UHGV virus genome: UHGV-0240317
Origin: a virus
Length of the DNA stretch: 64,000 bases
Reading direction: 5' to 3' (one strand)
In this document: one piece after another, positions 1 through 64,000 of the stretch
How positions within the stretch are numbered: position 1 is the first letter of the stretch
Layout of the letters: each line of letters starts with the position of its first letter
Made by a program: the position numbers and the translations under genes
The notes under the pieces: generated by a model
The model's input: only the letters and a program-made list of their open reading frames with translations
Database searches by the model: none
Told to the model about the DNA's origin: nothing

Positions 1-166
1 ACGCATTGTCACTCAGTAAGAAATCCGAGTTCATTGATTATGTCAATGGATTTGGTTTTAAGTTTGATGAGAGTATGAATCTTAAAAAACTTAAGAACCT
101 ACTTAAGACCAAAGCTTAAGTGTGAATAGGGGCTGATGCCCCTTTAACTATTTATAAGGATATTTA

Positions 167-538
167 ATGAAAGCTAAGAGTGCAAAAGACTTTTATTGCT
201 TCCTACAATCCTATATCAATTCCGTGCAAAATGGTGAAAGGTACAACCTTAATGATGTTATCCCAACACCTTTGACATGGAGACTCAGTAAATGGCCTGA
301 AGAAGATATTACACCAACAAGCGAACAACGCACCTACAAACCTGAAATCAATATTCCAGACTCTGAGAATCTATTATATCCAATGTTCCATATTGTTGGT
401 CTTGGAAGATTCCTTATGGATATCCAGTATGTAATTGGTAAAGGTTATAAGGTTAAAGGTATCGTTGTTGGTGATGTATCTCCGCATCACAAAGGTTATT
501 TTAGACTAAACGCACATTTAGAGGCTAAAAAGAAATGA
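167..538 (+). CDS. hypothetical protein; paralog of the N-terminal domain of the next gene
   Basis: ORF track; residues resemble the first ~120 aa of the 535..1917 product (MKAKSAKDF... vs MIKAKTYPDF..., shared YKP, MDLQY/MDIQY motifs). Confidence 0.6.
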   Translation: MKAKSAKDFYCFLQSYINSVQNGERYNLNDVIPTPLTWRLSKWPEEDITPTSEQRTYKPEINIPDSENLLYPMFHIVGLGRFLMDIQYVIGKGYKVKGIVVGDVSPHHKGYFRLNAHLEAKKK

Positions 539-1917
539 TTAAAGCAAAGACTTACCCAGACTTCAAAGAGTTTGTGAAGGGTTTCATTGCAAATGTAAAG
601 GCTGGTAAGAGATATGATTTTAGAACATATCAAGAGGCTATTTTACCACTCACCTATAGCTCGTATTGGCCTGAAGCTGATATTGCAGAAGTTGAGAAGT
701 TTGACTACAAACCAGACTACAAAGTCCCATTTAGTGATGAGTTGCTTTACAGCGTTGGCGCTCAAATGAGAACTTCTGACTTCTTCATGGACTTACAATA
801 TGCAATTATCAATGGTAAAGACGTTGATACTGTTTATTGTGAATGGCTGGCAAGAGTTAAACCGTTCTCAATGTTGAATGCTAAGTTGAAGGATGCTATC
901 AAGCCACCATCAATCACTCAGCAACCAACAAATCAAACAGTAAATGAAGGTGGCACACTTACCCTAAGCGTTATTGCAACCAATGCCACTGGCTATCAAT
1001 GGAAAAAGGATGGTGAGGATATCACTAGTGCCACATCTGCAACCTACACAAAACAGTCTGTAGCACCTTCTGATGCTGGTTCTTATACTTGTGTTGTGTC
1101 TGGAGAGGCTGGGACAAGTGTTACCTCAGATGCGGCAACAGTTACTGTCAACGCACTGCCTGTGATTACACAGCAACCTTCTAGCCAGACCATCAATGAG
1201 GGTGGAAACATCAGCTTGGAAGTGACTGCAACAGGTGCAACGGGTTACCAGTGGAAGAAAGATGGCTCTGACATTCCTTCGGCTACAGAGGCTACCTATA
1301 GCAAGTCTGGTGCGCTGCCAGCAGATGCAGGTTCATACACTTGCGTTGTAACAGGTGCAGGTGGTTCTGTAACATCTAATGCTGCAACGGTTACTGTGAA
1401 TGCACTTCCTGTCATCACTCAACAGCCAACTGCAAAAACAGTTAATGAGGGTGGCACACTGACACTTGACATCGTTGCAACAGGTGCAACAGGCTACCAG
1501 TGGAGCAAAGATAATGTAAGTATTGGTGGAGCAAACTCTGCAACCTTTACCAAAGCTGGTGTAACGCCTGCTGATGCTGGGTCTTACAAATGTACGGTGA
1601 CAGGTGCTGGTGGTGCAGTGGAATCTAATGCCGCTGTAGTAACTGTGAACACGCTTCCAGTAATTACTCAACAGCCAACCAATCAAGAAATCACTGAAGG
1701 TGAGACCTTAACGCTGAATGTTGTAGCAACAGGTGCAACAGGTTACCAGTGGAAGAAAGGTGAGGAAGACATTCTCGATGCAACTACTGCAACTTACACC
1801 AAAGAAGGTGCAACCGCTGCTGATGCAGGAAGCTACACCTGTGTAGTTACTGGTGCAGGTGGTTCTGTAACATCTAATGCAGCAACGGTTACTGTTAACC
1901 CAGCAGGAGGGGCATAA
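535..1917 (+). CDS. protein with unknown N-terminal domain followed by four tandem Ig-like (I-set-like) repeats
   Basis: four ~80 aa repeats each with PVITQQPT..NEGG..ATGATGYQWKKDG..AGSYTCVVTGAGGSVTSNAATVTVN. Confidence 0.8.
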   Translation: MIKAKTYPDFKEFVKGFIANVKAGKRYDFRTYQEAILPLTYSSYWPEADIAEVEKFDYKPDYKVPFSDELLYSVGAQMRTSDFFMDLQYAIINGKDVDTVYCEWLARVKPFSMLNAKLKDAIKPPSITQQPTNQTVNEGGTLTLSVIATNATGYQWKKDGEDITSATSATYTKQSVAPSDAGSYTCVVSGEAGTSVTSDAATVTVNALPVITQQPSSQTINEGGNISLEVTATGATGYQWKKDGSDIPSATEATYSKSGALPADAGSYTCVVTGAGGSVTSNAATVTVNALPVITQQPTAKTVNEGGTLTLDIVATGATGYQWSKDNVSIGGANSATFTKAGVTPADAGSYKCTVTGAGGAVESNAAVVTVNTLPVITQQPTNQEITEGETLTLNVVATGATGYQWKKGEEDILDATTATYTKEGATAADAGSYTCVVTGAGGSVTSNAATVTVNPAGGA

Positions 1918-2381
1918 TGCAACTCTCACAGAAAGGTTTAGAAGCTATTAAGTTCTTTGAAGGTCTTAAGTTAGAGGCTTACGAAGATTCTGCTGGAATC
2001 CCAACAATTGGGTATGGGACAATCCGTATTGGTGGTAAACCTGTTAAGATAGGTATGGAAATTACTGCTGAGCAAGCTGAACAGTATCTTCTCGCAGATG
2101 TTGAAAAGTTTGTTGCAGCAGTGAACAAAGCTATCAAGGTTCCAACTTCTCAGAATGAGTTCGATGCACTTGTAAGTGAAACATACAACATCGGTATCAC
2201 AGCTATGCAGGATTCTACATTTATCAAGCGCCACAATGCTGGTAATAAGGTAGGTTGTGCAGAAGCTATGCAGTGGTGGAACAAGGTTACAGTCAAAGGT
2301 AAGAAGGTCACTTCAAACGGACTGAAAAACAGACGTAGAATGGAAGCTGACATTTATCTTGACAGTGTATATCCAAAGTAA
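1917..2381 (+). CDS. endolysin, GH24 (T4 lysozyme-like) muramidase
   Basis: EGLKLEAYEDSAGIPTIGYGT aligns with T4 lysozyme [21 protein letters not shown] (catalytic Glu/Asp/Thr); 154 aa. Confidence 0.9.
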   Translation: MQLSQKGLEAIKFFEGLKLEAYEDSAGIPTIGYGTIRIGGKPVKIGMEITAEQAEQYLLADVEKFVAAVNKAIKVPTSQNEFDALVSETYNIGITAMQDSTFIKRHNAGNKVGCAEAMQWWNKVTVKGKKVTSNGLKNRRRMEADIYLDSVYPK

Positions 2382-2389
2382 TATCTTCA

Positions 2390-2417
2390 TAGGCTCCTTC
2401 GGGAGCCTTTTTATTTT
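2390..2417 (+). terminator. rho-independent terminator
   Basis: hairpin AGGCTCC-ttcg-GGAGCCT followed by T-run. Confidence 0.7.
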
Positions 2418-2431
2418 CTAAGGAGAAAACT

Positions 2432-2830
2432 ATGAAACTTTGGGCTAGTGACTTTGGAACTTTTAAGTACACTCGTGATGGTTCAATGGTGAGGATTATT
2501 GGCAGCCAGATTGTAGTAAGTGGTGATGAGGTTTGTACAAAGTTCACTGTAGAGTTAGCTGAGCTATCGCCTATTACCCGTTCTAAAAATGGGTTTTTCA
2601 GGTTCGAGATTTACAAAGTAGATGAGTACGGTCGGTTCAACCCTCTTGGGGAAAGTGGATTAGACATTATTTCTGAACACCCATTGACAGCAGAGCAATT
2701 GTCGGGTTATTATAAAACTCTACTTGAAAGAGAGTTAGCAACCCATGAGTGTGAAGCAAAATATCATATAGAGCGTTGCGAAACTCTCAAAGAAAAGATA
2801 AAACTAGCAGAGAGAGGTGATTATGAGTAA
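2432..2830 (+). CDS. hypothetical protein
   Basis: ORF with AGGAG RBS upstream; operon context. Confidence 0.6.
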   Translation: MKLWASDFGTFKYTRDGSMVRIIGSQIVVSGDEVCTKFTVELAELSPITRSKNGFFRFEIYKVDEYGRFNPLGESGLDIISEHPLTAEQLSGYYKTLLERELATHECEAKYHIERCETLKEKIKLAERGDYE

Positions 2831-3221
2831 AGAAATCCCAGTATTAGTTGATGTTACACCTTATGCAAACTGGCTTGATGCAGCATATGCAGAAGCAAAG
2901 ATTTTTGAATTTGACGGTATTCTAAGATTAAAATTTATTAATAATGGTAAAACCCTGTTCCATGTACGTGATGATGCAGATGGTTGTCCTGTTTTTGGAA
3001 TCTTTGATGAAGTATACCCGAAATACGCAATCCACTACCCAGATGGCGGTGAAGACTGGACAACCAAATCAATCTTTGATGAGCTTAATGGTGTTCCATT
3101 TGAGCAAGAAGAAGAAGAAGCGGAAGAACCTGTTGAACTCACCTTCACTTTTATCAAAGAAGAGAAAGTGGGTGACTTATCAGTAACTGAAGCAATTCAA
3201 GTCTCACAGGTTATTCGTTAA
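2817..3221 (+). CDS. hypothetical protein (acidic)
   Basis: ORF with GAGGTGA RBS; overlaps neighbours by a few nt. Confidence 0.6.
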   Translation: MIMSKEIPVLVDVTPYANWLDAAYAEAKIFEFDGILRLKFINNGKTLFHVRDDADGCPVFGIFDEVYPKYAIHYPDGGEDWTTKSIFDELNGVPFEQEEEEAEEPVELTFTFIKEEKVGDLSVTEAIQVSQVIR

Positions 3222-3514
3222 TGAGTAAAGTACAGGTTATTTTCCCAATTTGTGACTTCTCACTAGAGCGTGAACTTGACCTGTATGAAGAAATTACTGA
3301 CGAAATCATCTGGTCTGTTGTAGAAGAGGCTATCAAGAAACTGTATGGTGGCCTCTTAAACCCATCAAGTAAAAAGCTCAATACTAAACAAGTAGCTGAT
3401 ACGTACACTTCATATGATGCCTACAACAAACCTTTTGAGAATACCTGCTTTGACCTTATGGTAGGTAATAACAAAGTCAACTATTTCTTCGTCAGAGAGT
3501 TTAACGATGAGTAA
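3221..3514 (+). CDS. hypothetical protein
   Basis: ORF track; tight packing. Confidence 0.5.
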   Translation: MSKVQVIFPICDFSLERELDLYEEITDEIIWSVVEEAIKKLYGGLLNPSSKKLNTKQVADTYTSYDAYNKPFENTCFDLMVGNNKVNYFFVREFNDE

Positions 3515-3851
3515 GCTCCATGTCACAGTGTACAAAAACTTCTCAGACATCAAAGAGTCTTTAACAAATAAGCTTGACTTACAACGTAAAAGACTCTTTT
3601 TAATGTATGACATAGACAACTACGACCATCCTAAAGAGTTTAACTACAAAGATGGTACAAAGGTTGTTGAATTTGAAGATTCTGTAACAGTGTATGTCAA
3701 ACATGACTTACCAGCAAAGTACATAGGGATGTTAGAGTACTATATATTCAAACATACAGGTATGCGCGGTGAATCTGTCAAGATATCTTCTATAGAAGTT
3801 TTTGAGAAACCTAACACACAACTTAAAAAGTATTTAATGAGGAAACTGTAA
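3507..3851 (+). CDS. hypothetical protein
   Basis: ORF track; tight packing. Confidence 0.55.
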   Translation: MSKLHVTVYKNFSDIKESLTNKLDLQRKRLFLMYDIDNYDHPKEFNYKDGTKVVEFEDSVTVYVKHDLPAKYIGMLEYYIFKHTGMRGESVKISSIEVFEKPNTQLKKYLMRKL

Positions 3852-4432
3852 TGTCCGAAGAGCAACAGAATATTACCCCACAAGTAACACTAGTCCAACA
3901 TTTTGGGAACATTGAAGGTTGTGTTGCACTTTTTCAACCAAGTATCAATTCTCCTGCAAAAGTCTGTAAGTTGACTATGAATGTCAACAATATCAGTGTT
4001 TGCCTTGTTGATGAAGTACAATACTTCAAATTCAATGACAGAGAAGTTGATGCTGCACTATTGAAGTATCGAGCAAGCCTCGAAAAAGACATTGACCACA
4101 AAGAACTTGTCACACTGTTTGGTGACCTACACAAGCTTCTTGAAAAGGTTATTAAGCGTACATACTACATGAACAATGGTTCAATCATCACAACTTTGAT
4201 TTCTCCATGTATCTCAGAGCCAATTCTGACAGATGACGGTGGATACTATGTGGTAGCATCAGCAGATTCTGATTGGTGGATGAAGAACACAGCACTTAAA
4301 ACAGTGATTGAGGCTATCCGTGAACACATTCCTTCATTCAGCCCGTGGAAAGGTAAAAGTGATGATTTCATTGCACTGTTGAGTGAAGAGAGTAACAAGC
4401 GCAGTGCATTGCTGCCTAAAAAATACTCTTGA
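3851..4432 (+). CDS. hypothetical protein
   Basis: ORF with GAGGAAA RBS. Confidence 0.6.
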   Translation: MSEEQQNITPQVTLVQHFGNIEGCVALFQPSINSPAKVCKLTMNVNNISVCLVDEVQYFKFNDREVDAALLKYRASLEKDIDHKELVTLFGDLHKLLEKVIKRTYYMNNGSIITTLISPCISEPILTDDGGYYVVASADSDWWMKNTALKTVIEAIREHIPSFSPWKGKSDDFIALLSEESNKRSALLPKKYS

Positions 4433-4457
4433 CCGAGTATACAATATTGATTATGAT

Positions 4458-4487
4458 GGGAACTATCGAGAGGTAGTTCCCTTTTTA
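4458..4487 (+). terminator. rho-independent terminator-like hairpin
   Basis: GGGAACTA-tcgagagg-TAGTTCCC followed by TTTTT; a TTGACC-17-TATGAT promoter-like sequence lies immediately upstream (4429-4457). Confidence 0.55.
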
Positions 4488-4504
4488 GTTTCTGGAGAGT
4501 AGAT

Positions 4505-5050
4505 ATGGCTAAAGTAAAAGAACACGATAAAATTATTTTGTATGTTAAACAGAATCCTTCAAAAAGTGTTGAGGCTGTTGTAACACATATCTCACACAAT
4601 GGTACAGTTTATTTCCGACCACTGAAGAACTTAGACTTTGACACAACACCAAACCACACATTCAGTACTTCCGCAAGACTGTGTGCAGGGACTGTATACT
4701 CAACTGCTGAGATTGATTCCTTATCTTTCACAGGTGCTTACAAAAACTTTATAGGGATTGCCCTAAAGGACTCTGAAGAATCTTTTAAATTTTTCATGGA
4801 GACTAATAAATGTTGCTACGCACATGTTATGCCAGTCTATAAGAAAGTTGATACAGAACTTACCAGTAAGTGCGAAGAGATTAGTAGTGACCTGAAGGAG
4901 CGCAAAACAGCTATTCAGAATGCCATTTACATCATTGAGAGGAACCATTTAGAAGTTCTTTTCAGAGATATGCTAAAAGCTGGTTTTACTCCAAACGAAA
5001 TTACAAGAGAAACACAACGCCAGTTCAGAAATGCTATGGTGAAAGAATGA
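4505..5050 (+). CDS. hypothetical protein
   Basis: ORF with GGAGAG RBS. Confidence 0.6.
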   Translation: MAKVKEHDKIILYVKQNPSKSVEAVVTHISHNGTVYFRPLKNLDFDTTPNHTFSTSARLCAGTVYSTAEIDSLSFTGAYKNFIGIALKDSEESFKFFMETNKCCYAHVMPVYKKVDTELTSKCEEISSDLKERKTAIQNAIYIIERNHLEVLFRDMLKAGFTPNEITRETQRQFRNAMVKE

Positions 5051-5265
5051 AAAAACTAACTACAGTTGAAGACTACTACAAACTGTCCCTGTTAGAGCAG
5101 TATCATAGGAGCCAGAATATCAGAAAATGCTACGGTAAACACGCTGAAGGTGACTTTTACCGTTGCTACGATGCAGATTTAAAAGGTGTAACACCTAGAG
5201 GGAAAGTCCTGCAAAGACTTGTTGACCTTGAGTGGAACAAACGATTGAGGGGGGTTGGAAAATGA
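5047..5265 (+). CDS. hypothetical protein
   Basis: ORF track. Confidence 0.5.
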   Translation: MKKLTTVEDYYKLSLLEQYHRSQNIRKCYGKHAEGDFYRCYDADLKGVTPRGKVLQRLVDLEWNKRLRGVGK

Positions 5266-5765
5266 TTTACGAAGAAAGATACAAGATAGATTATCAGAAG
5301 ACTGGTCATCATACTTCACTAAGAGTAACCAAACCAAATGGAGATACTGGTATCATAGCACATTTTGGTGGTGATTATTGGTACGGTACAGGTTGCTTTG
5401 AAGGCTACACTCAAGAATACTTGAAAGCTTTCTACAGAGACTTTACAAATGACTACAACAGGGTTGTTGAAGAGAAGAATAAGTGCATTAAGCATGAATA
5501 TCATGCCAGAGGTTGTCTGAATATTGTTATGATACTGGTTTTCTTCTTAGCAACATTACTATCCGTATCAGCAATCAGCTACATAGCTCAAGACTTGACC
5601 ACTACACAGATTAATGCAAAGGTACATGATGTTTGGTACTTGTATGCTGTTCCTTTAGCTGGTATCATCATCTCACTAATGAGGTTCAGAGTTCATAAGA
5701 AACGACTTAAGAATTCTGAGGTTAAACTTGAAGAGGTAAGTAAAGAATGCAACCTACAATTATAG
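5262..5765 (+). CDS. hypothetical membrane protein
   Basis: ATG at 5262 preceded by GGGGG RBS; two hydrophobic segments near C-terminus. Confidence 0.55.
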   Translation: MIYEERYKIDYQKTGHHTSLRVTKPNGDTGIIAHFGGDYWYGTGCFEGYTQEYLKAFYRDFTNDYNRVVEEKNKCIKHEYHARGCLNIVMILVFFLATLLSVSAISYIAQDLTTTQINAKVHDVWYLYAVPLAGIIISLMRFRVHKKRLKNSEVKLEEVSKECNLQL

Positions 5766-5841
5766 CTGTATGTGTTCGTTTTGCAATCGCTGAAATGATT
5801 AACAAGGCAATCTTAAAAGATGCCTATGGAGAGACTAAGTA

Positions 5842-6066
5842 ATGATTAAGACACCTGTACCAATTTTTGGATTTCCTTCTATTGAAGAGTTCAAAGTTTA
5901 TCTTGACAAAAACTTCTACAATGAGCAGCCTGTTACTTTGCTGAAGAGCGACTTATCAGAACTTCTTGATATGGTTATTAAGGCAACTTCTGAGAAGGAG
6001 CCTGAACAGAAAGCTGAGAAGAAGACTAGTAAGAAATCCGATAAGAAGACTGAAAAGTCTGAGTAG
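5842..6066 (+). CDS. hypothetical protein with lysine-rich C-terminal tail
   Basis: ORF with GGAGAG RBS. Confidence 0.5.
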   Translation: MIKTPVPIFGFPSIEEFKVYLDKNFYNEQPVTLLKSDLSELLDMVIKATSEKEPEQKAEKKTSKKSDKKTEKSE

Positions 6067-6120
6067 TAGCTTGAGGGGGTTACTTGATAGCCCCTTTGTA
6101 GAAACTTAGAAGGTAGCGAA

Positions 6121-6549
6121 ATGAAAGAGTATGTAGGTAAAGAGCTTGACATTGTAGATGCAAAGACACAGAGGTATATAACCACTGTTAAGTTTCTTGG
6201 AATTAGTGATATGAGTGATTTTTATCCTCTCCACTGCATAGTGCTAGACAAATTTGAGGTCTGTGGTATTAATTTTAATGAGGATAACTTTATAAGCTTT
6301 GATAAGGACGGTTTCTGGCGTGGTAAGAATCATCCTCAAGCAAATGATTTTGATATGCGTCTAGTGATACCACAAAAAGGTAACCAACAAAACGTAAAAG
6401 ATATCCTTGTAGAAGCCTATGCAGAAGGTATAATAGATGTTGTGAATGATGTTGAAAAAGCTTTAAAACTCATCATGCCACATTTAGAATCTGGAAAGCT
6501 GACTTTAGAGATGCTTAATAGGGTTATTCGGAGAGCTTATGAAAATTAA
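6121..6549 (+). CDS. hypothetical protein
   Basis: ORF with RBS. Confidence 0.6.
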   Translation: MKEYVGKELDIVDAKTQRYITTVKFLGISDMSDFYPLHCIVLDKFEVCGINFNEDNFISFDKDGFWRGKNHPQANDFDMRLVIPQKGNQQNVKDILVEAYAEGIIDVVNDVEKALKLIMPHLESGKLTLEMLNRVIRRAYEN

Positions 6550-7003
6550 AGAAGTAGTCCAAAAAGCAATGCTTGACAACTCAACTAAAGACGAAATGTA
6601 CAAAGAAATTTGTGATAAGTTGAATTGCTCAAGACATGCTGCTAAGGTTCTTGTACATTGTTTTATCTGGGAATGTTCAGAAGCTTATATGCAATATGTA
6701 GCGTTTGAAAGTTCTCACTTACTAGGTGATGTAGAAGCTGGTGAGAAGCTAAAAGAACCTGAGATGAAAACAGTCCCTAGAGTCGGTAATACATACCCTC
6801 TTAAAGATTTCAAGACTGGAAAGATTGTTGCAAAAGGTGTAGTAGAGTCTGTCTACCATGATGGTAAATACTTACTTAAAATATTTGAGTATGATAGCTA
6901 CTATACGCACTTATGTGGGATTACATTCTTGGTAACAGAAGAAGACCTCATTAAGAACAATGACAACAAGTTTGCAGTACCAGATTACCAAGTTTTACGA
7001 TAA
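6539..7003 (+). CDS. hypothetical protein
   Basis: ORF track. Confidence 0.6.
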   Translation: MKIKEVVQKAMLDNSTKDEMYKEICDKLNCSRHAAKVLVHCFIWECSEAYMQYVAFESSHLLGDVEAGEKLKEPEMKTVPRVGNTYPLKDFKTGKIVAKGVVESVYHDGKYLLKIFEYDSYYTHLCGITFLVTEEDLIKNNDNKFAVPDYQVLR

Positions 7004-7016
7004 TGGTGTGATAGAT

Positions 7017-7565
7017 ATGGAAAAAGATAACTTAAAAGAAGTTGAAGGTAACTACCTAGTCCTTGACTGGAGTGATGCTCAAGAAGCACTCTCTGAAGAA
7101 AGTCTTGACAGATTAAAACAGATTGTTTTTGCAGTACGTGGTTACAGAGAAGTTAAAAATGGTAAAGAGCCACTTGAAGGAATCTTTGTAGAGAAGTCTT
7201 ATCCGTTCTATGAAGACACTTTACAGAAAGTTAAGATGTACTTTAGACAGAAGAACCGTAAAGTAGTCACTATGGTATCTCTTGGTGGACAGAGTATGTC
7301 TGTGATGGAAGATATCAACCCTAAGAGACCGAGTAAAGGTGTTTGTATAAAAATCACAGGTCATGAAGAGTATATCTCAGTGGATGACTTTAGAGCATTC
7401 TGTAGTGGTTCTTGTGTCTTTAATGGTTTTCACTATGATATCCGAGTTTACCCAATCAAGGGTGATGGTATCATGATGCAGGTATTTGATAACAACAATG
7501 GATTTACTCATTTTTATCAGACAACCAAGTCATCATTAAAAACAGTTCTGGAAACACTGATTTAA
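7017..7565 (+). CDS. hypothetical protein
   Basis: ATG at 7017 just after the upstream stop; track ORF extends further 5'. Confidence 0.55.
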   Translation: MEKDNLKEVEGNYLVLDWSDAQEALSEESLDRLKQIVFAVRGYREVKNGKEPLEGIFVEKSYPFYEDTLQKVKMYFRQKNRKVVTMVSLGGQSMSVMEDINPKRPSKGVCIKITGHEEYISVDDFRAFCSGSCVFNGFHYDIRVYPIKGDGIMMQVFDNNNGFTHFYQTTKSSLKTVLETLI

Positions 7566-7575
7566 AATATCTTAA

Positions 7576-7601
7576 GAGCCTCCTTAATTGGGGGCTTTTT
7601 A
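7576..7601 (+). terminator. rho-independent terminator
   Basis: AGCCTCC-ttaatt-GGGGGCT followed by T-run; ends the plus-strand cluster. Confidence 0.6.
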
Positions 7602-7609
7602 ATTTTTAT

Positions 7610-9225
7610 AAAATTTTATCGGTTGTTCCAACCTCTGGGTCACCATCATATGTGAATAAAAATATCTATCCTTCTTAACAACCTTCTTAAGCTTACTCTC
7701 TATATATAGTTATATAGTACTATATAGTATCTTAGTATCTATCTAGTGGTCTTAATAGCCCCTCTGTATAGCCCTTCTAAACACTCTTCTAACAAGCCTT
7801 CTTAACAACCTATACAATCACCTTAACCATCTCTCTACACTCTCTTAGAAGCTCCTATACACCTCTTAATCTCTATGTCAGCTATGTTACTCTCTATAGA
7901 TGTTCACTAGGTATTACTAAGCCTCTATATAGACTTTTTTAACAAACTTAACAGGAGTATCTTTACAGACCTTATCTCACAAGGTCTAACACGGTACTAA
8001 CAAGGTATCTTATAAGCCTGTTATTACCTGTATTTTTAAAAGGCTGTATAGGTAATTATTCAGAATCTTAAAATTTTTATAAAATAGGACTATCAAGTCA
8101 TTTTTTAGGGTCTTTGAAGGAACTGAAAAATATCTGTCTAGGATGTATATCTGCTTGGTAGCCCTTAACAGCTCCCTTACAAGTACTTTGCAGAATTTTA
8201 AAGTATCCTTAACAATCTCTTAACAGTTCTCACACCTTCTTAACAACTCTTCAAAGGTCTTAACAGATTCTTAACAGAACTAACAAGGCTGTAACAAGTT
8301 CTTAACAGTCAATACATGGTATTTATAGTTTCTTAACAGATGACTAATAAGAGCTAACAAGTTAATTTTTAAGAGTTATTTTGTAGGGATTGGTAACAAT
8401 ACCAATTAAGATAATTAACAAGTTTCTAACAAGTGTTTAATCTTTTTAACAAGCTATTAACATGGTCACAGTGGTTGGTTACAAACACAACTTCTCTTTC
8501 TTATCGTTCCCTTTGCTTCTTAGTGATTCTTTAAACATACCTCTTAAAAGCTCTGTACAGCTCTGTATAGCCTCTTTTAAGTCTCTTCCTAGTAGTTACA
8601 CCCCAACTGTACAGATAGCTCTTTATAGGGCTTTACAGGGGCTTTTAAGGCTATGTCAAAGACTCTTACAAGGCTTTTACGTGGTCTTAACAGAGATTTA
8701 ACAAGGGGCTAACAAGTTGCTAACAAGTGCCTTAAAAGCATAACTATGTAGGGTTTGTTAAGAAATTGTTGAGAAAATGTTAAGGGGGCTAGCATTTACG
8801 TAACTTTGAAGATACATTTACGTAACTTTATAGCCCCTTTTACGTAACTTCAAAGTAACTTTAAAGCCCCTATAACATACTTTTTAGTGACTATCAAGGG
8901 GTTGTTTAGTTATTCACAAGATAGCTAACGAGATAATAAAGCTTACACCCTTATAAGATTCTTTTAAGGCTCTAGGAAGCTTTATAAAGGGCTTTTTAGG
9001 GTGAGTTAATGCAATCCCTTAAGTTAGGTTGATAAGGCTGTTATAGAGCTTTATAGAGCGTTTAAATGGGCCATCCCCTTTCTGGGGGTTATTGGCTTTT
9101 ATTTAAGTTGATTTGATAAGAGGTTATAGAGTAGACTATAGAGTTATTGCTTTTAAGGTCTGATAAGATTCTGGAAAGGTGAGGAAAGGGATTGTATAGG
9201 GGTTTGATAAGACGTAAAAAAAAAA
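7610..9225. repeat. ORF-free repeat-rich region (iteron-like motifs)
   Basis: many copies of CTTAACA(A/G)/CTAACAAG, three TTTACGTAACTT (8810-8860), four TGATAAG + TATAGAG (9040-9220); no credible ORF. Confidence 0.6.
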
Positions 9226-9282
9226 GCCCCTATGAGAAGGAGCTTTGAAGGTATCTGGGGCTATTTAGCCCCGCTGCGTCGA
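9225..9282 (-). terminator. terminator-like hairpins ending the minus-strand small-gene cluster
   Basis: GGGGC/GCCCC hairpins followed on the minus strand by a T10 run. Confidence 0.45.
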
Positions 9283-9531
9283 TTAGTTATAATCTTGTTT
9301 GTTGTAGTACAGGGAGACGATTTTTTCTCCCCAATAGTGATAAGTGTGACCATGCGTAAGAACTTCCTGTTTTGTTTCCTCCCAGAACTCATCCGAAGGA
9401 TTATAATCTTTGATGGTCTGACTGATAATACCTTTCACCATTTCAAAGGTGTTATCAGTGCCTGCAATGTCAAATTTAACATCCAGAGAGGAAAAACCGA
9501 ACTCGTTAACAGTAGCGCGGATAGTTGCCAT
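9283..9531 (-). CDS. hypothetical protein
   Basis: ORF preceded by class A conserved upstream element with GGAGA RBS. Confidence 0.55.
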   Translation of the reverse strand: MATIRATVNEFGFSSLDVKFDIAGTDNTFEMVKGIISQTIKDYNPSDEFWEETKQEVLTHGHTYHYWGEKIVSLYYNKQDYN

Positions 9532-9595
9532 TTTTGAATCTCCTAGTTTAAGGGTTTTATTTAGTGGGGGAGGTCATCCCCCGTTGATTGACAAT
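9532..9595 (-). repeat. class A conserved inter-genic element
   Basis: GAATCTCCTAGTTTAAGG..TTTAGTGGGG(G/A)AGGTCAT..CCCCGTTGATTGACAATTTAC. Confidence 0.7.
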
Positions 9596-10126
9596 TTACC
9601 GACTTTTAATTGTCTCGTCAATATCTTTTTCAATGTCTTTTAAAGTTTTTTCTAAGTTCTTGATATTAAAGGTTAAACCTTCACCAAGAGTCTTAGAGTA
9701 ACCACTAGGACGTAAATTATACAGCTTAATTTCTTCCACTTTAAAGAGGCTAACTAACTCACCGTTTACATCATAAGCCATTGAAACAGTATTTGCAGGT
9801 GCATTGTAAAACTTGTTTAGTGACTTGATAGAACGTTCATAAGCCATTTTATAACCGTTTAAAAGGTTTTTAACGTGGTTGTGAACGTTTTTACACTCAT
9901 CTAGATAAATCTCTAAGAATAACGGTAATAATTCCGCTACAGCTTGCATAAAGTGAGAGGCTACAACGGTAGAAACATTACGACGATGAACGTAATAAGC
10001 CCCGTTTTCTGATTTAGTGATGGTTGCAAAGTGTACACCATTGCAACGAAATTCATAGGTATCTTTAACAGGCTTTGACATGACATGAATTGAACGGATG
10101 TAGTTGATAGCTTTGAACTTGTTCAT
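9596..10126 (-). CDS. hypothetical protein
   Basis: ORF; class A element upstream. Confidence 0.6.
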   Translation of the reverse strand: MNKFKAINYIRSIHVMSKPVKDTYEFRCNGVHFATITKSENGAYYVHRRNVSTVVASHFMQAVAELLPLFLEIYLDECKNVHNHVKNLLNGYKMAYERSIKSLNKFYNAPANTVSMAYDVNGELVSLFKVEEIKLYNLRPSGYSKTLGEGLTFNIKNLEKTLKDIEKDIDETIKSR

Positions 10127-10200
10127 TTTAGAATCTCCTAGTTTAAGGGCTTTGTTTAGTGGGGAAGTTCATTCCCTCCCCGTTGATTAGTAATTTACTT
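10127..10200 (-). repeat. class A conserved inter-genic element
   Basis: same consensus as 9532-9595. Confidence 0.7.
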
Positions 10201-10351
10201 GTTTTGATATCTGATTGCAAGCAATTTTTTAAGTTTATCTATAAAGAATCTTTTAAGTTAATCCCTTTAAGATAAACCCCCCTCGAACAAAGTTACCAAT
10301 GTCAATAGGTATTGTCAACATTTTTTTAAAAGTTTTTTTGTAAGTCATTGA

Positions 10352-10693
10352 TTAACTGATGAATATTTTTTCAGGTTTTACATAGCTGATACGTTGGTTT
10401 TTTAGCAGGTCATCCCATAACAAGGCGGCAATGTGCCCATATCCGGCCTCACGCAGACCCTTCATCGTTTCAACTCGACTCTCAAAACGATTTGCGTAAT
10501 ACTCGCTATTAAGTGTCGTTTTGTTCCCTTCGTTATCTGTATGGATGATTTGCATCACTTGAAAGGGGCTGACATCCTCGCCTTTGTTCCACTGCTCAAA
10601 GTATTTTAGGCACTGCATAGGTGACATCTTATCACTTACTTGAGTTGACCAAGATGAATCTTCTTTATCGGTAATTATAGTTACATAAGCCAT
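10352..10693 (-). CDS. hypothetical protein
   Basis: ORF; class A element upstream. Confidence 0.6.
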   Translation of the reverse strand: MAYVTIITDKEDSSWSTQVSDKMSPMQCLKYFEQWNKGEDVSPFQVMQIIHTDNEGNKTTLNSEYYANRFESRVETMKGLREAGYGHIAALLWDDLLKNQRISYVKPEKIFIS

Positions 10694-10765
10694 TTTAGAA
10701 TCTCCTAGTTTAAGGACTTTATTTAGTGGGGAAGGTCATTCCCTCCCCGTTGATTGACAATTTAC
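10694..10765 (-). repeat. class A conserved inter-genic element
   Basis: same consensus. Confidence 0.7.
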
Positions 10766-10784
10766 AGACTTTTATCAGGCTTGT

Positions 10785-11018
10785 CTAGTCTTTTTCAATG
10801 ATAATTTCATATTGACCATCGACACTGTCAAAATAGACGCCGTCTTCATCTTCTGTCTTAAAGTAGCATTGAATATCATCACTGGCGGGATAGTCTTGTC
10901 TTGCTATCTGGCAAACTTGAATAGCATTTTCTTTACTTCCTGTGAACTCCTCAAGCCCTTTAAAATCACATGAATGGCCATTACAAATTGAGAGGATGAG
11001 ATAAACGGTTGTTAGCAT
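10785..11018 (-). CDS. hypothetical small cysteine-rich protein with hydrophobic N-terminus
   Basis: ORF; GCCCCTTGTAGGGGC hairpin just upstream. Confidence 0.5.
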   Translation of the reverse strand: MLTTVYLILSICNGHSCDFKGLEEFTGSKENAIQVCQIARQDYPASDDIQCYFKTEDEDGVYFDSVDGQYEIIIEKD

Positions 11019-11084
11019 GATTTAAGCCCTCTAAAAGCCCCTACAAGGGGCTGATTAGTGTTTATAAGGTGATTGCATAGGTTT

Positions 11085-11627
11085 TTAGAAAAAGCTCTTT
11101 AAATCCTCTTCTGCAATGTTTCCTGTCAGTGTATCCATGATGTCACAAAAAACCTGAATACTGTCGGACTGTTGAACACTTTTAGCAAGAAGCTCCAGAG
11201 ACTCATCAAGATAGTTTAAATTTGGATTATCCAATGAAGGAAGACAAAAAGGTGAATACATAGCGTTAAACTCTGTTGTATAGACCTTTTTAATCCAATT
11301 TACATCAAAGTACTCTGTAAAACTTGCTACACTCGACATATTATCACAAGAATAATCATCGTTTAGCTCATCCTCTGGAATATCGAGTTCTAAGATAACA
11401 ATATTTTGAGTCTTCATCTGAAAAGCTGCGGTGATAGTGGCATTGCCTAGAGCCTGCTGGATACCTTCAGAGATTATCTCTTCCTCATCGTCGCCATAGA
11501 TTTTATTTTCTGGGTACACGTAAAAATTGCCGTCCATATCCGAACAATTCCATGCGCCAGATGGTTTATCACCGTTATTAATCAGGTTGAGGAAATTTTC
11601 TTGAGTAGTACCGTGAAAGCATTTCAT
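11085..11627 (-). CDS. hypothetical protein (acidic)
   Basis: ORF; class B element upstream. Confidence 0.6.
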   Translation of the reverse strand: MKCFHGTTQENFLNLINNGDKPSGAWNCSDMDGNFYVYPENKIYGDDEEEIISEGIQQALGNATITAAFQMKTQNIVILELDIPEDELNDDYSCDNMSSVASFTEYFDVNWIKKVYTTEFNAMYSPFCLPSLDNPNLNYLDESLELLAKSVQQSDSIQVFCDIMDTLTGNIAEEDLKSFF

Positions 11628-11712
11628 TTTTGAATCTCCAGTTTAGGATTTAGTGGTAAAGCTCTTTATCTGGGGCTTACTTTATCGAACTGTAAGCCCC
11701 TTGTAAAGTACT
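11628..11712 (-). repeat. class B conserved inter-genic element
   Basis: GAATCTCCAGTTTAGGATTTAGTGGTAAAGCTCTTTATCTGGGGCTTAC...GTAAGCCCCTTGTAAAGTACTTTA with perfect hairpin. Confidence 0.7.
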
Positions 11713-11916
11713 TTATTTGTTATTTTTTACAACTTTTAAAACCGCACGATAACCTAAGCAATAGGAATCACCGAAGAGCGACCGGCCCATGAAGGAGTCC
11801 TCTGTAATATCTTTCGCCGTGACGGTTTTTTCTACGCCGTGAAATAGGACTACATCACCAACTTTAATATCTTTGATGTGCGTTGTTTCAATGGTTAAAC
11901 CGTTAATAATAGCCAT
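11713..11916 (-). CDS. hypothetical protein
   Basis: ORF; class A element upstream. Confidence 0.55.
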   Translation of the reverse strand: MAIINGLTIETTHIKDIKVGDVVLFHGVEKTVTAKDITEDSFMGRSLFGDSYCLGYRAVLKVVKNNK

Positions 11917-12015
11917 TTTTGAATCTCCTAGTTTAAGGGTTTTATTTAGTGGGGAGGTTATCGCCCCCGTTGATGTGTAATTTAATCTATCTAAAAACCA
12001 GTGTCAACAAAATTT
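11917..12015 (-). repeat. class A conserved inter-genic element (long variant)
   Basis: shares a 41 bp tail GTTGATGTGTAATTTAATCTATCTAAAAACCAGTGTCAACA with the copy at 12780-12867. Confidence 0.7.
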
Positions 12016-12420
12016 TTAGAGTTCTGCATAAATTGCATCGCAGATACCACGAAAATCATGATTTGTCAAATTACGTTGTAACCAAGTGGCGAAAAAGTCA
12101 GCTATTGCAAAGTTAGCGTAATACTCGACAGATAGCCACACTTTAACAGCAAACCGAAACATTTTCAAATCAAGCTCTTTATTCATTACCTTAGATTTGC
12201 CTAACATGTCAGCCATTTCATATTGTGCACCGTCTAGCGTGATACCTGCTGCAACGTCAATCAATGAGATTTTCACATTTTCAACGTCTAAGATAACACT
12301 TTGAATCTTCCCGATAATGTTGTGCAATGTTTCATCAGGCGCTGATGATGTCAGAACATTAATCCTGTTGACGGTCAAACGTGCTTTTAAAATTGATAAT
12401 TCACGGTTATTAATAGCCAT
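12016..12420 (-). CDS. hypothetical protein
   Basis: ATG at 12420 (MAINN...) with GGAGAA RBS; track ORF starts at an upstream TTG. Confidence 0.55.
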   Translation of the reverse strand: MAINNRELSILKARLTVNRINVLTSSAPDETLHNIIGKIQSVILDVENVKISLIDVAAGITLDGAQYEMADMLGKSKVMNKELDLKMFRFAVKVWLSVEYYANFAIADFFATWLQRNLTNHDFRGICDAIYAEL

Positions 12421-12506
12421 TTTTAAGTTCTCCAATTTAGGATTGAGTAGTAAAGCTCTTTATCTGGGGCTTACTCTATCGAACTGTAAGCCCCTTGTAA
12501 AGTACT
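12421..12506 (-). repeat. class B conserved inter-genic element
   Basis: same consensus and hairpin as 11628-11712. Confidence 0.7.
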
Positions 12507-12779
12507 TTACATTAAATGCAGTTTTTTGCCTTTTACTATAATGTAACTCGATGCGCTATTGCTTTGCACATCCTGATAAATTCTGCGCAAACGTCCTTCG
12601 TAGTATACTTTCCAACTGGTTGGAATCTTTTTCCCGTATCCTGTAGCAGTTTTTTGGAGTCCTGCAACTTGCCAATCTAAGATATGAGTTTCAGCCTGTA
12701 AATCCTCAAAGTGCATGACACCATCTACATAGTGACGTAGTGTGACATTTAAAGTACGACCGTTGTTAGTAGTATACAT
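12507..12779 (-). CDS. hypothetical protein
   Basis: ORF; class A element upstream. Confidence 0.55.
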   Translation of the reverse strand: MYTTNNGRTLNVTLRHYVDGVMHFEDLQAETHILDWQVAGLQKTATGYGKKIPTSWKVYYEGRLRRIYQDVQSNSASSYIIVKGKKLHLM

Positions 12780-12867
12780 TTTGGAATCTCCAGTTTAGGA
12801 CTTTATTTAGTGGGGAAGGTCATTCCCTCCCCGTTGATGTGTAATTTAATCTATCTAAAAACCAGTG
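12780..12867 (-). repeat. class A conserved inter-genic element (long variant)
   Basis: same consensus; shared 41 bp tail. Confidence 0.7.
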
Positions 12868-13200
12868 TCAACAGTTTTGTTTTCGTTTGCTCAATTCTTG
12901 AACAATTACAGCGTAGTAGTCTTTTAAGTCACTGACATTTAAAGCATTTATCAGAGAATTATAATCATCAACTAACTGAAAATCATCTTTGAAGATGTCA
13001 CTTATCTGATAGGTTTTCGCTTTGTATCTGAAGCTCATCTCTAGCCGCTTTATTTGCTCATCACTTAAACGCTCCAGAAAGCTCCCTACAAGGTTATTGC
13101 TAACCTGTTGTGTGATTGCCTTACTTGCCAGATTATAGGCGCTATAAGCCTTATAGAGCGCCAGAATAGCGATGATTGCAGTTATGCCCATCATTAACAT
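12868..13200 (-). CDS. hypothetical membrane protein
   Basis: N-terminal hydrophobic helix MLMMGITAIIAILALY. Confidence 0.55.
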   Translation of the reverse strand: MLMMGITAIIAILALYKAYSAYNLASKAITQQVSNNLVGSFLERLSDEQIKRLEMSFRYKAKTYQISDIFKDDFQLVDDYNSLINALNVSDLKDYYAVIVQELSKRKQNC

Positions 13201-13490
13201 GGTGCTTCCTCTTTACGTGACACTTTGCCATTTACAGTTATCTCATAAGAATCTAGTAAATCGCTTTTAGATTTGACAGGATTTTTAAGAGTATCATCAT
13301 AGATATTAACTTGCAATACAGGTTTTTTATACTCCCTGCAACTATTCCATAAGCAAATCACTACACGACGACCTTTTATTTTGCCGTGTAACCATTCCAT
13401 AACATCATGGCTGTTTCTTGATGTTTCAATGAAATCAATTTTGTTGAGTAATTTGCTTAGATTTTCACGCACTTGATTTGATAATTTCAT
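13194..13490 (-). CDS. hypothetical protein
   Basis: ORF; hybrid A/B element upstream. Confidence 0.55.
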   Translation of the reverse strand: MKLSNQVRENLSKLLNKIDFIETSRNSHDVMEWLHGKIKGRRVVICLWNSCREYKKPVLQVNIYDDTLKNPVKSKSDLLDSYEITVNGKVSRKEEAPC

Positions 13491-13582
13491 TTTAGAATCT
13501 CCTAGTTTAAGGGCTTTATTTGATAAATCTCTTTATCTGGGGCTATCCTACCAGCTTGATAACCCCGTGTAAAGAAATCTGT
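13491..13582 (-). repeat. hybrid class A/B inter-genic element
   Basis: class A 5' part (CTCCTAGTTTAAGGGCTTTATTT) fused to class B-like CTCTTTATCTGGGGCT hairpin. Confidence 0.6.
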
Positions 13583-14095
13583 TTAGTTCTTAAAGATATT
13601 CATCACTGAATCTTTTAATGCTTCCAAGCGTTCTAATACTTCAGTTTCTGCGTCTGAATTGTTCACCTCTTCTTTTAGTCTATCCTCTAAATCATCGCCG
13701 TCACTATAGCACCAATCAAAGGCATATCCTAGATAAAAACTCTCTAAAACCGTGTTGCCATTTGCATCGATAACTTTCGCGGCAAGGTTGTATTCTGAAG
13801 CCTCTAAATCTCTTTCTAGTTCTTTCTGTAAGCTGGTGTAAGCCTCTTTTGATGGGTTTTCCCGGCCTTGTTTTGCATAGTCACTAGAAAGCTGTTTAAG
13901 GTTATAATTTAAAGGGATTGCATATTTAAAATCGTTACGCTGACAGTTAGGGTTTTTAATAGTCACGCCGCCTTGATGGTCATCTGTAAACTTCCAATTA
14001 TCAAGATTATGGCTTGCTTCGTAGCAATTAACAGCTTCATAAATAATGGTGAATTTTTCTTTTACAACTTCAAAGGTAGCGTCTACAGTTTTCAT
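13583..14095 (-). CDS. hypothetical protein
   Basis: ORF; class B element upstream. Confidence 0.6.
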   Translation of the reverse strand: MKTVDATFEVVKEKFTIIYEAVNCYEASHNLDNWKFTDDHQGGVTIKNPNCQRNDFKYAIPLNYNLKQLSSDYAKQGRENPSKEAYTSLQKELERDLEASEYNLAAKVIDANGNTVLESFYLGYAFDWCYSDGDDLEDRLKEEVNNSDAETEVLERLEALKDSVMNIFKN

Positions 14096-14180
14096 TTTGG
14101 AATCTCCAGTTTAGGATTTAGTGGTAAAGCTCTTTATCTGGGGCTTAAGATATCAGCTTTTAAGCCCCTTGTAAAGTACT
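14096..14180 (-). repeat. class B conserved inter-genic element
   Basis: GGGGCTTAA-gatatcagctt-TTAAGCCCC hairpin plus conserved leader. Confidence 0.7.
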
Positions 14181-14474
14181 TTATTTGTTAATTTTTAGCT
14201 TTGCATAACTTCTCATTGTACGAATGAAGGATGTTAATGCTACGCGTCTAATATATGCCTTTTTCGTGTATACATTTGTCTTCCCGATAGTGTTTACACA
14301 TGTAAAAAGGTTTATCAGTGAATTTTTTAACTTCAACTGTTTATCAACCTTCACGCCCCACCTTACAGCAGTTTGTTTTCCGTTGTCAACCACTTTCCCG
14401 CCTAACTTTTTCGCCATGATGCGAGCGTCATCACGAGTTTTTGCAGGAATTACAACGTTTTTGATAATAGCCAT
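14181..14474 (-). CDS. hypothetical basic protein
   Basis: ATG at 14474 (MAIIKN...) with GGAGAA RBS. Confidence 0.55.
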   Translation of the reverse strand: MAIIKNVVIPAKTRDDARIMAKKLGGKVVDNGKQTAVRWGVKVDKQLKLKNSLINLFTCVNTIGKTNVYTKKAYIRRVALTSFIRTMRSYAKLKINK

Positions 14475-14562
14475 TTTTAAGTTCTCCAATTTAGGATTGA
14501 GTGATAAAGCTCTTTATCTGGGGCTTAAGATATCAGCTTTTAAGCCCCCTGTAAAGTACTTT
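14475..14562 (-). repeat. class B conserved inter-genic element
   Basis: near-identical to 14096-14180. Confidence 0.7.
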
Positions 14563-14769
14563 TTATTTATCGTAGTAGTAAATTGCTGTCTGTCTTGTAA
14601 ACTTCTTAGTGTTTATTGTAAGGTAGCAATTAGAATTAATAGCCGTTTCTACATAGTTGCAATAGTCAGTTTCTGAAATTCTACGCCATGCGCCGCACAC
14701 TTGCATGTAAAAACGTTTTACATTTGTATTAACGTTGGTTGTAACCATCAATTCACGACTGTAAAGCAT
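14563..14769 (-). CDS. hypothetical protein (first gene of the cluster)
   Basis: ORF preceded by conserved leader CCCACTTCCTAAACTGGAGAATCAAAA and the promoter below. Confidence 0.55.
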   Translation of the reverse strand: MLYSRELMVTTNVNTNVKRFYMQVCGAWRRISETDYCNYVETAINSNCYLTINTKKFTRQTAIYYYDK

Positions 14770-14809
14770 TTTTGATTCTCCAGTTTAGGAAGTGGGCTTG
14801 ATTGCCCGT

Positions 14810-14838
14810 CTGATGCAAATATTAGATAACCATACTCA
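14810..14838 (-). promoter_or_regulatory. sigma70-like promoter for the small-gene cluster
   Basis: minus strand TTGACT - 17 nt - TAATAT with AT-rich upstream region; ~35 nt before the ATG at 14769. Confidence 0.65.
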
Positions 14839-14984
14839 AAGAGTCAATAGGAATTTTAAAAATATTTTTGCAAAAATTGTAATGAAACGGGTGCGCGCGA
14901 CTACCACAAAACAGAACTACAATCAAGAATTATTTTTCAATCCGCTACAAATTTTTCTGTTGACTTTTATTTCCAGATGTGGTA

Positions 14985-15240
14985 GCCTTGTGAGAAATGG
15001 CGACATCCCCACCTGTACCCACCTACCTGCACAATTCTAAAATGATTTTTCTTGCCCGACCTGAGCGGGGTCTGCACGTTTTGAAAATGAAAAAGCTCTT
15101 TGGAGATTACCTGCACAGTTTGAAAATGAATTTTCTCTTTGGAGTTCAAAACTTTCTCTATAGATTTCTCTACAGAACTCTACCTGCACAATCCTGAAAT
15201 GAAAAAGCCCTCCTTACCTGAAAAATTTACCAGATAAGAA
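14985..15240. repeat. four copies of a ~38 bp direct repeat
   Basis: ACCTGCACA(A/G)TT(C/T)TGAAAATGA(A/T)TTTT..CTTTGGAG repeated; no credible ORF. Confidence 0.6.
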
Positions 15241-15275
15241 AGGCTTAGTCTATTGTGAATATCTTACAGAGTTTC

Positions 15276-16061
15276 TTAGTTCTTTGCGTCTAAGAAGGTA
15301 ACTTCTGATGATGAGAAAATTTCTTCGATATCCTCATCAGTTCTTGCATAGATGTAGGTGTCTGCATCGTTACCAAATGTCACGGCAATTCTATGATTGC
15401 TCTTCGACAGGTGGGTAACTAGAGCGTTACTTAGAGACATCTTTTCAACCGGAGGGTTACTTTGATGTATCTTACCTTTTCTTCGTCTGAAGAGGGTAAC
15501 TTCATTATCTGCGAACACTGCTACACCTGCAAAGTATTCTGGTTCACAGTAGTTCTTCCAACCTGAGCGTAACTTATGGTACATCTCTCCTTCGTAGACA
15601 TATAGATAAACATCTACACTCTTCATTGCCTGATTGATAATAACTGTGACAGCTTGAGGGTCAAGTCCACCAATACCTGCACCAATCATAGGTAAACCAA
15701 CTTTCTTCAACTGATTAACTTCACAGTATCTGTTAAGCTGTTTCAAAGATGACTCTAAAGCACTGTATCGGGCATCTTTACCAGTCTTAAGCTGAGTGTA
15801 AAGGTTAGCTATACGACCTTGTTTTAAACGTGCTACAGAGAAATTACCCAGTAAATTTTCACAGGGTTTGTGTCCTATACCACCTGCATATAGATAAACT
15901 TCTGTATCGGTCTCATATGCTTTTGGGTAAAGTTTAGAAATCTTGTCAGCGATACCTGCACCCATTAAATTCATACAGTTGCAACCGTGACCGATGATGT
16001 CAAACTTACCTTTATCAAATGCGGCAAAGATATCACCATTGATTATTTTTACAATACCCAT
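15276..16061 (-). CDS. macrodomain protein (TARG1/DarG-like) with unknown C-terminal domain
   Basis: NGDIF..DIIGHGCNCMNLMGAGIA and GLPMIGAGIGGLD match TARG1-type macrodomain motifs as recalled. Confidence 0.7.
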   Translation of the reverse strand: MGIVKIINGDIFAAFDKGKFDIIGHGCNCMNLMGAGIADKISKLYPKAYETDTEVYLYAGGIGHKPCENLLGNFSVARLKQGRIANLYTQLKTGKDARYSALESSLKQLNRYCEVNQLKKVGLPMIGAGIGGLDPQAVTVIINQAMKSVDVYLYVYEGEMYHKLRSGWKNYCEPEYFAGVAVFADNEVTLFRRRKGKIHQSNPPVEKMSLSNALVTHLSKSNHRIAVTFGNDADTYIYARTDEDIEEIFSSSEVTFLDAKN

Positions 16062-16262
16062 TTAACATCTCTCCCAAGACTCTTTATCTTCTGAAGGTTT
16101 TACACGCTGTCCTTCGTGGTCTACCCAGATACATCCACAACCTTCACAGATTACTGGCATTGCGTAGCCAGCTTTAAAGTCATCCTCAGTGATAAGACCT
16201 TTTAAGTCACCTGTATCACGTCCAAACATTTCTATAGAACAGTCTTTGCAGAAGTCAGCCAT
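16062..16262 (-). CDS. hypothetical zinc-ribbon protein
   Basis: CKDC...CEGCGC cysteine pairs; start taken at MADFCKDC. Confidence 0.45.
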   Translation of the reverse strand: MADFCKDCSIEMFGRDTGDLKGLITEDDFKAGYAMPVICEGCGCIWVDHEGQRVKPSEDKESWERC

Positions 16263-16482
16263 TGATAATTGCCTCTTGAATGATGATACCTTTACCACAA
16301 CGGCTTTTAAAGTCTTCCAATGGTTGGGAGATGAAGCCACGCAAGCAATCACTAAATACTAAGTTTTTCCTGTAGGCTATCACATCGTTTGCTGTAAACG
16401 GGATGACTTCATTTCTTCCAATGAATACTGCTGACCGGATGAGTTTCCGTGTCTTTTTATCTCTGGCTAGAATTACTCTCAT
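16255..16482 (-). CDS. hypothetical protein
   Basis: ORF track. Confidence 0.5.
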   Translation of the reverse strand: MRVILARDKKTRKLIRSAVFIGRNEVIPFTANDVIAYRKNLVFSDCLRGFISQPLEDFKSRCGKGIIIQEAIING

Positions 16483-16783
16483 AATTTACCTTCTCAGTTA
16501 GCTCATATAAATCAACATGCTCAATACTATCAATGTTGATATCAATCTTTTTGAAGCGTTCTATCACTTCATTGTCAGTCATCCATATCAGACACCAATG
16601 ATTCTGGATGGATTCTTCAAGAAGTTCAACACAATCTTTAAAAGTTTTTGTATCACTTCTTGTGCCTACTACTGCGATTGTTCCATATAGCCACTTACCA
16701 TTGCCATAAGATACTTGTGCTACGCCAACTTCTTTACCTTTCTCGTAGTAAACGGCTACAAAGTCTCTTCCATTAATCTGCAT
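16457..16783 (-). CDS. hypothetical protein
   Basis: ORF track. Confidence 0.55.
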   Translation of the reverse strand: MQINGRDFVAVYYEKGKEVGVAQVSYGNGKWLYGTIAVVGTRSDTKTFKDCVELLEESIQNHWCLIWMTDNEVIERFKKIDINIDSIEHVDLYELTEKVNYESNSSQR

Positions 16784-16785
16784 AG

Positions 16786-17058
16786 TTACTTCCTCGTTTT
16801 GAGAACTGCTAAGATTTCTTTAGAGTCTGGTAAGAACCATGTGTAGTGATTCTCTTTGATTTCTGGATGAGTGTCAACCTTTATTTTGCACTCTTTACCA
16901 ACATGCTTAAGCTGTGCTGTGATACCTTGCATAAAGATGTGACACATTACATTATCCATAATCGTAGGTAAGAAATCAATCCTCATGTAAGTATCTTTCG
17001 GTCTCGGTAGAAGTAAGTAACCTTCTGTGTAGAAAGTTTCATCATTACTTTGTGTCAT
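16786..17058 (-). CDS. hypothetical protein
   Basis: ORF track. Confidence 0.55.
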   Translation of the reverse strand: MTQSNDETFYTEGYLLLPRPKDTYMRIDFLPTIMDNVMCHIFMQGITAQLKHVGKECKIKVDTHPEIKENHYTWFLPDSKEILAVLKTRK

Positions 17059-17324
17059 TACTGCTTATTCCCTAATAAAATCATATCAATAAGGTTATTA
17101 GCTTTGATTGTGCACTGGTAAAATCCATCACGATAGAACTCAAGGGCTGCTGCCACATCACTACCAGTATTACCTTTGATAGTAAATCTTGAATCTTCTT
17201 GAGTATACTTATCACTCTCACTTACTTGGGAGTTTTTGAATGTACTGTTCACTTTGTTCGTTGAACACCCTGACATAATTATCAGTAACACAAACATTAT
17301 AAAACTCTGGCTTAGTTTTTTCAT
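17058..17324 (-). CDS. putative o-spanin (Rz1-like outer-membrane lipoprotein)
   Basis: signal peptide with lipobox-like MSGC; 5' end overlaps the 3' end of the i-spanin ORF in another frame. Confidence 0.6.
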   Translation of the reverse strand: MKKLSQSFIMFVLLIIMSGCSTNKVNSTFKNSQVSESDKYTQEDSRFTIKGNTGSDVAAALEFYRDGFYQCTIKANNLIDMILLGNKQ

Positions 17325-17565
17325 ACGTTAGTACCTCTTTTGTGTGCTTATTCTTAGCAAGCACATCTTTCAAATCATTTTTGTAATTGGTGCTGAGTGT
17401 GGCTAAACCTTCCTGATAAGCATCTTTGGCAACACTTATTAGTTTCTCATTATTTAGCTCAGTTTCAGCAACTTGGTAGTCTCTGTAAGAGTATCCTCCC
17501 CAGACACCTGTCCCAACTAAGAAAACAATTATGAAAGTAGCTTGACAGAACTCTTTAAATGTCAT
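17218..17565 (-). CDS. putative i-spanin (Rz-like)
   Basis: N-terminal TM helix then predicted coiled-coil; overlapped by lipoprotein ORF. Confidence 0.6.
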   Translation of the reverse strand: MTFKEFCQATFIIVFLVGTGVWGGYSYRDYQVAETELNNEKLISVAKDAYQEGLATLSTNYKNDLKDVLAKNKHTKEVLTYEKTKPEFYNVCVTDNYVRVFNEQSEQYIQKLPSK

Positions 17566-17583
17566 TTAACAATCTCCTGAAAT

Positions 17584-17606
17584 GAAAAAGGCTCCCGAAG
17601 GAGCCT
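17584..17606 (-). terminator. rho-independent terminator
   Basis: GGCTCC-cgaa-GGAGCC with T-run on the minus strand. Confidence 0.65.
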
Positions 17607-17617
17607 GTATCTTAACC

Positions 17618-18082
17618 TTAACCGAGGACTTTAGCAAGGATATTCGCAGCCATCGAAGAAGCTTTTGCAGCAGCAACTACGCCAGCTTTGACAGTGCTAT
17701 CCTTAATAGCAGATACCGTTGCAGCATCAGTAAAGAGATAAGTGATTGTTTTGGAACCACTTGTAAAGGAAAGCATAAGAGTAGTTTCCAGATTGAAAGA
17801 GCGATACGGAGCACCTTCTTTAACGATACCTTCAGCACCTAACTCTGAAGCCTTACCCATATCATAGATAGTCATCAGGTTTTCTTTGTGTGCAGTCGTT
17901 GAACCAACACCTTTTACGTGCTTCTTAACGTTCAACAATGCACGATATTCACGAATGCTACCATCAGCTTTTACATTAACAGCACGGAAAATTTTACCTT
18001 CAAAGTTACCTTGAATCATTTTACGAACTACTTCAGATTTGTTTGCCGTATCGTCCAGTGCTACCGTAATGATATTATTCAT
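17618..18082 (-). CDS. hypothetical protein
   Basis: ORF track. Confidence 0.6.
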   Translation of the reverse strand: MNNIITVALDDTANKSEVVRKMIQGNFEGKIFRAVNVKADGSIREYRALLNVKKHVKGVGSTTAHKENLMTIYDMGKASELGAEGIVKEGAPYRSFNLETTLMLSFTSGSKTITYLFTDAATVSAIKDSTVKAGVVAAAKASSMAANILAKVLG

Positions 18083-18092
18083 AAGTTTTCTC

Positions 18093-18788
18093 TCAATGTT
18101 TAACTAACATGGTTTTAATGTGTGGAAGGATTCTGTTCACCTTCTGCACATTCTTCTCTGTATCTTCTATAAAACATACTATATTAAAGTAAGGCAGAAT
18201 GCAAGACTGAATCATCCTCACTTTCAAACTTTCTGCACTTATAGAGTTAGTTCCAAAACCACGCATAAAAAGCATGTAGTCATGCTCTATGTTATGCCTT
18301 AAGAACATCTCAGTAGGTATTCTCTGAGATTCACCTCTTGCTGTCAAGAGTCCAATGGCAGCATGATTAGCGATTGCATCAATAATACTAAAAACATACG
18401 TTGGTTTTGCTCTTACAGAGTCAAGAAGATTAGTGTACTGTGAGAATGACCCGTCAGTCAATTCCGTTGAGCAATCTTCGTGATTAAAATTTGTAAGAAC
18501 ACCATCAATATCTGCTAAGATGAGGTTACCTTTTTCTACAAGGTCTTTATTGACTATGACTAAACTGTCACGTCTTACACCTATAGATTGCCCCGTCTCT
18601 TTATCCACAACGTTCACAATTGGTTGTGATGTGTGGAACTCTTCAAGTGAACATACAACTTCTCTTGCAGTATCTTCAAAATCCCTGCACTGTTCTGAAG
18701 TCCATACACAGGAATCAAGACCTAACTCATGAGGATGCAAGTCATAAGCATGACACAATACTTCATCAGACTTTCTTAATTTTTTCAT
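18093..18788 (-). CDS. HAD-superfamily phosphatase-like protein
   Basis: LILADIDGVLT motif (DxDG[TV]) typical of HAD hydrolases. Confidence 0.55.
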   Translation of the reverse strand: MKKLRKSDEVLCHAYDLHPHELGLDSCVWTSEQCRDFEDTAREVVCSLEEFHTSQPIVNVVDKETGQSIGVRRDSLVIVNKDLVEKGNLILADIDGVLTNFNHEDCSTELTDGSFSQYTNLLDSVRAKPTYVFSIIDAIANHAAIGLLTARGESQRIPTEMFLRHNIEHDYMLFMRGFGTNSISAESLKVRMIQSCILPYFNIVCFIEDTEKNVQKVNRILPHIKTMLVKH

Positions 18789-19314
18789 GGTTTACCTTAG
18801 AAATGTTTGTTGCAAATTCACATTGAGCGATGGCTTTCATATTGTTGTAGACATCTTGAGAGTATTTCTTAGCTTTAGGGATTTTGTACGAATACCCAGC
18901 ATTATATGATGCTAAAACTTTTTGTAAAGTCTTTTTTGACTTTGGCTGACCATGCACCTTTGTCCAAAACTCAAGCTCTTTATGTGTTTCTTTAGCGGCA
19001 TAATCAAAATCTTTTAAGAGTTTCTTTTTAGCCACATTAGGACTGATTTTGTTACGCTTTACAACAGTCTTCAAGTGATTCTGGAAAATACCATAGTCAT
19101 GGGTCTTTTTGTTCTCTACCTTCAGACCTAACTCTGACTCTTGTAAGGCTATAGCTGCTAGAGTGATACCCCAACCTTTACCCATGTTGTTCTCACCATA
19201 CTGGTAAGCCTTTAACATGTTCACTTTTTGGCTAATTGATAGCTCTGGGCAGTCAACTGCATAAGCTAATTGTGCTGTAAACATTAAGCACAAACCTAGA
19301 ATCAATTTCTTCAT
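18766..19314 (-). CDS. secreted protein, possibly lytic transglycosylase-like
   Basis: cleavable signal peptide; AIALQESELG and YNAGYSY weakly resemble SLT-domain motifs. Confidence 0.45.
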   Translation of the reverse strand: MKKLILGLCLMFTAQLAYAVDCPELSISQKVNMLKAYQYGENNMGKGWGITLAAIALQESELGLKVENKKTHDYGIFQNHLKTVVKRNKISPNVAKKKLLKDFDYAAKETHKELEFWTKVHGQPKSKKTLQKVLASYNAGYSYKIPKAKKYSQDVYNNMKAIAQCEFATNISKVNHEKIKKV

Positions 19315-19375
19315 TGGTTCTCCTGTTTAGTTTATCGTGACAACAATTATACAGCACTCTGCACAAAATACAAAT

Positions 19376-19401
19376 AAAAAAGGCCGCCGGAGCAGCCTTT
19401 T
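19376..19401 (-). terminator. rho-independent terminator
   Basis: GC-rich hairpin GGCCGCCGGAGCAGCC followed by T-run on the minus strand. Confidence 0.6.
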
Positions 19402-19414
19402 AAGAAATTACTTA

Positions 19415-20524
19415 TTAGATTTCACGTTTACGCTGAGAGATAAGTTCACCAGCAGTGCCAACGATGACATGCAGAGCTTCAGTCTTGCCATCCCACGCTT
19501 TCAGTACCTTACGTTGATTATCAACGATTGCTGCAACTTCATAACGAGACGAGCGCATCTTCATATCATTGTAATCAGTTGGAACAGATACAACATCTCG
19601 TGGATGGACACGAACCTTCAGAATTGTATCACCTGAGAAGCAACGAACATAATCCCAAGCACCAACGTGAAGACCTTGAGAGCAAGTCACGTTACGGTTA
19701 TTATCAACCATCCAACGTGGCATTTCTACAACGTTACCCAAATCATTAGGTACTTTGTAGGTGTGGGAGTCAACCAGCTTGCCTTCACGAGTGGATACTT
19801 TCTTCCAACCAATGATGTAGCCTTCCTCATCAATTTCGACATCAAGGTGAGATACGAAGCCCCAAAGTTGTTCTACAGAGTCTTTAGATGGGTTTTCCAT
19901 CAGTTTTTCGAAGAACATCACAAGGCGTTCAAAGCCTTTGTCTCCAGTCTTCATCATGTGAAGAATACGGTCAACCAGAGTAGAACGCATCTCAACAGCA
20001 CCGTAGAATAGCTTGTCGCCTTTGATTGTGATAGCACCCTGAGTGAAGTTTTCGATAAACTTACGAATGTTCATCAGTTCAAATGCTTTCTTGAACTCAC
20101 CTTTCACAACATGAACTACAATCTCTTGATAGTTCGGATGAGTAGACTCAACAATTTCAGATTCTGAACCATAAGTCATAATTACAGAATCACCAGTAAT
20201 CATGTACTCAATCTTGTCATCTTTCTGCATAGCTTCGTGCAGTTTATTTACTGGAGCTTTCTGTACAGCGTCTTTAACTACCTTTTCAACTGGTTTTCCA
20301 GCTTTCTTCTTAAAGGTCTTAGCAACTTGTTTCAAAGTCTTCGTAGCTGGTGTAGAAGTTGCCTTCTTATTCCCTTTTAAGGTTGCTTCATGACGCTCTA
20401 CAGCACGACCAACTGAACGGGTTGAAGTATTGAACTTCTGTGCAATAGCTGTTTTAGTCAGCTTACCTTCTTTAACCAGTTCGTAAATTTCTGCGTCAAT
20501 CTGTGCTTTAGTTTTAGTAGTCAT
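19415..20524 (-). CDS. rIIB: rIIB-like protein
   Basis: directly downstream of the rIIA-like gene on the same strand; size and position only. Confidence 0.45.
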   Translation of the reverse strand: MTTKTKAQIDAEIYELVKEGKLTKTAIAQKFNTSTRSVGRAVERHEATLKGNKKATSTPATKTLKQVAKTFKKKAGKPVEKVVKDAVQKAPVNKLHEAMQKDDKIEYMITGDSVIMTYGSESEIVESTHPNYQEIVVHVVKGEFKKAFELMNIRKFIENFTQGAITIKGDKLFYGAVEMRSTLVDRILHMMKTGDKGFERLVMFFEKLMENPSKDSVEQLWGFVSHLDVEIDEEGYIIGWKKVSTREGKLVDSHTYKVPNDLGNVVEMPRWMVDNNRNVTCSQGLHVGAWDYVRCFSGDTILKVRVHPRDVVSVPTDYNDMKMRSSRYEVAAIVDNQRKVLKAWDGKTEALHVIVGTAGELISQRKREI

Positions 20525-20603
20525 CTTATTACTCTCTCTTGTTAGTTAATAAATCATTTTGTAAGGCTATTCTAAGGGGCTTTGAAGCCCCTTGTCAAAC
20601 ACT

Positions 20604-22970
20604 TTAATCGTAAGTTGTAGTCCCTTCTGGAACACACTTCACATCAAAGCCTAAGAACTTACTCACTTCGATGGGTGACACTTTATTCCAATCTAAATGA
20701 GAAAGCAAGAAGTTTTCTTGTTTTCTTTTTGAAAGGTAGTTTGTCACCTTAATGACCATGCGGTCACCAGCTTTCTTAATTTTCTTGTACAGCTTTGTAT
20801 CATTGTCAAGGCAGTCTTTCAAAGTTTGCAACCTACTAATAGTGTAAGTATATGCAAACGGTGCAGCAACGTATTGGATTTTACCAAACATTGCCTCTAC
20901 AGCATCTTCATTACCTTCTAAGAAGATAGTTTTGTTTGTATCCCGTGAATAACAATAGCCACGAGAAATCTTCCTGTTATTGAACGTAAAGTTTCTGGCA
21001 ATAATCCAACTGCTTGTAAGGTCGAGGACACCATTCATATAGATACGTGTCATATACCTGTTATGATTAATCCAATGAACATCAGTTAAGCTGTCGTTCA
21101 AGAGTTTCTCATCTACTTCAATCCAGTCTTCTGGTATCTTTTTCCAATTTGCTTTTCGGAAAACATAGACTGTCTTACCTGTAACATTGGCAACTGACTT
21201 AGCTACATCTTCTGGAGATGAGCAAAAACATTCACCATCAACGGTATCACCTACCGCCTTAATGTAAAGCTGAGGCTCTTCAATTGTATCAAAGTCCTCT
21301 GAAACCTCTTTATAGGAAGCTACACCTTCTGCTGGAACAGCTTTCCAGAGTTTTACAACACCTCTTACAGCTTCTTTACGCTGATAATGATGTTCCTTAT
21401 CAGACATCTTCACAATCTTTAACAAGCTTTTATCAAGTTTGTGTAGATTGATTAGGTCGTCTAACTCTTTTTCAGTCGAGAATACAAAGACAATACCATT
21501 GTATCTGTGAAACAGATTCGACTCACTGGCATAGTCTCGACATGCACCACGCAAGATTTGATTGCGTCCTACAGTCTTCTCAGTACCGTTTTTATTGCGA
21601 CGGTCATTTATAACAAACAAAAACTGTTCAATTTGGCTTTTACGCATTGCGCCAAAGATATTGAACATACTTGCCTCTTGAGTGTAGGAAAGCGATGTTG
21701 CACGAATCTTACTCTCTAAAGAGTTGAACTTGACATAAGCAACTGGGTCATAAAGATAATCCACTTTAGGGATATTGTTCCCGTTCCTATCAACCTTAAT
21801 ATTACCTTTACCGTCACGTTCGTAAATGACTGAGCCGTCTTCTGCGTAGATAATTCCACGACGAATGTTTAGTAATTCTTCTTCCAGAGAATCAAGCTTA
21901 ACACCACCCCACTCTAGCTTTGGGCACACAGCATTAAACATCTCTCGTGAGTTCAAACGTAACTCAGCATAAGCCTGTGCAGCATCCATGAGTGTAGGTT
22001 GGCTATTAACTTTCTTGATAACATCCTTTGTAATCGCTTCAGTTATCTTTTTAGTAGCCTCAATGATAACATTTTTTGTCGTATCATTCATCTGCAATGC
22101 TTCACGAGAAGCTGCAATAGCAACTGAACCAATAGGCATGTAGATGTTTACAAGGTCTACGCTCCTACGGAAAAACTCTGGCAAGACTTTGAAGAAATCA
22201 TCACCAAGTAATGCTTCCATGTTCACTGGATAGGCAATATTACCCATAACCACGTTAAACTCTGTTCTATTGCTGCTTGAACGCCAGCTATGCTTATGAG
22301 TCATGGCATCATAGACACCTTCTTCACGAGCAATCACATACATATCTGCTAATATATCATTATACTCCACATTACTCTCTGGTTTTACAGCAAAGTATGA
22401 GTATACATTACCAGCCTCTTCAAAGAACTTTGAAATACGGTGGTCAGCAACTGCCACACGTACAGCTAAACCATTAGGTTCTTTTGTTGGGTTAGTGGTC
22501 AGTTTAGTTACTTGAGGGATACCATTCTCAAGATAAACAGAGTACTTATTAACAACACCGTCAACATAGCTAGACACTGTGAATGACTGAGCAATTGCAA
22601 ATAGTGATTTTGAGCCGATACCCATTGCACCAATGTAGTCATCAGAGTCATTCTTCGTAGAAGCCCCATAGTTTAGGTACAAACTCATAACTTTATCATG
22701 AGTTAATCCAGTTCCAAAATCACGAACTTCAAAGTAAGGCTCAAAACGAGTAGGTAAATGCACATGGAACGGGATGTTCTCTTTTCCAGCCTCTTTCTGA
22801 GCATCTACTGCGTTACATGACAGTTCACGAATCACTGCCCTTTCTTTAAAGGTATATACACCAGAACTCAAAAGGCTGAACATTTCAGGTGTCATTGTAA
22901 TCTGTGCTTGAGACGTCTCTAAAGAAGTTGAACTCTTAATCACTTCTGCGTGGTCGTTTACCATGCGCAT
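20604..22970 (-). CDS. rIIA: rIIA-like protein with GHKL-type ATPase domain
   Basis: N-box RELSCNAVDA, G1 box VRDFGTGL, G2 box GAMGIGSKS; 788 aa. Confidence 0.6.
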   Translation of the reverse strand: MRMVNDHAEVIKSSTSLETSQAQITMTPEMFSLLSSGVYTFKERAVIRELSCNAVDAQKEAGKENIPFHVHLPTRFEPYFEVRDFGTGLTHDKVMSLYLNYGASTKNDSDDYIGAMGIGSKSLFAIAQSFTVSSYVDGVVNKYSVYLENGIPQVTKLTTNPTKEPNGLAVRVAVADHRISKFFEEAGNVYSYFAVKPESNVEYNDILADMYVIAREEGVYDAMTHKHSWRSSSNRTEFNVVMGNIAYPVNMEALLGDDFFKVLPEFFRRSVDLVNIYMPIGSVAIAASREALQMNDTTKNVIIEATKKITEAITKDVIKKVNSQPTLMDAAQAYAELRLNSREMFNAVCPKLEWGGVKLDSLEEELLNIRRGIIYAEDGSVIYERDGKGNIKVDRNGNNIPKVDYLYDPVAYVKFNSLESKIRATSLSYTQEASMFNIFGAMRKSQIEQFLFVINDRRNKNGTEKTVGRNQILRGACRDYASESNLFHRYNGIVFVFSTEKELDDLINLHKLDKSLLKIVKMSDKEHHYQRKEAVRGVVKLWKAVPAEGVASYKEVSEDFDTIEEPQLYIKAVGDTVDGECFCSSPEDVAKSVANVTGKTVYVFRKANWKKIPEDWIEVDEKLLNDSLTDVHWINHNRYMTRIYMNGVLDLTSSWIIARNFTFNNRKISRGYCYSRDTNKTIFLEGNEDAVEAMFGKIQYVAAPFAYTYTISRLQTLKDCLDNDTKLYKKIKKAGDRMVIKVTNYLSKRKQENFLLSHLDWNKVSPIEVSKFLGFDVKCVPEGTTTYD

Positions 22971-23002
22971 AATACTTTCCTCTTAGTTTACTGTTAAATT
23001 AC

Positions 23003-23175
23003 TTATTAAACATTTTACCAGAACCACCACACATAGGGCAACAACCTGCTCTTGTATAGCCTTCTCCGTTACAGAAGTCACACTTCTTGTGTTCTGCATA
23101 GTACTTGCAAAGAAGGTAAACAAATACTGCTACACTACCAAGTGACAGTAAAATTTCTATCCAATATGCTTGCAT
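23003..23175 (-). CDS. small membrane/zinc-ribbon protein (not in ORF track; coordinates approximate)
   Basis: own translation: hydrophobic N-terminus then CDFCNG...CCPMCGG. Confidence 0.35.
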
Positions 23176-23492
23176 GACTCACCTCTCATATTCTTGTAAA
23201 GGATAAAGCTTCTGTCATGGACGATACTTGTAGATACTGCAAAGTTACTTTCAAGTATCTGTTTGTTTGGATTGTAGAAGCTTTCTTTAAACTCGTCAAG
23301 TGCAAATTGGTGATTGTCTGGAAGACCTTTTACACAGACTTTTATTGTGATTGCTGCTGCAATCTTGCCAGTCAGTTCTTCTTTAGCTGCTACTAAAATT
23401 TTGTTAAGGAACTTTTTACCATCTTCAGGTTTCTTAATGTTCTCCCAACGTTCTTCTAGGACAACGTTAATGTTCATTTCTTTGATTTTCAT
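23157..23492 (-). CDS. hypothetical protein
   Basis: ORF track. Confidence 0.55.
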   Translation of the reverse strand: MKIKEMNINVVLEERWENIKKPEDGKKFLNKILVAAKEELTGKIAAAITIKVCVKGLPDNHQFALDEFKESFYNPNKQILESNFAVSTSIVHDRSFILYKNMRGESCKHIG

Positions 23493-23509
23493 AGTCTTCT
23501 CCAGAAATT

Positions 23510-23532
23510 AAAAAGGCTCCCGTAGGAGCCTC
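23510..23532 (-). terminator. rho-independent terminator
   Basis: GGCTCC-cgta-GGAGCC with T-run on the minus strand. Confidence 0.65.
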
Positions 23533-23545
23533 TTATCATATACTT

Positions 23546-25327
23546 TTAAAGCTGCTTGTCAATATTATTTCGAATATCACCAAGAGTTGTGTAGCCGAAC
23601 TGCTCAGAGTCGCTAAAGACTAGACGTAAAGCACAAGCTGGATGTTCAAGTGCATCTGCAAAGCTCTGGAACCCATAGCCATCTACAGCTTTCAGGTTTT
23701 CACCATCCCACATAGGTGCTACACCACCAAAAGCAGACTTCTTAACACCACTATCTGTTTTAGGGTCTTTTGCAAGCATAATCTCTTTACCACCAATGCT
23801 TGCAAGAGTTGCTTTAACAGCAAATGCAAAGGTGTCACGAGTCATGTACTGGTAAGTGTAAGAGCCTACGCCAAACACTACGTTAGAGCTTGCAAAACCC
23901 ATTTCATACAGACGCTTCAGGATTTCGTTTGCACGTTCCAGCGTGATAGAGTCGCCATAGATAAGGCCAATGTGCTCATCCAGTACCTTAAAACCTTTAG
24001 AGTTAATAGTTCCTCCAAAGATGTTATACAGTGTCTTGATAGCTCCATCAATCTCTGCTACAGGGCGTGTTACAACGTTTGCAGAACCAACCATATAAGC
24101 GTTCTTCAACATCACTGTATCAGCAACTTCAAAGTCTTCTCTGTCAACAACCATTTCGTAGCCTTCTGACAGTAGCCATCCAGCAATACCATAGTTGATG
24201 TTTTCAAGCTTCATGTTCAGAACAGCATTCAACATTGTGTCACTGGCTTCCAGCTTGCTTAGGTGCTCGTAATAAGCCTTCTTAGCACATTCTAAGTGGA
24301 TTGCTTTATAACCTGTGACAATATGTACAGGGTCTCCAGAGTCAGGACGAATTACCAGTTTGCCATCACGTTCCATAATTTCTTTACGAAGTGCTGGTAA
24401 AATTTCTGACACAGTTCTCCAGAAGTTATAAGTGTCTGAAACAACACTTGCAATACCAGTTGTGTAAGTTTCTGTTAAGAAACGACGGAAGGTTTGTAAC
24501 TCACCTTTAAAGCGTCTTTCATCTTCAATCAATTCATTACCACCCTCCCAAGCAATGTTTGCACACATTACAGAGTGTTCAGTGGCTGGTACAGAACTGC
24601 CAATATCAGAGATTGGGTAAGACTGACCATAGATTCGTTTAGCCGTATACACAGCAGGGAAGCTATCAGTTCCTTTAAAGCTGGTTAAGTGGCCTACAGC
24701 ATTAAATGCGTCATCAGTAAAGCCGGACATACCACGCATAGCAAAGTCATGGCACTGATAAGGCAAATGTAAGTCGTTGTCACAAGTAAGGTCAGCCCAC
24801 TTCTTACAGATACGTTTGTAGTGCAATGCAATAGTTGCAATGGTACAAGCCTTCCAAATCTCAGCAGAGAAAGCATCTTCCAGATAACCTGCTACCCAAT
24901 GGAAACCTGAAACAGTGTTCTGAAAAACAATCATCGGAACACGCATAGGGACAACCGTGCCTTCTTCTACAGCGTATACTTCAACTGGTAGATAACCTAA
25001 GTCGTGAAGTGCTTCCCAATGCTCTCGACCGATAGCATCTTTACCCAGAACACCATTCATGACTTCTAAGATTTCGTCAATTGCTTCTTTTTTATCACGT
25101 TCAAAGAAGGTGGCATTCCAATGGTCTATCAAGTAATCTTTAACGAAACGTTGAATACCAAAAGCCACTACACCATCAATTACTAAGGGGCTGTTAAACC
25201 ACTTATCACTACGTGGTGTCAGGTTCAACATAAGATATTGCGTAGCATCTGGATACTGATATATATGTGATGCCTTGTAAGCATCTGCATTAAGACCTGC
25301 TGGTACTGCATAAAGTGATTTAGTCAT
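23546..25327 (-). CDS. nicotinamide phosphoribosyltransferase family protein (NadV/NAMPT-like)
   Basis: aligns with human NAMPT at DSYK, FKGTD, SVPAxEHS, SVVSDxY, IRPDSG(D/N)P. Confidence 0.85.
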   Translation of the reverse strand: MTKSLYAVPAGLNADAYKASHIYQYPDATQYLMLNLTPRSDKWFNSPLVIDGVVAFGIQRFVKDYLIDHWNATFFERDKKEAIDEILEVMNGVLGKDAIGREHWEALHDLGYLPVEVYAVEEGTVVPMRVPMIVFQNTVSGFHWVAGYLEDAFSAEIWKACTIATIALHYKRICKKWADLTCDNDLHLPYQCHDFAMRGMSGFTDDAFNAVGHLTSFKGTDSFPAVYTAKRIYGQSYPISDIGSSVPATEHSVMCANIAWEGGNELIEDERRFKGELQTFRRFLTETYTTGIASVVSDTYNFWRTVSEILPALRKEIMERDGKLVIRPDSGDPVHIVTGYKAIHLECAKKAYYEHLSKLEASDTMLNAVLNMKLENINYGIAGWLLSEGYEMVVDREDFEVADTVMLKNAYMVGSANVVTRPVAEIDGAIKTLYNIFGGTINSKGFKVLDEHIGLIYGDSITLERANEILKRLYEMGFASSNVVFGVGSYTYQYMTRDTFAFAVKATLASIGGKEIMLAKDPKTDSGVKKSAFGGVAPMWDGENLKAVDGYGFQSFADALEHPACALRLVFSDSEQFGYTTLGDIRNNIDKQL

Positions 25328-25372
25328 CTTTTAATCTCTCTCAAAATGGGGCTTTCAAGCCCCTATAAACTT

Positions 25373-26254
25373 TCAATCAAGGTTTGCTACAGTAACTTGA
25401 CCATAATGTGTTAAGCCACGGTCTTTAGCTTCGCCTAAAGAGTTTGTAGTGTAAATATGGTCGATACCGTTGTCAAGAAGGTTTTCAACACCTTTAGAGA
25501 AGATACCATGTGTTACATAAAGCTCAACACGTTTTGCACCTGCTTCACGTAGGTGTTTAGCTGCCTCTACGAAGGTTCGACCACCATCACAGATATCATC
25601 AAGAATCATGACGGTTTTATCGGTCAAATCAACATCGTCAAGGATTCGCATACCAGTGATTTCTCCAGTCTTAAGATTTCGCACCTTAGACATTGTGATA
25701 TATGGTTTATCCACCTCTTTAGCAGTCTCTGCAATCTTCTTAGAAGCACCTGCATCTGGGGCTACTAAGTAATCAATTAGAGGGTCATTTGCATAGTGGA
25801 CTGCAATCTCCTTTTGAGGAATACTTTGGAAGCAGTTAAACAGGTTATCTGGTACATAACTGTGAGGGTCAACTGCACAGACTGCACCAAATCCCATTGC
25901 ATTTACCTGTTTAGCAAAAACCTTTAAAGCTGCTGCGTCGCCTTTAAACATGTGACGGTCATATCGTGCATTTGGTAAGTAGTAAAAGATGACAGTCTTC
26001 ATGGCATAATCATGAGGAACTAAATCATCAATTGCTTCTTTAGCAAGTGCCACAGCAAACAATGTGTCTTTGTCATAACCCTTTACAATCATAACCACAT
26101 TGTTAATAGATGATGCTGCATAAGCAGTAAAATCAACAAGCTCTTGTGAAAAGTGTCCACCAATCTCACCAGAAGGAAATTGGATAATGTTAAACTCTTC
26201 TTCATGAGTTCCTTTAGTTGGTGAATGAACTGTAACACGGATAGATGTTTTCAT
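25373..26254 (-). CDS. ribose-phosphate pyrophosphokinase family protein (PRPP synthetase-like)
   Basis: ILDDICDGGRTFVEAAKHLREAGAKRV matches the Prs PRPP-binding loop. Confidence 0.8.
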   Translation of the reverse strand: MKTSIRVTVHSPTKGTHEEEFNIIQFPSGEIGGHFSQELVDFTAYAASSINNVVMIVKGYDKDTLFAVALAKEAIDDLVPHDYAMKTVIFYYLPNARYDRHMFKGDAAALKVFAKQVNAMGFGAVCAVDPHSYVPDNLFNCFQSIPQKEIAVHYANDPLIDYLVAPDAGASKKIAETAKEVDKPYITMSKVRNLKTGEITGMRILDDVDLTDKTVMILDDICDGGRTFVEAAKHLREAGAKRVELYVTHGIFSKGVENLLDNGIDHIYTTNSLGEAKDRGLTHYGQVTVANLD

Positions 26255-26383
26255 AGTTTTCTCTCTCTCTCAATCAAAGGTTACGTTTGTTACTGATATT
26301 GCAGCAGAACGTTTTAGGTTTGACAGATACATATCATCTCCAAAATAAAAAGGGAACCTTTACAGTTCCCCTATAGTATCTGT

Positions 26384-26704
26384 TTACTGAGCTACTTTCA
26401 AGATGCTTGTGAATGAAATCTCACTCTCATCCATAAACTCTTTTGCTTCCCCAGTAACTTTTACAAAGTTATCTAGGCAGATAATCTTCTTATCTTTCTT
26501 GCTGTAGGTTAGCTTAACCTTTTCAATATCTTTCTTAGAGCTTTTCTCTTCATTAAAGAGCTTCACAGCTTCTTTGAATGGAAGGTATGAGCCATCATCA
26601 TCGCTAATAAAACCTGTACCACAATAGTAGAAGTTATACTCTTTAGCCATAAACTTGCACAGTACGAAAATCTGTAATTTACGAGTGTTATAAACTTTGC
26701 TCAT
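26384..26704 (-). CDS. hypothetical protein
   Basis: ORF track. Confidence 0.55.
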   Translation of the reverse strand: MSKVYNTRKLQIFVLCKFMAKEYNFYYCGTGFISDDDGSYLPFKEAVKLFNEEKSSKKDIEKVKLTYSKKDKKIICLDNFVKVTGEAKEFMDESEISFTSILKVAQ

Positions 26705-26706
26705 GA

Positions 26707-26964
26707 TTATTTAGCCTTCTTATTACGTTTACGGTTACGAGATTTCTTAGCTGCTCGTTTAATAGCTGCTGCACCAGACGGACGATGGGCTTGTTTCTTA
26801 CCACCTTTGCCACGGCCTACATAGATACTTTTCATAATCTCACTAGCCATCTTCTCATCCATCTTGAAGTTCTGCATAAGATGAGTCACATCAACACCAG
26901 TGAGCATACCTAATGAAGCTAGTGCTGCTTTTACTTTTGATTTAAAACTGTTCCAGAGTCCCAT
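26707..26964 (-). CDS. hypothetical protein with basic C-terminal tail
   Basis: ORF track; K/R-rich C-terminus. Confidence 0.5.
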   Translation of the reverse strand: MGLWNSFKSKVKAALASLGMLTGVDVTHLMQNFKMDEKMASEIMKSIYVGRGKGGKKQAHRPSGAAAIKRAAKKSRNRKRNKKAK

Positions 26965-27308
26965 TTCGTATCTCTCTCAACCTTTTCACAAAAGGTTTTA
27001 AGTTCTTCTTCAGTGACACCAACAATATTGTCGCCGACGTTTAAATTTGTTTTGTAGAACATTGTGTAGTTACCTTTACCGACAACTTCAAATGCTCCAG
27101 CCTTCTCAATCTCTGCTAAGGCTTCCATTCCAACATTACCGAAAAGGAAGTTTGTATACTTTCTCCATTCATCAAGTAGCTCGGTCTTAACTTTATAAGT
27201 ACCCAATAAAGCACTGTTAAAAGAAAGAACCATTACCTCACCTTTTCCGTAACCCACTTTACGACGAGACTTACTCGGCTCTCCACTGACAATCACCTTG
27301 CCACCCAT
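26931..27308 (-). CDS. hypothetical protein
   Basis: start moved to internal ATG with GGAGAAAAG RBS to limit overlap with nrdG. Confidence 0.45.
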   Translation of the reverse strand: MGGKVIVSGEPSKSRRKVGYGKGEVMVLSFNSALLGTYKVKTELLDEWRKYTNFLFGNVGMEALAEIEKAGAFEVVGKGNYTMFYKTNLNVGDNIVGVTEEELKTFCEKVERDTKWDSGTVLNQK

Positions 27309-27756
27309 ACTCTTTTCTCCAGAGGTTTTGGTTATCAGAACCACGATATGGTTTAACTGTTGGTTTAGATGAATCATACTTACCATCAATCACCACGTCA
27401 ACATATTTCATTACATCTAGGTGAATTTTTTCGTGTAACTGAAAACCTGTCCAAAGCCATATAGACTTTTCTGGATAAACAGTTTTAATACGCTTGCATA
27501 TGTTGGTGACCTCTTGAATGTTTCTGTCATCCAGAGGTTCTCCACCAAGTATTGACAGCCCACTGACGGCATTATCATCCATTAACTTAATGATGCCATA
27601 AAGGTTTGCATAAGTGAACTCTTTACCAGCATTAAACTTCCAAGACTCCCTGTTAAAGCAGCCTTCACAGTGATGCTTACAACCAGCTACGAAGAGGCTT
27701 ACACGAACCCCTTCACCATTAGCTGTGTCAAATGGTCGAATCTCCATGTAATTCAT
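27271..27756 (-). CDS. nrdG: anaerobic ribonucleotide reductase activating protein
   Basis: radical-SAM CKHHCEGC motif; ~160 aa; next to nrdD. Confidence 0.85.
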   Translation of the reverse strand: MNYMEIRPFDTANGEGVRVSLFVAGCKHHCEGCFNRESWKFNAGKEFTYANLYGIIKLMDDNAVSGLSILGGEPLDDRNIQEVTNICKRIKTVYPEKSIWLWTGFQLHEKIHLDVMKYVDVVIDGKYDSSKPTVKPYRGSDNQNLWRKEYGWQGDCQWRAE

Positions 27757-27765
27757 CTAGTTACC

Positions 27766-28065
27766 TCACCAATACATATAAGTGTTCTTAGCGGCTTTCT
27801 TTGGAGACTTGCTATCAATGTCAAAGTCTTCATCTAAGAAGGCTGTCTTAGAAAGCTGCCTGATTTGTGTTCTTGTAAGACGTTTAGTAGCCTTCTTAAT
27901 CTCCCTACAAGGTTGACTTGTAAAGTCATAAGAGCCACCTTTTCTGGACATCATATCAGAATGGAAGTAGACATCTGAAGCATTTTCTCTGTTACGTACC
28001 TCATTTCTCCACTCATAGAGTCCATGAACGTTCTTTAAACCTTTTCTTCGAATTGTTTTACTCAT
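27766..28065 (-). CDS. hypothetical basic protein
   Basis: ORF track. Confidence 0.5.
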   Translation of the reverse strand: MSKTIRRKGLKNVHGLYEWRNEVRNRENASDVYFHSDMMSRKGGSYDFTSQPCREIKKATKRLTRTQIRQLSKTAFLDEDFDIDSKSPKKAAKNTYMYW

Positions 28066-28457
28066 TTAAACACCACCTGACAAGGAACCTGTTTAGTAAT
28101 AAATTCTTCACAGTGCTCTTTAATGAAGTTTTGTAGTGGCACACAGTCTTGTGCACAAGTCATTAGCATAATGTACTCTGGATTCATGATGTTTTCAAGA
28201 CTGTAGAAGACAACATCATCAGATAGTTCGTGACCATCTTCTTCAGACCAAGTTCCAGTGACTACAGCTAATTTGTCAAGCAATTCATTAGGCAATGCTA
28301 CACCATCTTCTACAGAATCACTTAGAACGTTGTCGCCGATATACAATGTGAAGACCGTGTGGAATGTTGAGTATCTTACATGATTCTTTTCACAAGAGCC
28401 ACACTCTGAGGCATAATCTTTAATCCACTCTAACTGTTTTTGGCTCAACTTAATCAT
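28062..28457 (-). CDS. hypothetical protein
   Basis: ORF track. Confidence 0.55.
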   Translation of the reverse strand: MIKLSQKQLEWIKDYASECGSCEKNHVRYSTFHTVFTLYIGDNVLSDSVEDGVALPNELLDKLAVVTGTWSEEDGHELSDDVVFYSLENIMNPEYIMLMTCAQDCVPLQNFIKEHCEEFITKQVPCQVVFK

Positions 28458-28654
28458 AATTTCACCTTAGTTGGTAATGCACTGAATGCTATGACTAACC
28501 CTAAAAATGGTTTGAAGCATGACCATAAATCCATCTGACCATGATATGAGAAACTCCATTGTGGGTCTGAAAAACCCCATACCATAACACTAACCCCAAA
28601 GAAGAAGACTAGAATATGGAGTATGTATATCAACGCTTTTGATATCTTAAACAT
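28454..28654 (-). CDS. hypothetical small membrane protein
   Basis: two hydrophobic segments. Confidence 0.45.
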   Translation of the reverse strand: MFKISKALIYILHILVFFFGVSVMVWGFSDPQWSFSYHGQMDLWSCFKPFLGLVIAFSALPTKVKL

Positions 28655-28807
28655 TTTAACTTACCTTTCAATTCGCAATAAGAGAGTCATAAAAAGAACC
28701 CTAGTAAGACAGAACCTATGAACAACCCAATAATACTCTCTGCCATATCTAACATCCAATAAAAAGGTGATGTAAGCCTATCAAGACTCACACCACCATG
28801 TCAAGTT

Positions 28808-29755
28808 TTACATAGAAACCCTATCCTTAATTTCTGCCATCTTAGCGTCATTCATTCGAGACTGACCTTTAATTTTTGTGAATGACAAGTACCCGCACAC
28901 CCTGTTAATCACAGAGATATCGTGTGAATGGCAAACCTCACACTCTTCAACATCAGCCTTTGGTCTGTTACCACAATGTTCACAGATTGCTAAGTCAAAG
29001 TTAAGTCCCTGATAGAAACCTTTCAACATCCCTCTTGTAATACAACTTTTAAGTGCTGATAAGTTTTCTGGATTAGCTACCCTTACATACTGGATTCTGC
29101 CGCCTCTACAGATATGGAAGAAGGGTTCTTCTAAGTCCTGCTTCTCAAATGGTGAGATGTTTGCTGCAACATTCATATGGAAACTGTTTGTGAAGTATTC
29201 CTTGTCAGAAACACCTTTAATAATCCCAAACATCTCTCTGAACTGTTTTAGCTGAGTTCCGCAAAGTGATTCTGCTGGAGTACCATAGACGGCATATAAG
29301 AAGCCATCTTCATTTTTAAACTCTTCGGTTTTCATGTTGATGTATGCCAGAACATCATATGCAAAGCTATAGTTTCCAACTTCATGAAGTCGTTTACCTT
29401 CAGCAAGAACAGACAACTCATCAAGCGCAGTAACACCAAAAGAAGCTGTGAAGGACTTCACAATATCCCAACCAACCTTGTCAGTAGGCTTCTTAGTTCC
29501 TTTGTACAGACCACCTTGTGTAAATGCAAGAGGGTTAGAACTTGCTGGCATATTAGCAATCATTTCATAGCGTTTCTTGTGGAAACTACGAATCATCTCT
29601 AGGTACTTATCAAGCTCTTTCCAGAAATCTAAACCATTCTCTTTAGAGTACTGGTAAATCATCGGTAAGTTCAAAGATACAGCACCAATGTTTGCACGAC
29701 CTACATAAAACTCTTCACCATATTCGTTATGGTATGGTGATAAAAATGCTCTACA
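28808..29755 (-). CDS. nrdD: anaerobic ribonucleoside-triphosphate reductase, exon 2
   Basis: begins CRAFLSPY..., matching T4 NrdD ...SPMG|CRSFL; C-terminal Zn site CEHCG..CEVC and glycyl-radical RVCGYL. Confidence 0.85.
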   Translation of the reverse strand, partial: CRAFLSPYHNEYGEEFYVGRANIGAVSLNLPMIYQYSKENGLDFWKELDKYLEMIRSFHKKRYEMIANMPASSNPLAFTQGGLYKGTKKPTDKVGWDIVKSFTASFGVTALDELSVLAEGKRLHEVGNYSFAYDVLAYINMKTEEFKNEDGFLYAVYGTPAESLCGTQLKQFREMFGIIKGVSDKEYFTNSFHMNVAANISPFEKQDLEEPFFHICRGGRIQYVRVANPENLSALKSCITRGMLKGFYQGLNFDLAICEHCGNRPKADVEECEVCHSHDISVINRVCGYLSFTKIKGQSRMNDAKMAEIKDRVSM

Positions 29756-30497
29756 CTTGTTGTTCAGGTAAGTTCGCTAAGCTTACCCCGCTTTATTCAA
29801 GCTGCTTACTGTCGCCAGTAAGTCCAGACTATATCTTCTACTTATTTCTAAGTAGCGTACCATTTCGAGTCGCTTGACCCTACACCGCTACATTCATCAC
29901 GGTTAGTCGTTCGGCATTTAGATGTATTCAAACTCATATTCGAAGTTATTATGCTCTTTTACACCCTTCAATATTGAAGAGATGGTCTTGCGATTGTGTC
30001 CAAGTATATTGGATAACTCTCGTATTGACTTAGTAACAATAACTTCCTTTGTCACTTTGTGTGTGGCTTTCACGGCATATGAACGCTTGTGGAACTTGTA
30101 GCACCCGTTCTCATAACCCTCTTTAGCATTCTCAGAATGAGTACCCCATTCTAAGTTGGATGCGTGGTTATTTAGTTTGTTATCGTCCTTATGTTTTACA
30201 ATTGGAAGATTATTTGGGTTAGGTACATATTTCTCAGCAACTAACCTGTGGACATACATGTCACGATTCTTCTTACCGTAAAACCTCACTTTCATATACC
30301 CAGTGTTGGATTTCCACTGCGTAAGCTCTACACCATTTTCCCTAAAGACTTTTCTATCTTCAGTGACGTGATAGTTTGGCATGTAAGACTCCTATGTTGT
30401 ATAGTTTCTTACATCGTACATCATTTAGCACAGGATTGTCTACATCTGTAGAGTTTCCCTGTTTAGGCACGTTTTAGATGAGCTATAGAGCTTGTTA
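29756..30497 (-). mobile_element. group I intron in nrdD carrying an HNH endonuclease ORF
   Basis: exon 1 ends with U, intron ends with G, S-like element GAAGATATAGTCTGG; boundaries inferred. Confidence 0.75.
29918..30382 (-). CDS. intron-encoded HNH homing endonuclease
   Basis: HRLVAEKYVPNPNNLPIVKHKDDNKLNNHASNLEWGTHSEN HNH motif. Confidence 0.85.
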   Translation of the reverse strand: MPNYHVTEDRKVFRENGVELTQWKSNTGYMKVRFYGKKNRDMYVHRLVAEKYVPNPNNLPIVKHKDDNKLNNHASNLEWGTHSENAKEGYENGCYKFHKRSYAVKATHKVTKEVIVTKSIRELSNILGHNRKTISSILKGVKEHNNFEYEFEYI

Positions 30498-31694
30498 ACC
30501 CATCGGTGAAATAACCTTACCAGAACGCTCAAAAGCCTCTGCTACAGCACCATGACCAGATACACTTAAGAAGTCTGGATACATTGCTTTAGAGCAACAC
30601 TCAATAGCTTTACTGTACAGGTGACTTTGACAGATATTTTCATCATGTCTCTTCTGGTCATAAATATAAACCAGTTTAGGGAATACAACAGGTTTTTTGC
30701 TCTTGCCTTGTCCATTCATACGAACATCTAGGAGAGTACTTGCAATCATGTATTGTAGTCGATTATCCTCATTAGACATATCTGAGTCAAGTAAACCAAA
30801 TGTTAAAGTTGTGAATGCAAAATCACCACGGCTACAAGGTACGGTATTTAGTTTCATCTCAAGTGACTGAAAACCTTGAGTCAGTTCAATTTGTAACTGC
30901 TCCATTACATAATTGTGGTAATGCTCTTTAGGAATACCATAAGATGATGCTTTCTCAGCATGATAGCGTAGAGACTTCTTAGCATACGGTACAAGTACCT
31001 TATCAATCTCTGCTAAAGTAAAACCACCAAATTGCTGTGCAGTTGCTGAAAGTACTACGTCACCAATAACCTGCAACGCTGACAGTACAGATTTAGGTTC
31101 ACAGTACTCAATGCCGGACATTTCAAAGCCACCTTTTAGTACTTTACCAATGTCAAACAGGCAACAGTTAATACCACCAAAAATCAGGTCTCTCAAATCG
31201 TGGATATAGATAAAGCCTTTCTCAATGGCTTCAAGTTCCTCTGGTGTTAGATGATACTGTTTAAAGATTTCTTTAGTCAGGTAACCACGGATAATTGAAC
31301 CTTTCGTAGAAATTAAACTGCTGTCAAAGTTAGCATTTTCACGGTCACCTAAGAAGAGTGTATCTTTGGTCTTCTGGTAAAGCTCATCCCAATTTTGAGC
31401 AACTTCTTTACGGTAATTTCTATATGTTGAGTAAGACTCATAAATCTCGTGATTGACTTCTGCCAAAGCACCCTCAACAATACTGTGAATATCATTTACA
31501 GAAATTAGCAAATTATTCTGCTTAGTGGACTTTACCAGAATCCTCATAAATGCTGACTCAAGAGCTTGGGTAACATCTGGTGGAAGTTCTTTATATCCAA
31601 CCCTGTTAGCTGACTTTGTGACTGCTGCTAAAACTTTTTTGATATCAGGTTCTTCAAGTGAGCCATTCTTTTTAATAATCTGTACTTTGTTCAT
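30498..31694 (-). CDS. nrdD: anaerobic ribonucleoside-triphosphate reductase, exon 1
   Basis: GGINCCLFDIGKVL and ...AMYPDFLSVSGHG...KVISPMG align with T4 NrdD. Confidence 0.85.
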
Positions 31695-31713
31695 TATTAC
31701 CCCTTTACATGCT

Positions 31714-31736
31714 AAAAAGGTCTCCGAAGAGACCCT
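31714..31736 (-). terminator. rho-independent terminator
   Basis: GGTCTC-cgaa-GAGACC with T-run on the minus strand. Confidence 0.6.
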
Positions 31737-31742
31737 TTCATT

Positions 31743-31949
31743 TTAAATCTTTTTAGAAAACTTCGCAAAGAGTTCTCTTAGTTTTTCAGCGATACCTAAC
31801 TGTATCTCTAATATTTCGAAGATAACCCATAGTAACATGGCTCCAAACAATGAACCTTGTTCAAAGTCAGTAAATAGGTTAACGATAAGCATACCAATCA
31901 CAATAGCTGGTGCATCAACAACCAAACCTTCCCAAATGCGTTTAAGCAT
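31743..31949 (-). CDS. hypothetical small membrane protein
   Basis: hydrophobic helices. Confidence 0.5.
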   Translation of the reverse strand: MLKRIWEGLVVDAPAIVIGMLIVNLFTDFEQGSLFGAMLLWVIFEILEIQLGIAEKLRELFAKFSKKI

Positions 31950-32184
31950 TATTCACCTCTGCCATAAAATTCTGTAGCGTACCAACAGGTTTTAGGTTTT
32001 GTCCATCAGTTTTCATGATGAATGGCATCTGACGAACTGGCATCTGTGCAATATCCATCAGGTCTGATAGTTCATAGTCCTGCCCTAACATTCTCACAAC
32101 ATGGTCAATACCACGAGCTTTTGCAAAATTCTTTGCAGTCTCACACTGAGGGCATCCAGTTTTGGAGTAAATTACATAAGTCAT
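31942..32184 (-). CDS. glutaredoxin/NrdH-like redoxin
   Basis: CPQC active-site motif in an ~80 aa protein next to nrdB. Confidence 0.75.
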   Translation of the reverse strand: MTYVIYSKTGCPQCETAKNFAKARGIDHVVRMLGQDYELSDLMDIAQMPVRQMPFIMKTDGQNLKPVGTLQNFMAEVNNA

Positions 32185-33257
32185 TAAGGAACCTCTAAAA
32201 ATCCACTATTCAAATCATCTACAACAGTATTCAACAGGTACGCACCGTTCTGTTGCTCCTGATTAGCATTCTGCTCTTTATCAATTTCCATCTTCTTAAT
32301 CATGTACTTCAAAGGTGGTTCTTTAGGAGCTACAAAATCTCTGGGAATGCCAAACATATCATACAGTGGTGCAGCATTATAGTAAACCCACTCATGAAGA
32401 AGCTTTGTATTTAAGCCAACTACAGCACGTCCTTCGGAGAAGATATAATACGACCATTTCTCTTCACTTTCAACTACTTCATCTAAGATTACTTTAATCT
32501 CTGGAAGAATTTGTTGAAAAGCTTTCTGCCATTCATCATCTCTTAAAGTTTCTTTTAAAACTTCAATATCAATTTTAGTGTGAAGGATTTCGTCAAGCAT
32601 AATTTTCTGAACAGCTTGAGCAATACCCTGAAATTTATCTTGAGCATCAAGTGCAAAAGTACATGCAAAGGATGCCATAAAAGATATGCCTTCAAGTGCA
32701 GTCACTGCAAATAGACCTTTCAGAATCACTTTATGGAAGTGTAAAGGGTCTTTGTCCAGAAGTGAATCACGGACATAACTCAGTCGATAGTTTATACCTT
32801 CATCCAGTAATTCTTCAAGAACACGATTCACAGTTTTTAATCGGTCTTGTACAGCAATGTTCTGGTTAATCTCATCTAAGATTGTTTCAGGATTTTTAAT
32901 ACACTGTCTTACAATCTCCGAGTAAGTAAGAGCATGTAGGTTTTCAATCTCAGACTGCTTCATAATTGCAGTTGCATAGATGTCATCAGAGATGAATGGT
33001 GCAAAAGCAAACGCTAAACTCTTAGCAACTTGGGTATCTGCTTCCCACTGCCACTTAAGAATCTCAAGCATTACACCTGACATTGATGCTGGTACACTCT
33101 CAAAATCAAGACGTGATTGTTCAAAAGGGAACTCATCTTCTGACCAGTCTTGTGCTTTTTGTTGTTTATAGAGTTCAAAGATTTTTGGGTAGTGCTTGTT
33201 AAGTGAGTCAAATGTCTTTCTCTCACCACCTAAAAAGATTGGGTGCTGGTTAATCAT
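32184..33257 (-). CDS. nrdB: ribonucleotide reductase class I small subunit
   Basis: ~357 aa, adjacent to nrdA; start taken at MINQHP with AAGGAG RBS. Confidence 0.75.
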   Translation of the reverse strand: MINQHPIFLGGERKTFDSLNKHYPKIFELYKQQKAQDWSEDEFPFEQSRLDFESVPASMSGVMLEILKWQWEADTQVAKSLAFAFAPFISDDIYATAIMKQSEIENLHALTYSEIVRQCIKNPETILDEINQNIAVQDRLKTVNRVLEELLDEGINYRLSYVRDSLLDKDPLHFHKVILKGLFAVTALEGISFMASFACTFALDAQDKFQGIAQAVQKIMLDEILHTKIDIEVLKETLRDDEWQKAFQQILPEIKVILDEVVESEEKWSYYIFSEGRAVVGLNTKLLHEWVYYNAAPLYDMFGIPRDFVAPKEPPLKYMIKKMEIDKEQNANQEQQNGAYLLNTVVDDLNSGFLEVP

Positions 33258-33595
33258 AGCGTGATTTCTCCTTTCTTTATCATTTCTAAGGCTTGTTTTC
33301 TGTCTAAAACTTCCCAATTTTCTTTGTTAAACATCTCATAAGGTCTTGCATAGATTTTACCATCTGCTGTAGAGATGTAAGAGATACCAGCAACCCATGA
33401 GTCATCATTTTGTTTTATCATCATGTCTGTGCTACTCACATAGTACATCGTTTTCCGAGGCTTGTGGAGCAAGTATATTGGTCGCTCATGTTTTTCTATT
33501 AAATCTTTCATGGTCTCTCCAAAGTTATTTTTAGAGGGTCTTTTACGACCCTCATAGTTATTAAAACTAAACACCACAACCCTCGCAATAGGCAT
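33254..33595 (-). CDS. hypothetical protein
   Basis: ORF track; overlaps nrdA stop and nrdB start. Confidence 0.5.
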   Translation of the reverse strand: MPIARVVVFSFNNYEGRKRPSKNNFGETMKDLIEKHERPIYLLHKPRKTMYYVSSTDMMIKQNDDSWVAGISYISTADGKIYARPYEMFNKENWEVLDRKQALEMIKKGEITL

Positions 33596-35801
33596 CTTGC
33601 AGTGCAGACTTACCTACACCGATGCGACTGTTAAGGTAGTACATGGTTTTCATACCTACCGAGTTGGCATAAATCATGTACTTCAAAGCTTGAGCCAATG
33701 ATACCTTCTTAGACTTTGCATAGTCAACATAGAAGTCTGAAGAGATAGCTTGACCAGTGAACTTTTGAACAATTGCATAACAATCAATCAGGTCAAAGGT
33801 GTCAATACCCCAAGCAATTTCATATACATACTTCAACTCTTCATAATCTGGAACAATAAACAGTACATTACCAGTTGCAGACTTTTTAGTTAAAATAAAG
33901 TCACGAATTGGGTACAATCCATTTGTTGTATTAGTCGCCAGTGAAGAACTCTCATTAGGCATATAAGCCTCAAGTACAGAGTTTCGGATTCCACCATTTT
34001 CTTTGATACGTTGTGCTAAGTCATCCCAATCATATCGTAGTTTTGCATCATGCTTTTCATCAATCTTCTTGTTGGCTGTCTTTGGAGGAACCCAGCCTTC
34101 AGGATACTTAGTGAACTTCATGTACTCTGGAACTCCACGCTCTTTAGCAAGTCTCAGAGAGGCTTCGTGTAAGTAGTAAGAGTGCATTTCAGCAAGCTCA
34201 TGAAGCTTCGTCTTACCTGCTCTTGAAGAGTAGTTCACGTAGTTTTTTGCAAGGTAATGAGCCACATTTGTAAGGCCAATACCAACAGAACGACGCTTCT
34301 GAACATGGTTACGCATCGACGGATACGGATAATCCATAAGGTCAATAACGGAGTCAACCATTGCAAGAGCATAATAAGCAACGTCAGCGTATTCATCTTC
34401 TGAAATTCTCCCTGCAACCAAACTAGCTAGGAAGCAAAGAGCTACCTCACCATCCTCTTTCACAGCATCATCTCTGTAAAGGTCTGTCTCTTTCTCAAAG
34501 CCGTACACTGGCAACACAATTTCCATACAAAGATTTGACATCTTCAAAGGTTCTTTAAATGGCGTATGTGTGTTTGCATTATTCGTGAAGAATGGGTACA
34601 CACGGCCTGTTGCATAACGCTGCTGGATAAACAGTTTAGCAATTTCACGAGCCTTTACTCGTCTGTGCTTAACACCTGAATGGACTGCGTGACCAACTGC
34701 CATAGCAAACTCATCAGCAGATGCTGTGTAGAACATGTCATAGAGTTTTGGTGCATCCTTGTAAGAGAATAGCAACCAGTCTGTATCATATTGAACACAC
34801 TGCCAGAAATAATCATTTGTACCAAATGAGTAGTCCATCTCGTTAATACGTTTCGAAGGAACCGTTGTAGGGTGCTTCAAACGCAGTAAATCTTCAATCT
34901 GCGGGTCTAGAGCAGTATAGAAGTTGTTAGCTGAACCACCACGACTCTTCTGTTTGTTTGCCTCTACAGATGAACGTACAAGCTTGTAATAAGGTAGCTT
35001 ACCCATGTGTTCAATAGTATTTTGACGGATACCATCACCAATAGTGCGAGTCTCCATCAGCATCCCGATACCAGCTTGCTTTGTAGTCATATCATAAGCA
35101 ACCTTTGCAGCAATACCGAGAGATTCAGCGGTATCATTCGCCTTAATCAAACAGCATGACGCATAACCTGATTTAGTGGCTCTTAAACCATTCAGGTAAG
35201 GAGTAGGAGCGTTAATCTTCAGGTCAGATAGGTAAGTGTACAGCTTGATAACATCTTGCAGTCTACGGTGCTTTGGTTGCTTCTCAAAGGCTTTCATAGC
35301 CATACCCATAAACATAAATTGTGGTGACTCAAAAAGTCTTCCCGTTTTAATATCACGGATACCATACTTGTCTCTGAACTGTTTCAGGACTGCATAACCA
35401 TAAGAGATATCTTTTGAGTGCACAATGTACCCTTGCAGGTATTCAAGCTCTTCCTGAGAATAGTCCATCTTCTCCCAAAGTCCTGCTCTCTCCATATTTT
35501 TAACGAAGGTAACCAGCGTAGGAACCTTAGTAAAACCTCCAAAGGCTTCTTTGTAGATAATTCCCAGAAGTAGCCGTCCAGCCATATCTGAGTACTCTTG
35601 AGTTTGTTTATCAACACAAACATCAATCATGGCTTGGTGCATCTCTTTTGTAGTGCAACCTTCATAGACACGTTTCATGGCTTCCATAGTGACTTCTGAC
35701 CAGATGATTCCGCGCTTATCTGCCCATGATGCCCACTTATTCAGTCTTTCTGGGTCAAAGCTTACTACTGTACCGTTTGATTTTTTAATTGTCTTAATCA
35801 T
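33567..35801 (-). CDS. nrdA: ribonucleotide reductase class I large subunit
   Basis: N-terminal ATP-cone-like region; SNLCMEIVLP active-site motif; 744 aa. Confidence 0.9.
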   Translation of the reverse strand: MIKTIKKSNGTVVSFDPERLNKWASWADKRGIIWSEVTMEAMKRVYEGCTTKEMHQAMIDVCVDKQTQEYSDMAGRLLLGIIYKEAFGGFTKVPTLVTFVKNMERAGLWEKMDYSQEELEYLQGYIVHSKDISYGYAVLKQFRDKYGIRDIKTGRLFESPQFMFMGMAMKAFEKQPKHRRLQDVIKLYTYLSDLKINAPTPYLNGLRATKSGYASCCLIKANDTAESLGIAAKVAYDMTTKQAGIGMLMETRTIGDGIRQNTIEHMGKLPYYKLVRSSVEANKQKSRGGSANNFYTALDPQIEDLLRLKHPTTVPSKRINEMDYSFGTNDYFWQCVQYDTDWLLFSYKDAPKLYDMFYTASADEFAMAVGHAVHSGVKHRRVKAREIAKLFIQQRYATGRVYPFFTNNANTHTPFKEPLKMSNLCMEIVLPVYGFEKETDLYRDDAVKEDGEVALCFLASLVAGRISEDEYADVAYYALAMVDSVIDLMDYPYPSMRNHVQKRRSVGIGLTNVAHYLAKNYVNYSSRAGKTKLHELAEMHSYYLHEASLRLAKERGVPEYMKFTKYPEGWVPPKTANKKIDEKHDAKLRYDWDDLAQRIKENGGIRNSVLEAYMPNESSSLATNTTNGLYPIRDFILTKKSATGNVLFIVPDYEELKYVYEIAWGIDTFDLIDCYAIVQKFTGQAISSDFYVDYAKSKKVSLAQALKYMIYANSVGMKTMYYLNSRIGVGKSALQDAYCEGCGV

Positions 35802-35817
35802 TTTTGAATCCTACAGA

Positions 35818-35842
35818 TGAAAAGAGCCTCCGAAGAGGCTCC
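35818..35842 (-). terminator. rho-independent terminator
   Basis: GAGCCTC-cgaa-GAGGCTC with T-run on the minus strand. Confidence 0.6.
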
Positions 35843-35847
35843 CTAGT

Positions 35848-36183
35848 TTAAATCTTGAAAATTTGCTCATTCTGCCACATATCGTAAAACTTATCACTTA
35901 CTTTTGTGACTGAAGAGGCGTGCATACAATTTAGGAACCATGACGGTGTACTAGCATCCATAATTGTTTCAAGTTTTTGTGTGACATTCACATCCATGTC
36001 TGCAACAACGTAATTGCCTCGCATCTTGCAAACAATTCTTCCAAACAAGATTGCACTTCTACCTCTTCTGTCGTCACAGTACATAACTGTGTCTCCGTGC
36101 TTAACATCTTGTCCGATACTATCAACACCTAATTTAGCACCTGAGATAATGTCATCATAAGATAGCTTTTTTGCTTTAGGCAC
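35848..36183 (-). CDS. hypothetical protein
   Basis: ORF track. Confidence 0.55.
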   Translation of the reverse strand: MPKAKKLSYDDIISGAKLGVDSIGQDVKHGDTVMYCDDRRGRSAILFGRIVCKMRGNYVVADMDVNVTQKLETIMDASTPSWFLNCMHASSVTKVSDKFYDMWQNEQIFKI

Positions 36184-36508
36184 GGTATTTCTCCAAGTTT
36201 CTTTTTAGATATAACCAACCATAGTCAGTTCTTTCTACACCCATGAAGAGTGGAGCCATTACAACTTTACCAAAAGTATTCCTGTGTTGACAGATTTCAA
36301 AAGAATACTCTTTCTCAATATCAATCCCGTATTTGTACAGGACTGCTTTTAAAACTTGTTCATTATCCAGAAGTGTATCTGGAGTCTCACCATACTTCTC
36401 AAGTAACGGGTCATTCATAAACACCGTCATAGAGATATTGTAGTTTGAGAAGTGGCTCTTCTGAGACACACCTTCTTTATTAATGTTCTGTGAATCCATT
36501 ATAACCAA
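36176..36508 (-). CDS. hypothetical protein
   Basis: ORF track. Confidence 0.55.
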   Translation of the reverse strand: MVIMDSQNINKEGVSQKSHFSNYNISMTVFMNDPLLEKYGETPDTLLDNEQVLKAVLYKYGIDIEKEYSFEICQHRNTFGKVVMAPLFMGVERTDYGWLYLKRNLEKYRA

Positions 36509-37235
36509 CCCCTTTTAACCAGCACTTCAGGTTATTAGCATCATAATTCAGTTTCGGGTATGAGGTTACATGGAACTGCTCACCATCATAGTAGACAATA
36601 TCTGCAATCCATAGTCCATTCTCTTTACAGAAGTCTTTATCTGCTTTAGAGGTAATTGGATTAACTTCTACAAAACCATCTACACCCAAATCCTTTAAGC
36701 TACATACAATACCTTTGCAGATAACGCATGTGTCAGATACTACCACAAAAAGTTCTTGGCTTTCAAGTTCTACAATGTATTCACCAAGCTGAACTTTAGG
36801 GAGATTAGATTGCTTCATAATCTTCCCATCGGCTGCGCGAACAATTGCATACCACTCTTTACCATCAACTACTGACATTCTGATGATACACTCTTGACCA
36901 GTACGCTTCTCAATATCTGCAAGACGTTTTAAAGCTTCTTCATAGTCGTCTGTGTACTTCAGGTCATTATTATGGCAAACGGCTTCCATAGCGCCATTGT
37001 GGTCATGCTGTGACAGGTAAATCAAACCGTCAAGAACATATTGCAAATCTGCCTGAGCATCCAATGTCTCAATGGGGTCTTTCTCTTCAATTGCTTTTAC
37101 AAGCTCTTTTGCTTCTTCAAGCATACACAGAGATTGAGATTTCAAAGATTCCCAATACTCATTACTGTAGGGTTGCTTTTGAGTGTTTCCACAACGAAGG
37201 TTCCAGTTTTTTACTGATTCTCTTGAGTTAAACAT
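36480..37235 (-). CDS. hypothetical protein, possible MazG-like N-terminal region
   Basis: EEAKELVKAIEEKD...DLQYVL weakly MazG-like. Confidence 0.4.
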   Translation of the reverse strand: MFNSRESVKNWNLRCGNTQKQPYSNEYWESLKSQSLCMLEEAKELVKAIEEKDPIETLDAQADLQYVLDGLIYLSQHDHNGAMEAVCHNNDLKYTDDYEEALKRLADIEKRTGQECIIRMSVVDGKEWYAIVRAADGKIMKQSNLPKVQLGEYIVELESQELFVVVSDTCVICKGIVCSLKDLGVDGFVEVNPITSKADKDFCKENGLWIADIVYYDGEQFHVTSYPKLNYDANNLKCWLKGVGYNGFTEH

Positions 37236-37459
37236 TCGGACTCCTTAAAATATCTGTTAACTTTTAGCTCTCGTGTTTCAATATATTCTAGATGCTCACG
37301 TAGCTCTTGGCGTTTAAGCATTAGGTGCTGCATTTGAGATTCAACAGCTTCAACTTCTTTAATTATCGACTCTCTAGCATTTGCAAGAGTTCGCTCAAGT
37401 TCTTCAATCTTGCTGTCAACCTTTGCTACATGACTCACAGCTTTATTTTTGTTAAACAT
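37211..37459 (-). CDS. hypothetical coiled-coil protein
   Basis: start at MFNKNK with GAGAGAG RBS. Confidence 0.5.
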   Translation of the reverse strand: MFNKNKAVSHVAKVDSKIEELERTLANARESIIKEVEAVESQMQHLMLKRQELREHLEYIETRELKVNRYFKESECLTQENQ

Positions 37460-37480
37460 TTTATTCTCTCTCAATAGTTA

Positions 37481-37978
37481 TCAAGCACAATTTGCTTTCA
37501 TTACCTTATGGATTCTTTTTTCAGCATCTTCATAAGTTTCTTTAGTAATAAACTTAATTGCTGCAATATTGGCATTGTAGAAGAGCCTGAGCTTCGAGTC
37601 AATCCTTTTTGTCATTACATCGAATTTATGTTGAAGGTTTGCTTCACCATAGACTAGACCACCTTTTGTGTAGTAGGTTTGAATAATGTAAAAATCAAAA
37701 GATTCTTTTCCAAAGCTTTCAATATCTTTTTTAATATACTCAGAAGAGGTTTCGTAAGTCATCCAATCACTCTCCTTAGTGACTACCTTCTTCCGAGTCT
37801 TCCCAGCAACTTTTCTTTTTGTCACACTGTTAAGCTGTTTCTTTCCGATATAATATTGTCCAGTCTTCTTACAGTGCACTAAATAGACAAAGCCAAAATG
37901 TTTAGTGGGGTCAACTTCCCCACATAAAGATACCCAATGACCGTAGGTAGGGCAATTGCCAAATCCTTTAATCTTCAT
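37481..37978 (-). CDS. GIY-YIG domain protein (putative Seg-like endonuclease)
   Basis: FVYLVHCKKTGQYYIGKK resembles the GIY-(10-11)-YIG motif. Confidence 0.45.
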   Translation of the reverse strand: MKIKGFGNCPTYGHWVSLCGEVDPTKHFGFVYLVHCKKTGQYYIGKKQLNSVTKRKVAGKTRKKVVTKESDWMTYETSSEYIKKDIESFGKESFDFYIIQTYYTKGGLVYGEANLQHKFDVMTKRIDSKLRLFYNANIAAIKFITKETYEDAEKRIHKVMKANCA

Positions 37979-39008
37979 TCATACACGGCTCCCAATTATA
38001 TTTCTTGAAAGAGAAATTGTCTTTTGGATTTCTCTCTTGATATGCTATCCAGAAATGCTGTTCCATTAACTCTAATGGTGTTTTGGTAACAGTCTGTCCA
38101 TCCCATGACACATAGGTATAAGAATCTTTTTTAGCATAAAGTTCATAGATAGCGTCAAGACACTCTTTGTAGGTCTCTTTACCCTCTAAAGCATTCATCA
38201 CAGCTACTTTACCAGCACCTTTTAGGCCGAAGTAGTTGTCTGCATTATCTCCAGCAACAGCCTGATAGCACAAGAATTTAAAACCTACACCAACTGTTTT
38301 TGCAGCTTTTGGTTTTGATTTGATAGGACAATCCCAGATATCACCAACATTATTGTCAGCAATAAAGATTAGTGGTGATTTTTCATAGGTCATATCAATG
38401 CAGTAAGTCCCTTCAGCTTGTCGAAGGTCTTTGTCAATGCTCATAAGAGCAGCTTTCTTACCCATCTTTTCAGCTTTAGCAATTACGATTGAATCGGCTT
38501 CGAAGCCACCCTTTAAGAGTTTGAATTCTGGTCTTGACAGAAGATACTCACGACAAGCAACTAAGTGTGTTGGTGTGACAGCATCTTTACGGTTACCTTG
38601 ATATTGGTGCTCAAGACCTTTAATGTCTTTATGTTTATGCACACCTTTCTCTGTTAAATAACCTACCCAAGTTCTCTCTTTACCAACAATCTTAAGCCAT
38701 TCCTGAAGCACCTGTTGAGTAGCCATGATAGCTTCTTTTTCACTCTTAGCTTCTTTCCAAGTCTGTCTTTCCCATTCATCTTCATCAAATGTCAGGCCAA
38801 GCTCTTCCACAAGGATTCTCTGGTCTGCTAACCATCTTGCAGCATCTTTCGCATTATCAAATGGCTCAGATTCTTCTGCTGTGAGTTTATTGATGTATTT
38901 ATATTTTGCTTTCTCAACTACACAAGCACCTTTATAGGCAATACTGTCAGAGTCGATAAAAACATGTGTAACTGAATCGGGAAGTTTTGTTAATGTGTAC
39001 TTCTCCAT
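37968..39008 (-). CDS. RNase H / 5'-3' exonuclease (T4 RNase H-like)
   Basis: VFIDSDSIA, FEADSIVIA, MSIDKDL align with T4 RNase H ICLIDFSQIA, YEADDHIAV, ISSDGDF. Confidence 0.7.
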   Translation of the reverse strand: MEKYTLTKLPDSVTHVFIDSDSIAYKGACVVEKAKYKYINKLTAEESEPFDNAKDAARWLADQRILVEELGLTFDEDEWERQTWKEAKSEKEAIMATQQVLQEWLKIVGKERTWVGYLTEKGVHKHKDIKGLEHQYQGNRKDAVTPTHLVACREYLLSRPEFKLLKGGFEADSIVIAKAEKMGKKAALMSIDKDLRQAEGTYCIDMTYEKSPLIFIADNNVGDIWDCPIKSKPKAAKTVGVGFKFLCYQAVAGDNADNYFGLKGAGKVAVMNALEGKETYKECLDAIYELYAKKDSYTYVSWDGQTVTKTPLELMEQHFWIAYQERNPKDNFSFKKYNWEPCMNED

Positions 39009-39070
39009 TATGGCTCTCCATATGAAAAAGCCCCATACTAAGTACAGGGCTTTAAAGTAACTTTTAGAGA

Positions 39071-39928
39071 TTAGTCTTCTGTATCGAAGTCTTCATCTTC
39101 TTCGTCATCTGGGTCTGGCAAGTCTTCATCGTCACCATCATCAGAATCATTCGAAGATTTATGGTCTGTTGCGTCTTCTTCAGTGATTTCACCGTTATCT
39201 TCGACACCATCAAGACCAAGCATAGCCAGTTCATCTTCATCCAGTTCAGGTTCACCGTTAGCACCGTTACCACCAGTGTAAGGTACAAGAGTATCAATGA
39301 TAAACTGTTCCTGAATAGGTTTTGTCAGAACATTGTTCTCAAAGGTGTAGAAGTGAGTAGAAAGAATCACACTACCAAAAGAACCGTTACCAACTGCAAT
39401 ATCTGGATGAATTACATCATAGTTCTTGTCATCTTCATGTTTATCAGATGCTTGAGCTTTGATTTTCTTCATCGGCTGCTTAACAGCTACACGCTTACCA
39501 TTTACTTCTTCAATCAGCATTACAGGGAATGACTGTTTAGCTGTCCATACAGCACCATCTTTATAAGCTGCTGCACGACTTACTTTCAAGATGTAGTAAG
39601 TGTCTGCTTCAAAAGGTGGTTTGCAACCAAACTTCTCTTCGAAGTCATCTGCATCAACTGCTTCAGTAGTAACTTTATCCCAACCTTCTGGGTTCTTCTT
39701 AGACTTAGTAAACTCTTTAAACAGTTTGTTACCGTCTTCTGCCAGAATTGATACGCTGTAGTTACAGTCCTTGCCTGGGAATTTCTTATCAATAGACTTA
39801 CCTTTTCCCGGACGTGGTGAAGTGTTCAGGTAATAAAACCAGACATCTTTCAGGAGGTAACGCAGAGTTTGACGTTCAGTACCGTTGTACTTCTCTACCG
39901 GAGCTTTCATTTTAACAACTTTAGACAT
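39071..39928 (-). CDS. putative single-stranded DNA-binding protein
   Basis: ~200 aa body then highly acidic tail; located in the replication module. Confidence 0.5.
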   Translation of the reverse strand: MSKVVKMKAPVEKYNGTERQTLRYLLKDVWFYYLNTSPRPGKGKSIDKKFPGKDCNYSVSILAEDGNKLFKEFTKSKKNPEGWDKVTTEAVDADDFEEKFGCKPPFEADTYYILKVSRAAAYKDGAVWTAKQSFPVMLIEEVNGKRVAVKQPMKKIKAQASDKHEDDKNYDVIHPDIAVGNGSFGSVILSTHFYTFENNVLTKPIQEQFIIDTLVPYTGGNGANGEPELDEDELAMLGLDGVEDNGEITEEDATDHKSSNDSDDGDDEDLPDPDDEEDEDFDTED

Positions 39929-40000
39929 TATTTAAACCTCTATCTCAATTTATGAAGAGTACCAATTCTAATTTGTTGATACTCTATTGTCAAATATTAA

Positions 40001-40150
40001 TTACTGGAAGTTGTGCTTATCTTTAGAAGCTGCTTTACGTGCAGTTTTTCCAGTTCTTACACGCTTCTCTTCATAGTATTTTGCTGGTTTTCCAGCAGTG
40101 GCTTTTAAGGAATCCCCAAAAACTTTTTCAAATGCTTTAGAGTGTTTCAT
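40001..40150 (-). CDS. small basic protein (not in ORF track; coordinates approximate)
   Basis: own translation MKHSKAFEKVFGDSLKATAGKPAKYYEEKRVRTGK... Confidence 0.3.
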   Translation of the reverse strand: MKHSKAFEKVFGDSLKATAGKPAKYYEEKRVRTGKTARKAASKDKHNFQ

Positions 40151-40440
40151 GATATTCTCCGATATACTTGATATTCAAACACATTTTCTTTTATTACAAA
40201 CAGCCAACCAATATTATGTTCAGGTATAGCGATGATGACTGTGACAGTATTGTGATAGGACTTTTTCTCTACTTCGACACCACCATCACATTTCATGTAG
40301 AGCATTCTATAGAACCTATCAACCTTTGTCAAACACTCTTCCTGAAATTCATTTAAACTTTTTTCTCCAAAGAAGGGTATGAACCCCTCTCTTTTATAAC
40401 TATCACTCAGTTTCAAACGGGCAGTCATCTGCATCCTCAC
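40147..40440 (-). CDS. hypothetical protein
   Basis: ORF track; overlaps primase-helicase 3' end. Confidence 0.4.
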   Translation of the reverse strand: MRMQMTARLKLSDSYKREGFIPFFGEKSLNEFQEECLTKVDRFYRMLYMKCDGGVEVEKKSYHNTVTVIIAIPEHNIGWLFVIKENVFEYQVYRRIS

Positions 40441-42394
40441 TTAATACAGGTGGAATCGTTGAGCTTTGACGCTGTTCTTCAGTATAGACTTCACCAGTCT
40501 CACGGTCAAACACTTCATCTTCATAATGAGGTAGAGAGTCATCATAATGGTCTTCAGCTTCACCAATACCAAACTGTTGACGAATATTTTCTGCTGCACC
40601 ATCAATGTCAACACCACATCCAGAAGCTTTGATAAGACGTCCTGTGTCGGGATTGTACCAAGTATGACCAGCAATACCTGTTGACTTACCATGACGACGA
40701 CACTTAGTTAACTTGATTTTTGTCAAGTTTTTCTTAACAGGGTCTGGGTCAACCTTGTTACGCATTAACAGAATGTTGTTCATAGAAATCTGGAAATACG
40801 CACCAGAACCTTTAATATCCTCTTCAGAGATATCTCCACCTTCGGAGTTAGCCTTCTGACCACCTGCACTCTTACGAACGTGACAGACGTTCACCTGTGC
40901 ATACTGGTAGCGTTTGCAACGGCGCAATAGCTCAGACAAAACTTCCTCTTCATCCGTATCTGAACGTGACAGAGCCAACGTAATAGGGTCAAGAATAATA
41001 ATCTTACAGTCTAAGCTGTTAACAAGATAGTCAACAAACTCCAGCAAGTTATCTTGGTCAATTGCCCCTTGATGGTCTACGATGTGGATACGACGACCTT
41101 TAGACAGTTCTACGTGTGCTTCCTTCAATTCATCCCAATCACGTTCGTCATAAGGAATCTCAGAAATCTGCTTGCTAAGGTGGATTGCACAGAGCATCTC
41201 CATCAACTCTTCATAGGTATCTTCTACAGGAATTACACCAATATTGTAATCGGTATCTTTCCAAGCAGTGTAAATCATTTCACGAGTGTATGCTGATTTA
41301 CCCACTGAAGATGGTGCTGCCAGAGTTGTAATCTCTCCTAAACCGTAACCACCATAAGTCAGCCTGTTCAAATCTCCGAAAGATTCTGGGAAAGGAATCA
41401 ATGGAATCTGACCACGATTCTTCATTGCCTCAAAACCATCTGCGAAGTTCTTGATACCAGCAGGACAGTAACGAGGTGCATTGTAGATACGCTGCTTAAA
41501 TCCTTCCAGAACTGTATCTTTCTCTTTATAGAACTTTGTCCACCATTCGTTAAGGTCTTTTACACCTTCTGGATACTGGAATAAACGAACCTTCTCGATA
41601 GGGAGAATGCCAGCAGCCTCTTTGGTAGCTTTAGCACCTGCTTCATCGTTATCAAAGCACAAGTAAATCTCATCAAATGATGTGATGTACTGATAGTTGT
41701 CTTTGATAGACTTAATGTTTGCACCTGATGGAACAGATACGTGACAGTAATTCTTACGACGAGACTTGTCCTTAATCGCAAGAGAAGTCATATAGATTGC
41801 TGTCGCACATTCCATCTCACCTTCCCAGATGAATAGACGGTTACCACCTTCTGGAGCAATCCATGAACCGAACATTGCCAGCTCACCTTTAATGTCTCCA
41901 ACACCACCTGAGAAGTCTTTTAGCTTACCTCGTAGGTGTTCTTTTGGATGGTCTTCTGGATAACGATGACGTACACGGTAACCAACGTGCTCTAGCTTAC
42001 CATCTTCATTACGTTTGTAAGTTGGATAGAAATGCGCATCAATTTCACCATCACTGTCAATGTCAACCTTGATACCTAAACGCTCAAGAACTTTTGCAGG
42101 AATCTTCCTGTCTTTTAAGTCCATTGCTTCAAGGTTTTCTTTCACATCGTCTAAATCCATTCCACGGAAAGTACGGTTTTTATTGTCTGAACCAGTAGAA
42201 TAAGTGCTCACGATTTGTCCTTTATCAAAATCCCACTCTGGGAAGCCTTTGTTACAACTAAAGCAAGTCATCGAATAAGAATCATCGTCATGATGATAGA
42301 TTGAACCAGCATCTGATGAACCACAACGTGGACATGCACAATGACCAATAAACTGACCAGCCTCTTTCAATTTACGACCTTTAGACATTAACAC
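40403..42394 (-). CDS. DNA primase/helicase (T7 gp4-like)
   Basis: N-terminal zinc ribbon CACPRCG...CFSCNKG, central TOPRIM-like region, Walker A AAPSSVGKSAY. Confidence 0.85.
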   Translation of the reverse strand: MLMSKGRKLKEAGQFIGHCACPRCGSSDAGSIYHHDDDSYSMTCFSCNKGFPEWDFDKGQIVSTYSTGSDNKNRTFRGMDLDDVKENLEAMDLKDRKIPAKVLERLGIKVDIDSDGEIDAHFYPTYKRNEDGKLEHVGYRVRHRYPEDHPKEHLRGKLKDFSGGVGDIKGELAMFGSWIAPEGGNRLFIWEGEMECATAIYMTSLAIKDKSRRKNYCHVSVPSGANIKSIKDNYQYITSFDEIYLCFDNDEAGAKATKEAAGILPIEKVRLFQYPEGVKDLNEWWTKFYKEKDTVLEGFKQRIYNAPRYCPAGIKNFADGFEAMKNRGQIPLIPFPESFGDLNRLTYGGYGLGEITTLAAPSSVGKSAYTREMIYTAWKDTDYNIGVIPVEDTYEELMEMLCAIHLSKQISEIPYDERDWDELKEAHVELSKGRRIHIVDHQGAIDQDNLLEFVDYLVNSLDCKIIILDPITLALSRSDTDEEEVLSELLRRCKRYQYAQVNVCHVRKSAGGQKANSEGGDISEEDIKGSGAYFQISMNNILLMRNKVDPDPVKKNLTKIKLTKCRRHGKSTGIAGHTWYNPDTGRLIKASGCGVDIDGAAENIRQQFGIGEAEDHYDDSLPHYEDEVFDRETGEVYTEEQRQSSTIPPVLSEDADDCPFETE

Positions 42395-42581
42395 CTCTTC
42401 GTTGTAGTTCTGCCTTCAATCCATTTTCAATCTTGTCCAGTTCATGAATCTCATCTGCAATCTCTTTCCTTCGTGATTCAACTCTCTTAAGACGTTCAAT
42501 CATTACCTCATTGGAAAGAGATGAGAGTTCCACTAAACGGTGGTCAATAACTTTAAAATTGTCTTTTACTCTCATCTTCAT
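42381..42581 (-). CDS. hypothetical coiled-coil protein
   Basis: ORF track. Confidence 0.45.
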   Translation of the reverse strand: MKMRVKDNFKVIDHRLVELSSLSNEVMIERLKRVESRRKEIADEIHELDKIENGLKAELQRRGVNV

Positions 42582-42589
42582 TCTCTCTT

Positions 42590-43333
42590 TTAAATCTTCA
42601 GGATAGCTCTTAGCTTGCTCTCAAGGTCTGCAAGAGTACCATTATTATGAATAATGTCACGCTCATATTTTGTAGAAATCCCATTTTCTGAAACATGTGA
42701 TGAAACTTTGTCCACATTGTCTCTTTTTACTTCAATGGTTTGGTGTGCAAATCTACTCAGCCACTCAGCTTCAGAGTCAAATCTTAAATCACTGATTAAA
42801 ACAACACCTTCTTGATTTCTAAGTGAGCAAACATCAAAGAAATTTACCATTCGTTTTTCGAGGTCTTTAGCCCAGAACTTGTCACCCATAACTTTACGGA
42901 TAACTTCAGTGCCCCAAATCTGTTGGATTTGTCTTGATGAGAATTTATACTTTTTACTAAATCCCAGACGTGTTAATAGGGTCGGCTTAGCAACCTTCTT
43001 AAGTTCCATGATTAATCGTCCGGTTAACTCTGACATAAGCTTAAAATCCATATGGTAACGCTCACCTTTGAAGGTGAACTCCATAGCCTCTGTAACTTTG
43101 GACATCAGTTCAGGATATGATAAATCAAAAACCTGTGGAGTCTCTTTAGTTTCACCATACAGGTCATTCCAAGTCAGGTCAAATATCTTTGATGCAGATA
43201 GCTTAAGGTTGTCTGCATAGGCCATTACTGCAACATTGTAGCCGTACTCATCCTCTAAGATGTTCTTCACAATAGAACATGAGGTGTCTTTTCCAGAGCG
43301 TGCCTTTCCAGTAAATGCGATAATATTACTCAT
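42590..43333 (-). CDS. deoxynucleoside monophosphate kinase (T4 gp1-like)
   Basis: P-loop FTGKARSGKDT matches T4 gp1 LSGVKRSGKDT. Confidence 0.65.
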   Translation of the reverse strand: MSNIIAFTGKARSGKDTSCSIVKNILEDEYGYNVAVMAYADNLKLSASKIFDLTWNDLYGETKETPQVFDLSYPELMSKVTEAMEFTFKGERYHMDFKLMSELTGRLIMELKKVAKPTLLTRLGFSKKYKFSSRQIQQIWGTEVIRKVMGDKFWAKDLEKRMVNFFDVCSLRNQEGVVLISDLRFDSEAEWLSRFAHQTIEVKRDNVDKVSSHVSENGISTKYERDIIHNNGTLADLESKLRAILKI

Positions 43334-43351
43334 TTTATCTCCCTTAATTAC

Positions 43352-43378
43352 TAAAAAGCCCCCAACTAAGGAGGCTTG
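43352..43378 (-). terminator. terminator-like hairpin
   Basis: imperfect GC hairpin with T-run on the minus strand. Confidence 0.45.
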
Positions 43379-43394
43379 TAAGATTTATAAAGAC

Positions 43395-44195
43395 TTAGTG
43401 CAGTTGCTCAGCAGACTCTTTTTCAGACATAGCTGAGATTTGCTTCACAAAATCATCACCGAAGTTAATGCGTAGCTTCTCTTCAATGATTGAAGCACCA
43501 ATACTCACCAAAACATCATTGATTGCTTGCATACTAACGCCACCAGTCATCTCCTCAATGAACTCAATACTCACACCCATCATCTGTGACAGTTGGATTA
43601 GTGCAACGATATTCATCATCGTAGAGATAGCTGGAATCATCAGTGCAACTTTCACCTGAAGTGGTTCAATGTCAGCTACAGAGTCATTTTCAACAGCTTT
43701 TTCCAAAGACTCTTTAGTTTGCTGGATAATCTCTTTGATTCGTGGGTTTAATTCTTCTACGCCCCAATCAAGTTTTTCATATCGTGAAAGTTTCTCTTCC
43801 ATGCGCTTCTCAAGAGCAGCCATAACAGCACTAGTTGATGAAATTAACAGGTCAATTAGTTCATCATTACCTGCGAGTAGTAGCAAGTCTTTTTCTTCAG
43901 TGGTCATGGCAATATAGTCATTTTTCTGCATCTTATAAAAAATGAACTCTGCAAGAGCATCAACACCTACAACGATAGATGCTAAAGCAAGTGTTTTGTC
44001 GCAAAGCATCATGTTAACCTGTTCTGCAAAAGCACCGTTATCAAACTTGTCTTCAGGCAAGTTATAGCTTGCAGGCATAAACTGTTCTGTGTAGTTGTTG
44101 CCACGAAGAATCATAGCCATGCTTTCTACGGCATTGATTAAGAACGCTTCGTCAACACCTTTTTCTTCAAGCATCTTTTCTACATCGATATTCAT
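43395..44195 (-). CDS. hypothetical protein
   Basis: ORF track. Confidence 0.6.
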   Translation of the reverse strand: MNIDVEKMLEEKGVDEAFLINAVESMAMILRGNNYTEQFMPASYNLPEDKFDNGAFAEQVNMMLCDKTLALASIVVGVDALAEFIFYKMQKNDYIAMTTEEKDLLLLAGNDELIDLLISSTSAVMAALEKRMEEKLSRYEKLDWGVEELNPRIKEIIQQTKESLEKAVENDSVADIEPLQVKVALMIPAISTMMNIVALIQLSQMMGVSIEFIEEMTGGVSMQAINDVLVSIGASIIEEKLRINFGDDFVKQISAMSEKESAEQLH

Positions 44196-44196
44196 A

Positions 44197-44619
44197 TTAT
44201 TTCTCTCTCAGTTTGTTAAGTTTCTTTCTAGAACATTTTAAGTTTTCGGATGAAGAAAAGTCAAGTGTCTTTTCAGAACGTGGATAATAGTGCCTATCCC
44301 AAGAAGTTTCAACATCGTTAATCAGTGATGCTAGGTTACACAGGTCTGTACCACTTTGCAACCTCTTTTTAAGAGAATCTAGTAAAGCAACTGTGTCTTT
44401 AGCTTTACGTCTCGCTGTAGCAACATCTTTCATATGCTCAAATACAGAGCATTTTAAGTCATCTTCATAGTTTTCAGACAACTCTATTTCATGTTGTATA
44501 TCAACCATTCTCCTGTGATGGTGAGCATATTCCCGCTGAGCAGCAATGTCAAGTTCTTCCAACTTCTGCAAAGCTCTAACAAAGTCAGCTATGTCTGGGT
44601 GAACAAACATTTTCTGCAT
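44197..44619 (-). CDS. hypothetical protein
   Basis: ORF track. Confidence 0.6.
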   Translation of the reverse strand: MQKMFVHPDIADFVRALQKLEELDIAAQREYAHHHRRMVDIQHEIELSENYEDDLKCSVFEHMKDVATARRKAKDTVALLDSLKKRLQSGTDLCNLASLINDVETSWDRHYYPRSEKTLDFSSSENLKCSRKKLNKLREK

Positions 44620-44876
44620 GTAAGCCTCTTTTAAGTAACTATTAAGTTTTAATCTTTTATCTTAACGTATTCTATACGTTATACTTTAAAGCTTTTTAAA
44701 AGCTATTAAATAATCTTTTAAGAGTTTTAAAGTATCTGTATAGTTAAACTGTTAAGTAACCTTTTAAGTAAAAACCCACTTCGCAAAGATTAACACCTTG
44801 TCAAGTGCATTGTCAACTTGCTTTTTATAATTTTTTGCAGTAATGTATGAGGTTAATGATTTTAGAGGGAGTAAAA

Positions 44877-47019
44877 ATGGAAAACGTAGATTTTAAAAAC
44901 TTACATTTAGTTGGTGATACAGAAACTGATGGTTTACTCCTTGAGTTCACTAAAGTGCACGTAATGGCTTTCGCAGACTATAAATCTGACGATGAAGAGC
45001 CACCTGTATGGGTCTTTACAGATGAGCCTATCCTCGGTCACAAGTATACCAAGTACATTAAGGGTGGCTTACGTGAAGGTGTTGAATTTGCGTTAAAGGC
45101 AAAACGTCTTTGCATCCATAATGGTCTCGGTTATGACTGGTGGGTTTTTAATCACATTGCACCTGATTTATGGAACTTTGATAATCCAAAGTGTAAACCG
45201 TGGAGTAATTTCTTTCAGGATTCTCTTATCCAGTCTCGTGTTCAGTGGATGGATAGACCAACCCCAAAAGGTTATAAGGGTGCTCATGGCTTGGCTGCAT
45301 GGGGTGCTCGTGTTGGTGTCCGTAAACCAGAGATTGAACATTGGGGTGTGTGGAATGCAGAAATCTTCACTCGTGTTGTAGAAGATATCCGTATTAACGC
45401 CAAAACTAAACGGGCACTTGATAATGAATATCTCAAGCTTAAGAAGTGTGGCATAGATACTTATGAAACCTACATGCGAGCTAAAGAAACATCTTTTTGG
45501 ATGAGTCAACAAGCTATCAATGGCTGGAAAGCTGATAAAGAGCTTATGGAGTTCCATGTAAAGGAACTTGACAAGTTGACTAATGAGCTTGCTTCAGAGG
45601 TTGAACCACATCTACCTCCAACTATTAAGACCAAAGGTAAAGTCACTGGAGAAGAGTTTGCAAAAGCTTGGAATGAGTATGTTGAAACATTTGGTCATGC
45701 AGATGGACTGAAGAGAATTACCAAGTACCCTAAGACAAAGTATCGTCAGCAGGTACGTAATGGTGAGATGCAGACTTATGAAATCAAACCATTTGGTAAG
45801 CCAACTACAAAGATTTTTAACATTGAAAAGAGAAATTGCTATACACCAACCAACTCTGTAACTGGTGAAGAGTACAAGGAAGGTTTTGTAGCAATGAAGG
45901 ATGCTCGTGCAATTTGCAATGAGTTGAATGCAAAGATTGGTAAGAAATGCAAAGACTGGAAGCCAGCAAAAACAGTTAAGACTGTGAAGTACTATAACAG
46001 CCATGTTGTTAACCACTTTGAGCTTGAGTCAAGTCGCTACACAGGTTTGATTGATGCACCATATACACCAATCGAGTTCGAAGTTTCTCGTATGACTCAG
46101 GTAGCAGTTGTTAAAGACTACTTGAAATCAGTTGGTTGGATTCCAGATGACTGGAACTATAAGAAAGACTCTGATGGTCGTCCTGTTAAGGTTTGTCGCT
46201 TCAAAGACAACAAAAAGATGATTACAAAGCATCCTAAATGGCAGGAAATGGTTGAACGGTGTGGTTTGAGCTATGTTGAACATGAAGGCGTCCAGTACAT
46301 TGAGCATAACTGGTCTGTGAAGAAATACACAGATTTGCTTGAGCCTTGCTTAATCCGTACTTCACCAAAACTTACTGAATCATCTTATGATACGATTGAA
46401 GGTGAGCTTGGACAGAAGATTGCTAAGTACTATACTTTGATGCACCGACGCAGAACTATTGAGAACTCAAAGGATGATGAGAAAGGTTGGTTAAACCAGA
46501 TTCGTCCTGATGGTCGCCTTAGTGCTGGTGCAATGGTGTTTGGTACTTCAACTGGACGTATGACACAATATGGTATTGTAAACGTACCGTCTGGTGCTGC
46601 TGTCTATGGAGCACCTATGAGGGAGGTGTGGATTTGTGAAGAGGGGACTAACATTGTTTCTGTTGACCAGAACTCAGCCCAGCTTGTTTTACTGTGTAAC
46701 TTTATGGGTGATAAAGACTTCACCAAAGCAGTAACTGAAGGTAAAGAGTCAGTAGAGTTCACTAAGCAAGATGATGGTAGATACTACTGTAAACATCTTG
46801 ACAAGTATCTTAACCCAGAAACTGACAAGTATCTGCGTTATGATGCTGAAAATGACCTCTATGAAGTCTACACAGGGACTGATGCGCATACACTGAACAG
46901 TATTTACTTTGGTCTTAACAAGGAAGAAGATATTGTCCGTTGTAGGGAGACACAGGGTGAGGAACTTCTCCACGAGATTACAAAAGGTCGTAAGAAAGCC
47001 AAAAATGGCATTTATGCGT
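44877..47019 (+). CDS. DNA polymerase family A, exon 1
   Basis: start at MENVDF with GAGGGAG RBS; exo I DTETDGL; motif A VSVDQNSAQL; first half of motif B RKKAKNGIYA. Confidence 0.85.
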
Positions 47020-47287
47020 CAGTGGCGCATGTAAAACGTTGTGAATTGCTGGAAGCCTAAGTCTGTAAAGATATGGTAATCAGCAGCGAAGCCTCTTGAG
47101 AGGAACGTTCAGAGACTATCGAAAAGCATACTTAATGTATGAACTGAGTAGAGTAGGGTGGTAAGCTAATGACCATACCCAAGTGCAACGGTAGCATCAC
47201 TGCTACGTGATATAGTCCGACACTCCGTAGAAATGCGGAGAAGTTCATAAGAGAACTGGTACACCTTGCGAGTGTATTGACCAGATG
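47020..47287 (+). mobile_element. ORF-less group I intron in the DNA polymerase gene
   Basis: Q-like AATCAGCAG, R-like GTTCAGAGACTA, S-like GATATAGTCC; stops in the polymerase frame; boundaries inferred. Confidence 0.75.
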
Positions 47288-47844
47288 TATTGTTCGGTGC
47301 AGGTGATGAGAAGTTTGCCAAAACCATTAAGGCAGCTTCTACAGAGGAAGGTGCATTGACTAAGCAGACCTACTATATGCGTCTACCAAAGATTAAGAAA
47401 CTACTTGATAGCTTAGAAGCCGATTTTAAGGCGTCTAAAAAGGCTCTGGAAGAGGTTTTTGGGAAGAATTCTTCAATTGCTAAAGGTGGTTATATCAGAG
47501 TCGCTGGAGCATGGATATGGTGCAAATCTCCACATAAACTACTGAACTACCTCCTGATGAGTTCGGAAGCACAGATTCAGAATGAGGCCATCAACCTAGC
47601 AGCAAGAAAAGCCTGTGAAGATGGCCTGACAAAACTGAATGCTCGAAAACCAGCTATCGGAGCAAGGTTACTTCTGGCATATCACGATGAAAATAGTTGG
47701 GAATGTCCAGAGGGTATGACACAGGATATGAAAGCAATTGCTGACTGGATGTATGGACAAGCTTCAAAAAACTTAGGTTTGAGGAAAGAAACACTTGTAA
47801 CTGGTACAGCAAAGGTTGGTAAGAGCTGGTATGAGGTGCATTGA
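47288..47844 (+). CDS. DNA polymerase family A, exon 2
   Basis: continues motif B as LFGAGDEK (T7 pol FLYGAGDEK); carries the C-terminal polymerase domain. Confidence 0.8.
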
Positions 47845-48381
47845 TTGATGGATTTTATTTCACAAAAACGTTTAAAGGAGCTACTACACTATGACCCCGA
47901 AACAGGGGTCTTTACTTGGCTTCGTAGAGAAGGTAAATCAAGAGCTGTTAGTGTTTTTAACAGTAACTATGCAGGAAAGGTAGCAGGTAATGTTCAGACA
48001 GATTCAACTGGTCATAAACAGATTAGTATCTATTTTGACAAGAAAGCACATAAAGCACACAGACTCGCATGGCTTTATGTATATGGCAAGATGCCAAAAG
48101 GTATCATTGACCATATCAACGGAGACTCTCTTGACAACAGGATTGCAAACTTAAGGGAAGCAGATGACTTCCAAAGTGCTTGGAATAAAGGTAAACTAGC
48201 CACCAATAAATCTGGGTACAAGGGTGTAAGCCTTAAGAAGAAGTCTGGTAAGTGGGTCGCACAGATAAGTTATAAAGGTAAGAAGATGTTTTTAGGTTAC
48301 CATGACACCCCTGAAGAAGCCCATAAAGCTTACTGTGAAGCTGCTATGAAACTCCACGGAGAGTTTGCAAAACTAAGTTGA
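47845..48381 (+). CDS. HNH-AP2 homing endonuclease (free-standing)
   Basis: HNH motif HRLAWLYVYG..IDHINGDSLDNRIANL plus AP2-like YKGVS..KWVAQI..GYHDTPEEA. Confidence 0.85.
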   Translation: MMDFISQKRLKELLHYDPETGVFTWLRREGKSRAVSVFNSNYAGKVAGNVQTDSTGHKQISIYFDKKAHKAHRLAWLYVYGKMPKGIIDHINGDSLDNRIANLREADDFQSAWNKGKLATNKSGYKGVSLKKKSGKWVAQISYKGKKMFLGYHDTPEEAHKAYCEAAMKLHGEFAKLS

Positions 48382-48432
48382 CAAGGTGCTCATGGAAGAG
48401 TACCTTATACTATATCTTATATAGGAGGGCTT

Positions 48433-48642
48433 ATGAGCCATCGTGGAAGAACCCATGCAGCGATGATGAAAGGTGCTTCAAAGGAAACTATCAAGAACCG
48501 TAAGCAGAAGTTGTTTGAGAGAATGAATAGACTCATTGATAACACTTCCCTGTCTGGTGGTGAGAAAGTTTTCCTTAAAAGTAACCTTAAAAGCATTGCA
48601 CAAGAACTTGTAGATATTGAATATTGGGGACATCAAAAATGA
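48433..48642 (+). CDS. hypothetical protein
   Basis: ORF with RBS GGAGGG. Confidence 0.5.
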   Translation: MSHRGRTHAAMMKGASKETIKNRKQKLFERMNRLIDNTSLSGGEKVFLKSNLKSIAQELVDIEYWGHQK

Positions 48643-48857
48643 CACTTGCAGACGTTATTCAGCAACTTCATGATAACTGCTATACTCCAGAGTTGATTCA
48701 GGAGATGTGTATTGTAGTGATGCCTAGCAAGTTCGTAAAAGCCTTTAACAGTGACACTTTAAGGTCTGCACACATTCTTATTGTTGAAGGGAAGATTGCA
48801 AAAGACCGTACCGGAGTCCTTAAGGGTGAACGTATTGATATTGACTTAGCTTTTTAA
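48624..48857 (+). CDS. hypothetical protein
   Basis: ORF track. Confidence 0.5.
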   Translation: MGTSKMTLADVIQQLHDNCYTPELIQEMCIVVMPSKFVKAFNSDTLRSAHILIVEGKIAKDRTGVLKGERIDIDLAF

Positions 48858-48866
48858 GGGAAAACT

Positions 48867-49073
48867 ATGGAAGTCTTAGTAAACTATATCTATTGTTATG
48901 ATGTTGTTCACTCCACTACAACCGTAGCTCAACGTAATCCCATCATCCCACGAGAAGGTGAGTTGGTTCGCATTGATGGTTGGACTTACACTGTGGAAAG
49001 CATCATTCATAAGTTTGATGTTGCTGGCGATGTTCAAGTTATCGACGTAGAGATTGGTGGTAAGAGAAAATGA
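48867..49073 (+). CDS. hypothetical protein
   Basis: ORF track. Confidence 0.5.
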   Translation: MEVLVNYIYCYDVVHSTTTVAQRNPIIPREGELVRIDGWTYTVESIIHKFDVAGDVQVIDVEIGGKRK

Positions 49074-50170
49074 CAATCCTGTACAAACAAAATAAAGACG
49101 GTTCCTTCAACGTCTGGTCATGCGTTGCTGTAGGTGACAAAGTTATTACAACCTACGGTAAAGAAAATGGCAAGATGACGTTTGAAGAGTATACAGCAGA
49201 ACCTAAAAACATCGGTAAAAAGAATGAGCGTAACGCTGAACAGCAAGCCCTCTTTGAAGTTGCTGCTAAGTATAAAAAACAAGTTGACCGCAAAGGTTAT
49301 GCTTACACAAAAGAATCTGCACAGAATACTGAGAAGGTAGGTGTACAGCTTGCTCATGATGCTGCAAAGGTTAGTCATGCAAAGTATCTGAAGTTCCCTG
49401 CTGATGCTCAACCAAAACTTGATGGTGTCCGTTGTAGAATTTCAAGAGATGCTGATTCAGTCAGTTTCACAGCTTATTCTCGTGAGAACACTATTTATAA
49501 AATTCCTACTGAGCTAACACCTGACATTATGGCAATGTTGAGGCTCCATAAAGATGTTGATGAATTTGATGGTGAGATTTATGCTCATGGGTGGGACTTA
49601 GAAGATATTGTCTCTATGATTAAAAATGAAGACAATCCTGACAGACACTTACTTAAGTTCTACTGGTATGATATCTGTGACAGTACTAAAACGTGGCCTG
49701 AGCGTAGAGATATTATTGAGACTTCACCATTGAATGACTTTAGAGACGGCTGTAAAGTTGTTCCTGTTAAATCTCGTCGTGTAAATTCTTGGGAAGAGTT
49801 TGATGAAGCTCATGATAAGTGGGTTGAAGCTAAGTTTGAAGGTGCAATGTACCGTTCAATCTCTGAAGACTCCTTCTATGAGTGTTGTCACCGTTCATAC
49901 TTCTTGATTAAGCACAAGAAGATGCACACTGAAGAGTTTAAAGTGACTGGTGTAAAGACTGATAAGCGTGGTCATGGCAAGTTCGTTGTAGAGACTCTTC
50001 CTAACGTCTTTGTAGATGTCTCATGGAAGACTACTCATGAGAAGAAACAGTATCTTGCTGAACATCCTGAAGAGTTTATCGGGAAACCTTTGACGGTTCA
50101 GTTCCAGAAGATGACTCGTAAAGGTTCTTTACAGTTCCCTGTTGGGTTAGTTATTCGAGACTACGAATAA
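49070..50170 (+). CDS. ATP-dependent DNA ligase
   Basis: adenylation motif I PKLDGVRC; ~366 aa. Confidence 0.8.
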   Translation: MTILYKQNKDGSFNVWSCVAVGDKVITTYGKENGKMTFEEYTAEPKNIGKKNERNAEQQALFEVAAKYKKQVDRKGYAYTKESAQNTEKVGVQLAHDAAKVSHAKYLKFPADAQPKLDGVRCRISRDADSVSFTAYSRENTIYKIPTELTPDIMAMLRLHKDVDEFDGEIYAHGWDLEDIVSMIKNEDNPDRHLLKFYWYDICDSTKTWPERRDIIETSPLNDFRDGCKVVPVKSRRVNSWEEFDEAHDKWVEAKFEGAMYRSISEDSFYECCHRSYFLIKHKKMHTEEFKVTGVKTDKRGHGKFVVETLPNVFVDVSWKTTHEKKQYLAEHPEEFIGKPLTVQFQKMTRKGSLQFPVGLVIRDYE

Positions 50171-50177
50171 AAAGTTG

Positions 50178-50205
50178 TTGACATAGGAAATTTGGTGAGT
50201 ATACT
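50178..50205 (+). promoter_or_regulatory. sigma70-like promoter
   Basis: TTGACA - 16 nt - TATACT just downstream of the ligase stop. Confidence 0.6.
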
Positions 50206-50229
50206 GAGCAGCATAAACCAACGGGTACT

Positions 50230-50590
50230 CACCAGCATCACTTAAGAGTCTTTTAAAAGGGTTTTTAAGTAATGTGATGTTTGGTTTGGTGTGGTCAGGT
50301 AATGTGATGTCTGGTTTAGTGCGGTGATGTGCGGTCCGGTAAGGTCCGGTGCGGTAAAGTGCGGGTAGTTAGTCTCAGCTACATTAAAATGAGACTTACC
50401 TTTTTAAAAGGTCTTTAAGAGGGTCTTTTAATAAGGTGCTGTATGGTAAGGTGATGTCTGGTGTGGTAGGGTGAGGTTAAGTGAAGTGAAGTGAGGTGAG
50501 GTATGGGTGGATGGTAGTAGCCACGTTAAAAATCTACCAAGTTTCTAAAGAGTCTTCTGTTGAGGGTTCTTTACAAACAACTTAACAATC
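50230..50590 (+). repeat. GT-rich structured repeat array 1
   Basis: AAGAGTCTTTTAAAAGGGTTTTTAAG-type motifs, GGT-rich tracts, hairpin 50363-50400, terminal hairpin 50513-50538. Confidence 0.7.
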
Positions 50591-50596
50591 AACTAA

Positions 50597-51202
<606 letters not shown>

Positions 51203-51204
51203 TT

Positions 51205-51645
51205 ATGAATACAAAAGCATTAGCAGCAAAGTTTAGTTATGGTGACACTGTATCACACTCTGAGATGGACACCTTCTTAGGTATTGTGAAGCCAACTTAT
51301 CAAGGTGACATTGTTAAGTACGAAGATGAAATGAAGGCTTATGCGCTTACACGTCTAAACCGACTTGAGAAGTTTATTGAGAAGCTTCTTAAAGAAGAGA
51401 AGATTTATCTGGTTGCTTCAATGGGTGTTGGTTATCGTGTGGTTGAACCTAAGCATCAAGCAACTATTGCAAAACGCAAAATGTCTGGTAAGATTGGTCG
51501 TGCTTTAAAGCAAGCCACTCAAGCTATTGAGAATGTGAACACTATGGCACTTAGTCATCAAGAACGCTCACGACTGATTGAACAGCAAAACCATTTAGCT
51601 GCTATGAAAGCTAACATTAACAAGCAACGTAGAAAACCTTTCTAA
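51205..51645 (+). CDS. hypothetical protein
   Basis: ORF directly after the previous gene. Confidence 0.6.
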   Translation: MNTKALAAKFSYGDTVSHSEMDTFLGIVKPTYQGDIVKYEDEMKAYALTRLNRLEKFIEKLLKEEKIYLVASMGVGYRVVEPKHQATIAKRKMSGKIGRALKQATQAIENVNTMALSHQERSRLIEQQNHLAAMKANINKQRRKPF

Positions 51646-51654
51646 GTTGACTAG

Positions 51655-51680
51655 GTAGCCTCTTCGGAGGCTCCTTTTTA
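51655..51680 (+). terminator. rho-independent terminator
   Basis: AGCCTC-ttcg-GAGGCT followed by T-run. Confidence 0.65.
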
Positions 51681-52075
51681 AAAGGTCTTTAAGAGGGTCT
51701 TTTAATGAGGTTTGGTATGGTCAGGTATGGTGTGGTGTTGTAAGGTTTGGTGCGGTCAGGTTAGGCTTGGTATGGGTAGTTAATCGGAGCTACATAAAAA
51801 TCCGATTACATCACTTAAGAGTCTTCTAAGAGGGTTTTTAAGTGGTGTTTGGTAGGATAGAGTAAGGTAAGTTAAGGTAGGGTGAGGTCTGGTATGGTAA
51901 GGTAATGTATGGGTAGTTAATCGGAGCTACATAAAAATGAGACTCACATCACTTAAGAGTCTTTAAAAAGGGTTTTTAAGTGTTGTGAGGTGATGTAAGG
52001 TCGGGTATGGCTATGTCTTGTATGGTTTGGTATGGAAGGATGGCAGTAGCCTTATAAAAAATCTGCCAAATAAGC
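51681..52075 (+). repeat. GT-rich structured repeat array 2
   Basis: same unit as array 1; hairpins at 51773-51808 and 51910-51946; terminal hairpin 52041-52067. Confidence 0.7.
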
Positions 52076-52086
52076 TATAAAATCTG

Positions 52087-52115
52087 TTGACAGTTCAGGT
52101 GTTATAGCTTATTTT
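52087..52115 (+). promoter_or_regulatory. sigma70-like promoter (weaker -10)
   Basis: TTGACA - 17 nt - TATTTT upstream of 52154. Confidence 0.4.
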
Positions 52116-52153
52116 TATACTCAACGTCATACAAAATTTAATATAACTTTGAG

Positions 52154-52543
52154 GTGTTTATGAAAAAGATTTTATTAGCTGCTGCAATGGTTATGGCAAT
52201 GAGTTTACCAGTTAATGCAACAGAACTGCCAAATGTGAACTTATCAGGTGTCCCAGAGGATACTTGCCAGATTGTAAAAGGTGTTGCTCTAGCTAATGGT
52301 GAACTACTTAAACCAATCTCTGAAGAGTCTTTAACAGAGATGACTGACAAGGTAACTGACTATCAGTATCGTGTTCTTGCAGAGTATTTCCTGCAATCTG
52401 CAAATATTAAAGAGAAGCACCATGATGATATTGATGTACAGGCTATGCTTAATCATCGTATTCAGTTTAAAGAAGATTTGATGCAAAAAGCTATGTATGG
52501 TGTTGAGTATTTCTTAGAAAACAGAAGCTGCACAGGTATTTGA
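52154..52543 (+). CDS. hypothetical secreted protein
   Basis: N-terminal signal peptide MKKILLAAAMVMAMSLPVNA. Confidence 0.6.
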   Translation: MFMKKILLAAAMVMAMSLPVNATELPNVNLSGVPEDTCQIVKGVALANGELLKPISEESLTEMTDKVTDYQYRVLAEYFLQSANIKEKHHDDIDVQAMLNHRIQFKEDLMQKAMYGVEYFLENRSCTGI

Positions 52544-52544
52544 T

Positions 52545-52757
52545 ATGGCTCTTAAAAAGTTACATCCCAGAAGCGGTTATGGTAAGATAATTGATGATAC
52601 AGACGGCTTTACAGTCTTTACAGTTATCTGTCAAGATGATTCACAGATTGAAAAGGCTCTTGATGATTATCTTAATGATGAACGTGAAAAGGTTAGGGCT
52701 ACAAACATAGATTCATTGATTGACACTTCACGCAAACGGAAGAAGAAAGATGAATGA
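52545..52757 (+). CDS. hypothetical protein
   Basis: ORF track. Confidence 0.5.
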   Translation: MALKKLHPRSGYGKIIDDTDGFTVFTVICQDDSQIEKALDDYLNDEREKVRATNIDSLIDTSRKRKKKDE

Positions 52758-53049
52758 AGTTTTTGACCCTTATGCCCCACAAGATGATTGGGAGGCTGAT
52801 AGAGAGGCTGAAATGGAGAGTTATATTTGTCCAATGGATGTAGACGAAATGAGAGACTTCGTTGCACATCGTTTTAAGAGAGAGATTAAATCAAGAGGTC
52901 TTTCTCAAGAGCAAGTTGCTAAAATTTGTGGTATCTCTCAGTCTCGTGTATCCAACATAATCCATCTCACTGGTAATGTCTCCCTTGAGTATATGTTGGA
53001 AGTATGTGAAAAATTTGGTGTTAATTTCAATTTAAGGTTGGCAGATTAA
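52750..53049 (+). CDS. HTH-domain DNA-binding protein (putative transcriptional regulator)
   Basis: LSQEQVAKICGISQSRVSNIIH helix-turn-helix-like segment; start at MNEVFDP. Confidence 0.55.
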   Translation: MNEVFDPYAPQDDWEADREAEMESYICPMDVDEMRDFVAHRFKREIKSRGLSQEQVAKICGISQSRVSNIIHLTGNVSLEYMLEVCEKFGVNFNLRLAD

Positions 53050-53050
53050 T

Positions 53051-53410
53051 ATGAAACGTGAAAACATTATCCACTCTGAAAACTTCGCATTAGGCTTTTA
53101 TGGTGTACCTACTCACCTTGAAAAGTATTATGGTGTAAAAATTCTTTCCAATCTCATTATGGCTTACAAAGATGGTAAGATTAAGCATACTGAGAAGAAA
53201 CGTGTCATGGGCTATATGGCTGTAGGTTCAGCAATCTCGAACATTAAGCTGGAAACAACTAGCAGTCAGATTGTGAAAGACCACTTCATCAAAGAGCTTT
53301 ACCAGAATCTTGATGGTGTAGATGTTCAGGCTGTTTGGCTGGATGTTGATGGTCACAACTACACAAGTTTTGTTTTTAAAAACGATGACATCAAGTGTCT
53401 GTTCCCATAA
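53051..53410 (+). CDS. hypothetical protein
   Basis: ORF track. Confidence 0.55.
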   Translation: MKRENIIHSENFALGFYGVPTHLEKYYGVKILSNLIMAYKDGKIKHTEKKRVMGYMAVGSAISNIKLETTSSQIVKDHFIKELYQNLDGVDVQAVWLDVDGHNYTSFVFKNDDIKCLFP

Positions 53411-53422
53411 TAGGTGATTACT

Positions 53423-53938
53423 ATGATTGATATCTACTTACAAGATGCTCATGCAGATTTCCTTAAAGTGATGCTTAAAAAGTTTATGGCTTCACAGTAT
53501 GAGAATGAAGCATCTTTTAAAATAGTTACATGTGGCGATGAAGCTGGTTTTGTTGAGATTGAACATGAAGGTACTGGAAAGATTGTTTGTAAGCTACCTG
53601 ATAGTATGTTCTCTAGCACATTCTTAACAAAGACTAGTATAAATGTTAAGCTTGTGCCTCAGATTGAAACATACTCTGGTACAGATTACCCTAAAGGTTT
53701 TAAGTCACTGATGAAGCACTTCTTAGATGACTTTGTAAGTAATCTTCTGAGGGAGGTAAAAGAAAGTCGTACAGTGTTGACTGTAGAGAACATAGGAGGA
53801 ACTATCAAGGTCACTTCTGACTGTTTTGTTATGAGCCTCTTCGACTTCGTCCCTAAGAACTTTGATGGTATTCTGGATGAAGAAGATGACTGTGTAGATT
53901 TTATATTGGTTCTTGAGCCAGTTTTTGAGGTTAAATAG
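53423..53938 (+). CDS. hypothetical protein
   Basis: ATG at 53423 with AGGTGA RBS. Confidence 0.55.
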   Translation: MIDIYLQDAHADFLKVMLKKFMASQYENEASFKIVTCGDEAGFVEIEHEGTGKIVCKLPDSMFSSTFLTKTSINVKLVPQIETYSGTDYPKGFKSLMKHFLDDFVSNLLREVKESRTVLTVENIGGTIKVTSDCFVMSLFDFVPKNFDGILDEEDDCVDFILVLEPVFEVK

Positions 53939-54199
53939 ATGAAAATTGAACACTGCTATGAGTCTGATGGAACACCTATCCGTTGTCCACATTGTGGGTG
54001 TACAGACTTACAAGGTGAGGTAAGTGAAATAGTCAACGGTCATATTGCTGAAGAAAGTACCCGATGCACAGGGTGTAATGAAATTATCGCTTTCTGGGCT
54101 TATGGTTCATACCAACCATCTCCACATTTTATCTACCATCGTAGTAAAGTTGTGAAGAGTGTCATCAACTGGTTCATTAAGAAAGGGTTTACAAAATGA
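53939..54199 (+). CDS. hypothetical zinc-ribbon protein
   Basis: CPHCGC...CTGC cysteine pairs. Confidence 0.5.
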   Translation: MKIEHCYESDGTPIRCPHCGCTDLQGEVSEIVNGHIAEESTRCTGCNEIIAFWAYGSYQPSPHFIYHRSKVVKSVINWFIKKGFTK

Positions 54200-54741
54200 T
54201 TAAACTAATATTTGCAAGTGGTGAAAACGGTGAATTTGGTACACCGACTGGTATGCCGTGGCCTCGACATAAGCAAGATATGCAAGAGTTTAAGAGACTC
54301 ACTAAAAACAACTTAGTAGTGATGGGTAATGAGACTTTCAAGACTCTGGGGGGTAAGCCTTTACCAGAACGTGCAAACCTCATCTTAACAAATTCTGTAC
54401 CATACTTAGGCATAGACTTTGGCAAAGATGATGTAATGTATGCTAAAGCCAGTAAAGAGTCATTTGGAGCATTTTTGAAGTATCTTGATAGCTCTATTGA
54501 TGAAGATGTCTTTGTAATTGGTGGCGCAGGTGTCCTTGTCGATGCTTTACCGTATGCTGATGTAGTGTTCCATACTGTTTTCCATAAAGTTACTGAAGAG
54601 GTCACTGTGTATTTACCTTTTGAGAACTTCTTTGAGAAGCTGTATGATAACCGTGTATTTACAAAGGTGCAGTCAAGACCCTCAGATGATGGTAAAGCAA
54701 CCTTTGAAATTTATGTTCCACAAGTAAAAGGACACTTTTGA
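54196..54741 (+). CDS. folA: dihydrofolate reductase
   Basis: GMPWPRHKQDMQEFKRLT...VVMGNETFKTLGGKPLPERANLILT aligns with E. coli FolA. Confidence 0.85.
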   Translation: MIKLIFASGENGEFGTPTGMPWPRHKQDMQEFKRLTKNNLVVMGNETFKTLGGKPLPERANLILTNSVPYLGIDFGKDDVMYAKASKESFGAFLKYLDSSIDEDVFVIGGAGVLVDALPYADVVFHTVFHKVTEEVTVYLPFENFFEKLYDNRVFTKVQSRPSDDGKATFEIYVPQVKGHF

Positions 54742-54742
54742 T

Positions 54743-55642
54743 ATGTCACAAGCAGATTCAAGTTACAAAAATATCCTGAACCATGTTTTATCCGTTGGTG
54801 AACTGCGTACTACACGAACTGGAGACGTTATCTCTGCATTTGCTCCACCACAATTTCGTTTTGATATGAGAACTGGTTTCCCACTCTTAACATCTAAACA
54901 GGTGTTTACACGGCAAGTTATTGGGGAAGCTTTATGGTTCCTGAATGGTGAGAATAAACTTGGTGAACTCCGTTACCGTACTTGGGGTGAAAATGACGGA
55001 GAACGTTGGACTATCTGGTCAGATGATTTTAAACGATGGCTAAGTTCTAATTATTCTTCTGAACAAGATTGGTTAGAAGATGCAGGTGGGAGAATCTATG
55101 GGGTCCAGTGGAGAAACTTCGAAGGTCATAATGGTTGTGTTGTAGACCAGTTAGAGACCTTAGTAACGAAGATGAAGGGTGATATCACAGACCGTTACAT
55201 GCTTGTTAATGCTTGGAATGCAGCAGATATTGCAGCAAACTCAATGGCTTTAGCACCTTGTCATGTTCTGTTTCAGATTTATATAACTAATGAAGGTGAA
55301 GTGGATTTGCAATGGTATCAGCGTTCTGTAGACACCTTTTTAGGACTTCCGTTTAACATTGCGTCTTATGGCTTCATCTTAGAAGTTCTTTGCAAGATGA
55401 CTGGATACACTCCACGGTACTTGATAGGTGTCTTTGGAGATACTCAGATTTATCAGAACCATATGAAGCAGGTTTATGAACTGATGAACAATGAAGAGTT
55501 CCATGCACCTACTTTTGAGATTGGTGTACAGCTTAACACTTTAAGTGACTTAAAACATCTTACTGCAAGTGACTTTATTGGTGGAATTAACAACTACCAA
55601 CATGCAGGGAAGATTGAAGCACCTTTGTCAGTAGGTAAATAA
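54743..55642 (+). CDS. thyA: thymidylate synthase
   Basis: RTGTGT-like loop, ALAPCH active-site Cys, QRSVDTFLGLPFNIASY conserved block. Confidence 0.9.
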   Translation: MSQADSSYKNILNHVLSVGELRTTRTGDVISAFAPPQFRFDMRTGFPLLTSKQVFTRQVIGEALWFLNGENKLGELRYRTWGENDGERWTIWSDDFKRWLSSNYSSEQDWLEDAGGRIYGVQWRNFEGHNGCVVDQLETLVTKMKGDITDRYMLVNAWNAADIAANSMALAPCHVLFQIYITNEGEVDLQWYQRSVDTFLGLPFNIASYGFILEVLCKMTGYTPRYLIGVFGDTQIYQNHMKQVYELMNNEEFHAPTFEIGVQLNTLSDLKHLTASDFIGGINNYQHAGKIEAPLSVGK

Positions 55643-55644
55643 AA

Positions 55645-55685
55645 CAAAAAAGGCTCCCGTCAAAAGGAGCCTTAAAATTTTATTT
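55645..55685. terminator. bidirectional rho-independent terminator
   Basis: GGCTCC-cgtcaaaa-GGAGCC flanked by A-run and T-run, between convergent genes. Confidence 0.65.
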
Positions 55686-56051
55686 TTCAGTATTCTTTGT
55701 GTTCTTCTCAGTAATAGCTTGGAGGGCTGATACTGATTGAGCCAGATTATTCACACTGTCAGAGAATTTATCAAGAGTTTTGGTAAGTTTTGCGTTTTCA
55801 CCCTTAACATTCTCTAACTGAACTTTCTGGTTCTCCATCCCTAACTGAATCAGTCTCATGTCAGACTGTAAATCACGAATAGCTAAATAGTTACTTTTGG
55901 AATAATTATCGAGCTGCTGTAACTTTGTTGTGACAGACACTTCTTGTTTACCACTTGAAACTTGCATCGTGGTATACATCCCAATAACACTAAAAATACC
56001 AACTACAATTGCACCAATATTATTTTTAAAAGCTTCCTCTAGCCACTTCAT
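55680..56051 (-). CDS. hypothetical membrane-anchored coiled-coil protein
   Basis: N-terminal TM helix then coiled-coil-like sequence. Confidence 0.5.
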   Translation of the reverse strand: MKWLEEAFKNNIGAIVVGIFSVIGMYTTMQVSSGKQEVSVTTKLQQLDNYSKSNYLAIRDLQSDMRLIQLGMENQKVQLENVKGENAKLTKTLDKFSDSVNNLAQSVSALQAITEKNTKNTEK

Positions 56052-56245
56052 TTATTCTCCCCCTTAAAAGCTTTTTCTAAGTTATCTACGAACTCATCAT
56101 CAATAGGTGTGTCTGTTTTACTCGCAAGGTATCTTGCAAGCTTAAAGAACACTTTCTCAATCATGTATTCACTTAGAAGGGATAAAATGAGTTTCCAGAA
56201 GAAGCTACCTAGATTTTTTAGAAGAATTGCTAGGATTGTAGGCAT
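56048..56245 (-). CDS. hypothetical small protein
   Basis: ORF track. Confidence 0.45.
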   Translation of the reverse strand: MPTILAILLKNLGSFFWKLILSLLSEYMIEKVFFKLARYLASKTDTPIDDEFVDNLEKAFKGENK

Positions 56246-56324
56246 TTAATCACCTCATCAGCCAAGATGGTGAGAATACCCATAAAGAATATTAACACCA
56301 TCTTAACAATCAGTCAACAAGGGA

Positions 56325-58892
56325 TTAAGCAGTTCTTACCCAAGCCATTAACTTGTAGAACTGGTTAGTAACACTAAATGCTGAACCAGAACCTGTACCA
56401 CCAGTGTTACCACTAACTGTATGAGTGTGAGCACCGATACCTACAGAGTGGGAATGGTCGCCAGCACCACTTGTAGTACCAGACCATGTATGTGTATGGT
56501 TGCCAGTTGTGTTAGTGTTAGGGAATTTATTGTCCCTTCTGTCAAGCCAGTCAAGTGTTCTAGGGAGACTGTTACCAATGGTTGTATAACCGTACAAAGC
56601 ATCACCACCATTAACCAATAGTAGACCTAAGTGGTGAGCGTGGTCACCAGCAGCACTTGTTGTACCACTTACAGAGTGAGTGTGTCCACCAGTACTATTA
56701 GTTCCCTTCGTACCATAATCAAAAGATGAAGTAGTTGCAGAGAAACTATGAGTGTGTGATGGTAAGTTACCAACAGCTAACGTCACAGAATCTGAACCAC
56801 CTGTTGTAGCAACATCTGAACCGTTTGCTGCTGCAATTCTGATAGTTCTACCAACACCATTGTTCAGGTACGTCCAAGTTAACCCAGGCAACGCTGTGTT
56901 AGGGTTAACATTACTGTTAAACCACGTTACAATACCAACTGGGTAGATTTTATTAAGGTCTGTAGAGTCACTTACTGCCTGTGCAATCTTCTGGTCAGTC
57001 TCAGCTTTAGTGTATGCACCGATATCTGAAGGGGTTGGTTTTTGCATACTTGTGTAGTATTTTGCAACAGTGCCTTTAACAATACCTTGTGGTGCATCAT
57101 CAAATGTTTGTGGAGTTTCAAACAACTGTACACTTGCATTACTAGAAGACTGAACTCTTGTTGTTGTCCCATTTTGGGAATTACCAACTCTACAGTAGAT
57201 ATCATAAGTATCACCAGACGTATTCACATAACCAATGTCACTGATAAGATTATTCTTCGAGACTCTCCAAGCTACAGCGTTTAGACCCTTCGGTCTGTTA
57301 TTTGATGTTCTCAAGACAATCTCACACTTACCTGCCTGATGTGGTGTATTAGCCTTAAAACCTGACCCACCAAATACTTCAATCACCGCAGTGGATGCAG
57401 CTTGTGGCATCACAACAGTAGCAAGTTTAGCCCACTTGTCAGTGCTTCCTTTATTGAAGCCAGTACTTCTGATTCTCAAATATCTCTCATCACTAGTACT
57501 TTGGGTGAAGTATCTCCCATCAATGTTAGTCCAATCAGAAGGTCGAACTTGACCAATGATGCTCAATGTTTTATTGATAACAGCGATACTAGATAGAATA
57601 ACTTCACAATCTGTCTTGTGATTGCGAATGGTAACATCATCACTCCCTGAGCCATTACCTACATACCACCTGTAAGCACCAGTGCTGTCCTGACCTCTAA
57701 TGTACAATGGTGAGTTCTCAGAAGAGTTTTTTAACCTAATGGCTTCACCGTTTGCTTGAATAATTTGTTGGAAAGTGAAAGTGTTAGCCACATTAATCTT
57801 AGCAAGATTACTCAAAGTAGCTGCTGGAATGTATCTAGAGTCAATGTTAGCCCAATCAGAAGGTTGAACTTGACCAACGACTTTAAGTTGCTTATTAACC
57901 TTAACATAACCATTGTCGAGTCTAAGATTAGAACCATACGTATAGTTGTGGATTAATACAGCAGGTGTATTATCACCATTACCTACATACCACTTACCAG
58001 AGCCATCATTAGCTTCGCCTTTAATGTACAGTGCACCATTAGCTACAGTATTTTTTAACCTTAAGGCTGCACTATTCGTCTCAATTGATAGGATTTGATT
58101 AAATGTATTCACGCCTCTAAAGGTATTATCACCAGATAACTGTGCAAACCTCTGATTAGCTGCTGTCTGAGTAAAATACCTAGCATCTAAGTTAGTCCAA
58201 TCAGAAGGTCGAACTTGACCAGTGATTTGAATTGATTTATTCACAGAGATTAGGTTAGCTAAAATAGCTACGTATGCACCAGATTTAACGTTTTTTAAAA
58301 CAAGGTTGTCTGTGCCTTTATTATCATTGCCTAGATACCATCTGTTAGTACCATCTGCATCTTGACCACGAATATACAGCGGCATTCCTTGTGTAATATT
58401 CTTAACAATAAGAGCTTTATTGTCAGAGAGAATAGCTTGAGTACCTCTAAATGTGTTATTTACAGCTAATCTTGAGTATCTTGCATCATTTTCTTCATTA
58501 GTTCTCATCCCAAGTTCATTAGGACTTGGTTTATTCAGAGTATGATAAACAGTTGCTGACCTTGAAGCATCTGCAATAGTCAGTTTAAGACCATTTGCGT
58601 TGATTTTAAAAGTCTTTAAAACATCCCCGATATTAATCTCAGAAGAGCCTGTTGGGTTAAATACTACCTTACCACCATAAAGTAACTTAACAATTCCTAA
58701 GTCACCCGTCATAGTGCTACCAGCAATCTGAACAAATCTTTCAAGTTTAAAAGAAGCTAAGAAATCTCGATAGGTCATTCGACGGTCTTCATCGCCAAGC
58801 ATTTCAGGTCTCTTTTTAACTCTGACATGAAGAAGGTCATCTGAACGGATTGTATCGATTGAGTTTAATTCACTCAACTTGTAATCTGCCAT
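56325..58892 (-). CDS. tail fibre protein (long) with internal repeats and His-rich C-terminal domain
   Basis: three ~70 aa internal repeats (LYI(R/K)G..W..GQV.PSDW.N.D.RY); C-terminal HTHS/HSHS/HTHT motifs ending ...VRTA. Confidence 0.8.
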
Positions 58893-58911
58893 TATAAATT
58901 TTCCTCTTAAA

Positions 58912-58929
58912 AGGGGCTATCAAGCCCCT
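58912..58929 (-). terminator. inter-genic hairpin (attenuator/terminator-like)
   Basis: GGGGCT-atca-AGCCCC then TTTT on the minus strand. Confidence 0.4.
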
Positions 58930-58938
58930 GTAAAGAAA

Positions 58939-60126
58939 TTAAGCTGTTCTCTGCCATACATAAAGTACGAAGGATGGCTGCTCAATGTTAAAAGCTTGTC
59001 CACCACCAACTCTGTTAGTGTTCCCGCTATGCGTATGCTCAGAAGAAGAAACTGTTACAGTACCATTGTGTGTATGTGAACCAATACCAACCGTATGGCT
59101 GTGAGCACCAATACCAACCGTGTGGTTGTGGTTACCAGTCGTGTTAGTGGTCACACTGAAAGAGTGGGCATGTGAACCAGCAACTTCACAGACAGCATCT
59201 GCTGAGTACCATGATTGGTCATTCCTTGAAGACCAAACCATTGCAGGTCTTTCCGATAAACCACCACCTGCTTCATAGGTCAATCTGTGGTTGTGAGCAC
59301 CAGCCGCATTTGTTGACCCACTACCCACATGGTTGTGGTTACCAGTCGTGTTAGTGGTCTTTGTTCCATAGTCAAAAGAGTTGGTAGTCTTAGTTCCATA
59401 ATCAAAAGCTGAAATTGACACCGTTGCATTATGGGTGTGACCACCGCCACTAAGAGACACAGAGTGTGAGTGTTGTGGCATGTTATTAACTGACAAAGTG
59501 ACAGTTGAAGCACCAAATACAGAGCCTGCTGGTCTTGTATCAGAGTCATAACCAACCAATGCTCTACCTTTTGAAACTAACTCCCAAGTTCCTCCACAAA
59601 TTAAATACGTAGAAGGGTTTGCAGAGTTCATGGAAAGATGGATAGTACCTACTGGATAAGAAGCCTGAACAGCCTTGTACAAGTTATTTACTGCTCTTGC
59701 TGTAGCATACTTATCTGCATCTTCGTTATAAAGGTTCGATGTTGTCCAGTTCTGGACATTGCGCAACCCTACCTGTGCCTTAGTTGTATTGTGTGGGTTG
59801 CTCTTGTCCTGAATATGCTGTTGAACAAGATTATTAACCTCTTCTGAAGACATAATCTGTAGATTTGCTCTTGCCTGAGCTACATTAGTAACGTCTGATA
59901 AGTTATTTGCAGCAACTAACTGAAGAGCATTAATAACATTATCTAAACCAATTTGTGTTTTAGTAACACCATGAGGGTTATTTCTTAGGCTTGAGTGTGG
60001 AGCAAGTAATTGCTCAAGAGTGCACCTCTTATCCTCAATACCCTGCTTAAGATGGAAGATATCACTAAGGTCAATTGGTAAGGCTGCTTGAGGCAAGGCA
60101 CTAATTTGAATTTCACCTACTGCCAT
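58939..60126 (-). CDS. tail fibre protein (short) with paralogous His-rich C-terminal domain
   Basis: C-terminus HSHS/HTHN/HNHV/HSHT motifs and ...WQRTA as in the 855 aa fibre; tandem FDYGTKTTN duplication. Confidence 0.8.
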   Translation of the reverse strand: MAVGEIQISALPQAALPIDLSDIFHLKQGIEDKRCTLEQLLAPHSSLRNNPHGVTKTQIGLDNVINALQLVAANNLSDVTNVAQARANLQIMSSEEVNNLVQQHIQDKSNPHNTTKAQVGLRNVQNWTTSNLYNEDADKYATARAVNNLYKAVQASYPVGTIHLSMNSANPSTYLICGGTWELVSKGRALVGYDSDTRPAGSVFGASTVTLSVNNMPQHSHSVSLSGGGHTHNATVSISAFDYGTKTTNSFDYGTKTTNTTGNHNHVGSGSTNAAGAHNHRLTYEAGGGLSERPAMVWSSRNDQSWYSADAVCEVAGSHAHSFSVTTNTTGNHNHTVGIGAHSHTVGIGSHTHNGTVTVSSSEHTHSGNTNRVGGGQAFNIEQPSFVLYVWQRTA

Positions 60127-60128
60127 TA

Positions 60129-64000
<3,872 letters not shown>

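What the first reader, a model, noticed from the sequence alone, without database searches (positions are those of the whole stretch)
14985..15240. Four tandem ~38 bp direct repeats in the leader region upstream of the small-gene cluster promoter
Between the macrodomain gene end (15276) and the promoter at 14810-14838 there are four copies of ACCTGCACA(A/G)TT(C/T)TGAAAATGA(A/T)TTTT..CTTTGGAG. Each contains a GGAG and an ATG but no extended ORF. These could be operator sites for a phage regulator controlling the early cluster, a terminator/antiterminator array, or very short leader peptides.
Basis: seen in the sequence. Interest (0 to 1): 0.45.

Follow-up and report, generated by a model that had tools for sequence, protein, structure and literature searches.

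The report
Conserved four-repeat array in Felix-O1-like phages
A non-coding gap in this Felix-O1-type phage genome holds four same-direction copies of a two-part DNA motif that is kept across the whole phage subfamily. It is most likely a docking array for a DNA-binding protein, perhaps a replication origin, but its job is unproven.

Summary
There are four same-orientation copies of (A/T)5-TCATTT-N7-GTGCAG, read on the transcribed minus strand. Their start-to-start spacing is 45, 39 and 73 bp, not a strict 38-bp tandem array. The motif occurs nowhere else in the 64-kb window, and nowhere else in one complete relative genome.

The window is a Felixounavirus. The array lies in a 506-bp non-coding gap, between the intrinsic terminator of the macro-domain gene and a sigma-70 promoter for the terminal small-gene cluster. 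The copy nearest the macro gene overlaps the terminator.

The array is conserved in Felixounavirus, Suspvirus, Mooglevirus and Erwinia Kolesnikvirus. In the Erwinia phage the four copies are truly tandem (37, 37, 39 bp), although the neighbouring macro protein is only about 43% identical. Motif cores are better conserved than the flanking coding DNA.

The following were tested and not supported:
- leader peptides
- a terminator array
- a structured RNA
- a known RNA family
- a genome terminus
- a mimic of a host repeat array

An A-tract that flips strand between copies favours recognition as DNA. My best reading is an iteron-like protein-binding array, possibly a transcription-activated origin. 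The function is unproven, and I found no description of it in the literature I could search.

The parts
15276..16061 (-). Upstream gene: macro-domain protein, annotated as 'phosphatase' in relatives. It is the last gene of the long early transcription unit.
   Evidence: ORF; Pfam Macro PF01661, E = 1e-07; annotation in relatives.
15205..15246 (-). Intrinsic terminator of the macro-gene operon: 17-pair stem, 8-nt loop, tail TTTCATTTCA. Its 3' arm and U-tract are also the 5' part of repeat unit A.
   Evidence: Terminator scan. The hairpin is kept with different 5' arms in Moogle-type phages, and with changes on both arms in L040, BPS17L1 and phiWec177. It is annotated as a terminator in ASO1A and wV8.
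15184..15207 (-). Repeat unit A core: CTTTTT-TCATTT-CAGGATT-GTGCAG.
   Evidence: conserved position in relatives.
15153..15176 (-). 12-nt x2 tandem repeat (TCTGTAGAGAAA-like) in the long spacer between units A and B. It is only partly conserved.
   Evidence: Tandem Repeats Finder; alignment.
15111..15144 (-). Repeat unit B: CTCCAAAGAG-AAAAT-TCATTT-TCAAACT-GTGCAG.
   Evidence: This unit is missing in natural 3-unit variants.
15072..15105 (-). Repeat unit C: CTCCAAAGAG-CTTTTT-TCATTT-TCAAAAC-GTGCAG.
15027..15050 (-). Repeat unit D core: AAAAA-TCATTT-TAGAATT-GTGCAG. It is preceded by GGTCGGGCAAG, nearly identical to unit 3 of the Erwinia phage.
14968..15026 (-). Variable G/C-rich, strand-asymmetric tract. 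This window carries the G-rich-on-minus-strand allele; many relatives carry a C-rich allele, of which this one is probably an inversion.
   Evidence: Two alleles. Reverse-complement alignment scores 33 against 13 for the forward alignment, reached by 1 of 2000 shuffles. A C-rich tract is also present in the Erwinia phage.
14923..14968 (-). Conserved 46-nt AT-rich block (74% A+T): AAAAGTCAACAGAAAAATTTGTAGCGGATTGAAAAATAATTCTTGA.
   Evidence: Alignment; coordinates and A+T content.
14960..14988 (+). Candidate antisense promoter pointing into the array: TTGACT, 17 nt ending in TGG, then TAGCCT. The predicted transcription start is near 14995. It falls below the threshold of the consensus scan.
   Evidence: The -35 hexamer TTGACT is invariant, and TA lies exactly 17 nt downstream in both alleles. 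The Erwinia phage has a strong antisense TTGACG-18-TATACT at the equivalent place. It was not detected by the scan in this window.
14819..14869 (-). Sigma-70 promoter of the first gene of the small-gene cluster (TTGACT-17-TAATAT), with a 100% A+T UP-like element at 14852-14869.
   Evidence: Annotated as a promoter in phage ASO1A.
14563..14769 (-). First small gene downstream (68 aa, PHROG 5293, unknown function).

Best explanation
The four repeats are a cis-acting DNA element. Each is an oriented binding site of about 23 bp for a sequence-specific protein, so together they form an iteron-like array.

A site consists of an A-tract, then TCATTT, then a 7-bp A/T-rich spacer, then GTGCA. The two conserved blocks are about 11.5 bp apart centre to centre, so they face the same side of the helix. 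The A-tract and the spacer place narrow minor grooves on that side too.

The array sits in a gap that sense transcription does not normally enter, because it lies downstream of a strong terminator. It is followed by a G/C-skewed tract, an AT-rich conserved block and a pair of back-to-back promoters, one of which points into the array.

My committed guess for its job is that it seeds a nucleoprotein complex for initiating phage DNA replication, helped by transcription from the flanking promoters, as at lambda ori or the T7 and T4 origins.

Shown:
- The repeats exist.
- They are unique in the genome.
- They are conserved across the subfamily.
- They are non-coding.
- They show no conserved RNA fold.
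- The anatomy around them is as described.

Inferred:
- That a protein binds.
- Which protein binds.
- The origin function.

I put roughly 0.55-0.6 on 'DNA-level protein-binding array' and 0.3 on 'replication origin' specifically. The confidence field gives the latter.
For: Uniqueness. There are four exact motif matches within 176 bp and none elsewhere in the window. There are exactly four in the complete 89,439-bp genome of phage D4, all in the array.

Conservation. All 29 IMG/VR relatives with the macro gene keep the units at the same positions. This includes Suspvirus and Mooglevirus, where the macro gene is only 69-74% identical at the nucleotide level and four-fold degenerate sites are 56-72% identical. 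Against those phages, unit cores are 84-95% identical and the rest of the gap 59-73%. Across the diverse set, 72% of core columns are invariant against 44% elsewhere. The Erwinia Kolesnikvirus, with a macro protein 43% identical, has a terminator, four tandem units (37, 37, 39 bp), a C-rich tract and promoters at the same place.

DNA-level rather than RNA-level. The five bases before TCATTT are only A or T. They appear as T5 or as AnTm with no TpA step, in 67 distinct unit instances. That equivalence makes sense for duplex DNA geometry and not for RNA. No conserved RNA structure appears on either strand apart from the terminator. Fold energies are no better than shuffles (z about -0.5 for the antisense RNA and +0.5 to -1.8 for the whole gap). 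Units B-D lie downstream of a strong terminator.

Origin-like context. The sites are direct and non-palindromic. Next to them are a 74% A+T conserved block and a 100% A+T UP region, and divergent promoters. Relatives encode a primase/helicase and a DNA polymerase, but the one annotated genome I read lists no initiator, so a transcription-assisted origin is plausible. In the Erwinia phage, the right half-site read as reverse complement matches the DnaA box TTWTNCACA at 8 of 9 positions (CTATGCACA x3, TTATGCACG).
Against: No binding protein has been identified and no experiment exists.

Unit spacing (37, 39, 41, 45, 73-77 bp) is not a fixed number of helical turns, and is longer than the 19-23 bp typical of classical iterons.

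Cumulative GC skew shows no inflection at 15 kb. Its extremes lie at about 9-10 kb and 44-45 kb, where gene orientation switches.

The DnaA-box resemblance is only 6 of 9 in the coliphages. An 8 of 9 match somewhere within a 37-bp unit has roughly a 5% chance by my own estimate, and it leaves the TCATTT half unexplained.

Natural phages with three units exist (BPS17L1, phiWec177, L040, L063), so four copies are not strictly required.

The G/C-skewed tract appears to be inverted in this window's lineage. That weakens any model needing a G-rich transcript for R-loop priming.

The antisense promoter has a weak -10 hexamer here (TAGCCT) and a weaker one (TAAGAG) in the other allele.
Confidence: 0.3

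Rival explanations
1. Transcriptional operator or insulator. A phage or host regulator binds the four sites to control the two nearby promoters. It might block antisense transcription from entering the macro operon, or time the switch-on or shut-off of the terminal small-gene module.
For: The array lies between a terminator and back-to-back promoters. It is 30-205 nt downstream of the predicted antisense start, a good place for a roadblock. One annotated relative genome contains a small 'transcriptional regulator' gene. The DNA-level features are the same as for the best explanation.
Against: The sites are 180-380 bp upstream of the sense promoter. About ten other promoters of the same small-gene cluster use other repeated cassettes and lack the motif. 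The sites are non-palindromic direct repeats, unlike most phage operators. Such deep conservation of several long sites is more than control of a single promoter usually needs.
Confidence: 0.2
2. RNA-level function. The antisense promoter makes a non-coding RNA that carries four ACCUGCAC-N7-AAAUGA modules. These would act as a sponge or decoy for an RNA-binding protein, or as a mimic of a repeat-type (type III, ToxI-like) antitoxin.
For: A conserved antisense -35 hexamer points into the array, and the Erwinia phage has a strong antisense promoter there. The unit length of 37-45 nt is in the range of type III antitoxin repeats; this and the following point rest on my own knowledge of ToxI, not on a test. 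The unit shares the words GTGCAG and AAAUUCA with the ToxI repeat as I recall it.
Against: A5 and U5 are interchangeable at the same unit position. There is no conserved fold and no excess stability. There is no Rfam match. No terminator is usable on the antisense strand, because the G-U pairs of the sense hairpin become C-A mismatches; no plus-strand terminator was found nearby. No related array turned up in 185,579 species genomes, in PLSDB plasmids or in 5,426 complete E. coli genomes. No toxin-like gene lies adjacent.
Confidence: 0.13
3. DNA-entry pause or module boundary, working like the injection stop signal of T5. The array, bound by a host protein such as membrane-associated DnaA, would hold the genome after the terminal 8-9% has entered. 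The small early genes would then be expressed first.
For: The array lies 6.9-7.05 kb from the predicted physical end in this window. It lies 7.35-7.53 kb (8.2-8.4%) from the real end in phage D4, and 7.7 kb (9%) from the end in the Erwinia phage. Everything between the array and the end is a variable set of small genes, several of which have predicted sigma-70-type promoters. In T5 the first-step-transfer DNA is 7.9% of the genome and is bounded by a conserved non-coding repeat region with DnaA boxes.
Against: I found no report of two-step entry in Felix-O1-like phages. The array has none of the large inverted repeats of the T5 signal, and at best weak DnaA boxes in the coliphages. Which genome end enters first is unknown. 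The small genes are transcribed toward the end. The similarity in distance may be coincidence.
Confidence: 0.07
4. A functionless relic: repeated slippage or duplication of the terminator's 3' half, drifting neutrally. A variant of this is a set of back-up terminators or short leader peptides.
For: Unit A is part of the terminator, and units A and C look like a stem end followed by a U-tract (GCTTTTTCATTTT).
Against: The cores are conserved well above neighbouring four-fold degenerate sites and the rest of the gap, across four genera. Units B-D have no hairpin. Two units carry A-tracts instead of U-tracts. No reading frame is conserved.
Confidence: 0.04

Closest known systems
Iteron arrays of replication origins (lambda ori with four O-protein sites next to an AT-rich region; plasmid Rep iterons; T4 oriE). 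Comparison from my own knowledge.
   Same: Several direct, same-orientation copies of one long site. A single locus per genome. An adjacent AT-rich segment and nearby promoters that could give transcriptional activation. A copy number that is stable among relatives.
   Different: The period is 37-45 bp or more, rather than about 20-24 bp, and is not in helical phase. The sites are bipartite and asymmetric rather than small palindromes. No initiator gene has been recognised. The array is intergenic rather than inside an initiator gene. No replication data exist.
Injection stop signal (iss) region of T5-like phages (Davison, bioRxiv 10.1101/866236).
   Same: A non-coding repeat region conserved more strongly than nearby genes. 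It sits about 8% of the genome length from a physical end, at the inner edge of a variable block of small early genes. DnaA-box-like 9-mers are present; TTATGCACA, one of the DnaA boxes listed for T5-like phages, differs by one base from the Erwinia-phage half-sites (CTATGCACA, TTATGCACG).
   Different: The T5 region is about 1.2-1.6 kb with large inverted repeats, palindromes and eight near-consensus DnaA boxes in pairs. Here there are four direct 23-bp cores in about 180 bp. The DnaA resemblance is weak in the coliphages. Two-step entry is unknown for this family.
Type III toxin-antitoxin RNA antitoxins (ToxI, 36-nt repeats) and phage pseudo-ToxI mimics. Comparison from my own knowledge.
   Same: Direct repeats of about 36-45 nt in a non-coding stretch of a phage genome, with short shared words (GTGCAG, AAAUUCA).
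   Different: There is no adjacent toxin gene and no promoter-repeats-terminator layout on one strand. Spacing is irregular. A and U tracts are interchangeable. No conserved pseudoknot-type fold was found. No similar array was found in bacterial genomes, plasmids or E. coli genomes.
Repeated promoter/stem-loop cassettes between early genes (the 57-bp and 39-bp repeats of Felix O1, PMC3185647; T4 PeSL cassettes, from my own knowledge).
   Same: Repeated regulatory DNA in the same early region. The word AAAGAGCTTT is shared between units B/C and the 5' leader of the cassette at 14502-14515.
   Different: Those cassettes are dispersed one per gene and contain a promoter and a hairpin. The array units are clustered, lack a promoter and a hairpin, and carry a motif found nowhere else.

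Membership tests
Iteron-type replication origin | Cluster of direct repeats of one site, at one or few places in the genome | tested here: met
   Four same-orientation copies, found only at this locus in the window and in one complete relative genome.
Iteron-type replication origin | Repeats bound by a dedicated initiator protein | not testable with these tools
   No initiator is annotated in the one fully annotated relative genome I read. Binding needs a footprint or pull-down.
Iteron-type replication origin | Adjacent easily melted AT-rich region | tested here: inconclusive
   A 74% A+T conserved block (14923-14968) and a 100% A+T stretch (14852-14869) lie 60-170 bp from unit D. The latter also serves as a promoter UP element. 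Unwinding was not tested.
Iteron-type replication origin | Regular, helically phased spacing of repeats | tested here: not met
   Spacings of 37, 39, 41, 45, 73, 75 and 77 bp in different lineages.
Iteron-type replication origin | Supports initiation of replication | not testable with these tools
   GC skew gives no signal at the site, but in this genome it follows transcription direction.
DnaA-box cluster | 9-mers matching TTWTNCACA | tested here: inconclusive
   8 of 9 in all four units of the Erwinia phage, and 6-7 of 9 in this window and in Moogle-type phages. The chance level for one unit is about 5% by my own estimate.
Intrinsic (rho-independent) terminator array | G+C-rich hairpin followed by a U-tract at each unit | tested here: not met
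   Only one terminator, at 15246-15205, overlapping unit A. Units B-D have no hairpin, and units B and D have A-tracts.
Leader peptides / micro-ORFs | Reading frame, start and stop conserved among relatives | tested here: not met
   Antisense frames differ between phages. Spacings are not multiples of three in several lineages.
Type III antitoxin (ToxI-like) repeat RNA or phage mimic | Tandem repeats flanked by a promoter and terminator on one strand, next to a toxin gene, or similar to a host antitoxin array | tested here: not met
   No toxin-like neighbour. No similar arrays in genomes, plasmids or E. coli. No usable antisense terminator.
Structured non-coding RNA / Rfam family | Match to a covariance model, or a conserved fold with covariation | tested here: not met
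   No Rfam hit at the gathering threshold or at E up to 10. The alignment fold finds only the terminator. Fold z-scores are not significant.
Genome terminus / packaging site | Coincides with the physical DNA ends or the terminal repeat | tested here: not met
   The experimentally determined 608-bp terminal repeat of UAB_Phi87 maps to window 8155-8781. The D4 and Erwinia phage records carry terminal repeats 7.3-7.7 kb from the array.
T5-type injection stop signal | Non-coding conserved repeat region about 8% from the entering end; paired DnaA boxes; large inverted repeats; two-step DNA transfer | tested here: inconclusive
   The distance (8-9%) and the conservation are met. Inverted repeats and consensus DnaA pairs are not met. 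Two-step transfer is not testable here.

The most novel reading that the evidence does not exclude
The array is the boundary signal of a first-entering genome segment. A host protein, perhaps DnaA, catches the four sites as the DNA enters. This pauses entry after the terminal 8-9% so that the small early genes act first. It would be a T5-like two-step infection, in a myovirus family where this has never been described.
Probability: 0.07. Interest if true: 0.8.

Novelty: new member of a known kind. Interest (0 to 1): 0.45.

Why it matters
Felix O1 and its relatives are widely used for Salmonella and E. coli typing, biocontrol and therapy, yet their replication origin and the logic of their early regulation are unknown (PMC3185647).

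This array is among the best conserved non-coding sequences I examined in the family. It is kept from coliphages to Erwinia phages while the neighbouring genes diverge and get swapped.

It therefore gives a defined target of about 200 bp for finding the origin, a new DNA-binding protein, or an entry or boundary signal. It also matters practically:
- Genome engineers should not use this 'empty' gap as an insertion site.
- Annotators should not call ORFs across it.

Tried and rejected
1. Physical genome end or terminase site. Two IMG/VR contigs stop at the same base just past unit D, and one of them runs into a Nextera adapter. I rejected this because the experimentally mapped terminal repeat of UAB_Phi87, a phage that carries the array, maps 6.3 kb away at 8155-8781. 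Two deposited genomes also carry terminal repeats 7.3-7.7 kb from the array. The contig breaks are probably assembly or coverage failures at the C-rich tract.

2. Protein coding on the antisense strand, as annotated in some records. Rejected because the frames are not conserved.

3. A general promoter motif for middle or late genes. Rejected because the motif occurs only at this locus. No consistent -35/-10 register exists on either strand (plus my own inspection).

4. A known RNA family or a structured RNA. No support.

5. A mimic of a host repeat array, such as a type III antitoxin. The two-unit pattern in 185,579 species genomes gave seven unrelated tandem repeats. There was nothing in plasmids or E. 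coli genomes.

6. More distant contexts for the array. Scans of IMG/VR and the metagenome collection found it only in Ounavirinae-type contigs, plus chance tandem repeats. Two phages with a 40%-identical macro gene have no such gap.

7. By-eye comparison with binding sites of CRP, IHF, Fis, LexA, NtrC, MarA/SoxS, sigma-E, sigma-54, Chi, KOPS and ops. None fits. These are comparisons from memory, not tests.

8. Literature. The Felix O1 genome paper lists other repeats but not these. I found no paper on an origin, on transcript mapping or on intergenic repeats for this family.

Full report
WHAT THE WINDOW IS. The region matches 247 phage records, almost all Felixounavirus (Felix-O1-like myoviruses of Escherichia, Salmonella and Shigella), at 90-95% identity. 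Genes from about 10.7 to 44 kb lie on the minus strand. The finding sits in a 506-bp gap without conserved ORFs. On one side is a macro-domain gene (15276-16061, minus strand; Pfam Macro). On the other is the first of a run of small genes of unknown function (14563-14769 and onward). The same gap of about 500 bp is present in annotated relatives.

THE OBSERVATION. Four direct repeats are present. Read on the minus strand, which is the strand of the flanking genes, they share TCATTT-N7-GTGCAG. Exact matches lie at 15184-15202 (unit A), 15111-15129 (B), 15072-15090 (C) and 15027-15045 (D). Only one 1-mismatch match occurs anywhere else in the 64 kb, where 0.56 matches with up to 1 mismatch are expected.

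They are not a regular 38-bp tandem array. The spacing is 73, 39 and 45 bp, and Tandem Repeats Finder does not see them.

ANATOMY OF THE GAP, in the direction of transcription:
- A strong intrinsic terminator at 15246-15205, with a 17-pair stem. Its 3' arm and U-tract are also the start of unit A.
- A 73-bp interval containing a 12-nt x2 repeat.
- Units B, C and D.
- A 59-bp G/C-rich tract that varies between phages (15026-14968).
- A conserved 46-nt block, 74% A+T (14968-14923).
- A 100% A+T stretch followed by the sigma-70 promoter TTGACT-17-TAATAT (14847-14819), a leader hairpin, GGAG and the ATG at 14769.

On the opposite strand, the conserved block ends in TTGACT (14960-14965). Seventeen bases later, after TGG, comes TAGCCT (14983-14988). 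This is a candidate promoter pointing into the array, although it is too weak for the consensus scan.

CONSERVATION. This is the main result. In 29 IMG/VR loci found through the macro protein, the units sit at the same offsets.

Against the Suspvirus and Mooglevirus genomes:
- The macro gene is 69-74% identical in DNA, and 56-72% at four-fold degenerate sites.
- The 23-nt unit cores are 84-95% identical.
- The rest of the gap is 59-73% identical.
- Across 11 diverse genomes, 72% of core columns are invariant, against 44% elsewhere in the gap.

In Moogle-type phages units B, C and D all have the fuller form ACTCCAAAGrG-W5-TCATTT-N7-GTGCAGGT.

Most telling is Erwinia phage vEam_PM_6 (Kolesnikvirus), whose macro protein is only 43% identical over its N-terminal 58%. 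Directly after that gene it has a terminator, then four truly tandem units at 37, 37 and 39 bp (…W5-TCATTT-N7-GTGCATAG…). These are followed by a C-rich tract and then back-to-back promoters. The antisense promoter, TTGACG-18-TATACT, points into the array. The sense promoter is TTGACT-17-TATATT. Its third unit is nearly identical to unit D of this window.

In the complete genome of phage D4 the motif occurs exactly four times, all in the array. Scans of IMG/VR and of the metagenome collection with a two-unit pattern found the array only in Ounavirinae-type contigs, apart from chance tandem repeats.

Conservation is strong but not absolute:
- A sub-lineage (BPS17L1, phiWec177, L040, L063) has three units, with unit B replaced.
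- Single C-to-T changes in TCATTT occur in several phages.

WHAT IT IS NOT.
- Not coding. Antisense stop-free stretches change frame from phage to phage, and unit spacing is often not a multiple of three. Even so, some GenBank records annotate ORFs there.
- Not a terminator array. Only unit A is part of a hairpin. That hairpin is real, being kept with different or compensating arms in other lineages.
- Not a known or visibly structured RNA. There is no Rfam match, even at E = 10. The alignment fold recovers only the terminator. Fold energies of either strand are like shuffles.
- Not a genome end. I followed this lead because two metagenomic contigs stop at the same base beside unit D, one running into adapter sequence. 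However, Bardina et al. mapped a 608-bp direct terminal repeat in UAB_Phi87, which carries the array. That repeat maps to window 8155-8781. The D4 and Erwinia records carry exact terminal repeats of 581 and 412 bp at their ends, 7.35-7.7 kb from the array.
- Not a copy of a host repeat array. There were no related hits in species-representative genomes, plasmids or complete E. coli genomes.

DNA OR RNA? Three observations favour DNA.
1. In 67 distinct unit instances, the five bases before TCATTT are always A or T. They are arranged as T5 or AnTm without a TpA step. A-tract and T-tract forms occupy equivalent positions: T, A, T, A in Felix and Moogle types, and T, T, A, T in the Erwinia phage. 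A-tracts on either strand are equivalent for duplex shape but not for an RNA.
2. The two invariant blocks, TCATTT and GTGCA, have centres about 11.5 bp apart, one helical turn. The A/T-rich spacer (YMRAWHY) and the A-tract fall at the intervening minor grooves. This inference matches a protein reading one face of the helix.
3. Units B-D lie behind a strong terminator on the sense strand.

The sites are asymmetric and all point the same way. That pattern is typical of iterons, response-regulator sites or two-domain binders, rather than of palindromic operators.

MECHANISM. I commit to a DNA-level array of protein-binding sites (about 0.55-0.6). Among possible jobs I rank a replication-origin-type complex first (0.3). 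It would be a unique locus of direct repeats beside an AT-rich block and flanked by promoters. The phage has a primase/helicase and a polymerase, but no recognised initiator in the annotation I read.

Against the origin idea:
- The irregular, unphased spacing.
- No skew signal at the site.
- The viable three-unit variants.
- The apparent inversion of the G/C-rich tract in this lineage (reverse-complement alignment score 33 against 13, reached by 1 of 2000 shuffles). This argues against a strict R-loop model.

The right half-site, read as reverse complement, resembles a DnaA box. The match is 8 of 9 in the Erwinia phage and 6 of 9 here. This is a lead only, and I estimate the chance level at about 5%.

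Rivals:
- A local transcriptional operator or roadblock (0.2).
- An antisense RNA carrying four modules (0.13).
- A T5-like entry pause (0.07).
- A neutral relic (0.04).

The entry-pause idea rests on position. The array is 8-9% of the genome length from the physical end in three lineages, at the inner edge of a variable block of small early genes. This resembles the 7.9% first-step-transfer segment of T5 and its conserved non-coding stop region. Nothing else supports it.

NOVELTY. The Felix O1 genome paper lists several repeats but not these, and states that transcriptional regulation is not understood. I found no paper on an origin, on transcript mapping or on this element. Record annotations mark only the terminator and the promoter. 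As a kind of feature, a clustered set of direct repeats acting in cis is familiar. This motif, its subfamily-wide conservation and its position are, as far as I could search, undescribed. Hence 'new member of a known kind', with moderate interest (0.45).

Noticed in passing
window 8155-8781 (minus strand): [quoted passage not shown] It is rich in TGTTAAGA/CTGTTA words. It predicts that the physical genome end lies near 8155, and gene orientation converges on it from both sides.
   Followed up: partly
window 46957-47240 (+): Group I catalytic intron: Rfam RF00028, 62.3 bits, E = 2e-13, full-length match to the model. The host gene was not identified.
   Followed up: no
window 10690-14800: The small-gene cluster is built from repeated regulatory cassettes of promoter, hairpin and leader (108 nt x4, 55 nt x3, 45 nt x2 exact, and 33-34 nt RBS-proximal repeats). 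They correspond to the 57-bp and 39-bp repeats reported for Felix O1 and probably drive the gene shuffling seen between relatives.
   Followed up: partly
window 14968-15026: Two alleles of the tract next to unit D exist among close relatives. [quoted passage not shown] Some phages also have a 14-nt duplication (GTAGGTGGGTACAG). Both alleles keep TA exactly 17 nt after the antisense TTGACT.
   Followed up: partly
L012, L013, L019, L026 (IMG/VR contigs): Four metagenome-assembled Felix-like contigs end in or just past the array region. L012 and L013 end at the same base of the C-rich tract. L013 continues into Nextera adapter sequence, and L019 is chimeric after unit C. These look like assembly artefacts at a low-complexity tract, not genome ends.
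   Followed up: yes
L073 (BPS17L1) 1330-1850; L075 (phiWec177); L040; L063: A natural sub-lineage has a different 3' end of the upstream gene, a terminator with compensating changes on both arms, and only three units. Unit B is replaced by a segment containing the palindrome ATCTGTAGGGGTCTGTACAGAT.
   Followed up: partly
L074 1483-1836; L073 1551-1778; L080 31926-32293: GenBank records annotate hypothetical proteins across the array (Silverhawkium gp124, BPS17L1 gp012, D4 CDS0131-0133). The reading frames are not conserved, so these are probably spurious gene calls.
   Followed up: yes
L077 1-9 (PP079182.1 start): The Erwinia phage record begins with TTCCGATCT, which looks like the tail of an Illumina adapter. 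It is followed by a 412-bp sequence repeated exactly at the record's end.
   Followed up: no
L042 / L126 (IMGVR_UViG_3300018080_002802) 6253-6321: An unrelated 10-kb viral contig has two 44-nt direct repeats, GGAGGCAATTTAAAAAyCAATCATTTTAACATAGTGCAGTG, in a non-coding stretch upstream of a gene. They share the TCATTT-N7-GTGCAG words, probably by chance.
   Followed up: no

Follow-up and report, generated by a model that had tools for sequence, protein, structure and literature searches.

Felix O1-like phages carry a gene labelled as encoding a 'putative phosphatase' or macro domain protein (PHROG 335), and the locus raises the question of what substrate this protein acts upon and what its C-terminal extension contributes. 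The gene was analysed within a window of 64,000 nucleotides of the UHGV virus genome UHGV-0240317, the source of which is a Felixounavirus, a Felix O1-like phage. A sequence-only reading of this DNA had proposed an open reading frame at 15276-16061 encoding a TARG1/DarG-type macrodomain protein with a possible role against ADP-ribosylating immunity, and a minus-strand ORF of 261 aa is indeed present at exactly these positions.

The gene and its genomic neighbourhood

The macrodomain gene starts with an ATG at 16061 and stops with a TAA at 15276-15278, and the encoded protein matches PHROG 335 over its full length (E=3e-112). The features that define the gene are as follows.

15276-16061, minus strand: complete CDS, 261 aa plus TAA stop (ORF list and translation)
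16062-16262, minus strand: 66-aa zinc-ribbon ORF (CxxC...CxxC, PHROG 2210), given as context, its TAA stop directly abutting the ATG of the macrodomain gene
16069-16075, minus strand: ribosome binding site GGGAGAG, 7 nt 5' of the ATG and within the end of the zinc-ribbon ORF (read directly from the sequence)
15205-15246, minus strand: intrinsic terminator, a 17-pair stem followed by a T-run, with its sequence conserved in typing phage 1

Full-length orthologues were found in about 259 phage records, those from Felixounavirus being 93-97% identical. Nearly all members of Felixounavirus, Mooglevirus and Suspvirus have the gene, which keeps a syntenic position in more distant relatives. Among seven Felixounaviruses dN/dS was 0.05 for the macrodomain, a sign of very strong purifying selection, and 0.27 for the faster-evolving C-terminal domain. 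The ribosome binding site and terminator, the full-length orthologues and these dN/dS values together indicate that the ORF is a genuine gene rather than one arising by chance. The gene closes its transcription unit and is probably expressed early. The 500-bp gap downstream yielded no tRNA and no Rfam RNA, and there is no DarT among the neighbours of the gene, which are small phage ORFs, spanins and a PNK-like gene. The sequence-only reading had placed a zinc-ribbon ORF and the spanin pair beside the gene; the former is immediately adjacent, whereas the i-/o-spanin pair (17058-17565) lies upstream at a distance of approximately 1 kb, separated by four small ORFs, and is better described as near. 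The zinc-ribbon ORF was also considered as a conserved partner of the macrodomain gene, and this was rejected as the genes upstream differ in two distant relatives (L003 and L004).

A macrodomain with glutamine at the catalytic position

Comparison of the N-terminal region with characterized macrodomains located the following features.

15591-16061, minus strand: macrodomain, residues 1-157, assigned to the TARG1/DarG (ALC1-like) class and Tk.4/AdfM-type by profiles, Foldseek, BLASTP and AF2
15978-15989, minus strand: H25-G-C-N28 (DarG and TARG1 placed on the family profile with hmmalign)
15792-15806, minus strand: NLYTQ motif, residues 86-90 (alignments)
15660-15683, minus strand: diphosphate-binding loop G127-A-G129-I-G131-G132-L-D134, similar to the GxGNGGLD of DarG (alignment)

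The motifs quoted in the sequence-only reading, GDIF...DIIGHGCNCMNLMGAGIA and GLPMIGAGIGGLD, are present at residues 9-38 and 122-134, respectively. The Pfam Macro profile (PF01661) matched with E=1e-7 and 32.3 bits against a gathering cut-off of 22 bits, and was outscored by the dedicated DarG models of PADLOC (E=1.2e-13) and NCBIfam (antitoxin_DarG, E=3.8e-13), the latter matching over profile positions 4-154 only and with a score of 49.4 bits that is far under its 250-bit equivalog cut-off. The top PDB matches by phmmer, profile search and Foldseek were TARG1 followed by the Taq and Mtb DarG proteins. Profile search gave E=4e-11 for TARG1 and 7e-9 for DarG, and Foldseek with the predicted structure gave E=7e-10 and a TM-score of 0.81-0.83 for TARG1 and a TM-score of 0.73-0.77 for DarG, and 234 macrodomain chains of the PDB reached E<=1e-3. 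The full-length AF2 model has a pLDDT of 86 and a pTM of 0.86, and within the macrodomain pLDDT is about 85-96 outside the ligand loops. Profile and structure comparisons therefore bear out the earlier assignment and, as judged from sequence and predicted fold, residues 1-157 constitute a TARG1/DarG-class macrodomain, nearer to these two proteins than to macrodomains of the MacroD, viral or PARG types. Amongst phage proteins, BLASTP comparison with Tk.4 of the T4-like phage RB5 gave 35% identity over 163 aa (E=8e-25), and HGCNC, NLYTQ and GxGIxGxD motifs are common to the two proteins.

The residues lining the predicted active site were then compared with those of individual macrodomains. Residue H25 is the equivalent of TARG1 H32 and SCO6735 H24, and N28 that of DarG N22 and SCO6735 N27, with H25-G-C-N28 invariant in all 19 of the two-domain homologues. 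The columns of the diphosphate-binding loop are likewise invariant among these 19 proteins, and G127, G129, G131, G132 and D134 align with G117, G119, G121, G122 and D124 of Mtb DarG. The position of the catalytic lysine (K80 in DarG, K84 in TARG1) is occupied by Q90. The motif NL(Y/F)TQ, with its glutamine, was present without exception in 35 of 35 homologues, RB5 Tk.4 among them, and by alignment the whole Tk.4-type AdfM clade has Gln rather than the textbook Lys at this position. The invariance of this motif and the macrodomain omega of 0.05 favour a conserved active enzyme.

These residues set the phage protein apart from its best structural matches. Human TARG1/OARD1 (PDB 4J5R, 4J5S), the best PDB match, shares the MGAGIA loop and the histidine with the phage protein, which lacks the K84/D125 catalytic dyad of TARG1, these positions being Q90 and G131; TARG1 also carries Ser at the position of the Asn shared by the phage protein and DarG. 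Bacterial DarG (PDB 5M31, 5M3E, 5M3I, 7YK3) is of the same fold and class, has the N22 equivalent and the GxGxGGLD loop, and similarly consists of an N-terminal macrodomain followed by a second, C-terminal domain. It differs in having K80 in place of Gln, in the thymine-stacking W83, which aligns with T93 of the phage protein, in its DarT-binding domain, to which the phage C-terminal domain is unrelated, and in an adjacent DarT.

The closest correspondence at the catalytic position is with Streptomyces coelicolor SCO6735 (PDB 5E3B), in which Q85 is the equivalent of K80/K84 (PMC9967889, PMC9411070). SCO6735 cleaves thymidine-linked ADP-ribose and protects against DarT, and the Q85A substitution abolishes activity (PMC9411070, PMC9967889); the roles of the His and Asn residues of SCO6735 and DarG have also been described (PMC9411070). 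Matching of H25, N28, Q90 and G129 to H24, N27, Q85 and G128 of SCO6735 is by transitive alignment and the literature, direct similarity being marginal (5e3b_A, E=0.16-0.37, residues 4-144 aligned). As with the phage protein, SCO6735 is an orphan without a cognate DarT (PMC9411070), but it is a bacterial, single-domain and DNA-damage-regulated protein. Since the catalytic Lys is replaced by Q90, which would lie next to the invariant N28, the chemistry is likely to be SCO6735-like rather than TARG1/DarG-like, with the Gln and Asn (Q90 and N28) positioning the substrate and an activated water and with no lysyl intermediate.

A lineage-restricted C-terminal domain

The remainder of the protein forms a single further feature.

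15279-15590, minus strand: C-terminal domain, residues 158-261, predicted to comprise a linker helix, six beta strands and a C-terminal helix

The only conserved residues in this domain are P174, G179 and, nearly so, Y236, with a basic hairpin (RRRKGK, around residues 192-197) that is semi-conserved. The sequence-only reading had recognized no motif here, and the approximately 104 aa matched nothing outside their own family in sequence or structure searches, chance matches aside. There was no match in Pfam, NCBIfam or PADLOC, or to PDB sequences by profile search, and the sole Foldseek match in BFVD was a member of its own family from phage SUSP2. A HMMER profile run against 1.84 billion representatives returned only the same two-domain family, its fragments and chance matches to beta-propeller or repeat proteins, and tblastn against 50,697 phage records detected the domain in Ounavirinae only. 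The domain is predicted to be beta-rich and has no clear sequence or fold relative in the databases searched, a PH-like fold being one candidate. Homology to the DarT-binding domain of DarG was rejected (hhalign probability 0.2%), as was a DNA-mimic or DNA-binding charge signature, the net charge of the domain ranging from -6 to +4 across the family.

The C-terminal domain was found only in Ounavirinae-like phages and only fused to a Tk.4-type macrodomain. Its AF2 pLDDT is about 85 in context versus 76.5 when modelled alone, and this better modelling in context suggests that the two predicted domains form an integrated unit. In Kolesnikvirus the C-terminal domain is replaced by an unrelated tail. 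Three tail types, those of Felixounavirus/Mooglevirus, of metagenomic sequences and of Kolesnikvirus, were distinguished, and these are swapped or hyperdivergent. In the relative P0027 a Tk.4-type macrodomain is instead fused to a cREC domain that processes cyclic phosphates, a hint that members of the macrodomain clade may have other roles.

A probable role against DarT2-type toxins and its alternatives

Macrodomains of the TARG1/DarG class act on proteins, O-acetyl-ADP-ribose and ADP-ribose-1''-phosphate as well as on DNA, and because of this range the substrate cannot be read from sequence. On DarTG2 hosts HIDEN-SEQ singled out one required gene, T4 tk.4, and T4 lacking it is sensitive to DarTG2; on this genetic evidence Tk.4 was designated AdfM in 2025 (preprint 10.1101/2025.11.20.689424). 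AdfM of phage PhiKZ, a macrodomain of unrelated lineage, was reported in 2026 to remove DarT2-generated thymidine-ADP-ribose from DNA oligonucleotides (PMC13309987). By analogy with these proteins, the gene probably encodes a two-domain counter-defence enzyme whose macrodomain erases DarT2-type thymidine-ADP-ribose from phage DNA. The homology to Tk.4 and the precedent of PhiKZ AdfM hence lend support to the anti-DarT idea of the sequence-only reading, whilst its further suggestion that ADP-ribose-derived immune signals might be processed found none. A literature search found neither a paper linking Felixounavirus to DarTG nor a published experiment on an Ounavirinae protein of this kind.

The phage protein resembles Tk.4/AdfM in possessing a homologous Gln-type macrodomain and as an accessory gene product of a lytic coliphage. 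Tk.4 is however a single domain of about 159 aa, to which the phage protein adds a 104-aa C-terminal domain (261 aa in total), and T4 tk.4 lies next to vs/tk whereas the phage gene follows spanins and small ORFs; the phenotypic data relate to Tk.4. PhiKZ AdfM (gp104) is similarly a DarG-class phage macrodomain acting as an orphan antitoxin (chimallivirus DarG2-like; PMC13309987). It differs in keeping the DarG-type pair N23/K78 where the phage protein has N28/Q90, and in being imported into the phage nucleus, and an equivalent of the C-terminal domain was not reported for it (PMC13309987).

In the proposed mechanism the macrodomain would bind ADP-ribose carried on a nucleic acid base and hydrolyse the base-ribose bond. 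The likeliest substrate would be thymidine-linked ADP-ribose placed on single-stranded phage DNA by DarT2-type toxins (DarTG2), the removal of which would restore phage DNA replication. The C-terminal domain is predicted to pack against the macrodomain and may serve as an accessory module conferring specificity, perhaps by docking on DarT, as do the unrelated C-terminal domain of DarG and ICP1 AdfB, or perhaps by binding ssDNA or the replisome. A more far-reaching proposal, which we consider doubtful, is that it represents a toxin-recognition module of new fold. On this view the DarG arrangement, in which an eraser macrodomain is paired with a domain that binds DarT, would have arisen a second time in Ounavirinae by convergence, with an unrelated domain in the second role. 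The variant tails would then be specificity cassettes for different host ADP-ribosyltransferase toxins, with the macrodomain providing toxin-independent repair by a Lys-free, Gln-based mechanism.

It is unlikely that the protein instead erases another ADP-ribosylation, one carried by proteins or RNA and introduced either by other ADP-ribosyltransferase defences or toxins of the host or by an enzyme of the phage, with the C-terminal domain targeting it to that substrate. TARG1-class macrodomains including SCO6735 do also de-modify Asp/Glu-linked proteins (PMC9411070), TARG1 is the top PDB match by both sequence and structure, the thymine-stacking Trp of DarG is absent and a lineage-specific extra domain would fit altered targeting. 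Nevertheless Tk.4, the closest experimentally studied relative, has a DarTG2-specific phenotype, DarG models outscore the generic Macro model, and the annotation of a complete Felixounavirus genome includes no gene for an ADP-ribosyltransferase.

The 'phosphatase' annotation of PHROG 335 and many records would fit a Poa1p-like ADP-ribose-1''-phosphate phosphatase, or an O-acetyl-ADP-ribose deacetylase, clearing NAD-derived by-products of RNA repair or NAD turnover, and this we regard as improbable. The phage does have NAD salvage genes, NAMPT and PRPP synthetase share the transcription unit of the macrodomain gene, the PNK-like gene lies 2 kb upstream, and the cREC fusion of P0027 would accord with such a role. 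Poa1p itself matches both in sequence, over the N-terminal 60 residues (residues 2-60 only, E=6e-5), and in fold (TM 0.72-0.74), but less well than do TARG1 and DarG. The label 'phosphatase' has moreover been passed on from earlier annotation and is not data, and the phenotype of the T4 homologue is anti-DarTG2. An RNA-repair pathway requiring an ADP-ribose-1''-phosphate phosphatase was rejected, as no RNA ligase, Tpt1/KptA, RtcB or 2H phosphoesterase is annotated in a complete Felixounavirus genome. The Felixounavirus 'RNA-binding protein' is a DUF2828/DUF7788 protein.

Loss of the catalytic Lys (K80/K84 to Gln) could alternatively signify a non-catalytic inhibitor of DarT, or of another ADP-ribosyltransferase, that acts by binding the toxin, the ADP-ribosylated product or ssDNA, the C-terminal domain forming the binding surface. 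Inhibition of DarT by interaction persists in catalytically dead forms of DarG, TARG1 and, above all, SCO6735 (Q85A), and yet the Gln itself is catalytically required in SCO6735 (PMC9411070). DarT binding is also how the second domain of DarG and ICP1 AdfB work, and a fast-evolving C-terminal domain, swapped in Kolesnikvirus, is as expected of an arms-race interface. This domain however has no similarity to that of DarG in the hhalign comparison above, Tk.4 protects T4 with its one domain, and the invariance of N28, H25 and the diphosphate loop together with the omega of 0.05 fits an enzyme, making pure inhibition distinctly improbable. A YmdB-like role in regulating RNase III or RNA processing, as suggested by a depositor's note in the phage Meda record and by the legacy name 'RNase III inhibitor' of PDB 5M3I, can practically be dismissed, as YmdB is of the MacroD class, different from the TARG1/DarG class of the phage protein, and 5M3I is the Mtb DarG macrodomain under a historical mis-annotation.

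Phage AdfM-type anti-DarT macrodomains have recently been established in T4 and PhiKZ, and what is new here is the two-domain variant of Felix O1-like phages. The macrodomain finding corrects the 'phosphatase' label, a mis-annotation in hundreds of phage records, and the Gln at the catalytic position links phage AdfM to the poorly understood mechanism of SCO6735. Enterobacterial pathogens commonly carry DarTG systems, and Felixounaviruses are in wide use as biocontrol and therapy phages against Salmonella and E. coli; a built-in DarT2 antidote in these phages, if true, would aid prediction of host range. A lineage-restricted, fast-evolving domain tethered to a known class of anti-defence enzyme provides an entry point for studying how specificity, or another way of neutralising toxins, is acquired by phage erasers.

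Genomic setting of the macrodomain gene

The window derives from a Felix O1-like myovirus (Felixounavirus, Ounavirinae), with 92–94% identity to many Escherichia and Salmonella Felixounaviruses across 14000-18000. A single 261-aa open reading frame (ORF) was found at the coordinates proposed by the sequence-only reading, which were correct; the strand, left unstated there, is minus. Its ribosome binding site (RBS; GGGAGAG) lies 7 nt 5' of the start, a zinc-ribbon ORF of 66 aa ends in a TAA that directly abuts its ATG, and an intrinsic terminator with a 17-pair stem follows 3', which makes it the final gene of a long unit running leftward. In LinBro, an annotated relative, this unit comprises, in order, ribonucleotide reductases, PRPP synthetase, nicotinamide phosphoribosyltransferase, rIIA, rIIB, an SLT-like protein, a PNK-like protein, i- and o-spanins, four small ORFs, the zinc ribbon and the macrodomain gene.

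Features of the window
15276-16061, minus strand: macrodomain gene, 261-aa coding sequence
15181-15202, minus-strand sense: TCATTT-N6-TGTGCAGGTA, exact copy
15108-15129, minus-strand sense: TCATTT-N6-TGTGCAGGTA, exact copy
15069-15090, minus-strand sense: TCATTT-N6-TGTGCAGGTA, degenerate copy
15024-15045, minus-strand sense: TCATTT-N6-TGTGCAGGTA, exact copy
46957-47240, plus strand: group I catalytic intron (Rfam RF00028, 62 bits, E=2e-13)

The zinc-ribbon ORF is mechanically 96 aa (16062-16352, minus strand), the real product probably being the 66-aa protein from M31 (16262), a start agreeing with PHROG 2210 and the typing phage 1 annotation; in the distant relative L004 an unrelated small CxxC...CxxC protein (7810-8001) occupies the equivalent position. 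Nicotinamide phosphoribosyltransferase and ribose-phosphate pyrophosphokinase form an NAD+ salvage pair within the leftward unit (window ~20600-29000 by synteny; annotated at L005 29925-33102) that resembles phage NAD+-reconstitution counter-defence pathways, and with the macrodomain gene they make a genome arm rich in NAD/ADP-ribose-related functions. The LinBro 'NAD synthetase' is a SegE-like GIY-YIG endonuclease by Pfam.

An ORF-free gap of 500 bp (14770-15275) lies 3' of the macrodomain gene and holds, just past the terminator, the three exact and one degenerate TCATTT repeats (15024-15202). The ~270 nt containing them are ~98% identical to typing phage 1, the next ~50 nt being wholly divergent; Rfam and tRNA searches of the gap gave no match, and the array could be regulator-binding or a small RNA. 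Between small minus-strand genes at 9500-14600 are cassette-like direct repeats (108 nt in four copies, 75 nt in five and 36 nt in five), each with a G/C hairpin (GGGGAGGGAATGACCTTCCCC), T-run, promoter-like hexamers and RBS, predicted to constitute a modular promoter/terminator unit around every tiny ORF. The window carries the group I intron listed above; in relatives the nrdD and DNA polymerase genes are split, with HNH endonucleases close by.

The macrodomain and its active site

Residues 1-157 match Pfam PF01661 (E=1e-7, above the gathering score). The best specialised models were those of DarG (PADLOC, E=1.2e-13; NCBIfam antitoxin_DarG, E=3.8e-13), matched only over profile positions ~4-154 of ~330 and with 49 bits against an equivalog cut-off of 250, and by these profiles the protein is classed as DarG-like in its macrodomain rather than as a DarG proper. 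In the PDB, a family profile matched TARG1 (E=4e-11), Mtb DarG (7e-9) and Taq DarG (3e-7). In Foldseek searches with a full-length AlphaFold2 model (19-sequence alignment; pLDDT 86, pTM 0.86) TARG1 was best (E=7e-10, TM 0.81–0.83) and, with DarG (TM 0.73–0.77), ranked above Poa1p and viral macrodomains; no PDB match extended beyond about residue 175. Sequence profiles and the predicted structure agree with the TARG1/DarG-type N-terminal macrodomain originally proposed.

The macrodomain is present in ~2,800 phage records and in T4-like phages is the product of tk.4, adjoining vs (BLASTP against RB5 Tk.4: 35% identity over 163 residues, E=8e-25). Resistance to DarTG2, a defence pairing toxin DarT2 with antitoxin DarG, was known earlier to persist in T4 without its two anti-DarTG1 factors. 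A November 2025 preprint (10.1101/2025.11.20.689424) reports that, of all T4 genes, tk.4 alone was depleted when the host carried DarTG2, and that a clean knockout is DarTG2-sensitive; its authors renamed the gene adfM (anti-DarT factor Macrodomain) and inferred that its product enzymatically takes ADP-ribose off DNA. An independent study of PhiKZ gp104, which was likewise given the name AdfM, found that it strips thymidine-linked ADP-ribose off oligonucleotides and shields chimalliviruses against DarTG2 (PMC13309987). Our literature search returned no paper tying Felixounavirus or Ounavirinae to DarTG. The macrodomain half of the original idea is already covered by 2025–2026 literature, the protein being a probable further AdfM.

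True DarG macrodomains, taken from PDB search output, and TARG1, from the family-profile PDB search, were aligned to a profile built from 35 homologues in phages (full-length numbering). DarG N22 corresponds to N28 (Ser in TARG1), and the loop G127-x-G129-x-G131-G132-L-D134 agrees with DarG GxGNGGLD, TARG1 catalytic D125 occupying the G131 position. The DarG K80/TARG1 K84 position is Q90, and that of DarG W83 is T93. NL(Y/F)TQ is kept throughout the 35 homologues, whether of one domain or two and with Tk.4 among them, so the entire Tk.4-type clade is without the catalytic Lys of the class, unlike PhiKZ AdfM with N23/K78 (PMC13309987). Tk.4-type AdfMs are, on this alignment, Gln-type rather than Lys-type, a new observation. 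The missing Lys need not mean inactivity, since the Streptomyces coelicolor macrodomain SCO6735, with Gln85 at this position, releases thymidine-linked ADP-ribose from DNA at high turnover and gives protection against DarT; activity is wholly lost with Q85A or Q85E, N27 is needed and catalysis has been proposed to be water-mediated (PMC9967889, PMC9411070). The equivalence is transitive, direct similarity to SCO6735 being only E=0.16–0.37.

The C-terminal domain

The prediction for residues 158-261 is six beta strands flanked by a linker helix and a C-terminal helix. The high pTM, and a pLDDT of ~80–90 in the full-length model against 76.5 for the domain alone, point to packing of this domain against the macrodomain. 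The sequence-only reading recognised no motif here, and this was borne out: Pfam, NCBIfam, PADLOC and PDB sequences gave no match, BFVD only the family itself, and a profile scan across 1.84 billion representative proteins only two-domain family members, their truncated fragments and repeat-protein noise. Identity with the DarT-binding domain of DarG was rejected (hhalign probability 0.2% against 7YK3_B).

The domain occurs in 243 sequenced-phage records, every one of them from Felixounavirus, Mooglevirus or Suspvirus-type Ounavirinae, and in metagenomic relatives (33–45% overall identity) that retain the rIIA-rIIB...PNK-like...macro synteny. Among seven Felixounaviruses omega was 0.27, against 0.05 for the macrodomain; this is a real, constrained domain evolving far faster than the macrodomain. 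Mean pairwise identity was 0.30 against 0.58, the C-terminal domain being the less similar of the two in 170 of 171 pairs; P174, G179 and, nearly, Y236 are its only conserved residues, and net charge spans -6 to +4.

Proposed function and variation within the clade

We consider it probable that the protein is an AdfM-type orphan antitoxin, with a macrodomain eraser and an accessory C-terminal module. The analysis itself establishes the fold class, the homology, the identities of the active-site residues, the domain architecture, the distribution and the selection; substrate, mechanism, timing of expression (probably early) and whatever the C-terminal domain does are inferred. The macrodomain would strip DarT2-type thymidine-linked ADP-ribose from phage ssDNA by SCO6735-like Gln/Asn/water chemistry, and the C-terminal domain may confer specificity. 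Erasure of ADP-ribosylation on protein or RNA is an unlikely alternative. Somewhat less likely still is a Poa1p-like 'phosphatase' or metabolite role. Public records label the gene 'phosphatase', 'putative phosphatase', 'macro domain protein', 'O-acetyl-ADP-ribose deacetylase', 'RNase III inhibitor' or 'hypothetical'; no experimental basis for 'phosphatase' (PHROG 335) was found, the label being propagated annotation. The metabolite role is made less likely by the lack of any annotated RNA ligase, Tpt1, RtcB or 2H gene in a complete genome. A binder or inhibitor acting without catalysis is improbable, and YmdB-like regulation of RNase III, a reading stemming from a legacy PDB title, is highly improbable.

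Various clade members bear other extensions. In P0027, a 339-aa metagenomic relative, a Tk.4-type NLYTQ macrodomain has the 'cyclic-phosphate processing receiver' domain (Pfam cREC_REC) as fusion partner, suggesting that the substrates of some members are cyclic-phosphate or ADP-ribose-phosphate metabolites and not DNA adducts. A 260-aa Kolesnikvirus 'phosphatase' orthologue (Erwinia phage vEam_PM_6, 2498-3280) keeps the NLYTQ macrodomain, but its C-terminal ~100 aa showed no similarity to the Felixounavirus domain (hhalign probability 0.06%) and no Pfam match; this tail has been replaced, or has diverged past recognition, inside one phage subfamily. The picture is of an enzymatic head that is conserved and tails that are interchangeable or hyperdivergent, and what is new here is the obligatory fusion of the macrodomain to an unrecognisable, fast-evolving domain in Ounavirinae, together with tail swapping within the subfamily.

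What the first reader, a model, noticed from the sequence alone, without database searches (positions are those of the whole stretch)
23546..26254. Adjacent NAMPT-like and PRPP-synthetase-like genes: probable NAD+ reconstitution module countering NAD-depleting defences
A 593 aa NAMPT-family protein and a 293 aa PRPP-synthetase-family protein are encoded back to back. This pairing is known in Felix O1-like and other large phages. Recent work as I recall it shows such pairs (an ADPR-pyrophosphate synthetase plus a nicotinamide ADPR transferase) rebuild NAD+ from ADP-ribose and nicotinamide to overcome NAD+-depleting immunity. I cannot tell by eye whether these are the canonical salvage enzymes or the ADPR-specific variants. 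No NMNAT-like gene is nearby.
Basis: partly seen in the sequence, partly recalled or inferred. Interest (0 to 1): 0.55.

Follow-up and report, generated by a model that had tools for sequence, protein, structure and literature searches.

The report
Known phage NAD+ rebuilding operon (NARP1)
These two adjacent genes are the Felix O1-type phage copy of NARP1, an already characterised two-enzyme pathway that rebuilds NAD+ from the fragments left by NAD+-destroying bacterial defences, so the finding is real and correctly read but not new.

Summary
A 293-aa Prs-like ORF (25373-26254, minus) lies 45 nt upstream of a 593-aa NAMPT-like ORF (23546-25327, minus). Terminator-like hairpins bracket the pair.

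The window is a Felixounavirus. NARP1 was discovered in a phage of this genus, Bas63 (genes 79-80). The window's proteins have the same lengths and spacing as those genes and are 79% (Adps) and 97% (Namat) identical to them.

- Namat carries the adenine-clamp signature (GSYTYQYMTRD, K42-W43) and the catalytic Arg327. Its best sequence and fold matches are the solved SpβL1 Namat.
- The Prs-like protein keeps the Adps catalytic Lys, the acceptor residues and the DDICDG loop, and lacks the Prs C-terminal module.
- No NMNAT, in-operon Macro or RyR gene is present, so this is plain two-gene NARP1.

Verdict: already known, low interest.

Three side observations came up:
- Namat carries an ~88-residue, confidently folded subdomain with no structural relative.
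- The Adps N-terminal domain occurs as two discrete alleles in these phages.
- A conserved Adpp-like Macro-domain gene (15276-16061) lies 7.5 kb downstream, outside the range published surveys scanned.

The parts
25373..26254 (-). adps: ADP-ribose pyrophosphate synthetase (Prs-like), 293 aa, first gene of the operon
   Evidence: ORF. It is 79% identical to Bas63_0079 over all 293 aa without gaps and 99% identical to the warpig homolog. ICP1 Adps functional residues are conserved: K185->K190, R87->R97, H121->H131, D161->D167, D212/213/216->D219/220/223, and the PP loop DDICDG is identical. The Prs C-terminal a11-a12 helix region is absent. Scores against the eight Prs-named NCBIfam equivalog models are 43-104 bits, against cutoffs of 296-536.
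25715..26254 (-). Adps N-terminal-domain allele (codons 1-180), diverged from the Bas63 allele
   Evidence: Nucleotide identity to Bas63 is 56-84% here, against 90-96% in the rest of adps. Identity to warpig here is 94-100%. There are 58 nonsynonymous and 55 synonymous codon differences from Bas63 in 180 codons. tblastn shows two discrete classes, >=90% (156 records) and 60-80% (97 records), with none at 80-90%.
25348..25363 (-). Small hairpin GGGGCT-TGAA-AGCCCC in the 45-nt adps-namat spacer, followed by ATTTTG and a GAGAGA ribosome-binding-like stretch before the namat ATG
   Evidence: Read directly from the sequence. Its function is not tested. In some relatives a ~470-bp segment annotated as an HNH endonuclease gene interrupts the match to the operon.
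23546..25327 (-). namat: nicotinamide ADP-ribose transferase (NAMPT-like), 593 aa, second gene of the operon
   Evidence: ORF. It is 97% identical to Bas63_0080. The best PDB sequence hits are SpbL1 Namat 9w5w/9w5x at 429 bits, against 353 for H. ducreyi NadV and 146 for mammalian NAMPT. The AF2 model has pLDDT 93 and pTM 0.91, and its best fold match is 9w5x with target-normalised TM 0.95. In an NJ tree the three NARP2-type Nampts form one clade (100% bootstrap), apart from all Adps-linked Namats, the window's among them.
25178..25216 (-). Namat selectivity-clamp loop (SCL), residues 38-50, TPRSDKWFNSPLV with K42-W43
   Evidence: alignment. The published rule is that the third residue is R, K or Y, and that when it is K or Y the next residue stacks on adenine, as in Bas63 (PMC12774641). 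The loop is identical to Bas63 except V49A.
23834..23866 (-). Namat selectivity-clamp helix motif (SCH), residues 488-498, GSYTYQYMTRD
   Evidence: [quoted passage not shown] NARP2-type Nampts have GGGLLQxxxRD instead. H. ducreyi NadV has GAQTYQRNTRD.
24047..24310 (-). Lineage-specific insertion subdomain of Namat (residues ~340-427), alpha/beta, function unknown
26350..26372 (-). Terminator-like hairpin upstream of adps, after the preceding DUF7390 gene
   Evidence: 9-bp stem followed by TTTTATTTT. This is a consensus match only.
23511..23534 (-). Terminator-like hairpin immediately downstream of namat
   Evidence: 10-bp stem followed by a T-rich tail. Together with the upstream hairpin it brackets a two-gene unit.
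15276..16061 (-). Unlinked Macro-domain 'putative phosphatase', 261 aa: a candidate Adpp-like accessory, not shown to belong to the pathway
   Evidence: Pfam Macro PF01661 at 32.3 bits (cutoff 22) over residues 25-141. It falls in the same PHROG (335) as the PAK_P4 operon-linked Macro phosphatase. Over whole-length alignments it is 31% identical to the Vibrio phage Chester in-operon phosphatase, 33% to the PAK_P4 protein and 38% to T4-like Tk.4. The BLASTP local alignment to PAK_P4 gives 30% identity, E=1e-21. A family profile hits OARD1 at E=3e-18 and yeast Poa1p at E=2e-10. Bas63 has the gene at the same position (bas63_0095).

Best explanation
The two genes form a plain two-gene NARP1 operon (NAD+ reconstitution pathway 1).

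Many bacterial defences use SIR2, TIR or SEFIR domains to split NAD+ into ADP-ribose and nicotinamide. The first enzyme, Adps, is a hexameric Prs-like pyrophosphokinase. It transfers the beta-gamma pyrophosphate of ATP onto the 1'' hydroxyl of the distal ribose of ADP-ribose, giving ADPR-pyrophosphate and AMP. The second enzyme, Namat, is a NAMPT-fold transferase with an added adenine-binding clamp. It displaces that pyrophosphate with nicotinamide and yields NAD+ directly. No NMN intermediate, NMNAT or host salvage enzyme is needed.

The phage thereby keeps NAD+ available and escapes abortive infection by NAD+-depleting systems. The pathway makes product only when a defence has generated ADP-ribose.

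Shown here: gene anatomy, orthology to the validated Bas63 operon, and conservation of the signature residues of both enzymes.

Inferred from published work on homologs: the two chemical reactions and the anti-defence phenotype.
For: (1) Orthology to the founding example. Bas63 genes 79-80 are 293 and 593 aa, 45 nt apart, in the same neighbourhood between nrdG and rIIA. The window's proteins are 79% and 97% identical to them without gaps. Deleting Bas63 79-80 sensitised the phage about 20-fold to SIR2-HerA and deepened NAD+ loss. Rescue did not need host pncC or nadR, and ADPR-PP appeared only with both the operon and the defence present.

(2) Namat signature. The SCH motif GSYTYQYMTRD and the SCL K42-W43 fit the published rule. 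R327 corresponds to SpbL1 R306. Sequence and fold searches both rank SpbL1 Namat first. The NARP2-type Nampts lack the motif, have no adjacent prs gene, and form their own clade (100% bootstrap), apart from all Adps-linked Namats.

(3) Adps signature. Catalytic Lys190, R97, H131, D167, D219, D220, D223, the DDICDG loop and F228 are conserved relative to the ICP1 Adps structure, and every mapped position is identical in Bas63. The C-terminal Prs module is missing. Identity is 32-35% to the ICP1, Chester and PAK_P4 Adps, against 23% to E. coli Prs.

(4) The gene order Adps then Namat recurs in five further phage loci from different host genera: Staphylococcus, Bacillus, Mycobacterium and Pseudomonas, plus two Vibrio phages.

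(5) No NMNAT, NadR or PnuC is annotated in the neighbourhood or in the closest relative's genome.
Against: - Neither this phage's proteins nor Bas63's have been assayed in vitro. The Bas63 protein did not purify, so the biochemistry comes from the SpbL1, ICP1 and DyoEdafos homologs, which are 24-38% identical.
- The window's Adps N-terminal domain is a different allele from the tested Bas63 one, with 58 of 180 codons changed.
- Three ICP1 Adps contact residues do not align to aromatic residues here: the ADPR-adenine contacts F18 (H17) and F92 (M102, with F103 adjacent), and F223 of the ATP-adenine lid (E230). The three PP-loop residues after DDICDG also differ, GRT against AAS.
- Namat homologs retain PRPP-to-NMN activity in vitro, so some canonical salvage flux cannot be excluded.
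Confidence: 0.93

Rival explanations
1. Canonical salvage booster. The Prs-like enzyme makes PRPP from ribose-5-phosphate, the NAMPT-like enzyme makes NMN from PRPP and nicotinamide, and host NadR or PncC-dependent routes finish NAD+ synthesis. This would be general metabolic support rather than ADPR recycling.
For: Database names and Pfam/NCBIfam hits say Prs and NAMPT. TIGR01251 passes its subfamily cutoff. [quoted passage not shown]
Against: In Bas63, rescue persisted in a pncC nadR double mutant, and ADPR-PP, not NMN, was the operon-dependent metabolite. SpbL1 Adps gave no product in the canonical Prs assay, and Namat made only NAD+ when both substrates were offered. The window's Namat has the adenine clamp that canonical Nampts lack. 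The Prs-named NCBIfam equivalog cutoffs are missed by about three-fold or more.
Confidence: 0.04
2. NARP2-type pathway. A PRPP-preferring phage Nampt works with a phage NMNAT, as in KVP40.
For: The NAMPT fold and family are shared.
Against: No NMNAT is found in the neighbourhood or in the closest relative's annotation. The NARP2-type proteins are only about 28% identical, carry GGGLLQ..RD instead of the Namat motif, have no adjacent prs gene, and form a separate clade. Osterman et al. found no phage that carries both pathways.
Confidence: 0.01
3. Extended pathway with an unlinked phosphatase. This refines the best explanation and is not exclusive of it. The conserved Macro-domain protein at 15276-16061 would act as an ADPR-1''-phosphate phosphatase (Adpp). 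It would feed ADP-ribose into NARP1 and so also protect against RES-type (aRES) NAD+ phosphorylases, even though it is not part of the operon.
For: Macro domain above the Pfam cutoff. It is 31-33% identical to the in-operon phosphatases of Vibrio phage Chester and PAK_P4 and falls in the same PHROG. A family profile reaches Poa1p over its full length. It lies on the same strand, and Bas63 has the gene at the same position; close homologs occur in about 240 phage records. The published survey scanned only two genes either side of each operon.
Against: The family occurs in 2849 phage records, including T4-like phages that lack NARP1, and the T4-like Tk.4 is the closest of the three proteins compared, at 38%. 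OARD1/TARG1-type de-ADP-ribosylases score better than Poa1p. The gene is about 15 genes away and carries an extra ~105-aa C-terminal region of unknown function. No experimental data exist for Felix O1-like phages on aRES hosts.
Confidence: 0.2

Closest known systems
NARP1 operon of Escherichia phage JohannRWettstein (Bas63), genes bas63_0079 (Adps) and bas63_0080 (Namat); Osterman et al., bioRxiv 10.1101/2024.02.11.579819
   Same: Same genus (Felixounavirus), same gene order, identical protein lengths (293 and 593 aa), same 45-nt spacer and same flanking genes (nrdG side and rIIA side). Namat is 97% identical and Adps 79% identical. All mapped catalytic and specificity residues are identical.
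   Different: The Adps N-terminal domain (residues 1-180) is a different allele, at 56-84% nucleotide identity. The window lacks the two small genes bas63_0077/0078 upstream of adps and bas63_0081 downstream of namat.
SpbL1 Namat (PDB 9W5W/9W5X) and SpbL1 Adps, the biochemically characterised NARP1 enzymes
   Same: Same fold (target-normalised TM 0.95). Same catalytic Arg, same SCH motif type and same clamp logic.
   Different: About 38% identity. The window's Namat has an extra ~88-residue subdomain and a ~15-residue insertion that SpbL1 lacks. The SCL uses K42-W43 instead of R40.
Vibrio phage ICP1 Adps (structures in PMC13586617)
   Same: Catalytic Lys, acceptor residues, the DDICDG start of the PP loop and the loss of the C-terminal Prs module.
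   Different: 32% identity. The PP-loop tail is GRT instead of AAS. The ADPR-adenine contacts F18 and F92 and the ATP-lid residue F223 are not matched by aromatic residues in the alignment.
NARP1-AP (Adps-Adpp-Namat, Vibrio phage Gary type; bioRxiv 10.64898/2026.01.28.702374)
   Same: Same two core enzymes. The genome also encodes a Macro-domain protein of the same family.
   Different: The Macro gene is not in or next to the operon. It lies 7.5 kb and about 15 genes downstream and has an added C-terminal region.
NARP2 (KVP40 NadV/Nampt plus NatV/NMNAT) and canonical NAMPT/NadV
   Same: NAMPT fold and conserved catalytic core.
   Different: No NMNAT partner. The window's protein has the adenine clamp where these have GGGLLQ..RD (NARP2-type) or GAQTYQRNTRD (H. 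ducreyi NadV).

Membership tests
NARP1 (Adps + Namat) | Adps-family and Namat-family genes adjacent on the same strand | tested here: met
   45-nt spacer, both genes on the minus strand, Adps first. The same order is seen in Bas63, warpig and five other loci: ICP1, S25-3, Nigalana, AvadaKedavra and PAK_P4.
NARP1 (Adps + Namat) | [quoted passage not shown] | tested here: met
   G488-S-Y-T-Y-Q-Y-M-T-R-D498. The motif is absent from the three NARP2-type Nampts and from H. ducreyi NadV.
NARP1 (Adps + Namat) | Namat SCL supplies an adenine-stacking residue (third residue R, K or Y; if K or Y, the next residue stacks) | tested here: met
   S40-D41-K42-W43, identical to Bas63, whose AlphaFold3 model was used to state the rule. 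The stacking itself is not observed here.
NARP1 (Adps + Namat) | Namat conserved catalytic core (SpbL1 R306 in IRPDSGD) | tested here: met
   R327 in VIRPDSGD.
NARP1 (Adps + Namat) | Namat is closer to characterised Namats than to Nampts | tested here: met
   429 bits to SpbL1 Namat, against 353 (HdNadV), 178 (Xcc Nampt) and 146 (mammalian NAMPT). Fold ranking is the same. The NARP2-type Nampts form a separate clade with 100% bootstrap.
NARP1 (Adps + Namat) | Adps catalytic lysine on the beta-hairpin (ICP1 K185 / SpbL1 K162) | tested here: met
   K190.
NARP1 (Adps + Namat) | Adps acceptor-site residues (ICP1 R87, H121, D161, D212, D213, D216) | tested here: met
   R97, H131, D167, D219, D220, D223. 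These residues are also conserved in canonical Prs, so they show an active enzyme rather than specificity.
NARP1 (Adps + Namat) | Adps remodelled PP loop and donor site (ICP1 C215-S220, F221, F223) | tested here: inconclusive
   DDICDG and F228 are conserved. The next three residues are GRT rather than AAS, and F223 aligns to E230. Other Adps in the panel also vary here.
NARP1 (Adps + Namat) | Adps aromatic contacts to the ADPR adenine (ICP1 F18, F92) | tested here: inconclusive
   They align to H17 and M102, with F103 adjacent. The N-terminal alignment at 32% identity is not reliable enough to decide.
NARP1 (Adps + Namat) | Adps lacks the C-terminal a11-a12 module of Prs | tested here: met
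   293 aa against 315 aa. The region aligned to E. coli Prs ...AIRRISNEESISAMFEH is missing in the window and in all eight other phage Adps compared.
NARP1 (Adps + Namat) | Enzymatic activities (ADPR + ATP to ADPR-PP; ADPR-PP + nicotinamide to NAD+) and rescue from NAD+-depleting defence | not testable with these tools
   Shown in vivo for the 79%/97%-identical Bas63 operon and in vitro for the SpbL1, ICP1 and DyoEdafos homologs.
NARP1-AP (with Adpp phosphatase) | Macro-domain (PF01661/PF14519/PF20016) gene within two genes of the NARP1 operon | tested here: not met
   No Macro hit in 8 flanking ORFs at E<=1. The only Macro gene found is at 15276-16061, about 15 genes away.
RyDEP-associated NARP1 | RyR-domain (PF02026) gene inside the operon | tested here: not met
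   The spacer is only 45 nt, and no PF02026 hit appears among the neighbours.
NARP2 (Nampt + NMNAT) | PRPP-type Nampt (GGGLLQ..RD region) plus a phage NMNAT gene, with no Adps | tested here: not met
   The Namat motif is present and Adps is adjacent. No NMNAT is found in the neighbourhood or in the closest relative's annotation. About 22 kb of the genome lies outside the window.
NARP3 (PnuC-like transporter + NadR-like enzyme) | PnuC-like and NadR-like gene pair | tested here: not met
   Neither is annotated among the 145 features of the closest relative, warpig. This was judged from annotation only, not from a profile scan of every window ORF.
Canonical class I PRPP synthetase (Prs) | Reaches NCBIfam Prs equivalog cutoffs and has the full-length C-terminal regulatory/filament module | tested here: not met
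   Scores of 43-104 bits against the eight Prs-named equivalog models, whose cutoffs are 296-536. Only the broad TIGR01251 subfamily model passes, at 119.4 against 113. The C-terminal module is absent.

The most novel reading that the evidence does not exclude
Felix O1-like phages may run a dispersed, three-part version of the pathway. The conserved 261-aa Macro-domain protein 7.5 kb downstream (15276-16061) would be an unlinked Adpp that converts ADPR-1''-phosphate to ADP-ribose, so NARP1 would also defeat RES-type defences. Published surveys missed it because they looked only two genes either side of each operon.

In addition, the ~88-residue Namat subdomain with no structural relative could be a regulatory or partner-binding module specific to this lineage.
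Probability: 0.2. Interest if true: 0.4.

Novelty: already known. Interest (0 to 1): 0.15.

Why it matters
NARP1 is a general phage counter-defence: it rebuilds NAD+ from the products of SIR2, TIR and SEFIR NADases. Identifying it correctly matters for annotation, because all 258 related records that carry any annotation still label these genes as Prs and NAMPT. It also matters for choosing therapeutic phages likely to escape NAD+-depleting immunity.

For this window it adds nothing new, because the pathway was discovered in a phage of the same genus.

Three modest leads could add to the published picture:
- whether the unlinked Macro-domain protein extends the pathway against aRES;
- what the Namat insertion subdomain does;
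- why the Adps N-terminal domain exists as two discrete alleles.

Tried and rejected
- Accessory genes next to the operon (Macro/Adpp, RyR/RyDEP): Pfam at E<=1 on 8 flanking ORFs found none. It found only DUF7390, NrdG and weak noise.
- NARP2 and NARP3 partners: none in the Bas63 neighbourhood or in the warpig genome annotation.
- Insertion unique to Felix O1-like phages: rejected. A shorter version is present in PAK_P4, and long forms reach about 42% identity in Ounavirinae-like phages.
- Macro protein specifically tied to NARP1: weakened. The family is present in 2849 phage records, including T4-like phages without NARP1.
- Promoter scan: 13 sigma-70-like sites against 10.8 expected, so it is uninformative.
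- Rfam and tRNA scans found nothing within the finding. The only hit is a group I intron elsewhere, and no tRNAs were found.
- A guessed accession for Bas63 (MZ501111) turned out to be another BASEL phage. One literature query failed on syntax.
- The NJ support values were printed after re-rooting. Only the clade of the three NARP2-type Nampts (100%) is relied on.
Full report
**Observation.** ORF 25373-26254 encodes 293 aa and ORF 23546-25327 encodes 593 aa, with 45 nt between them and the shorter gene transcribed first.

The 593-aa protein matches NCBIfam PRK09198 at 468.5 bits, Pfam NAPRTase plus NAMPT_N, and PHROG 448 at E=6e-201. The 293-aa protein matches TIGR01251 (ribose-phosphate diphosphokinase subfamily) at 119.4 bits and PHROG 619 at E=6.5e-98.

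The pair is bracketed by terminator-like hairpins at 26372-26350 and 23534-23511. The spacer holds a small hairpin, GGGGCT-TGAA-AGCCCC.

**What the window is.** The 2.7-kb segment matches 258 phage records, almost all Felix O1-like. The best is Escherichia phage warpig at 96.2% identity over the full length. The flanking genes (rIIA/rIIB on one side, NrdG/NrdD on the other) are syntenic with annotated Felixounavirus genomes. The window is therefore part of a Felixounavirus genome.

**What is already published.** NARP1 was discovered in this genus. Osterman et al. noticed the Prs-like and NAMPT-like pair in four BASEL phages and deleted genes 79-80 of Bas63 (JohannRWettstein).
- The mutant plated about 20-fold worse on SIR2-HerA cells, and NAD+ depletion was deeper.
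- Rescue persisted in a pncC nadR double mutant.
- ADPR-pyrophosphate appeared only when both the operon and the defence were present.
- With the SpβL1 homologs they showed ADPR + ATP gives ADPR-PP (Adps), and ADPR-PP + nicotinamide gives NAD+ (Namat). Namat preferred ADPR-PP over PRPP.
- The pathway counters type I Thoeris, DSR1, DSR2, SIR2-HerA and SEFIR.
- It is found in 4.3% of sequenced phages.

Later papers gave a Namat structure and specificity rule (PMC12774641) and an Adps structure from phage ICP1 (PMC13586617). They also described two operon extensions: a Macro-domain ADPR-1''-phosphate phosphatase, Adpp (NARP1-AP), and a RyR-domain glycosidase, RyDEP.

**Orthology.** Bas63_0079 and 0080 are 293 and 593 aa with the same 45-nt spacing. 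The window's Namat is 97% identical to Bas63_0080 and its Adps is 79% identical to Bas63_0079, both without gaps.

[quoted passage not shown] It also requires a variable loop whose third residue is R, K or Y.
- The window has G488-SYTYQYM-TRD498 and K42-W43, the latter identical to Bas63.
- R327 corresponds to the essential SpβL1 R306.
- Three NARP2-type phage Nampts (Vibrio D480, Klebsiella KMI9, Aeromonas Riv-10) have GGGLLQ..RD instead. They have no adjacent prs gene and form their own clade (100% bootstrap), apart from all Adps-linked Namats.
- H. ducreyi NadV, a closer genuine Nampt, has Q and R at the two stacking positions.
- PDB sequence search ranks SpβL1 Namat first: 429 bits, against 353 for HdNadV and 146 for mammalian NAMPT.
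- An AlphaFold2 model (pLDDT 93, pTM 0.91) also has SpβL1 Namat as its best fold match, with target-normalised TM 0.95.

**Adps membership.** Mapping the ICP1 Adps functional residues gives K185→K190 (catalytic), R87→R97, H121→H131, D161→D167 and D212/D213/D216→D219/D220/D223. The DDICDG start of the PP loop is identical, and F221 maps to F228. Every mapped position is the same in Bas63.
- The C-terminal α11-α12 module of Prs, whose loss the authors call a family signature, is absent.
- Identity is 32-35% to the ICP1, Chester and PAK_P4 Adps, against 23% to E. coli Prs.
- The Prs-named NCBIfam equivalog cutoffs are missed by about three-fold or more.
- Not conserved in the alignment are the ADPR-adenine contacts F18 and F92, the ATP-lid residue F223, and the three residues after DDICDG. 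At this identity the N-terminal alignment is unreliable, so I rate those features inconclusive.

**Which variant.** No Macro or RyR domain occurs in the eight flanking ORFs. No NMNAT, NadR or PnuC gene is annotated in the Bas63 neighbourhood or in the whole warpig genome. This is plain two-gene NARP1, not NARP1-AP, NARP2 or NARP3.

**Mechanism.** The mechanism follows from the above. Orthology and signature residues are shown here. The chemistry and the phenotype are inferred from homologs. Defence NADases split NAD+ into ADP-ribose and nicotinamide. Adps pyrophosphorylates the distal ribose of ADP-ribose using ATP. Namat then replaces the pyrophosphate with nicotinamide and regenerates NAD+ without NMN or host salvage enzymes.

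**Caveats.**
- The proteins of this genus have never been assayed in vitro.
- The window's Adps N-terminal domain is a different allele from the one tested genetically.
- Namat homologs retain some PRPP-to-NMN activity.

**Side observations.**
1. The first 540 nt of adps are 56-84% identical to Bas63 but 94-100% identical to warpig, while the rest of adps is 90-96% identical to Bas63. Across phages the N-terminal domain falls into two discrete classes, ≥90% (156 records) and 60-80% (97 records), with none between. This is a recombination mosaic. All mapped functional residues are shared.
3. A 261-aa ORF at 15276-16061, on the same strand about 15 genes downstream, has a Macro domain above the Pfam cutoff.
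   - It shares a PHROG with the PAK_P4 operon-linked Macro phosphatase.
   - Over whole-length alignments it is 31% identical to the Chester in-operon phosphatase, 33% to the PAK_P4 protein and 38% to T4-like Tk.4.
   - A family profile reaches OARD1 (E=3e-18) and Poa1p (E=2e-10).
   - Bas63 has the gene at the same position.
   - The published Adpp survey looked only two genes either side of each operon, so this gene would not have been counted.
   - The family is in 2849 phage records, including T4-likes without NARP1. A specific link to NARP1 is therefore only a hypothesis, which I put at about 0.2.

**Verdict.** It is an already known system in the very genus where it was discovered. Interest is low (0.15). 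The only residual novelty lies in the three side observations.

Noticed in passing
window 15276-16061 (-): A 261-aa 'putative phosphatase' with a Macro domain (PF01661, 32.3 bits). It is homologous (31-33% identity) to the Adpp-type phosphatases embedded in the NARP1 operons of Vibrio phage Chester and PAK_P4, and it has an extra ~105-aa C-terminal region with no family hit. Bas63 has the gene at the same position (bas63_0095). It lies outside the two-gene range scanned by the published NARP1-AP survey.
   Followed up: partly
[not shown]
   Followed up: yes
window 25715-26254 (-), Adps codons 1-180: Recombination mosaic: this half of adps is 56-84% identical to Bas63 but 94-100% identical to warpig. 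Phage records fall into two discrete allele classes, >=90% and 60-80%, with none between.
   Followed up: yes
window 46957-47240 (+): Rfam group I intron (RF00028, 62.3 bits, E=2e-13). It lies between ORFs 44847-47060 and 47290-47844, which correspond to the split DNA polymerase of relatives. An ORF at 47845-48381 follows, at the position of the relatives' HNH endonuclease gene.
   Followed up: partly
window 28808-30382 (-): The anaerobic ribonucleotide reductase gene nrdD appears split, as in Bas63 where it is annotated as a two-piece join around a homing endonuclease. A 288-aa C-terminal piece (28808-29674) is followed by a 154-aa endonuclease-like ORF (29918-30382). Rfam reported no intron here.
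   Followed up: no
window 25328-25372 (spacer), compared with relatives: In Felix O1, VpaE1, ULIM3 and other relatives the match to the operon is split by a ~470-bp segment annotated as an HNH endonuclease gene. The window has only the 45-nt spacer with a small hairpin.
   Followed up: no
window 26255-26383 and 23493-23545: The window lacks homologs of the two small genes that Bas63 (0077/0078) and warpig (39/40) carry just upstream of adps. It also lacks bas63_0081 downstream of namat.
   Followed up: partly
L004 (Vibrio phage ICP1 isolate 2016_Dha_A) 3576-3578 and the SCH motif: The Namat reading frame of this ICP1 isolate has an in-frame stop at the position of a conserved Tyr near the N-terminus, and the annotated ORF restarts at a GTG downstream. 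Its motif reads TCD instead of TRD. The gene may be decaying in this isolate.
   Followed up: no
window 36480-37235 (-): A 251-aa protein with a MazG-like phosphoribosyl-ATP pyrophosphohydrolase domain (PF01503, 26.6 bits). It is another nucleotide-pyrophosphate enzyme of unknown role in this phage.
   Followed up: no
proteins P0069, P0073, P0091, P0106 and others: Chromosomal enterobacterial homologs (Klebsiella, Cronobacter, Kosakonia, Phytobacter; 496 aa; 45-47% identity; contigs of 4-6 Mb) carry the Namat-type motif GSFTYQYNTRD. This fits the published note that some bacteria encode NARP1-like pairs.
   Followed up: partly
window 1-64000: No tRNA genes were detected, although the relative warpig carries a cluster of about 20 tRNAs. 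That cluster must lie in the ~22 kb of genome outside this window.
   Followed up: no

What the first reader, a model, noticed from the sequence alone, without database searches (positions are those of the whole stretch)
28808..31694. nrdD interrupted by a group I intron carrying an HNH endonuclease, inserted at the conserved SPMG|CR site
The two nrdD ORFs join in frame so that exon 1 ends ...KVISPMG (last nucleotide U) and exon 2 begins CRAFLSPY..., recreating the conserved NrdD motif. The 742 nt intervening sequence (29756-30497) ends in G, has a group I S-like element and encodes a 154 aa HNH endonuclease. This is a classic mobile intron in an essential nucleotide-metabolism gene; the endonuclease type and exact insertion site are worth comparing with the T4 nrdD intron.
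Basis: partly seen in the sequence, partly recalled or inferred. Interest (0 to 1): 0.5.

Follow-up and report, generated by a model that had tools for sequence, protein, structure and literature searches.

The report
Self-splicing mobile intron in phage nrdD
The anaerobic ribonucleotide reductase gene of this Felix O1-type phage is interrupted, just before the codon for its catalytic cysteine, by an intact self-splicing group I intron carrying a homing-endonuclease gene; the element is real, but related phage genomes already annotate it.

Summary
On the minus strand, nrdD exon 1 (31694..30498) and exon 2 (29755..28808) are separated by exactly 742 nt (30497..29756). Felix O1 and other intron-less relatives lack precisely this stretch. 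The spliced ORF is 714 aa and about 97% identical to Felix O1 NrdD.

The insert is a complete group IA-type ribozyme with P1, P3-P9.2, P7.1/P7.2 and P10, and no P2. All 68 modelled pairs are intact, and 31 show compensatory changes across 9 homologues. A 154-aa I-HmuI-like HNH endonuclease ORF sits in the P6a loop.

The splice site lies between Gly399 and Cys400, equivalent to T4 NrdD G289|C290. The T4 nrdD intron is inserted about 110 codons upstream (T4 numbering) and carries the GIY-YIG enzyme I-TevII in a different loop. Its ribozyme core is nevertheless homologous and has the same internal guide sequence, GCUCAU.

Phage JSE, rV5-like phages, phi92-like phages and Vibrio phages carry the same intron at the same site. 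Felixounaviruses are polymorphic: intron with endonuclease, two independent endonuclease deletions, and intron-less. A roughly 55-nt exon-2 haplotype is linked to intron presence.

Two GenBank records annotate the gene as a join, and the Meda genome announcement implies an intron. No splicing or cleavage experiment was found. The finding is ordinary and already known.

The parts
30498..31694 (-). nrdD exon 1 (399 codons: ATP-cone plus the N-terminal half of the NrdD barrel), ending ...SPMG with last nucleotide U
   Evidence: ORF. Pfam ATP-cone and NRDD profile positions 1-250 of 562. Collinear with intron-less Felix O1 nrdD.
29756..30497 (-). Group I intron, 742 nt (IA-type: P1, P3-P9, P7.1, P7.2, P9.1, P9.2, P10; no P2). 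Begins with an in-frame UAA and ends with the terminal G (omega-G, the 3'-terminal guanosine) at 29756.
   Evidence: Exactly absent from intron-less alleles. RF00028 hits. Covariation. 68 of 68 modelled pairs intact in the window copy.
30477..30491 (-). Internal guide. GCUCUAUA (30491..30484) pairs with the first 8 nt of exon 2, UGUAGAGC, to form P10. GCUCAUC (30483..30477) pairs with the last 7 nt of exon 1, GAUGGGU, to form P1, with a U.G wobble at the splice site.
   Evidence: Read directly. P1 is 100% paired in 9 homologues. P10 covaries with Vibrio phage F97, where GAUUGGCA pairs with UGCCGAUC.
30417..30471 (-). 5' half of the catalytic core: P3 5' strand, P4, P5, P4', P6 and P6a 5' strands
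   Evidence: 81% identical over 62 nt to the T4-type nrdD intron.
29918..30382 (-). Homing-endonuclease ORF (154 aa plus stop) in the P6a loop. It is an I-HmuI/I-BasI-type HNH enzyme. Its last two sense codons (UAC AUC) form the 3' strand of P6a, and the stop codon UAA lies just 3' of it.
   Evidence: Pfam HNH_3 1.2e-10. PHROG 59 at 1.6e-40. PDB 1U3E (I-HmuI) E = 2.3e-8 over residues 5-152. H64, N72, N76 and N85 are invariant in the alignment with I-HmuI and I-BasI. pN/pS is 0.07-0.11 in five of six pairs; the sixth differs by a single synonymous site.
30380..30414 (-). Hairpin upstream of the endonuclease ORF. It includes the Shine-Dalgarno AGGAG (30393..30389) and pairs the AU of the AUG start codon.
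   Evidence: MFE -10.9 kcal/mol, z = -2.35. Analogous SD-occluding hairpins occur in the rV5-like and Vibrio orthologues. A regulatory role is inferred, not shown.
29766..29926 (-). 3' half of the core: P6a' and P6', J6/7, P7 (GACUA/UAGUC), P7.1, P7.2, P3', P8 (GAAA loop), J8/7, P9 (GCGA loop), P9.1, P9.2
   Evidence: 41 of 42 nt identical to the T4-type nrdD intron across P6'-P7-P7.1.
28808..29755 (-). nrdD exon 2 (315 codons plus stop), starting with the Cys400 codon (equivalent to T4 NrdD C290). Contains the glycyl-radical domain.
   Evidence: Pfam NRDD profile positions 264-560 of 562 and Gly_radical. In the spliced T4-like protein the Cys of SPMGC is residue 290 and the Gly of RTCGY is residue 580. 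The first in-frame start codon is only at 29674, 27 codons downstream of the junction.
29700..29755 (-). Exon-2 haplotype linked to intron presence: a putative co-conversion or immunity tract
   Evidence: Six intron-carrying alleles share TGT, GCA/G, TTT, TCA... Six intron-less alleles share TGC, GCT/C, mostly TTC, TCT... There is no such linkage in the last 150 nt of exon 1.
27271..27756 (-). nrdG (NrdD activase, radical SAM), downstream context
   Evidence: Pfam Fer4_12 at 3.5e-43 and Radical_SAM.

Best explanation
This is a mobile, self-splicing group I intron of the phage IA family with P7.1/P7.2. It sits in the nrdD gene of a Felixounavirus, between the codons for Gly399 and the catalytic Cys400.

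How it works:
- The nrdD pre-mRNA folds so that the intron's guide sequence aligns both exons. GCUCAUC pairs with exon 1 to form P1, with U.G at the splice site. GCUCUAUA pairs with exon 2 to form P10.
- Exogenous guanosine bound at P7 attacks the 5' splice site. The freed 3'-OH of U then attacks after the terminal G (29756). This ligates ...SPMG to CRAFLSPY... and restores a full-length 714-aa NrdD.
- The in-frame UAA at intron positions 1-3 stops ribosomes from running into the ribozyme.
- The P6a loop carries a 154-aa I-HmuI/I-BasI-type HNH endonuclease. Its start site is partly buried in a hairpin.
- By analogy with its characterised relatives, the endonuclease most likely nicks intron-less nrdD DNA a few nucleotides into exon 2 during co-infection. 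Recombinational repair then copies the intron, plus roughly 55 nt of exon 2, into the recipient. This is homing.

What is shown and what is inferred:
- Shown here: the anatomy, the conservation and covariation of the ribozyme, the exact presence/absence polymorphism, purifying selection on the endonuclease, and the linkage to an exon-2 haplotype.
- Inferred: actual splicing, nickase activity, the cleavage position, and regulation by the hairpin.
For: - Exact 742-nt presence/absence at one site among closely related phages.
- The spliced ORF is 714 aa and about 97% identical to intron-less Felix O1 NrdD. The Pfam NRDD profile continues across the junction, positions 1-250 then 264-560.
- RF00028 scores 33.1 bits with the ORF in place. 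Natural ORF-deleted copies score 55.4-70.4 bits, above the 50-bit gathering score.
- A 13-helix model is 98.2% paired. 31 of 68 pairs carry compensatory changes, and 0 of 500 shuffles reach the observed value. Slid controls pair at 33-41%. The window copy has 68 of 68 pairs intact.
- P10 covaries with the exon-2 sequence in the Vibrio phage F97 orthologue.
- Without splicing, neither fragment could encode Cys400 to residue 426. The first in-frame start codon in exon 2 is 27 codons downstream of the junction.
- The endonuclease is homologous along its full length to I-HmuI (1U3E, E = 2.3e-8). The catalytic His and three Asn are invariant. pN/pS is 0.07-0.11.
- The same intron, site and endonuclease occur in JSE, rV5-like phages, phi92-like phages and Vibrio phages.
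- Two independent endonuclease-gene deletions leave the ribozyme intact. This is the decay stage expected in the homing cycle.
- The linked haplotype is confined to exon 2. [quoted passage not shown]
Against: - No experimental evidence of splicing or cleavage was found for this intron in any phage (paper searches).
- The window copy itself scores below Rfam's gathering threshold. This is explained by the 465-nt ORF in the loop.
- The residue before the catalytic His is Lys, where I-HmuI has Asp74. From memory, Asp74 is a metal ligand. I-BasI, an active nickase, has Asn there. Activity is therefore plausible but unproven.
- The exon-2 haplotype could partly reflect selection for P10 pairing, or shared ancestry, rather than co-conversion.
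- Only 9 sequences from about 5 lineages support the covariation. The loop was replaced by an artificial GAAA to build the alignment.
Confidence: 0.93

Rival explanations
1. Genes-in-pieces. A free-standing HNH endonuclease gene has split nrdD into two separately translated polypeptides that reassemble into an active enzyme without RNA splicing. The precedent is Aeromonas phage Aeh1 nrdA split by mobE.
For: Most GenBank records annotate two separate nrdD CDSs plus an HNH gene. Published descriptions call it a 'split gene' interrupted by a homing endonuclease. The precedent is described in PMC3653736.
Against: The intervening DNA is a complete, covarying group I ribozyme whose guide sequences pair with both exon ends. 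Exon 2 has no start codon for its first 27 codons, so the catalytic Cys400 region would be lost. Copies that have lost the endonuclease gene keep the 292-316-nt ribozyme. That retention makes no sense for a simple endonuclease insertion.
Confidence: 0.03
2. A decayed intron. The ribozyme no longer splices efficiently, and nrdD is effectively a pseudogene in this phage, tolerated because the class Ia enzyme NrdAB suffices.
For: nrdAB genes are present next door; nrdB is the ORF at 32184..33317. No splicing data exist. An unusual Lys precedes the catalytic His of the endonuclease.
Against: All 68 modelled pairs are intact, and the conserved J8/7 and P7 sequences are identical to those of the T4-type nrdD intron, whose mobility is documented in PMC2988022. 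The non-ORF part of the intron differs by only 1-8 of 277 nt between phages whose endonuclease ORFs differ at up to 35% of synonymous sites. The exons stay open and about 97% identical in protein to the intron-less allele despite many synonymous changes.
Confidence: 0.03
3. An intein or a translational bypass element rather than an RNA intron.
For: None beyond the fact that a conserved enzyme motif is interrupted.
Against: An in-frame UAA immediately follows exon 1. The HNH ORF has its own Shine-Dalgarno sequence and AUG, and it is separated from both exons by non-coding ribozyme sequence. No intein motifs were found in Pfam.
Confidence: 0.005

Closest known systems
The same intron in other Felixounavirus genomes (e.g. 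JohannRWettstein/Bas63 MZ501086, Meda MH586731, UAB_Phi87, FSL SP-010)
   Same: Identical site and 742-nt length, 91-96% nucleotide identity. Bas63 and Meda annotate the nrdD CDS as a two-part join. The Meda announcement reports the HNH interruption and calls the DNA polymerase intron 'another intron'.
   Different: Nothing of substance. This is the same element.
Orthologous nrdD 'MG|CR' introns in phage JSE (Krischvirus), rV5-like Vequintavirus SYGMH1/'A138', phi92-like Justusliebigvirus PD06/phiWec187, and Vibrio phages F97/F92
   Same: Same insertion point before the catalytic Cys codon. Same helix set and guide sequence GCUCAU. A homologous HNH endonuclease (39-53% identity) in the same P6a loop.
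   Different: The cores are only about 67-70% identical. The P10 guide is adapted to each host's exon 2. PD06 has lost most of the endonuclease gene. F97 has a second intron further upstream in nrdD.
Phage T4 nrdD (sunY) intron with I-TevII
   Same: Same host gene. A homologous IA core with no P2 and the same guide sequence GCUCAU. 41 of 42 nt are identical across P6'-P7-P7.1, 81% across P3-P6, and about 72% overall. That is as close as the same-site orthologues are to each other.
   Different: Inserted at E179/Y180 in phase 1, about 110 codons upstream of the site used here (the G289|C290 equivalent, phase 0). It carries the GIY-YIG enzyme I-TevII 3' of P9 instead of an HNH enzyme in L6a (PMC2988022). 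The intron is 1045 nt long rather than 742.
I-HmuI (SPO1), I-HmuII (SP82) and I-BasI (Bastille): intron-encoded HNH nicking endonucleases
   Same: Full-length sequence homology with conserved His and Asn catalytic residues. Similar size (154 aa against 174 and 188 aa). Encoded in a phage group I intron.
   Different: Those enzymes sit in DNA polymerase introns of Gram-positive phages. Identity is only 27-32%. The residue before the catalytic His is K here, against D in I-HmuI and N in I-BasI. Nicking and target site are untested here.
Twort nrdE introns (I-TwoI) and SPbeta bnrdE/bnrdF introns
   Same: Group I introns, some carrying HNH endonucleases, inserted next to functionally critical residues of ribonucleotide reductase genes (PMC3653736).
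   Different: Class Ib genes, different insertion sites, and no detectable sequence relationship was tested here.

Membership tests
Group I intron (Rfam RF00028) | 5' exon ends in U, which forms a U.G wobble with the internal guide sequence (P1) | tested here: met
   Exon 1 ...GAUGGGU pairs with intron GCUCAUC (7 bp, U.G at the splice site). 100% paired in 9 homologues, and the outermost pair covaries GC/CG/UG.
Group I intron (Rfam RF00028) | Intron ends in G (omega-G), and the 3' exon pairs with the guide (P10) | tested here: met
   The last intron nucleotide is G at 29756. GCUCUAUA pairs with UGUAGAGC over 8 bp. F97 carries the compensating pair GAUUGGCA/UGCCGAUC.
Group I intron (Rfam RF00028) | Conserved core: P3-P8 with the P3/P7 pseudoknot, and the J8/7-P7 'S' sequence | tested here: met
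   All helices are present. 31 of 68 pairs carry compensatory changes. P7 GACUA/UAGUC and AAGAUAUAGUC are invariant.
Group I intron (Rfam RF00028) | Covariance-model score at or above the curated gathering threshold (50 bits) | tested here: inconclusive
   The window copy scores 33.1 bits, E = 8.4e-6, because of the 465-nt ORF in L6a. Natural ORF-deleted copies of the same intron score 55.4 (REP12), 60.4 (RPN213) and 70.4 (PD06) bits.
Group I intron (Rfam RF00028) | Guanosine-dependent self-splicing | not testable with these tools
   This needs in vitro transcription and splicing, or RT-PCR.
Subgroup IA (phage IA2-like) | Extra helices P7.1 and P7.2 between the P7 5' strand and the P3 3' strand, plus P9.1/P9.2 | tested here: met
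   P7.1 (29903..29884) and P7.2 (29880..29867) both carry compensatory changes, for example CCG/CGG changing to CUG/CAG in PD06. P9.1 and P9.2 covary. The assignment to IA2 rather than IA1 rests on homology to the T4 nrdD intron and was not tested independently.
I-HmuI-type HNH homing endonuclease | HNH (beta-beta-alpha-metal) motif with the catalytic His and conserved Asn residues | tested here: met
   Pfam HNH_3 at 1.2e-10. H64, N72, N76 and N85 are invariant in the alignment with I-HmuI and I-BasI. One caveat: K63 replaces I-HmuI D74.
I-HmuI-type HNH homing endonuclease | Three-part architecture: N-terminal beta-sheet DNA-binding region, HNH domain, C-terminal helix-turn-helix | tested here: inconclusive
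   The sequence alignment to 1U3E spans residues 5-152 of 154 against 14-169 of 174. No structure was predicted or compared.
I-HmuI-type HNH homing endonuclease | Site-specific single-strand nick near the intron insertion site | not testable with these tools
   Inferred from the relatives only (PMC3428280).
Mobile (homing) intron | Presence/absence polymorphism at an identical site among close relatives, on different exon backgrounds | tested here: met
   About 94 intron-carrying records, of which 61 have an endonuclease at least 90% identical, against roughly 120 intron-less records (estimated from an evenly spaced sample). LNA1, which carries the intron, shares an exon-1 haplotype with the intron-less phages bumzen and C600M2.
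Mobile (homing) intron | Co-conversion of flanking exon markers | tested here: inconclusive
   A roughly 55-nt exon-2 haplotype is almost perfectly linked to the intron in 6 against 6 alleles (one intron-less allele has TTT, and RPN213 reverts at the distal end). There is no linkage in exon 1. This is consistent with co-conversion, but it could also reflect P10 or immunity selection, or shared ancestry.
Mobile (homing) intron | Super-Mendelian inheritance in mixed infection | not testable with these tools
   This needs phage crosses.

The most novel reading that the evidence does not exclude
The 'MG|CR' nrdD intron and the T4 sunY intron may be sister copies of one ribozyme that moved between two sites of the same gene. 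Site choice would have been dictated by the unchanged guide sequence GCUCAU. T4's 5' exon ends AUGAGU and this one ends AUGGGU, and only 3 compatible hexamers exist in the 2145-nt mRNA. That pattern points to transposition by reverse splicing rather than by endonuclease-driven homing. Unrelated endonuclease genes would then have invaded different loops independently: GIY-YIG 3' of P9 in T4, and HNH in L6a here. If so, this would be a natural, datable example of ectopic group I intron transposition followed by independent endonuclease capture.
Probability: 0.3. Interest if true: 0.45.

Novelty: already known. Interest (0 to 1): 0.2.

Why it matters
For annotation, most Felixounavirus records, and the rV5-like, phi92-like, JSE and Vibrio phage records inspected, list two 'nrdD' fragments plus an HNH gene. 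They should carry a single joined CDS of 714 codons.

For biology, this is a clean natural series of the homing cycle within one phage genus: empty site, intron with endonuclease, and two independent endonuclease losses. The intron is inserted immediately 5' of the thiyl-radical cysteine codon. It therefore fits the known rule that phage introns target the most conserved, functionally critical codons.

The shared core and guide sequence with the T4 sunY intron at a different nrdD site give a modest but testable handle on how group I introns reach new sites. None of this would surprise a specialist.

Tried and rejected
- **Rfam on the window region alone.** It gave a sub-threshold hit of 33.1 bits. 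I did not take this as evidence against an intron, because natural ORF-less copies pass the threshold.
- **RNAalifold.** It cannot draw the P3/P7 pseudoknot, and it proposed a spurious 4-bp hairpin in J8/7-P7. I removed that hairpin and added P7 by hand before counting pairs.
- **MAFFT alignment.** It misaligned parts of P5 and P9.1 in the distant sequences. The few 'unpaired' cells in SYGMH1, A138, PD06, F97 and JK45 are alignment artefacts or gaps.
- **Sigma-70 promoter scan of the intron.** Ten sites were found against 9.3 expected by chance, so I make no claim of an internal promoter for the endonuclease.
- **Literature searches** for a description of this intron as a group I intron, for JSE nrdD, and for 'Cys290'. 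They found only annotation-level mentions. The catalytic role of T4 NrdD C290 and G580 therefore rests on my own knowledge of the T4 NrdD structural literature. Only the residue numbers were verified here.
- **Intein and split-gene readings** were considered and rejected (see rivals).
- **Not run because they would not change the verdict:** the large protein database searches, structure prediction of the endonuclease, and the metagenome and genome scans.
Full report
**What the window is.** The 2.9-kb region is 90-96% identical to dozens of Felix O1-like myoviruses (Ounavirinae, Felixounavirus) that infect Salmonella and E. coli. The gene lies on the minus strand. It is followed by nrdG (27756..27271) and preceded by nrdB and glutaredoxin ORFs.

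**Checking the observation.**
- Exon 1 is the ORF 31694..30498. It ends ...GKVISPMG (GGU) and runs straight into UAA.
- Reading on from 29755 gives UGU AGA GCA UUU UUA UCA CCA UAC = CRAFLSPY, and the frame continues to the stop at 28808.
- The two exons total 2145 nt and form one ORF of 714 codons. It matches the uninterrupted Felix O1 NrdD at 694 of 715 aligned positions.
- Pfam's NRDD profile is matched at positions 1-250 by exon 1 and 264-560 by exon 2. Exon 1 also has an ATP-cone and exon 2 a glycyl-radical domain.
- The intervening 742 nt (30497..29756) contain a 154-aa ORF (30382..29918) with an HNH_3 domain.

**Natural controls.** BLAST against 50,697 phage records shows three allele classes. 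Full-length alleles are 2887 bp. Alleles of 2461 bp have 85% coverage. Alleles of 2145 bp have 74% coverage.
- The alignment shows that Felix O1 lacks exactly the 742 nt (...CCGATGGGT|TGCAGAGC...).
- The 2461-bp class (REP12, EC6 and others) has an in-frame 426-nt deletion. It removes the body of the HNH ORF and leaves a 316-nt intron.
- A second, independent deletion in phage RPN213 removes the ribosome-binding site and start codon as well, leaving 292 nt.
- About 94 records carry the intron. Of these, 61 have an endonuclease at least 90% identical.
- Roughly 120 records are intron-less. This is an estimate from an evenly spaced sample of the ranking.

**The RNA.**
- Rfam's group I model scores the window copy at 33.1 bits (E = 8.4e-6), below the 50-bit gathering score.
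- The same intron with the ORF naturally deleted scores 55.4 (REP12), 60.4 (RPN213) and 70.4 bits (phi92-like PD06).
- I modelled the structure by hand and located each element:
  - P1: exon GAUGGGU with GCUCAUC, U.G at the splice site.
  - P10: GCUCUAUA with exon-2 UGUAGAGC, 8 bp.
  - No P2.
  - P3, P4, P5, P6 and P6a.
  - The P7 pseudoknot GACUA/UAGUC.
  - P7.1 and P7.2, the hallmark of subgroup IA.
  - P8 with a GAAA loop, J8/7 AAGAUA, and P9 with a GCGA loop.
  - P9.1 and P9.2, and a terminal G.
- To test the model I aligned nine cores, replacing the ORF-bearing loop with an artificial GAAA. The cores were four Felixounaviruses, two rV5-like phages, a phi92-like phage, Vibrio phage F97 and the T4-type nrdD intron of phage JK45.
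- RNAalifold recovered every nested helix on its own.
- With P7 added, 98.2% of cells are paired, against 33-41% when partners are slid by 1-3 columns. 31 of 68 pairs carry changes on both sides. None of 500 shuffles reaches the observed covariation.
- The window copy has all 68 pairs intact.
- P10 also covaries. F97 has GAUUGGCA opposite exon-2 UGCCGAUC.

**Why splicing is required.** In the exon-2 frame, the first possible start codon is the TTG at 29674, 27 codons beyond the junction. Without splicing, neither fragment would contain Cys400 and the following residues. In the spliced T4-like protein, the Cys of SPMGC is residue 290 and the Gly of RTCGY is residue 580. From my knowledge of T4 NrdD, these are the thiyl-radical cysteine and the glycyl-radical site. 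The intron therefore sits immediately 5' of the catalytic cysteine codon.

**The endonuclease.**
- The 154-aa protein matches PHROG 59 'HNH endonuclease' at 1.6e-40.
- Along almost its whole length it matches the crystal-structure sequence of I-HmuI (1U3E, E = 2.3e-8).
- In an alignment with I-HmuI, I-BasI and three orthologues, H64, N72, N76 and N85 are invariant.
- The residue before the catalytic His is Lys. It is Asp in I-HmuI and Asn in the active nickase I-BasI, so activity is plausible but unproven.
- Between Felixounavirus copies, pN/pS is 0.07-0.11 in five of six pairs, with pS up to 0.36; the sixth pair differs by a single synonymous site. The non-coding ribozyme parts differ at only 1-8 of 277 positions. 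Both the protein and the RNA are under purifying selection.
- The last two sense codons of the ORF form the 3' strand of P6a, and the stop codon lies just 3' of it.
- The Shine-Dalgarno sequence and start codon lie in a hairpin (z = -2.35). Analogous occluding hairpins occur in the rV5-like and Vibrio orthologues. This recalls the translational control of the T4 intron endonucleases, but it is an inference.

**Evidence for mobility.** In six intron-carrying and six intron-less alleles, the first ~55 nt of exon 2 form two haplotypes that are almost perfectly linked to intron presence. One haplotype reads TGT, GCA/G, TTT, TCA, TAC-CAT... The other reads TGC, GCT/C, mostly TTC, TCT, TAT-YTT... 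The last 150 nt of exon 1 show no such linkage. RPN213 carries the intron-type haplotype for only about 20 nt. LNA1, which carries the intron, shares a distinctive exon-1 haplotype with the intron-less phages bumzen and C600M2. The intron is therefore found on different genetic backgrounds. [quoted passage not shown]

**Comparison with T4 and others.**
- In T4-like phage JK45, the nrdD intron is 1045 nt long. It splits codon Y180 (..AYE|YEV..) and carries I-TevII downstream of P9. The SPMGC motif there is uninterrupted.
- The two ribozymes are nevertheless homologous. They share 41 of 42 nt across P6'-P7-P7.1, 81% over P3-P6, the same guide GCUCAU and the same lack of P2. Overall identity is about 72%. 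That is as high as between same-site orthologues, which share 67-70%.
- The same 'MG|CR' intron, with a homologous HNH gene in L6a, occurs in several lineages:
  - phage JSE (Krischvirus);
  - rV5-like Vequintavirus;
  - phi92-like Justusliebigvirus, where PD06 keeps only an endonuclease remnant;
  - Vibrio phages F97/F92.

**What was already known.**
- Felix O1 itself lacks introns (PMC3185647).
- The 'split nrdD interrupted by a homing endonuclease' was noted for UAB_Phi87 (PMC4837284). That paper credits the first report of the split to an earlier study of FSL SP phages (PMC3728262), whose searched text mentions homing endonucleases inserted into genes but does not name nrdD.
- The Meda genome announcement says that one HNH endonuclease interrupts the anaerobic reductase large subunit, and that 'another intron' lies in the DNA polymerase gene (PMC6486253).
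- The Meda and BASEL Bas63 GenBank records annotate nrdD as a two-part join. The BASEL paper says intron boundaries were set by comparative annotation.
- I found no paper that models the ribozyme, tests splicing or tests the endonuclease. The element is therefore known at annotation level only.

**Verdict.** This is a real and textbook-quality mobile group I intron. Novelty is low. The only mildly new angle is its sister relationship with the T4 sunY intron at a different site of the same gene, with an identical guide sequence. That is compatible with ectopic transposition by reverse splicing but does not prove it. Three IGS-compatible hexamers exist in the mRNA, and one of them is the junction.

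Noticed in passing
window 46957..47290 (+), within the DNA polymerase gene 44847..47844: A second group I intron: RF00028 at 62.3 bits, above the gathering score. It interrupts the family-A DNA polymerase near the ...KAKNGIYA / LFGAGDEKF motif. It has no ORF here and is about 268 nt long, because intron-less alleles are 833 nt against 1101 nt for the same interval. Some relatives (VpaE1, JH2, pEP20) carry a version about 530 nt longer, with an ORF annotated 'endonuclease VII'. The Meda announcement mentions this intron. I did not model its exact boundaries or structure.
   Followed up: partly
window 47845..48381 (+): A 178-aa ORF abuts the end of DNA polymerase exon 2. It has an HNH-like motif (HRLAWLYVYG...IDHINGDSLDNRIANLREA), so it is probably a free-standing homing endonuclease. 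It was not scanned against any family library.
   Followed up: no
window 29877..29921 (-); loci L005, L006, L008, L009: A 42-43-nt stretch of the intron (P6'-J6/7-P7-P7.1) is 95-98% identical in Tequatrovirus, Vequintavirus, 'Campylobacter' and Vibrio phage records, even though the rest of the introns share only about 70% identity. This is an unusually frozen ribozyme segment.
   Followed up: partly
window 29729..29734 (-), NrdD residues 407-408: Inside the intron-linked exon-2 haplotype there is one amino-acid difference. Five of six intron-carrying alleles have Tyr-His (TAC CAT). The intron-less alleles, and intron-carrying RPN213, have Tyr-Phe or Tyr-Leu (TAT TTT / TAT CTT). This may be a hitch-hiking or target-immunity substitution.
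   Followed up: no
L008 (Vibrio phage F97) 225..1383 and 1890..2643: The nrdD gene of this Vibrio phage appears to carry two endonuclease-containing insertions. A 309-aa HNH ORF lies further upstream, and the MG|CR intron with a 168-aa HNH lies downstream. Only the second was examined.
   Followed up: partly
L009 (MG065684 'Campylobacter phage A138') and MG065672 (A141): These records are named Campylobacter phages. A138 (UNVERIFIED) is classified under Vequintavirinae, and its nrdD region is nearly identical to that of the rV5-like coliphage examined (SYGMH1). The host label looks doubtful.
   Followed up: no
window 28766..28797 (-) and 31719..31734: Terminator-like hairpins flank nrdD on both sides. 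The phage Meda record annotates terminators at the equivalent positions. nrdD may therefore be a separate transcription unit.
   Followed up: no
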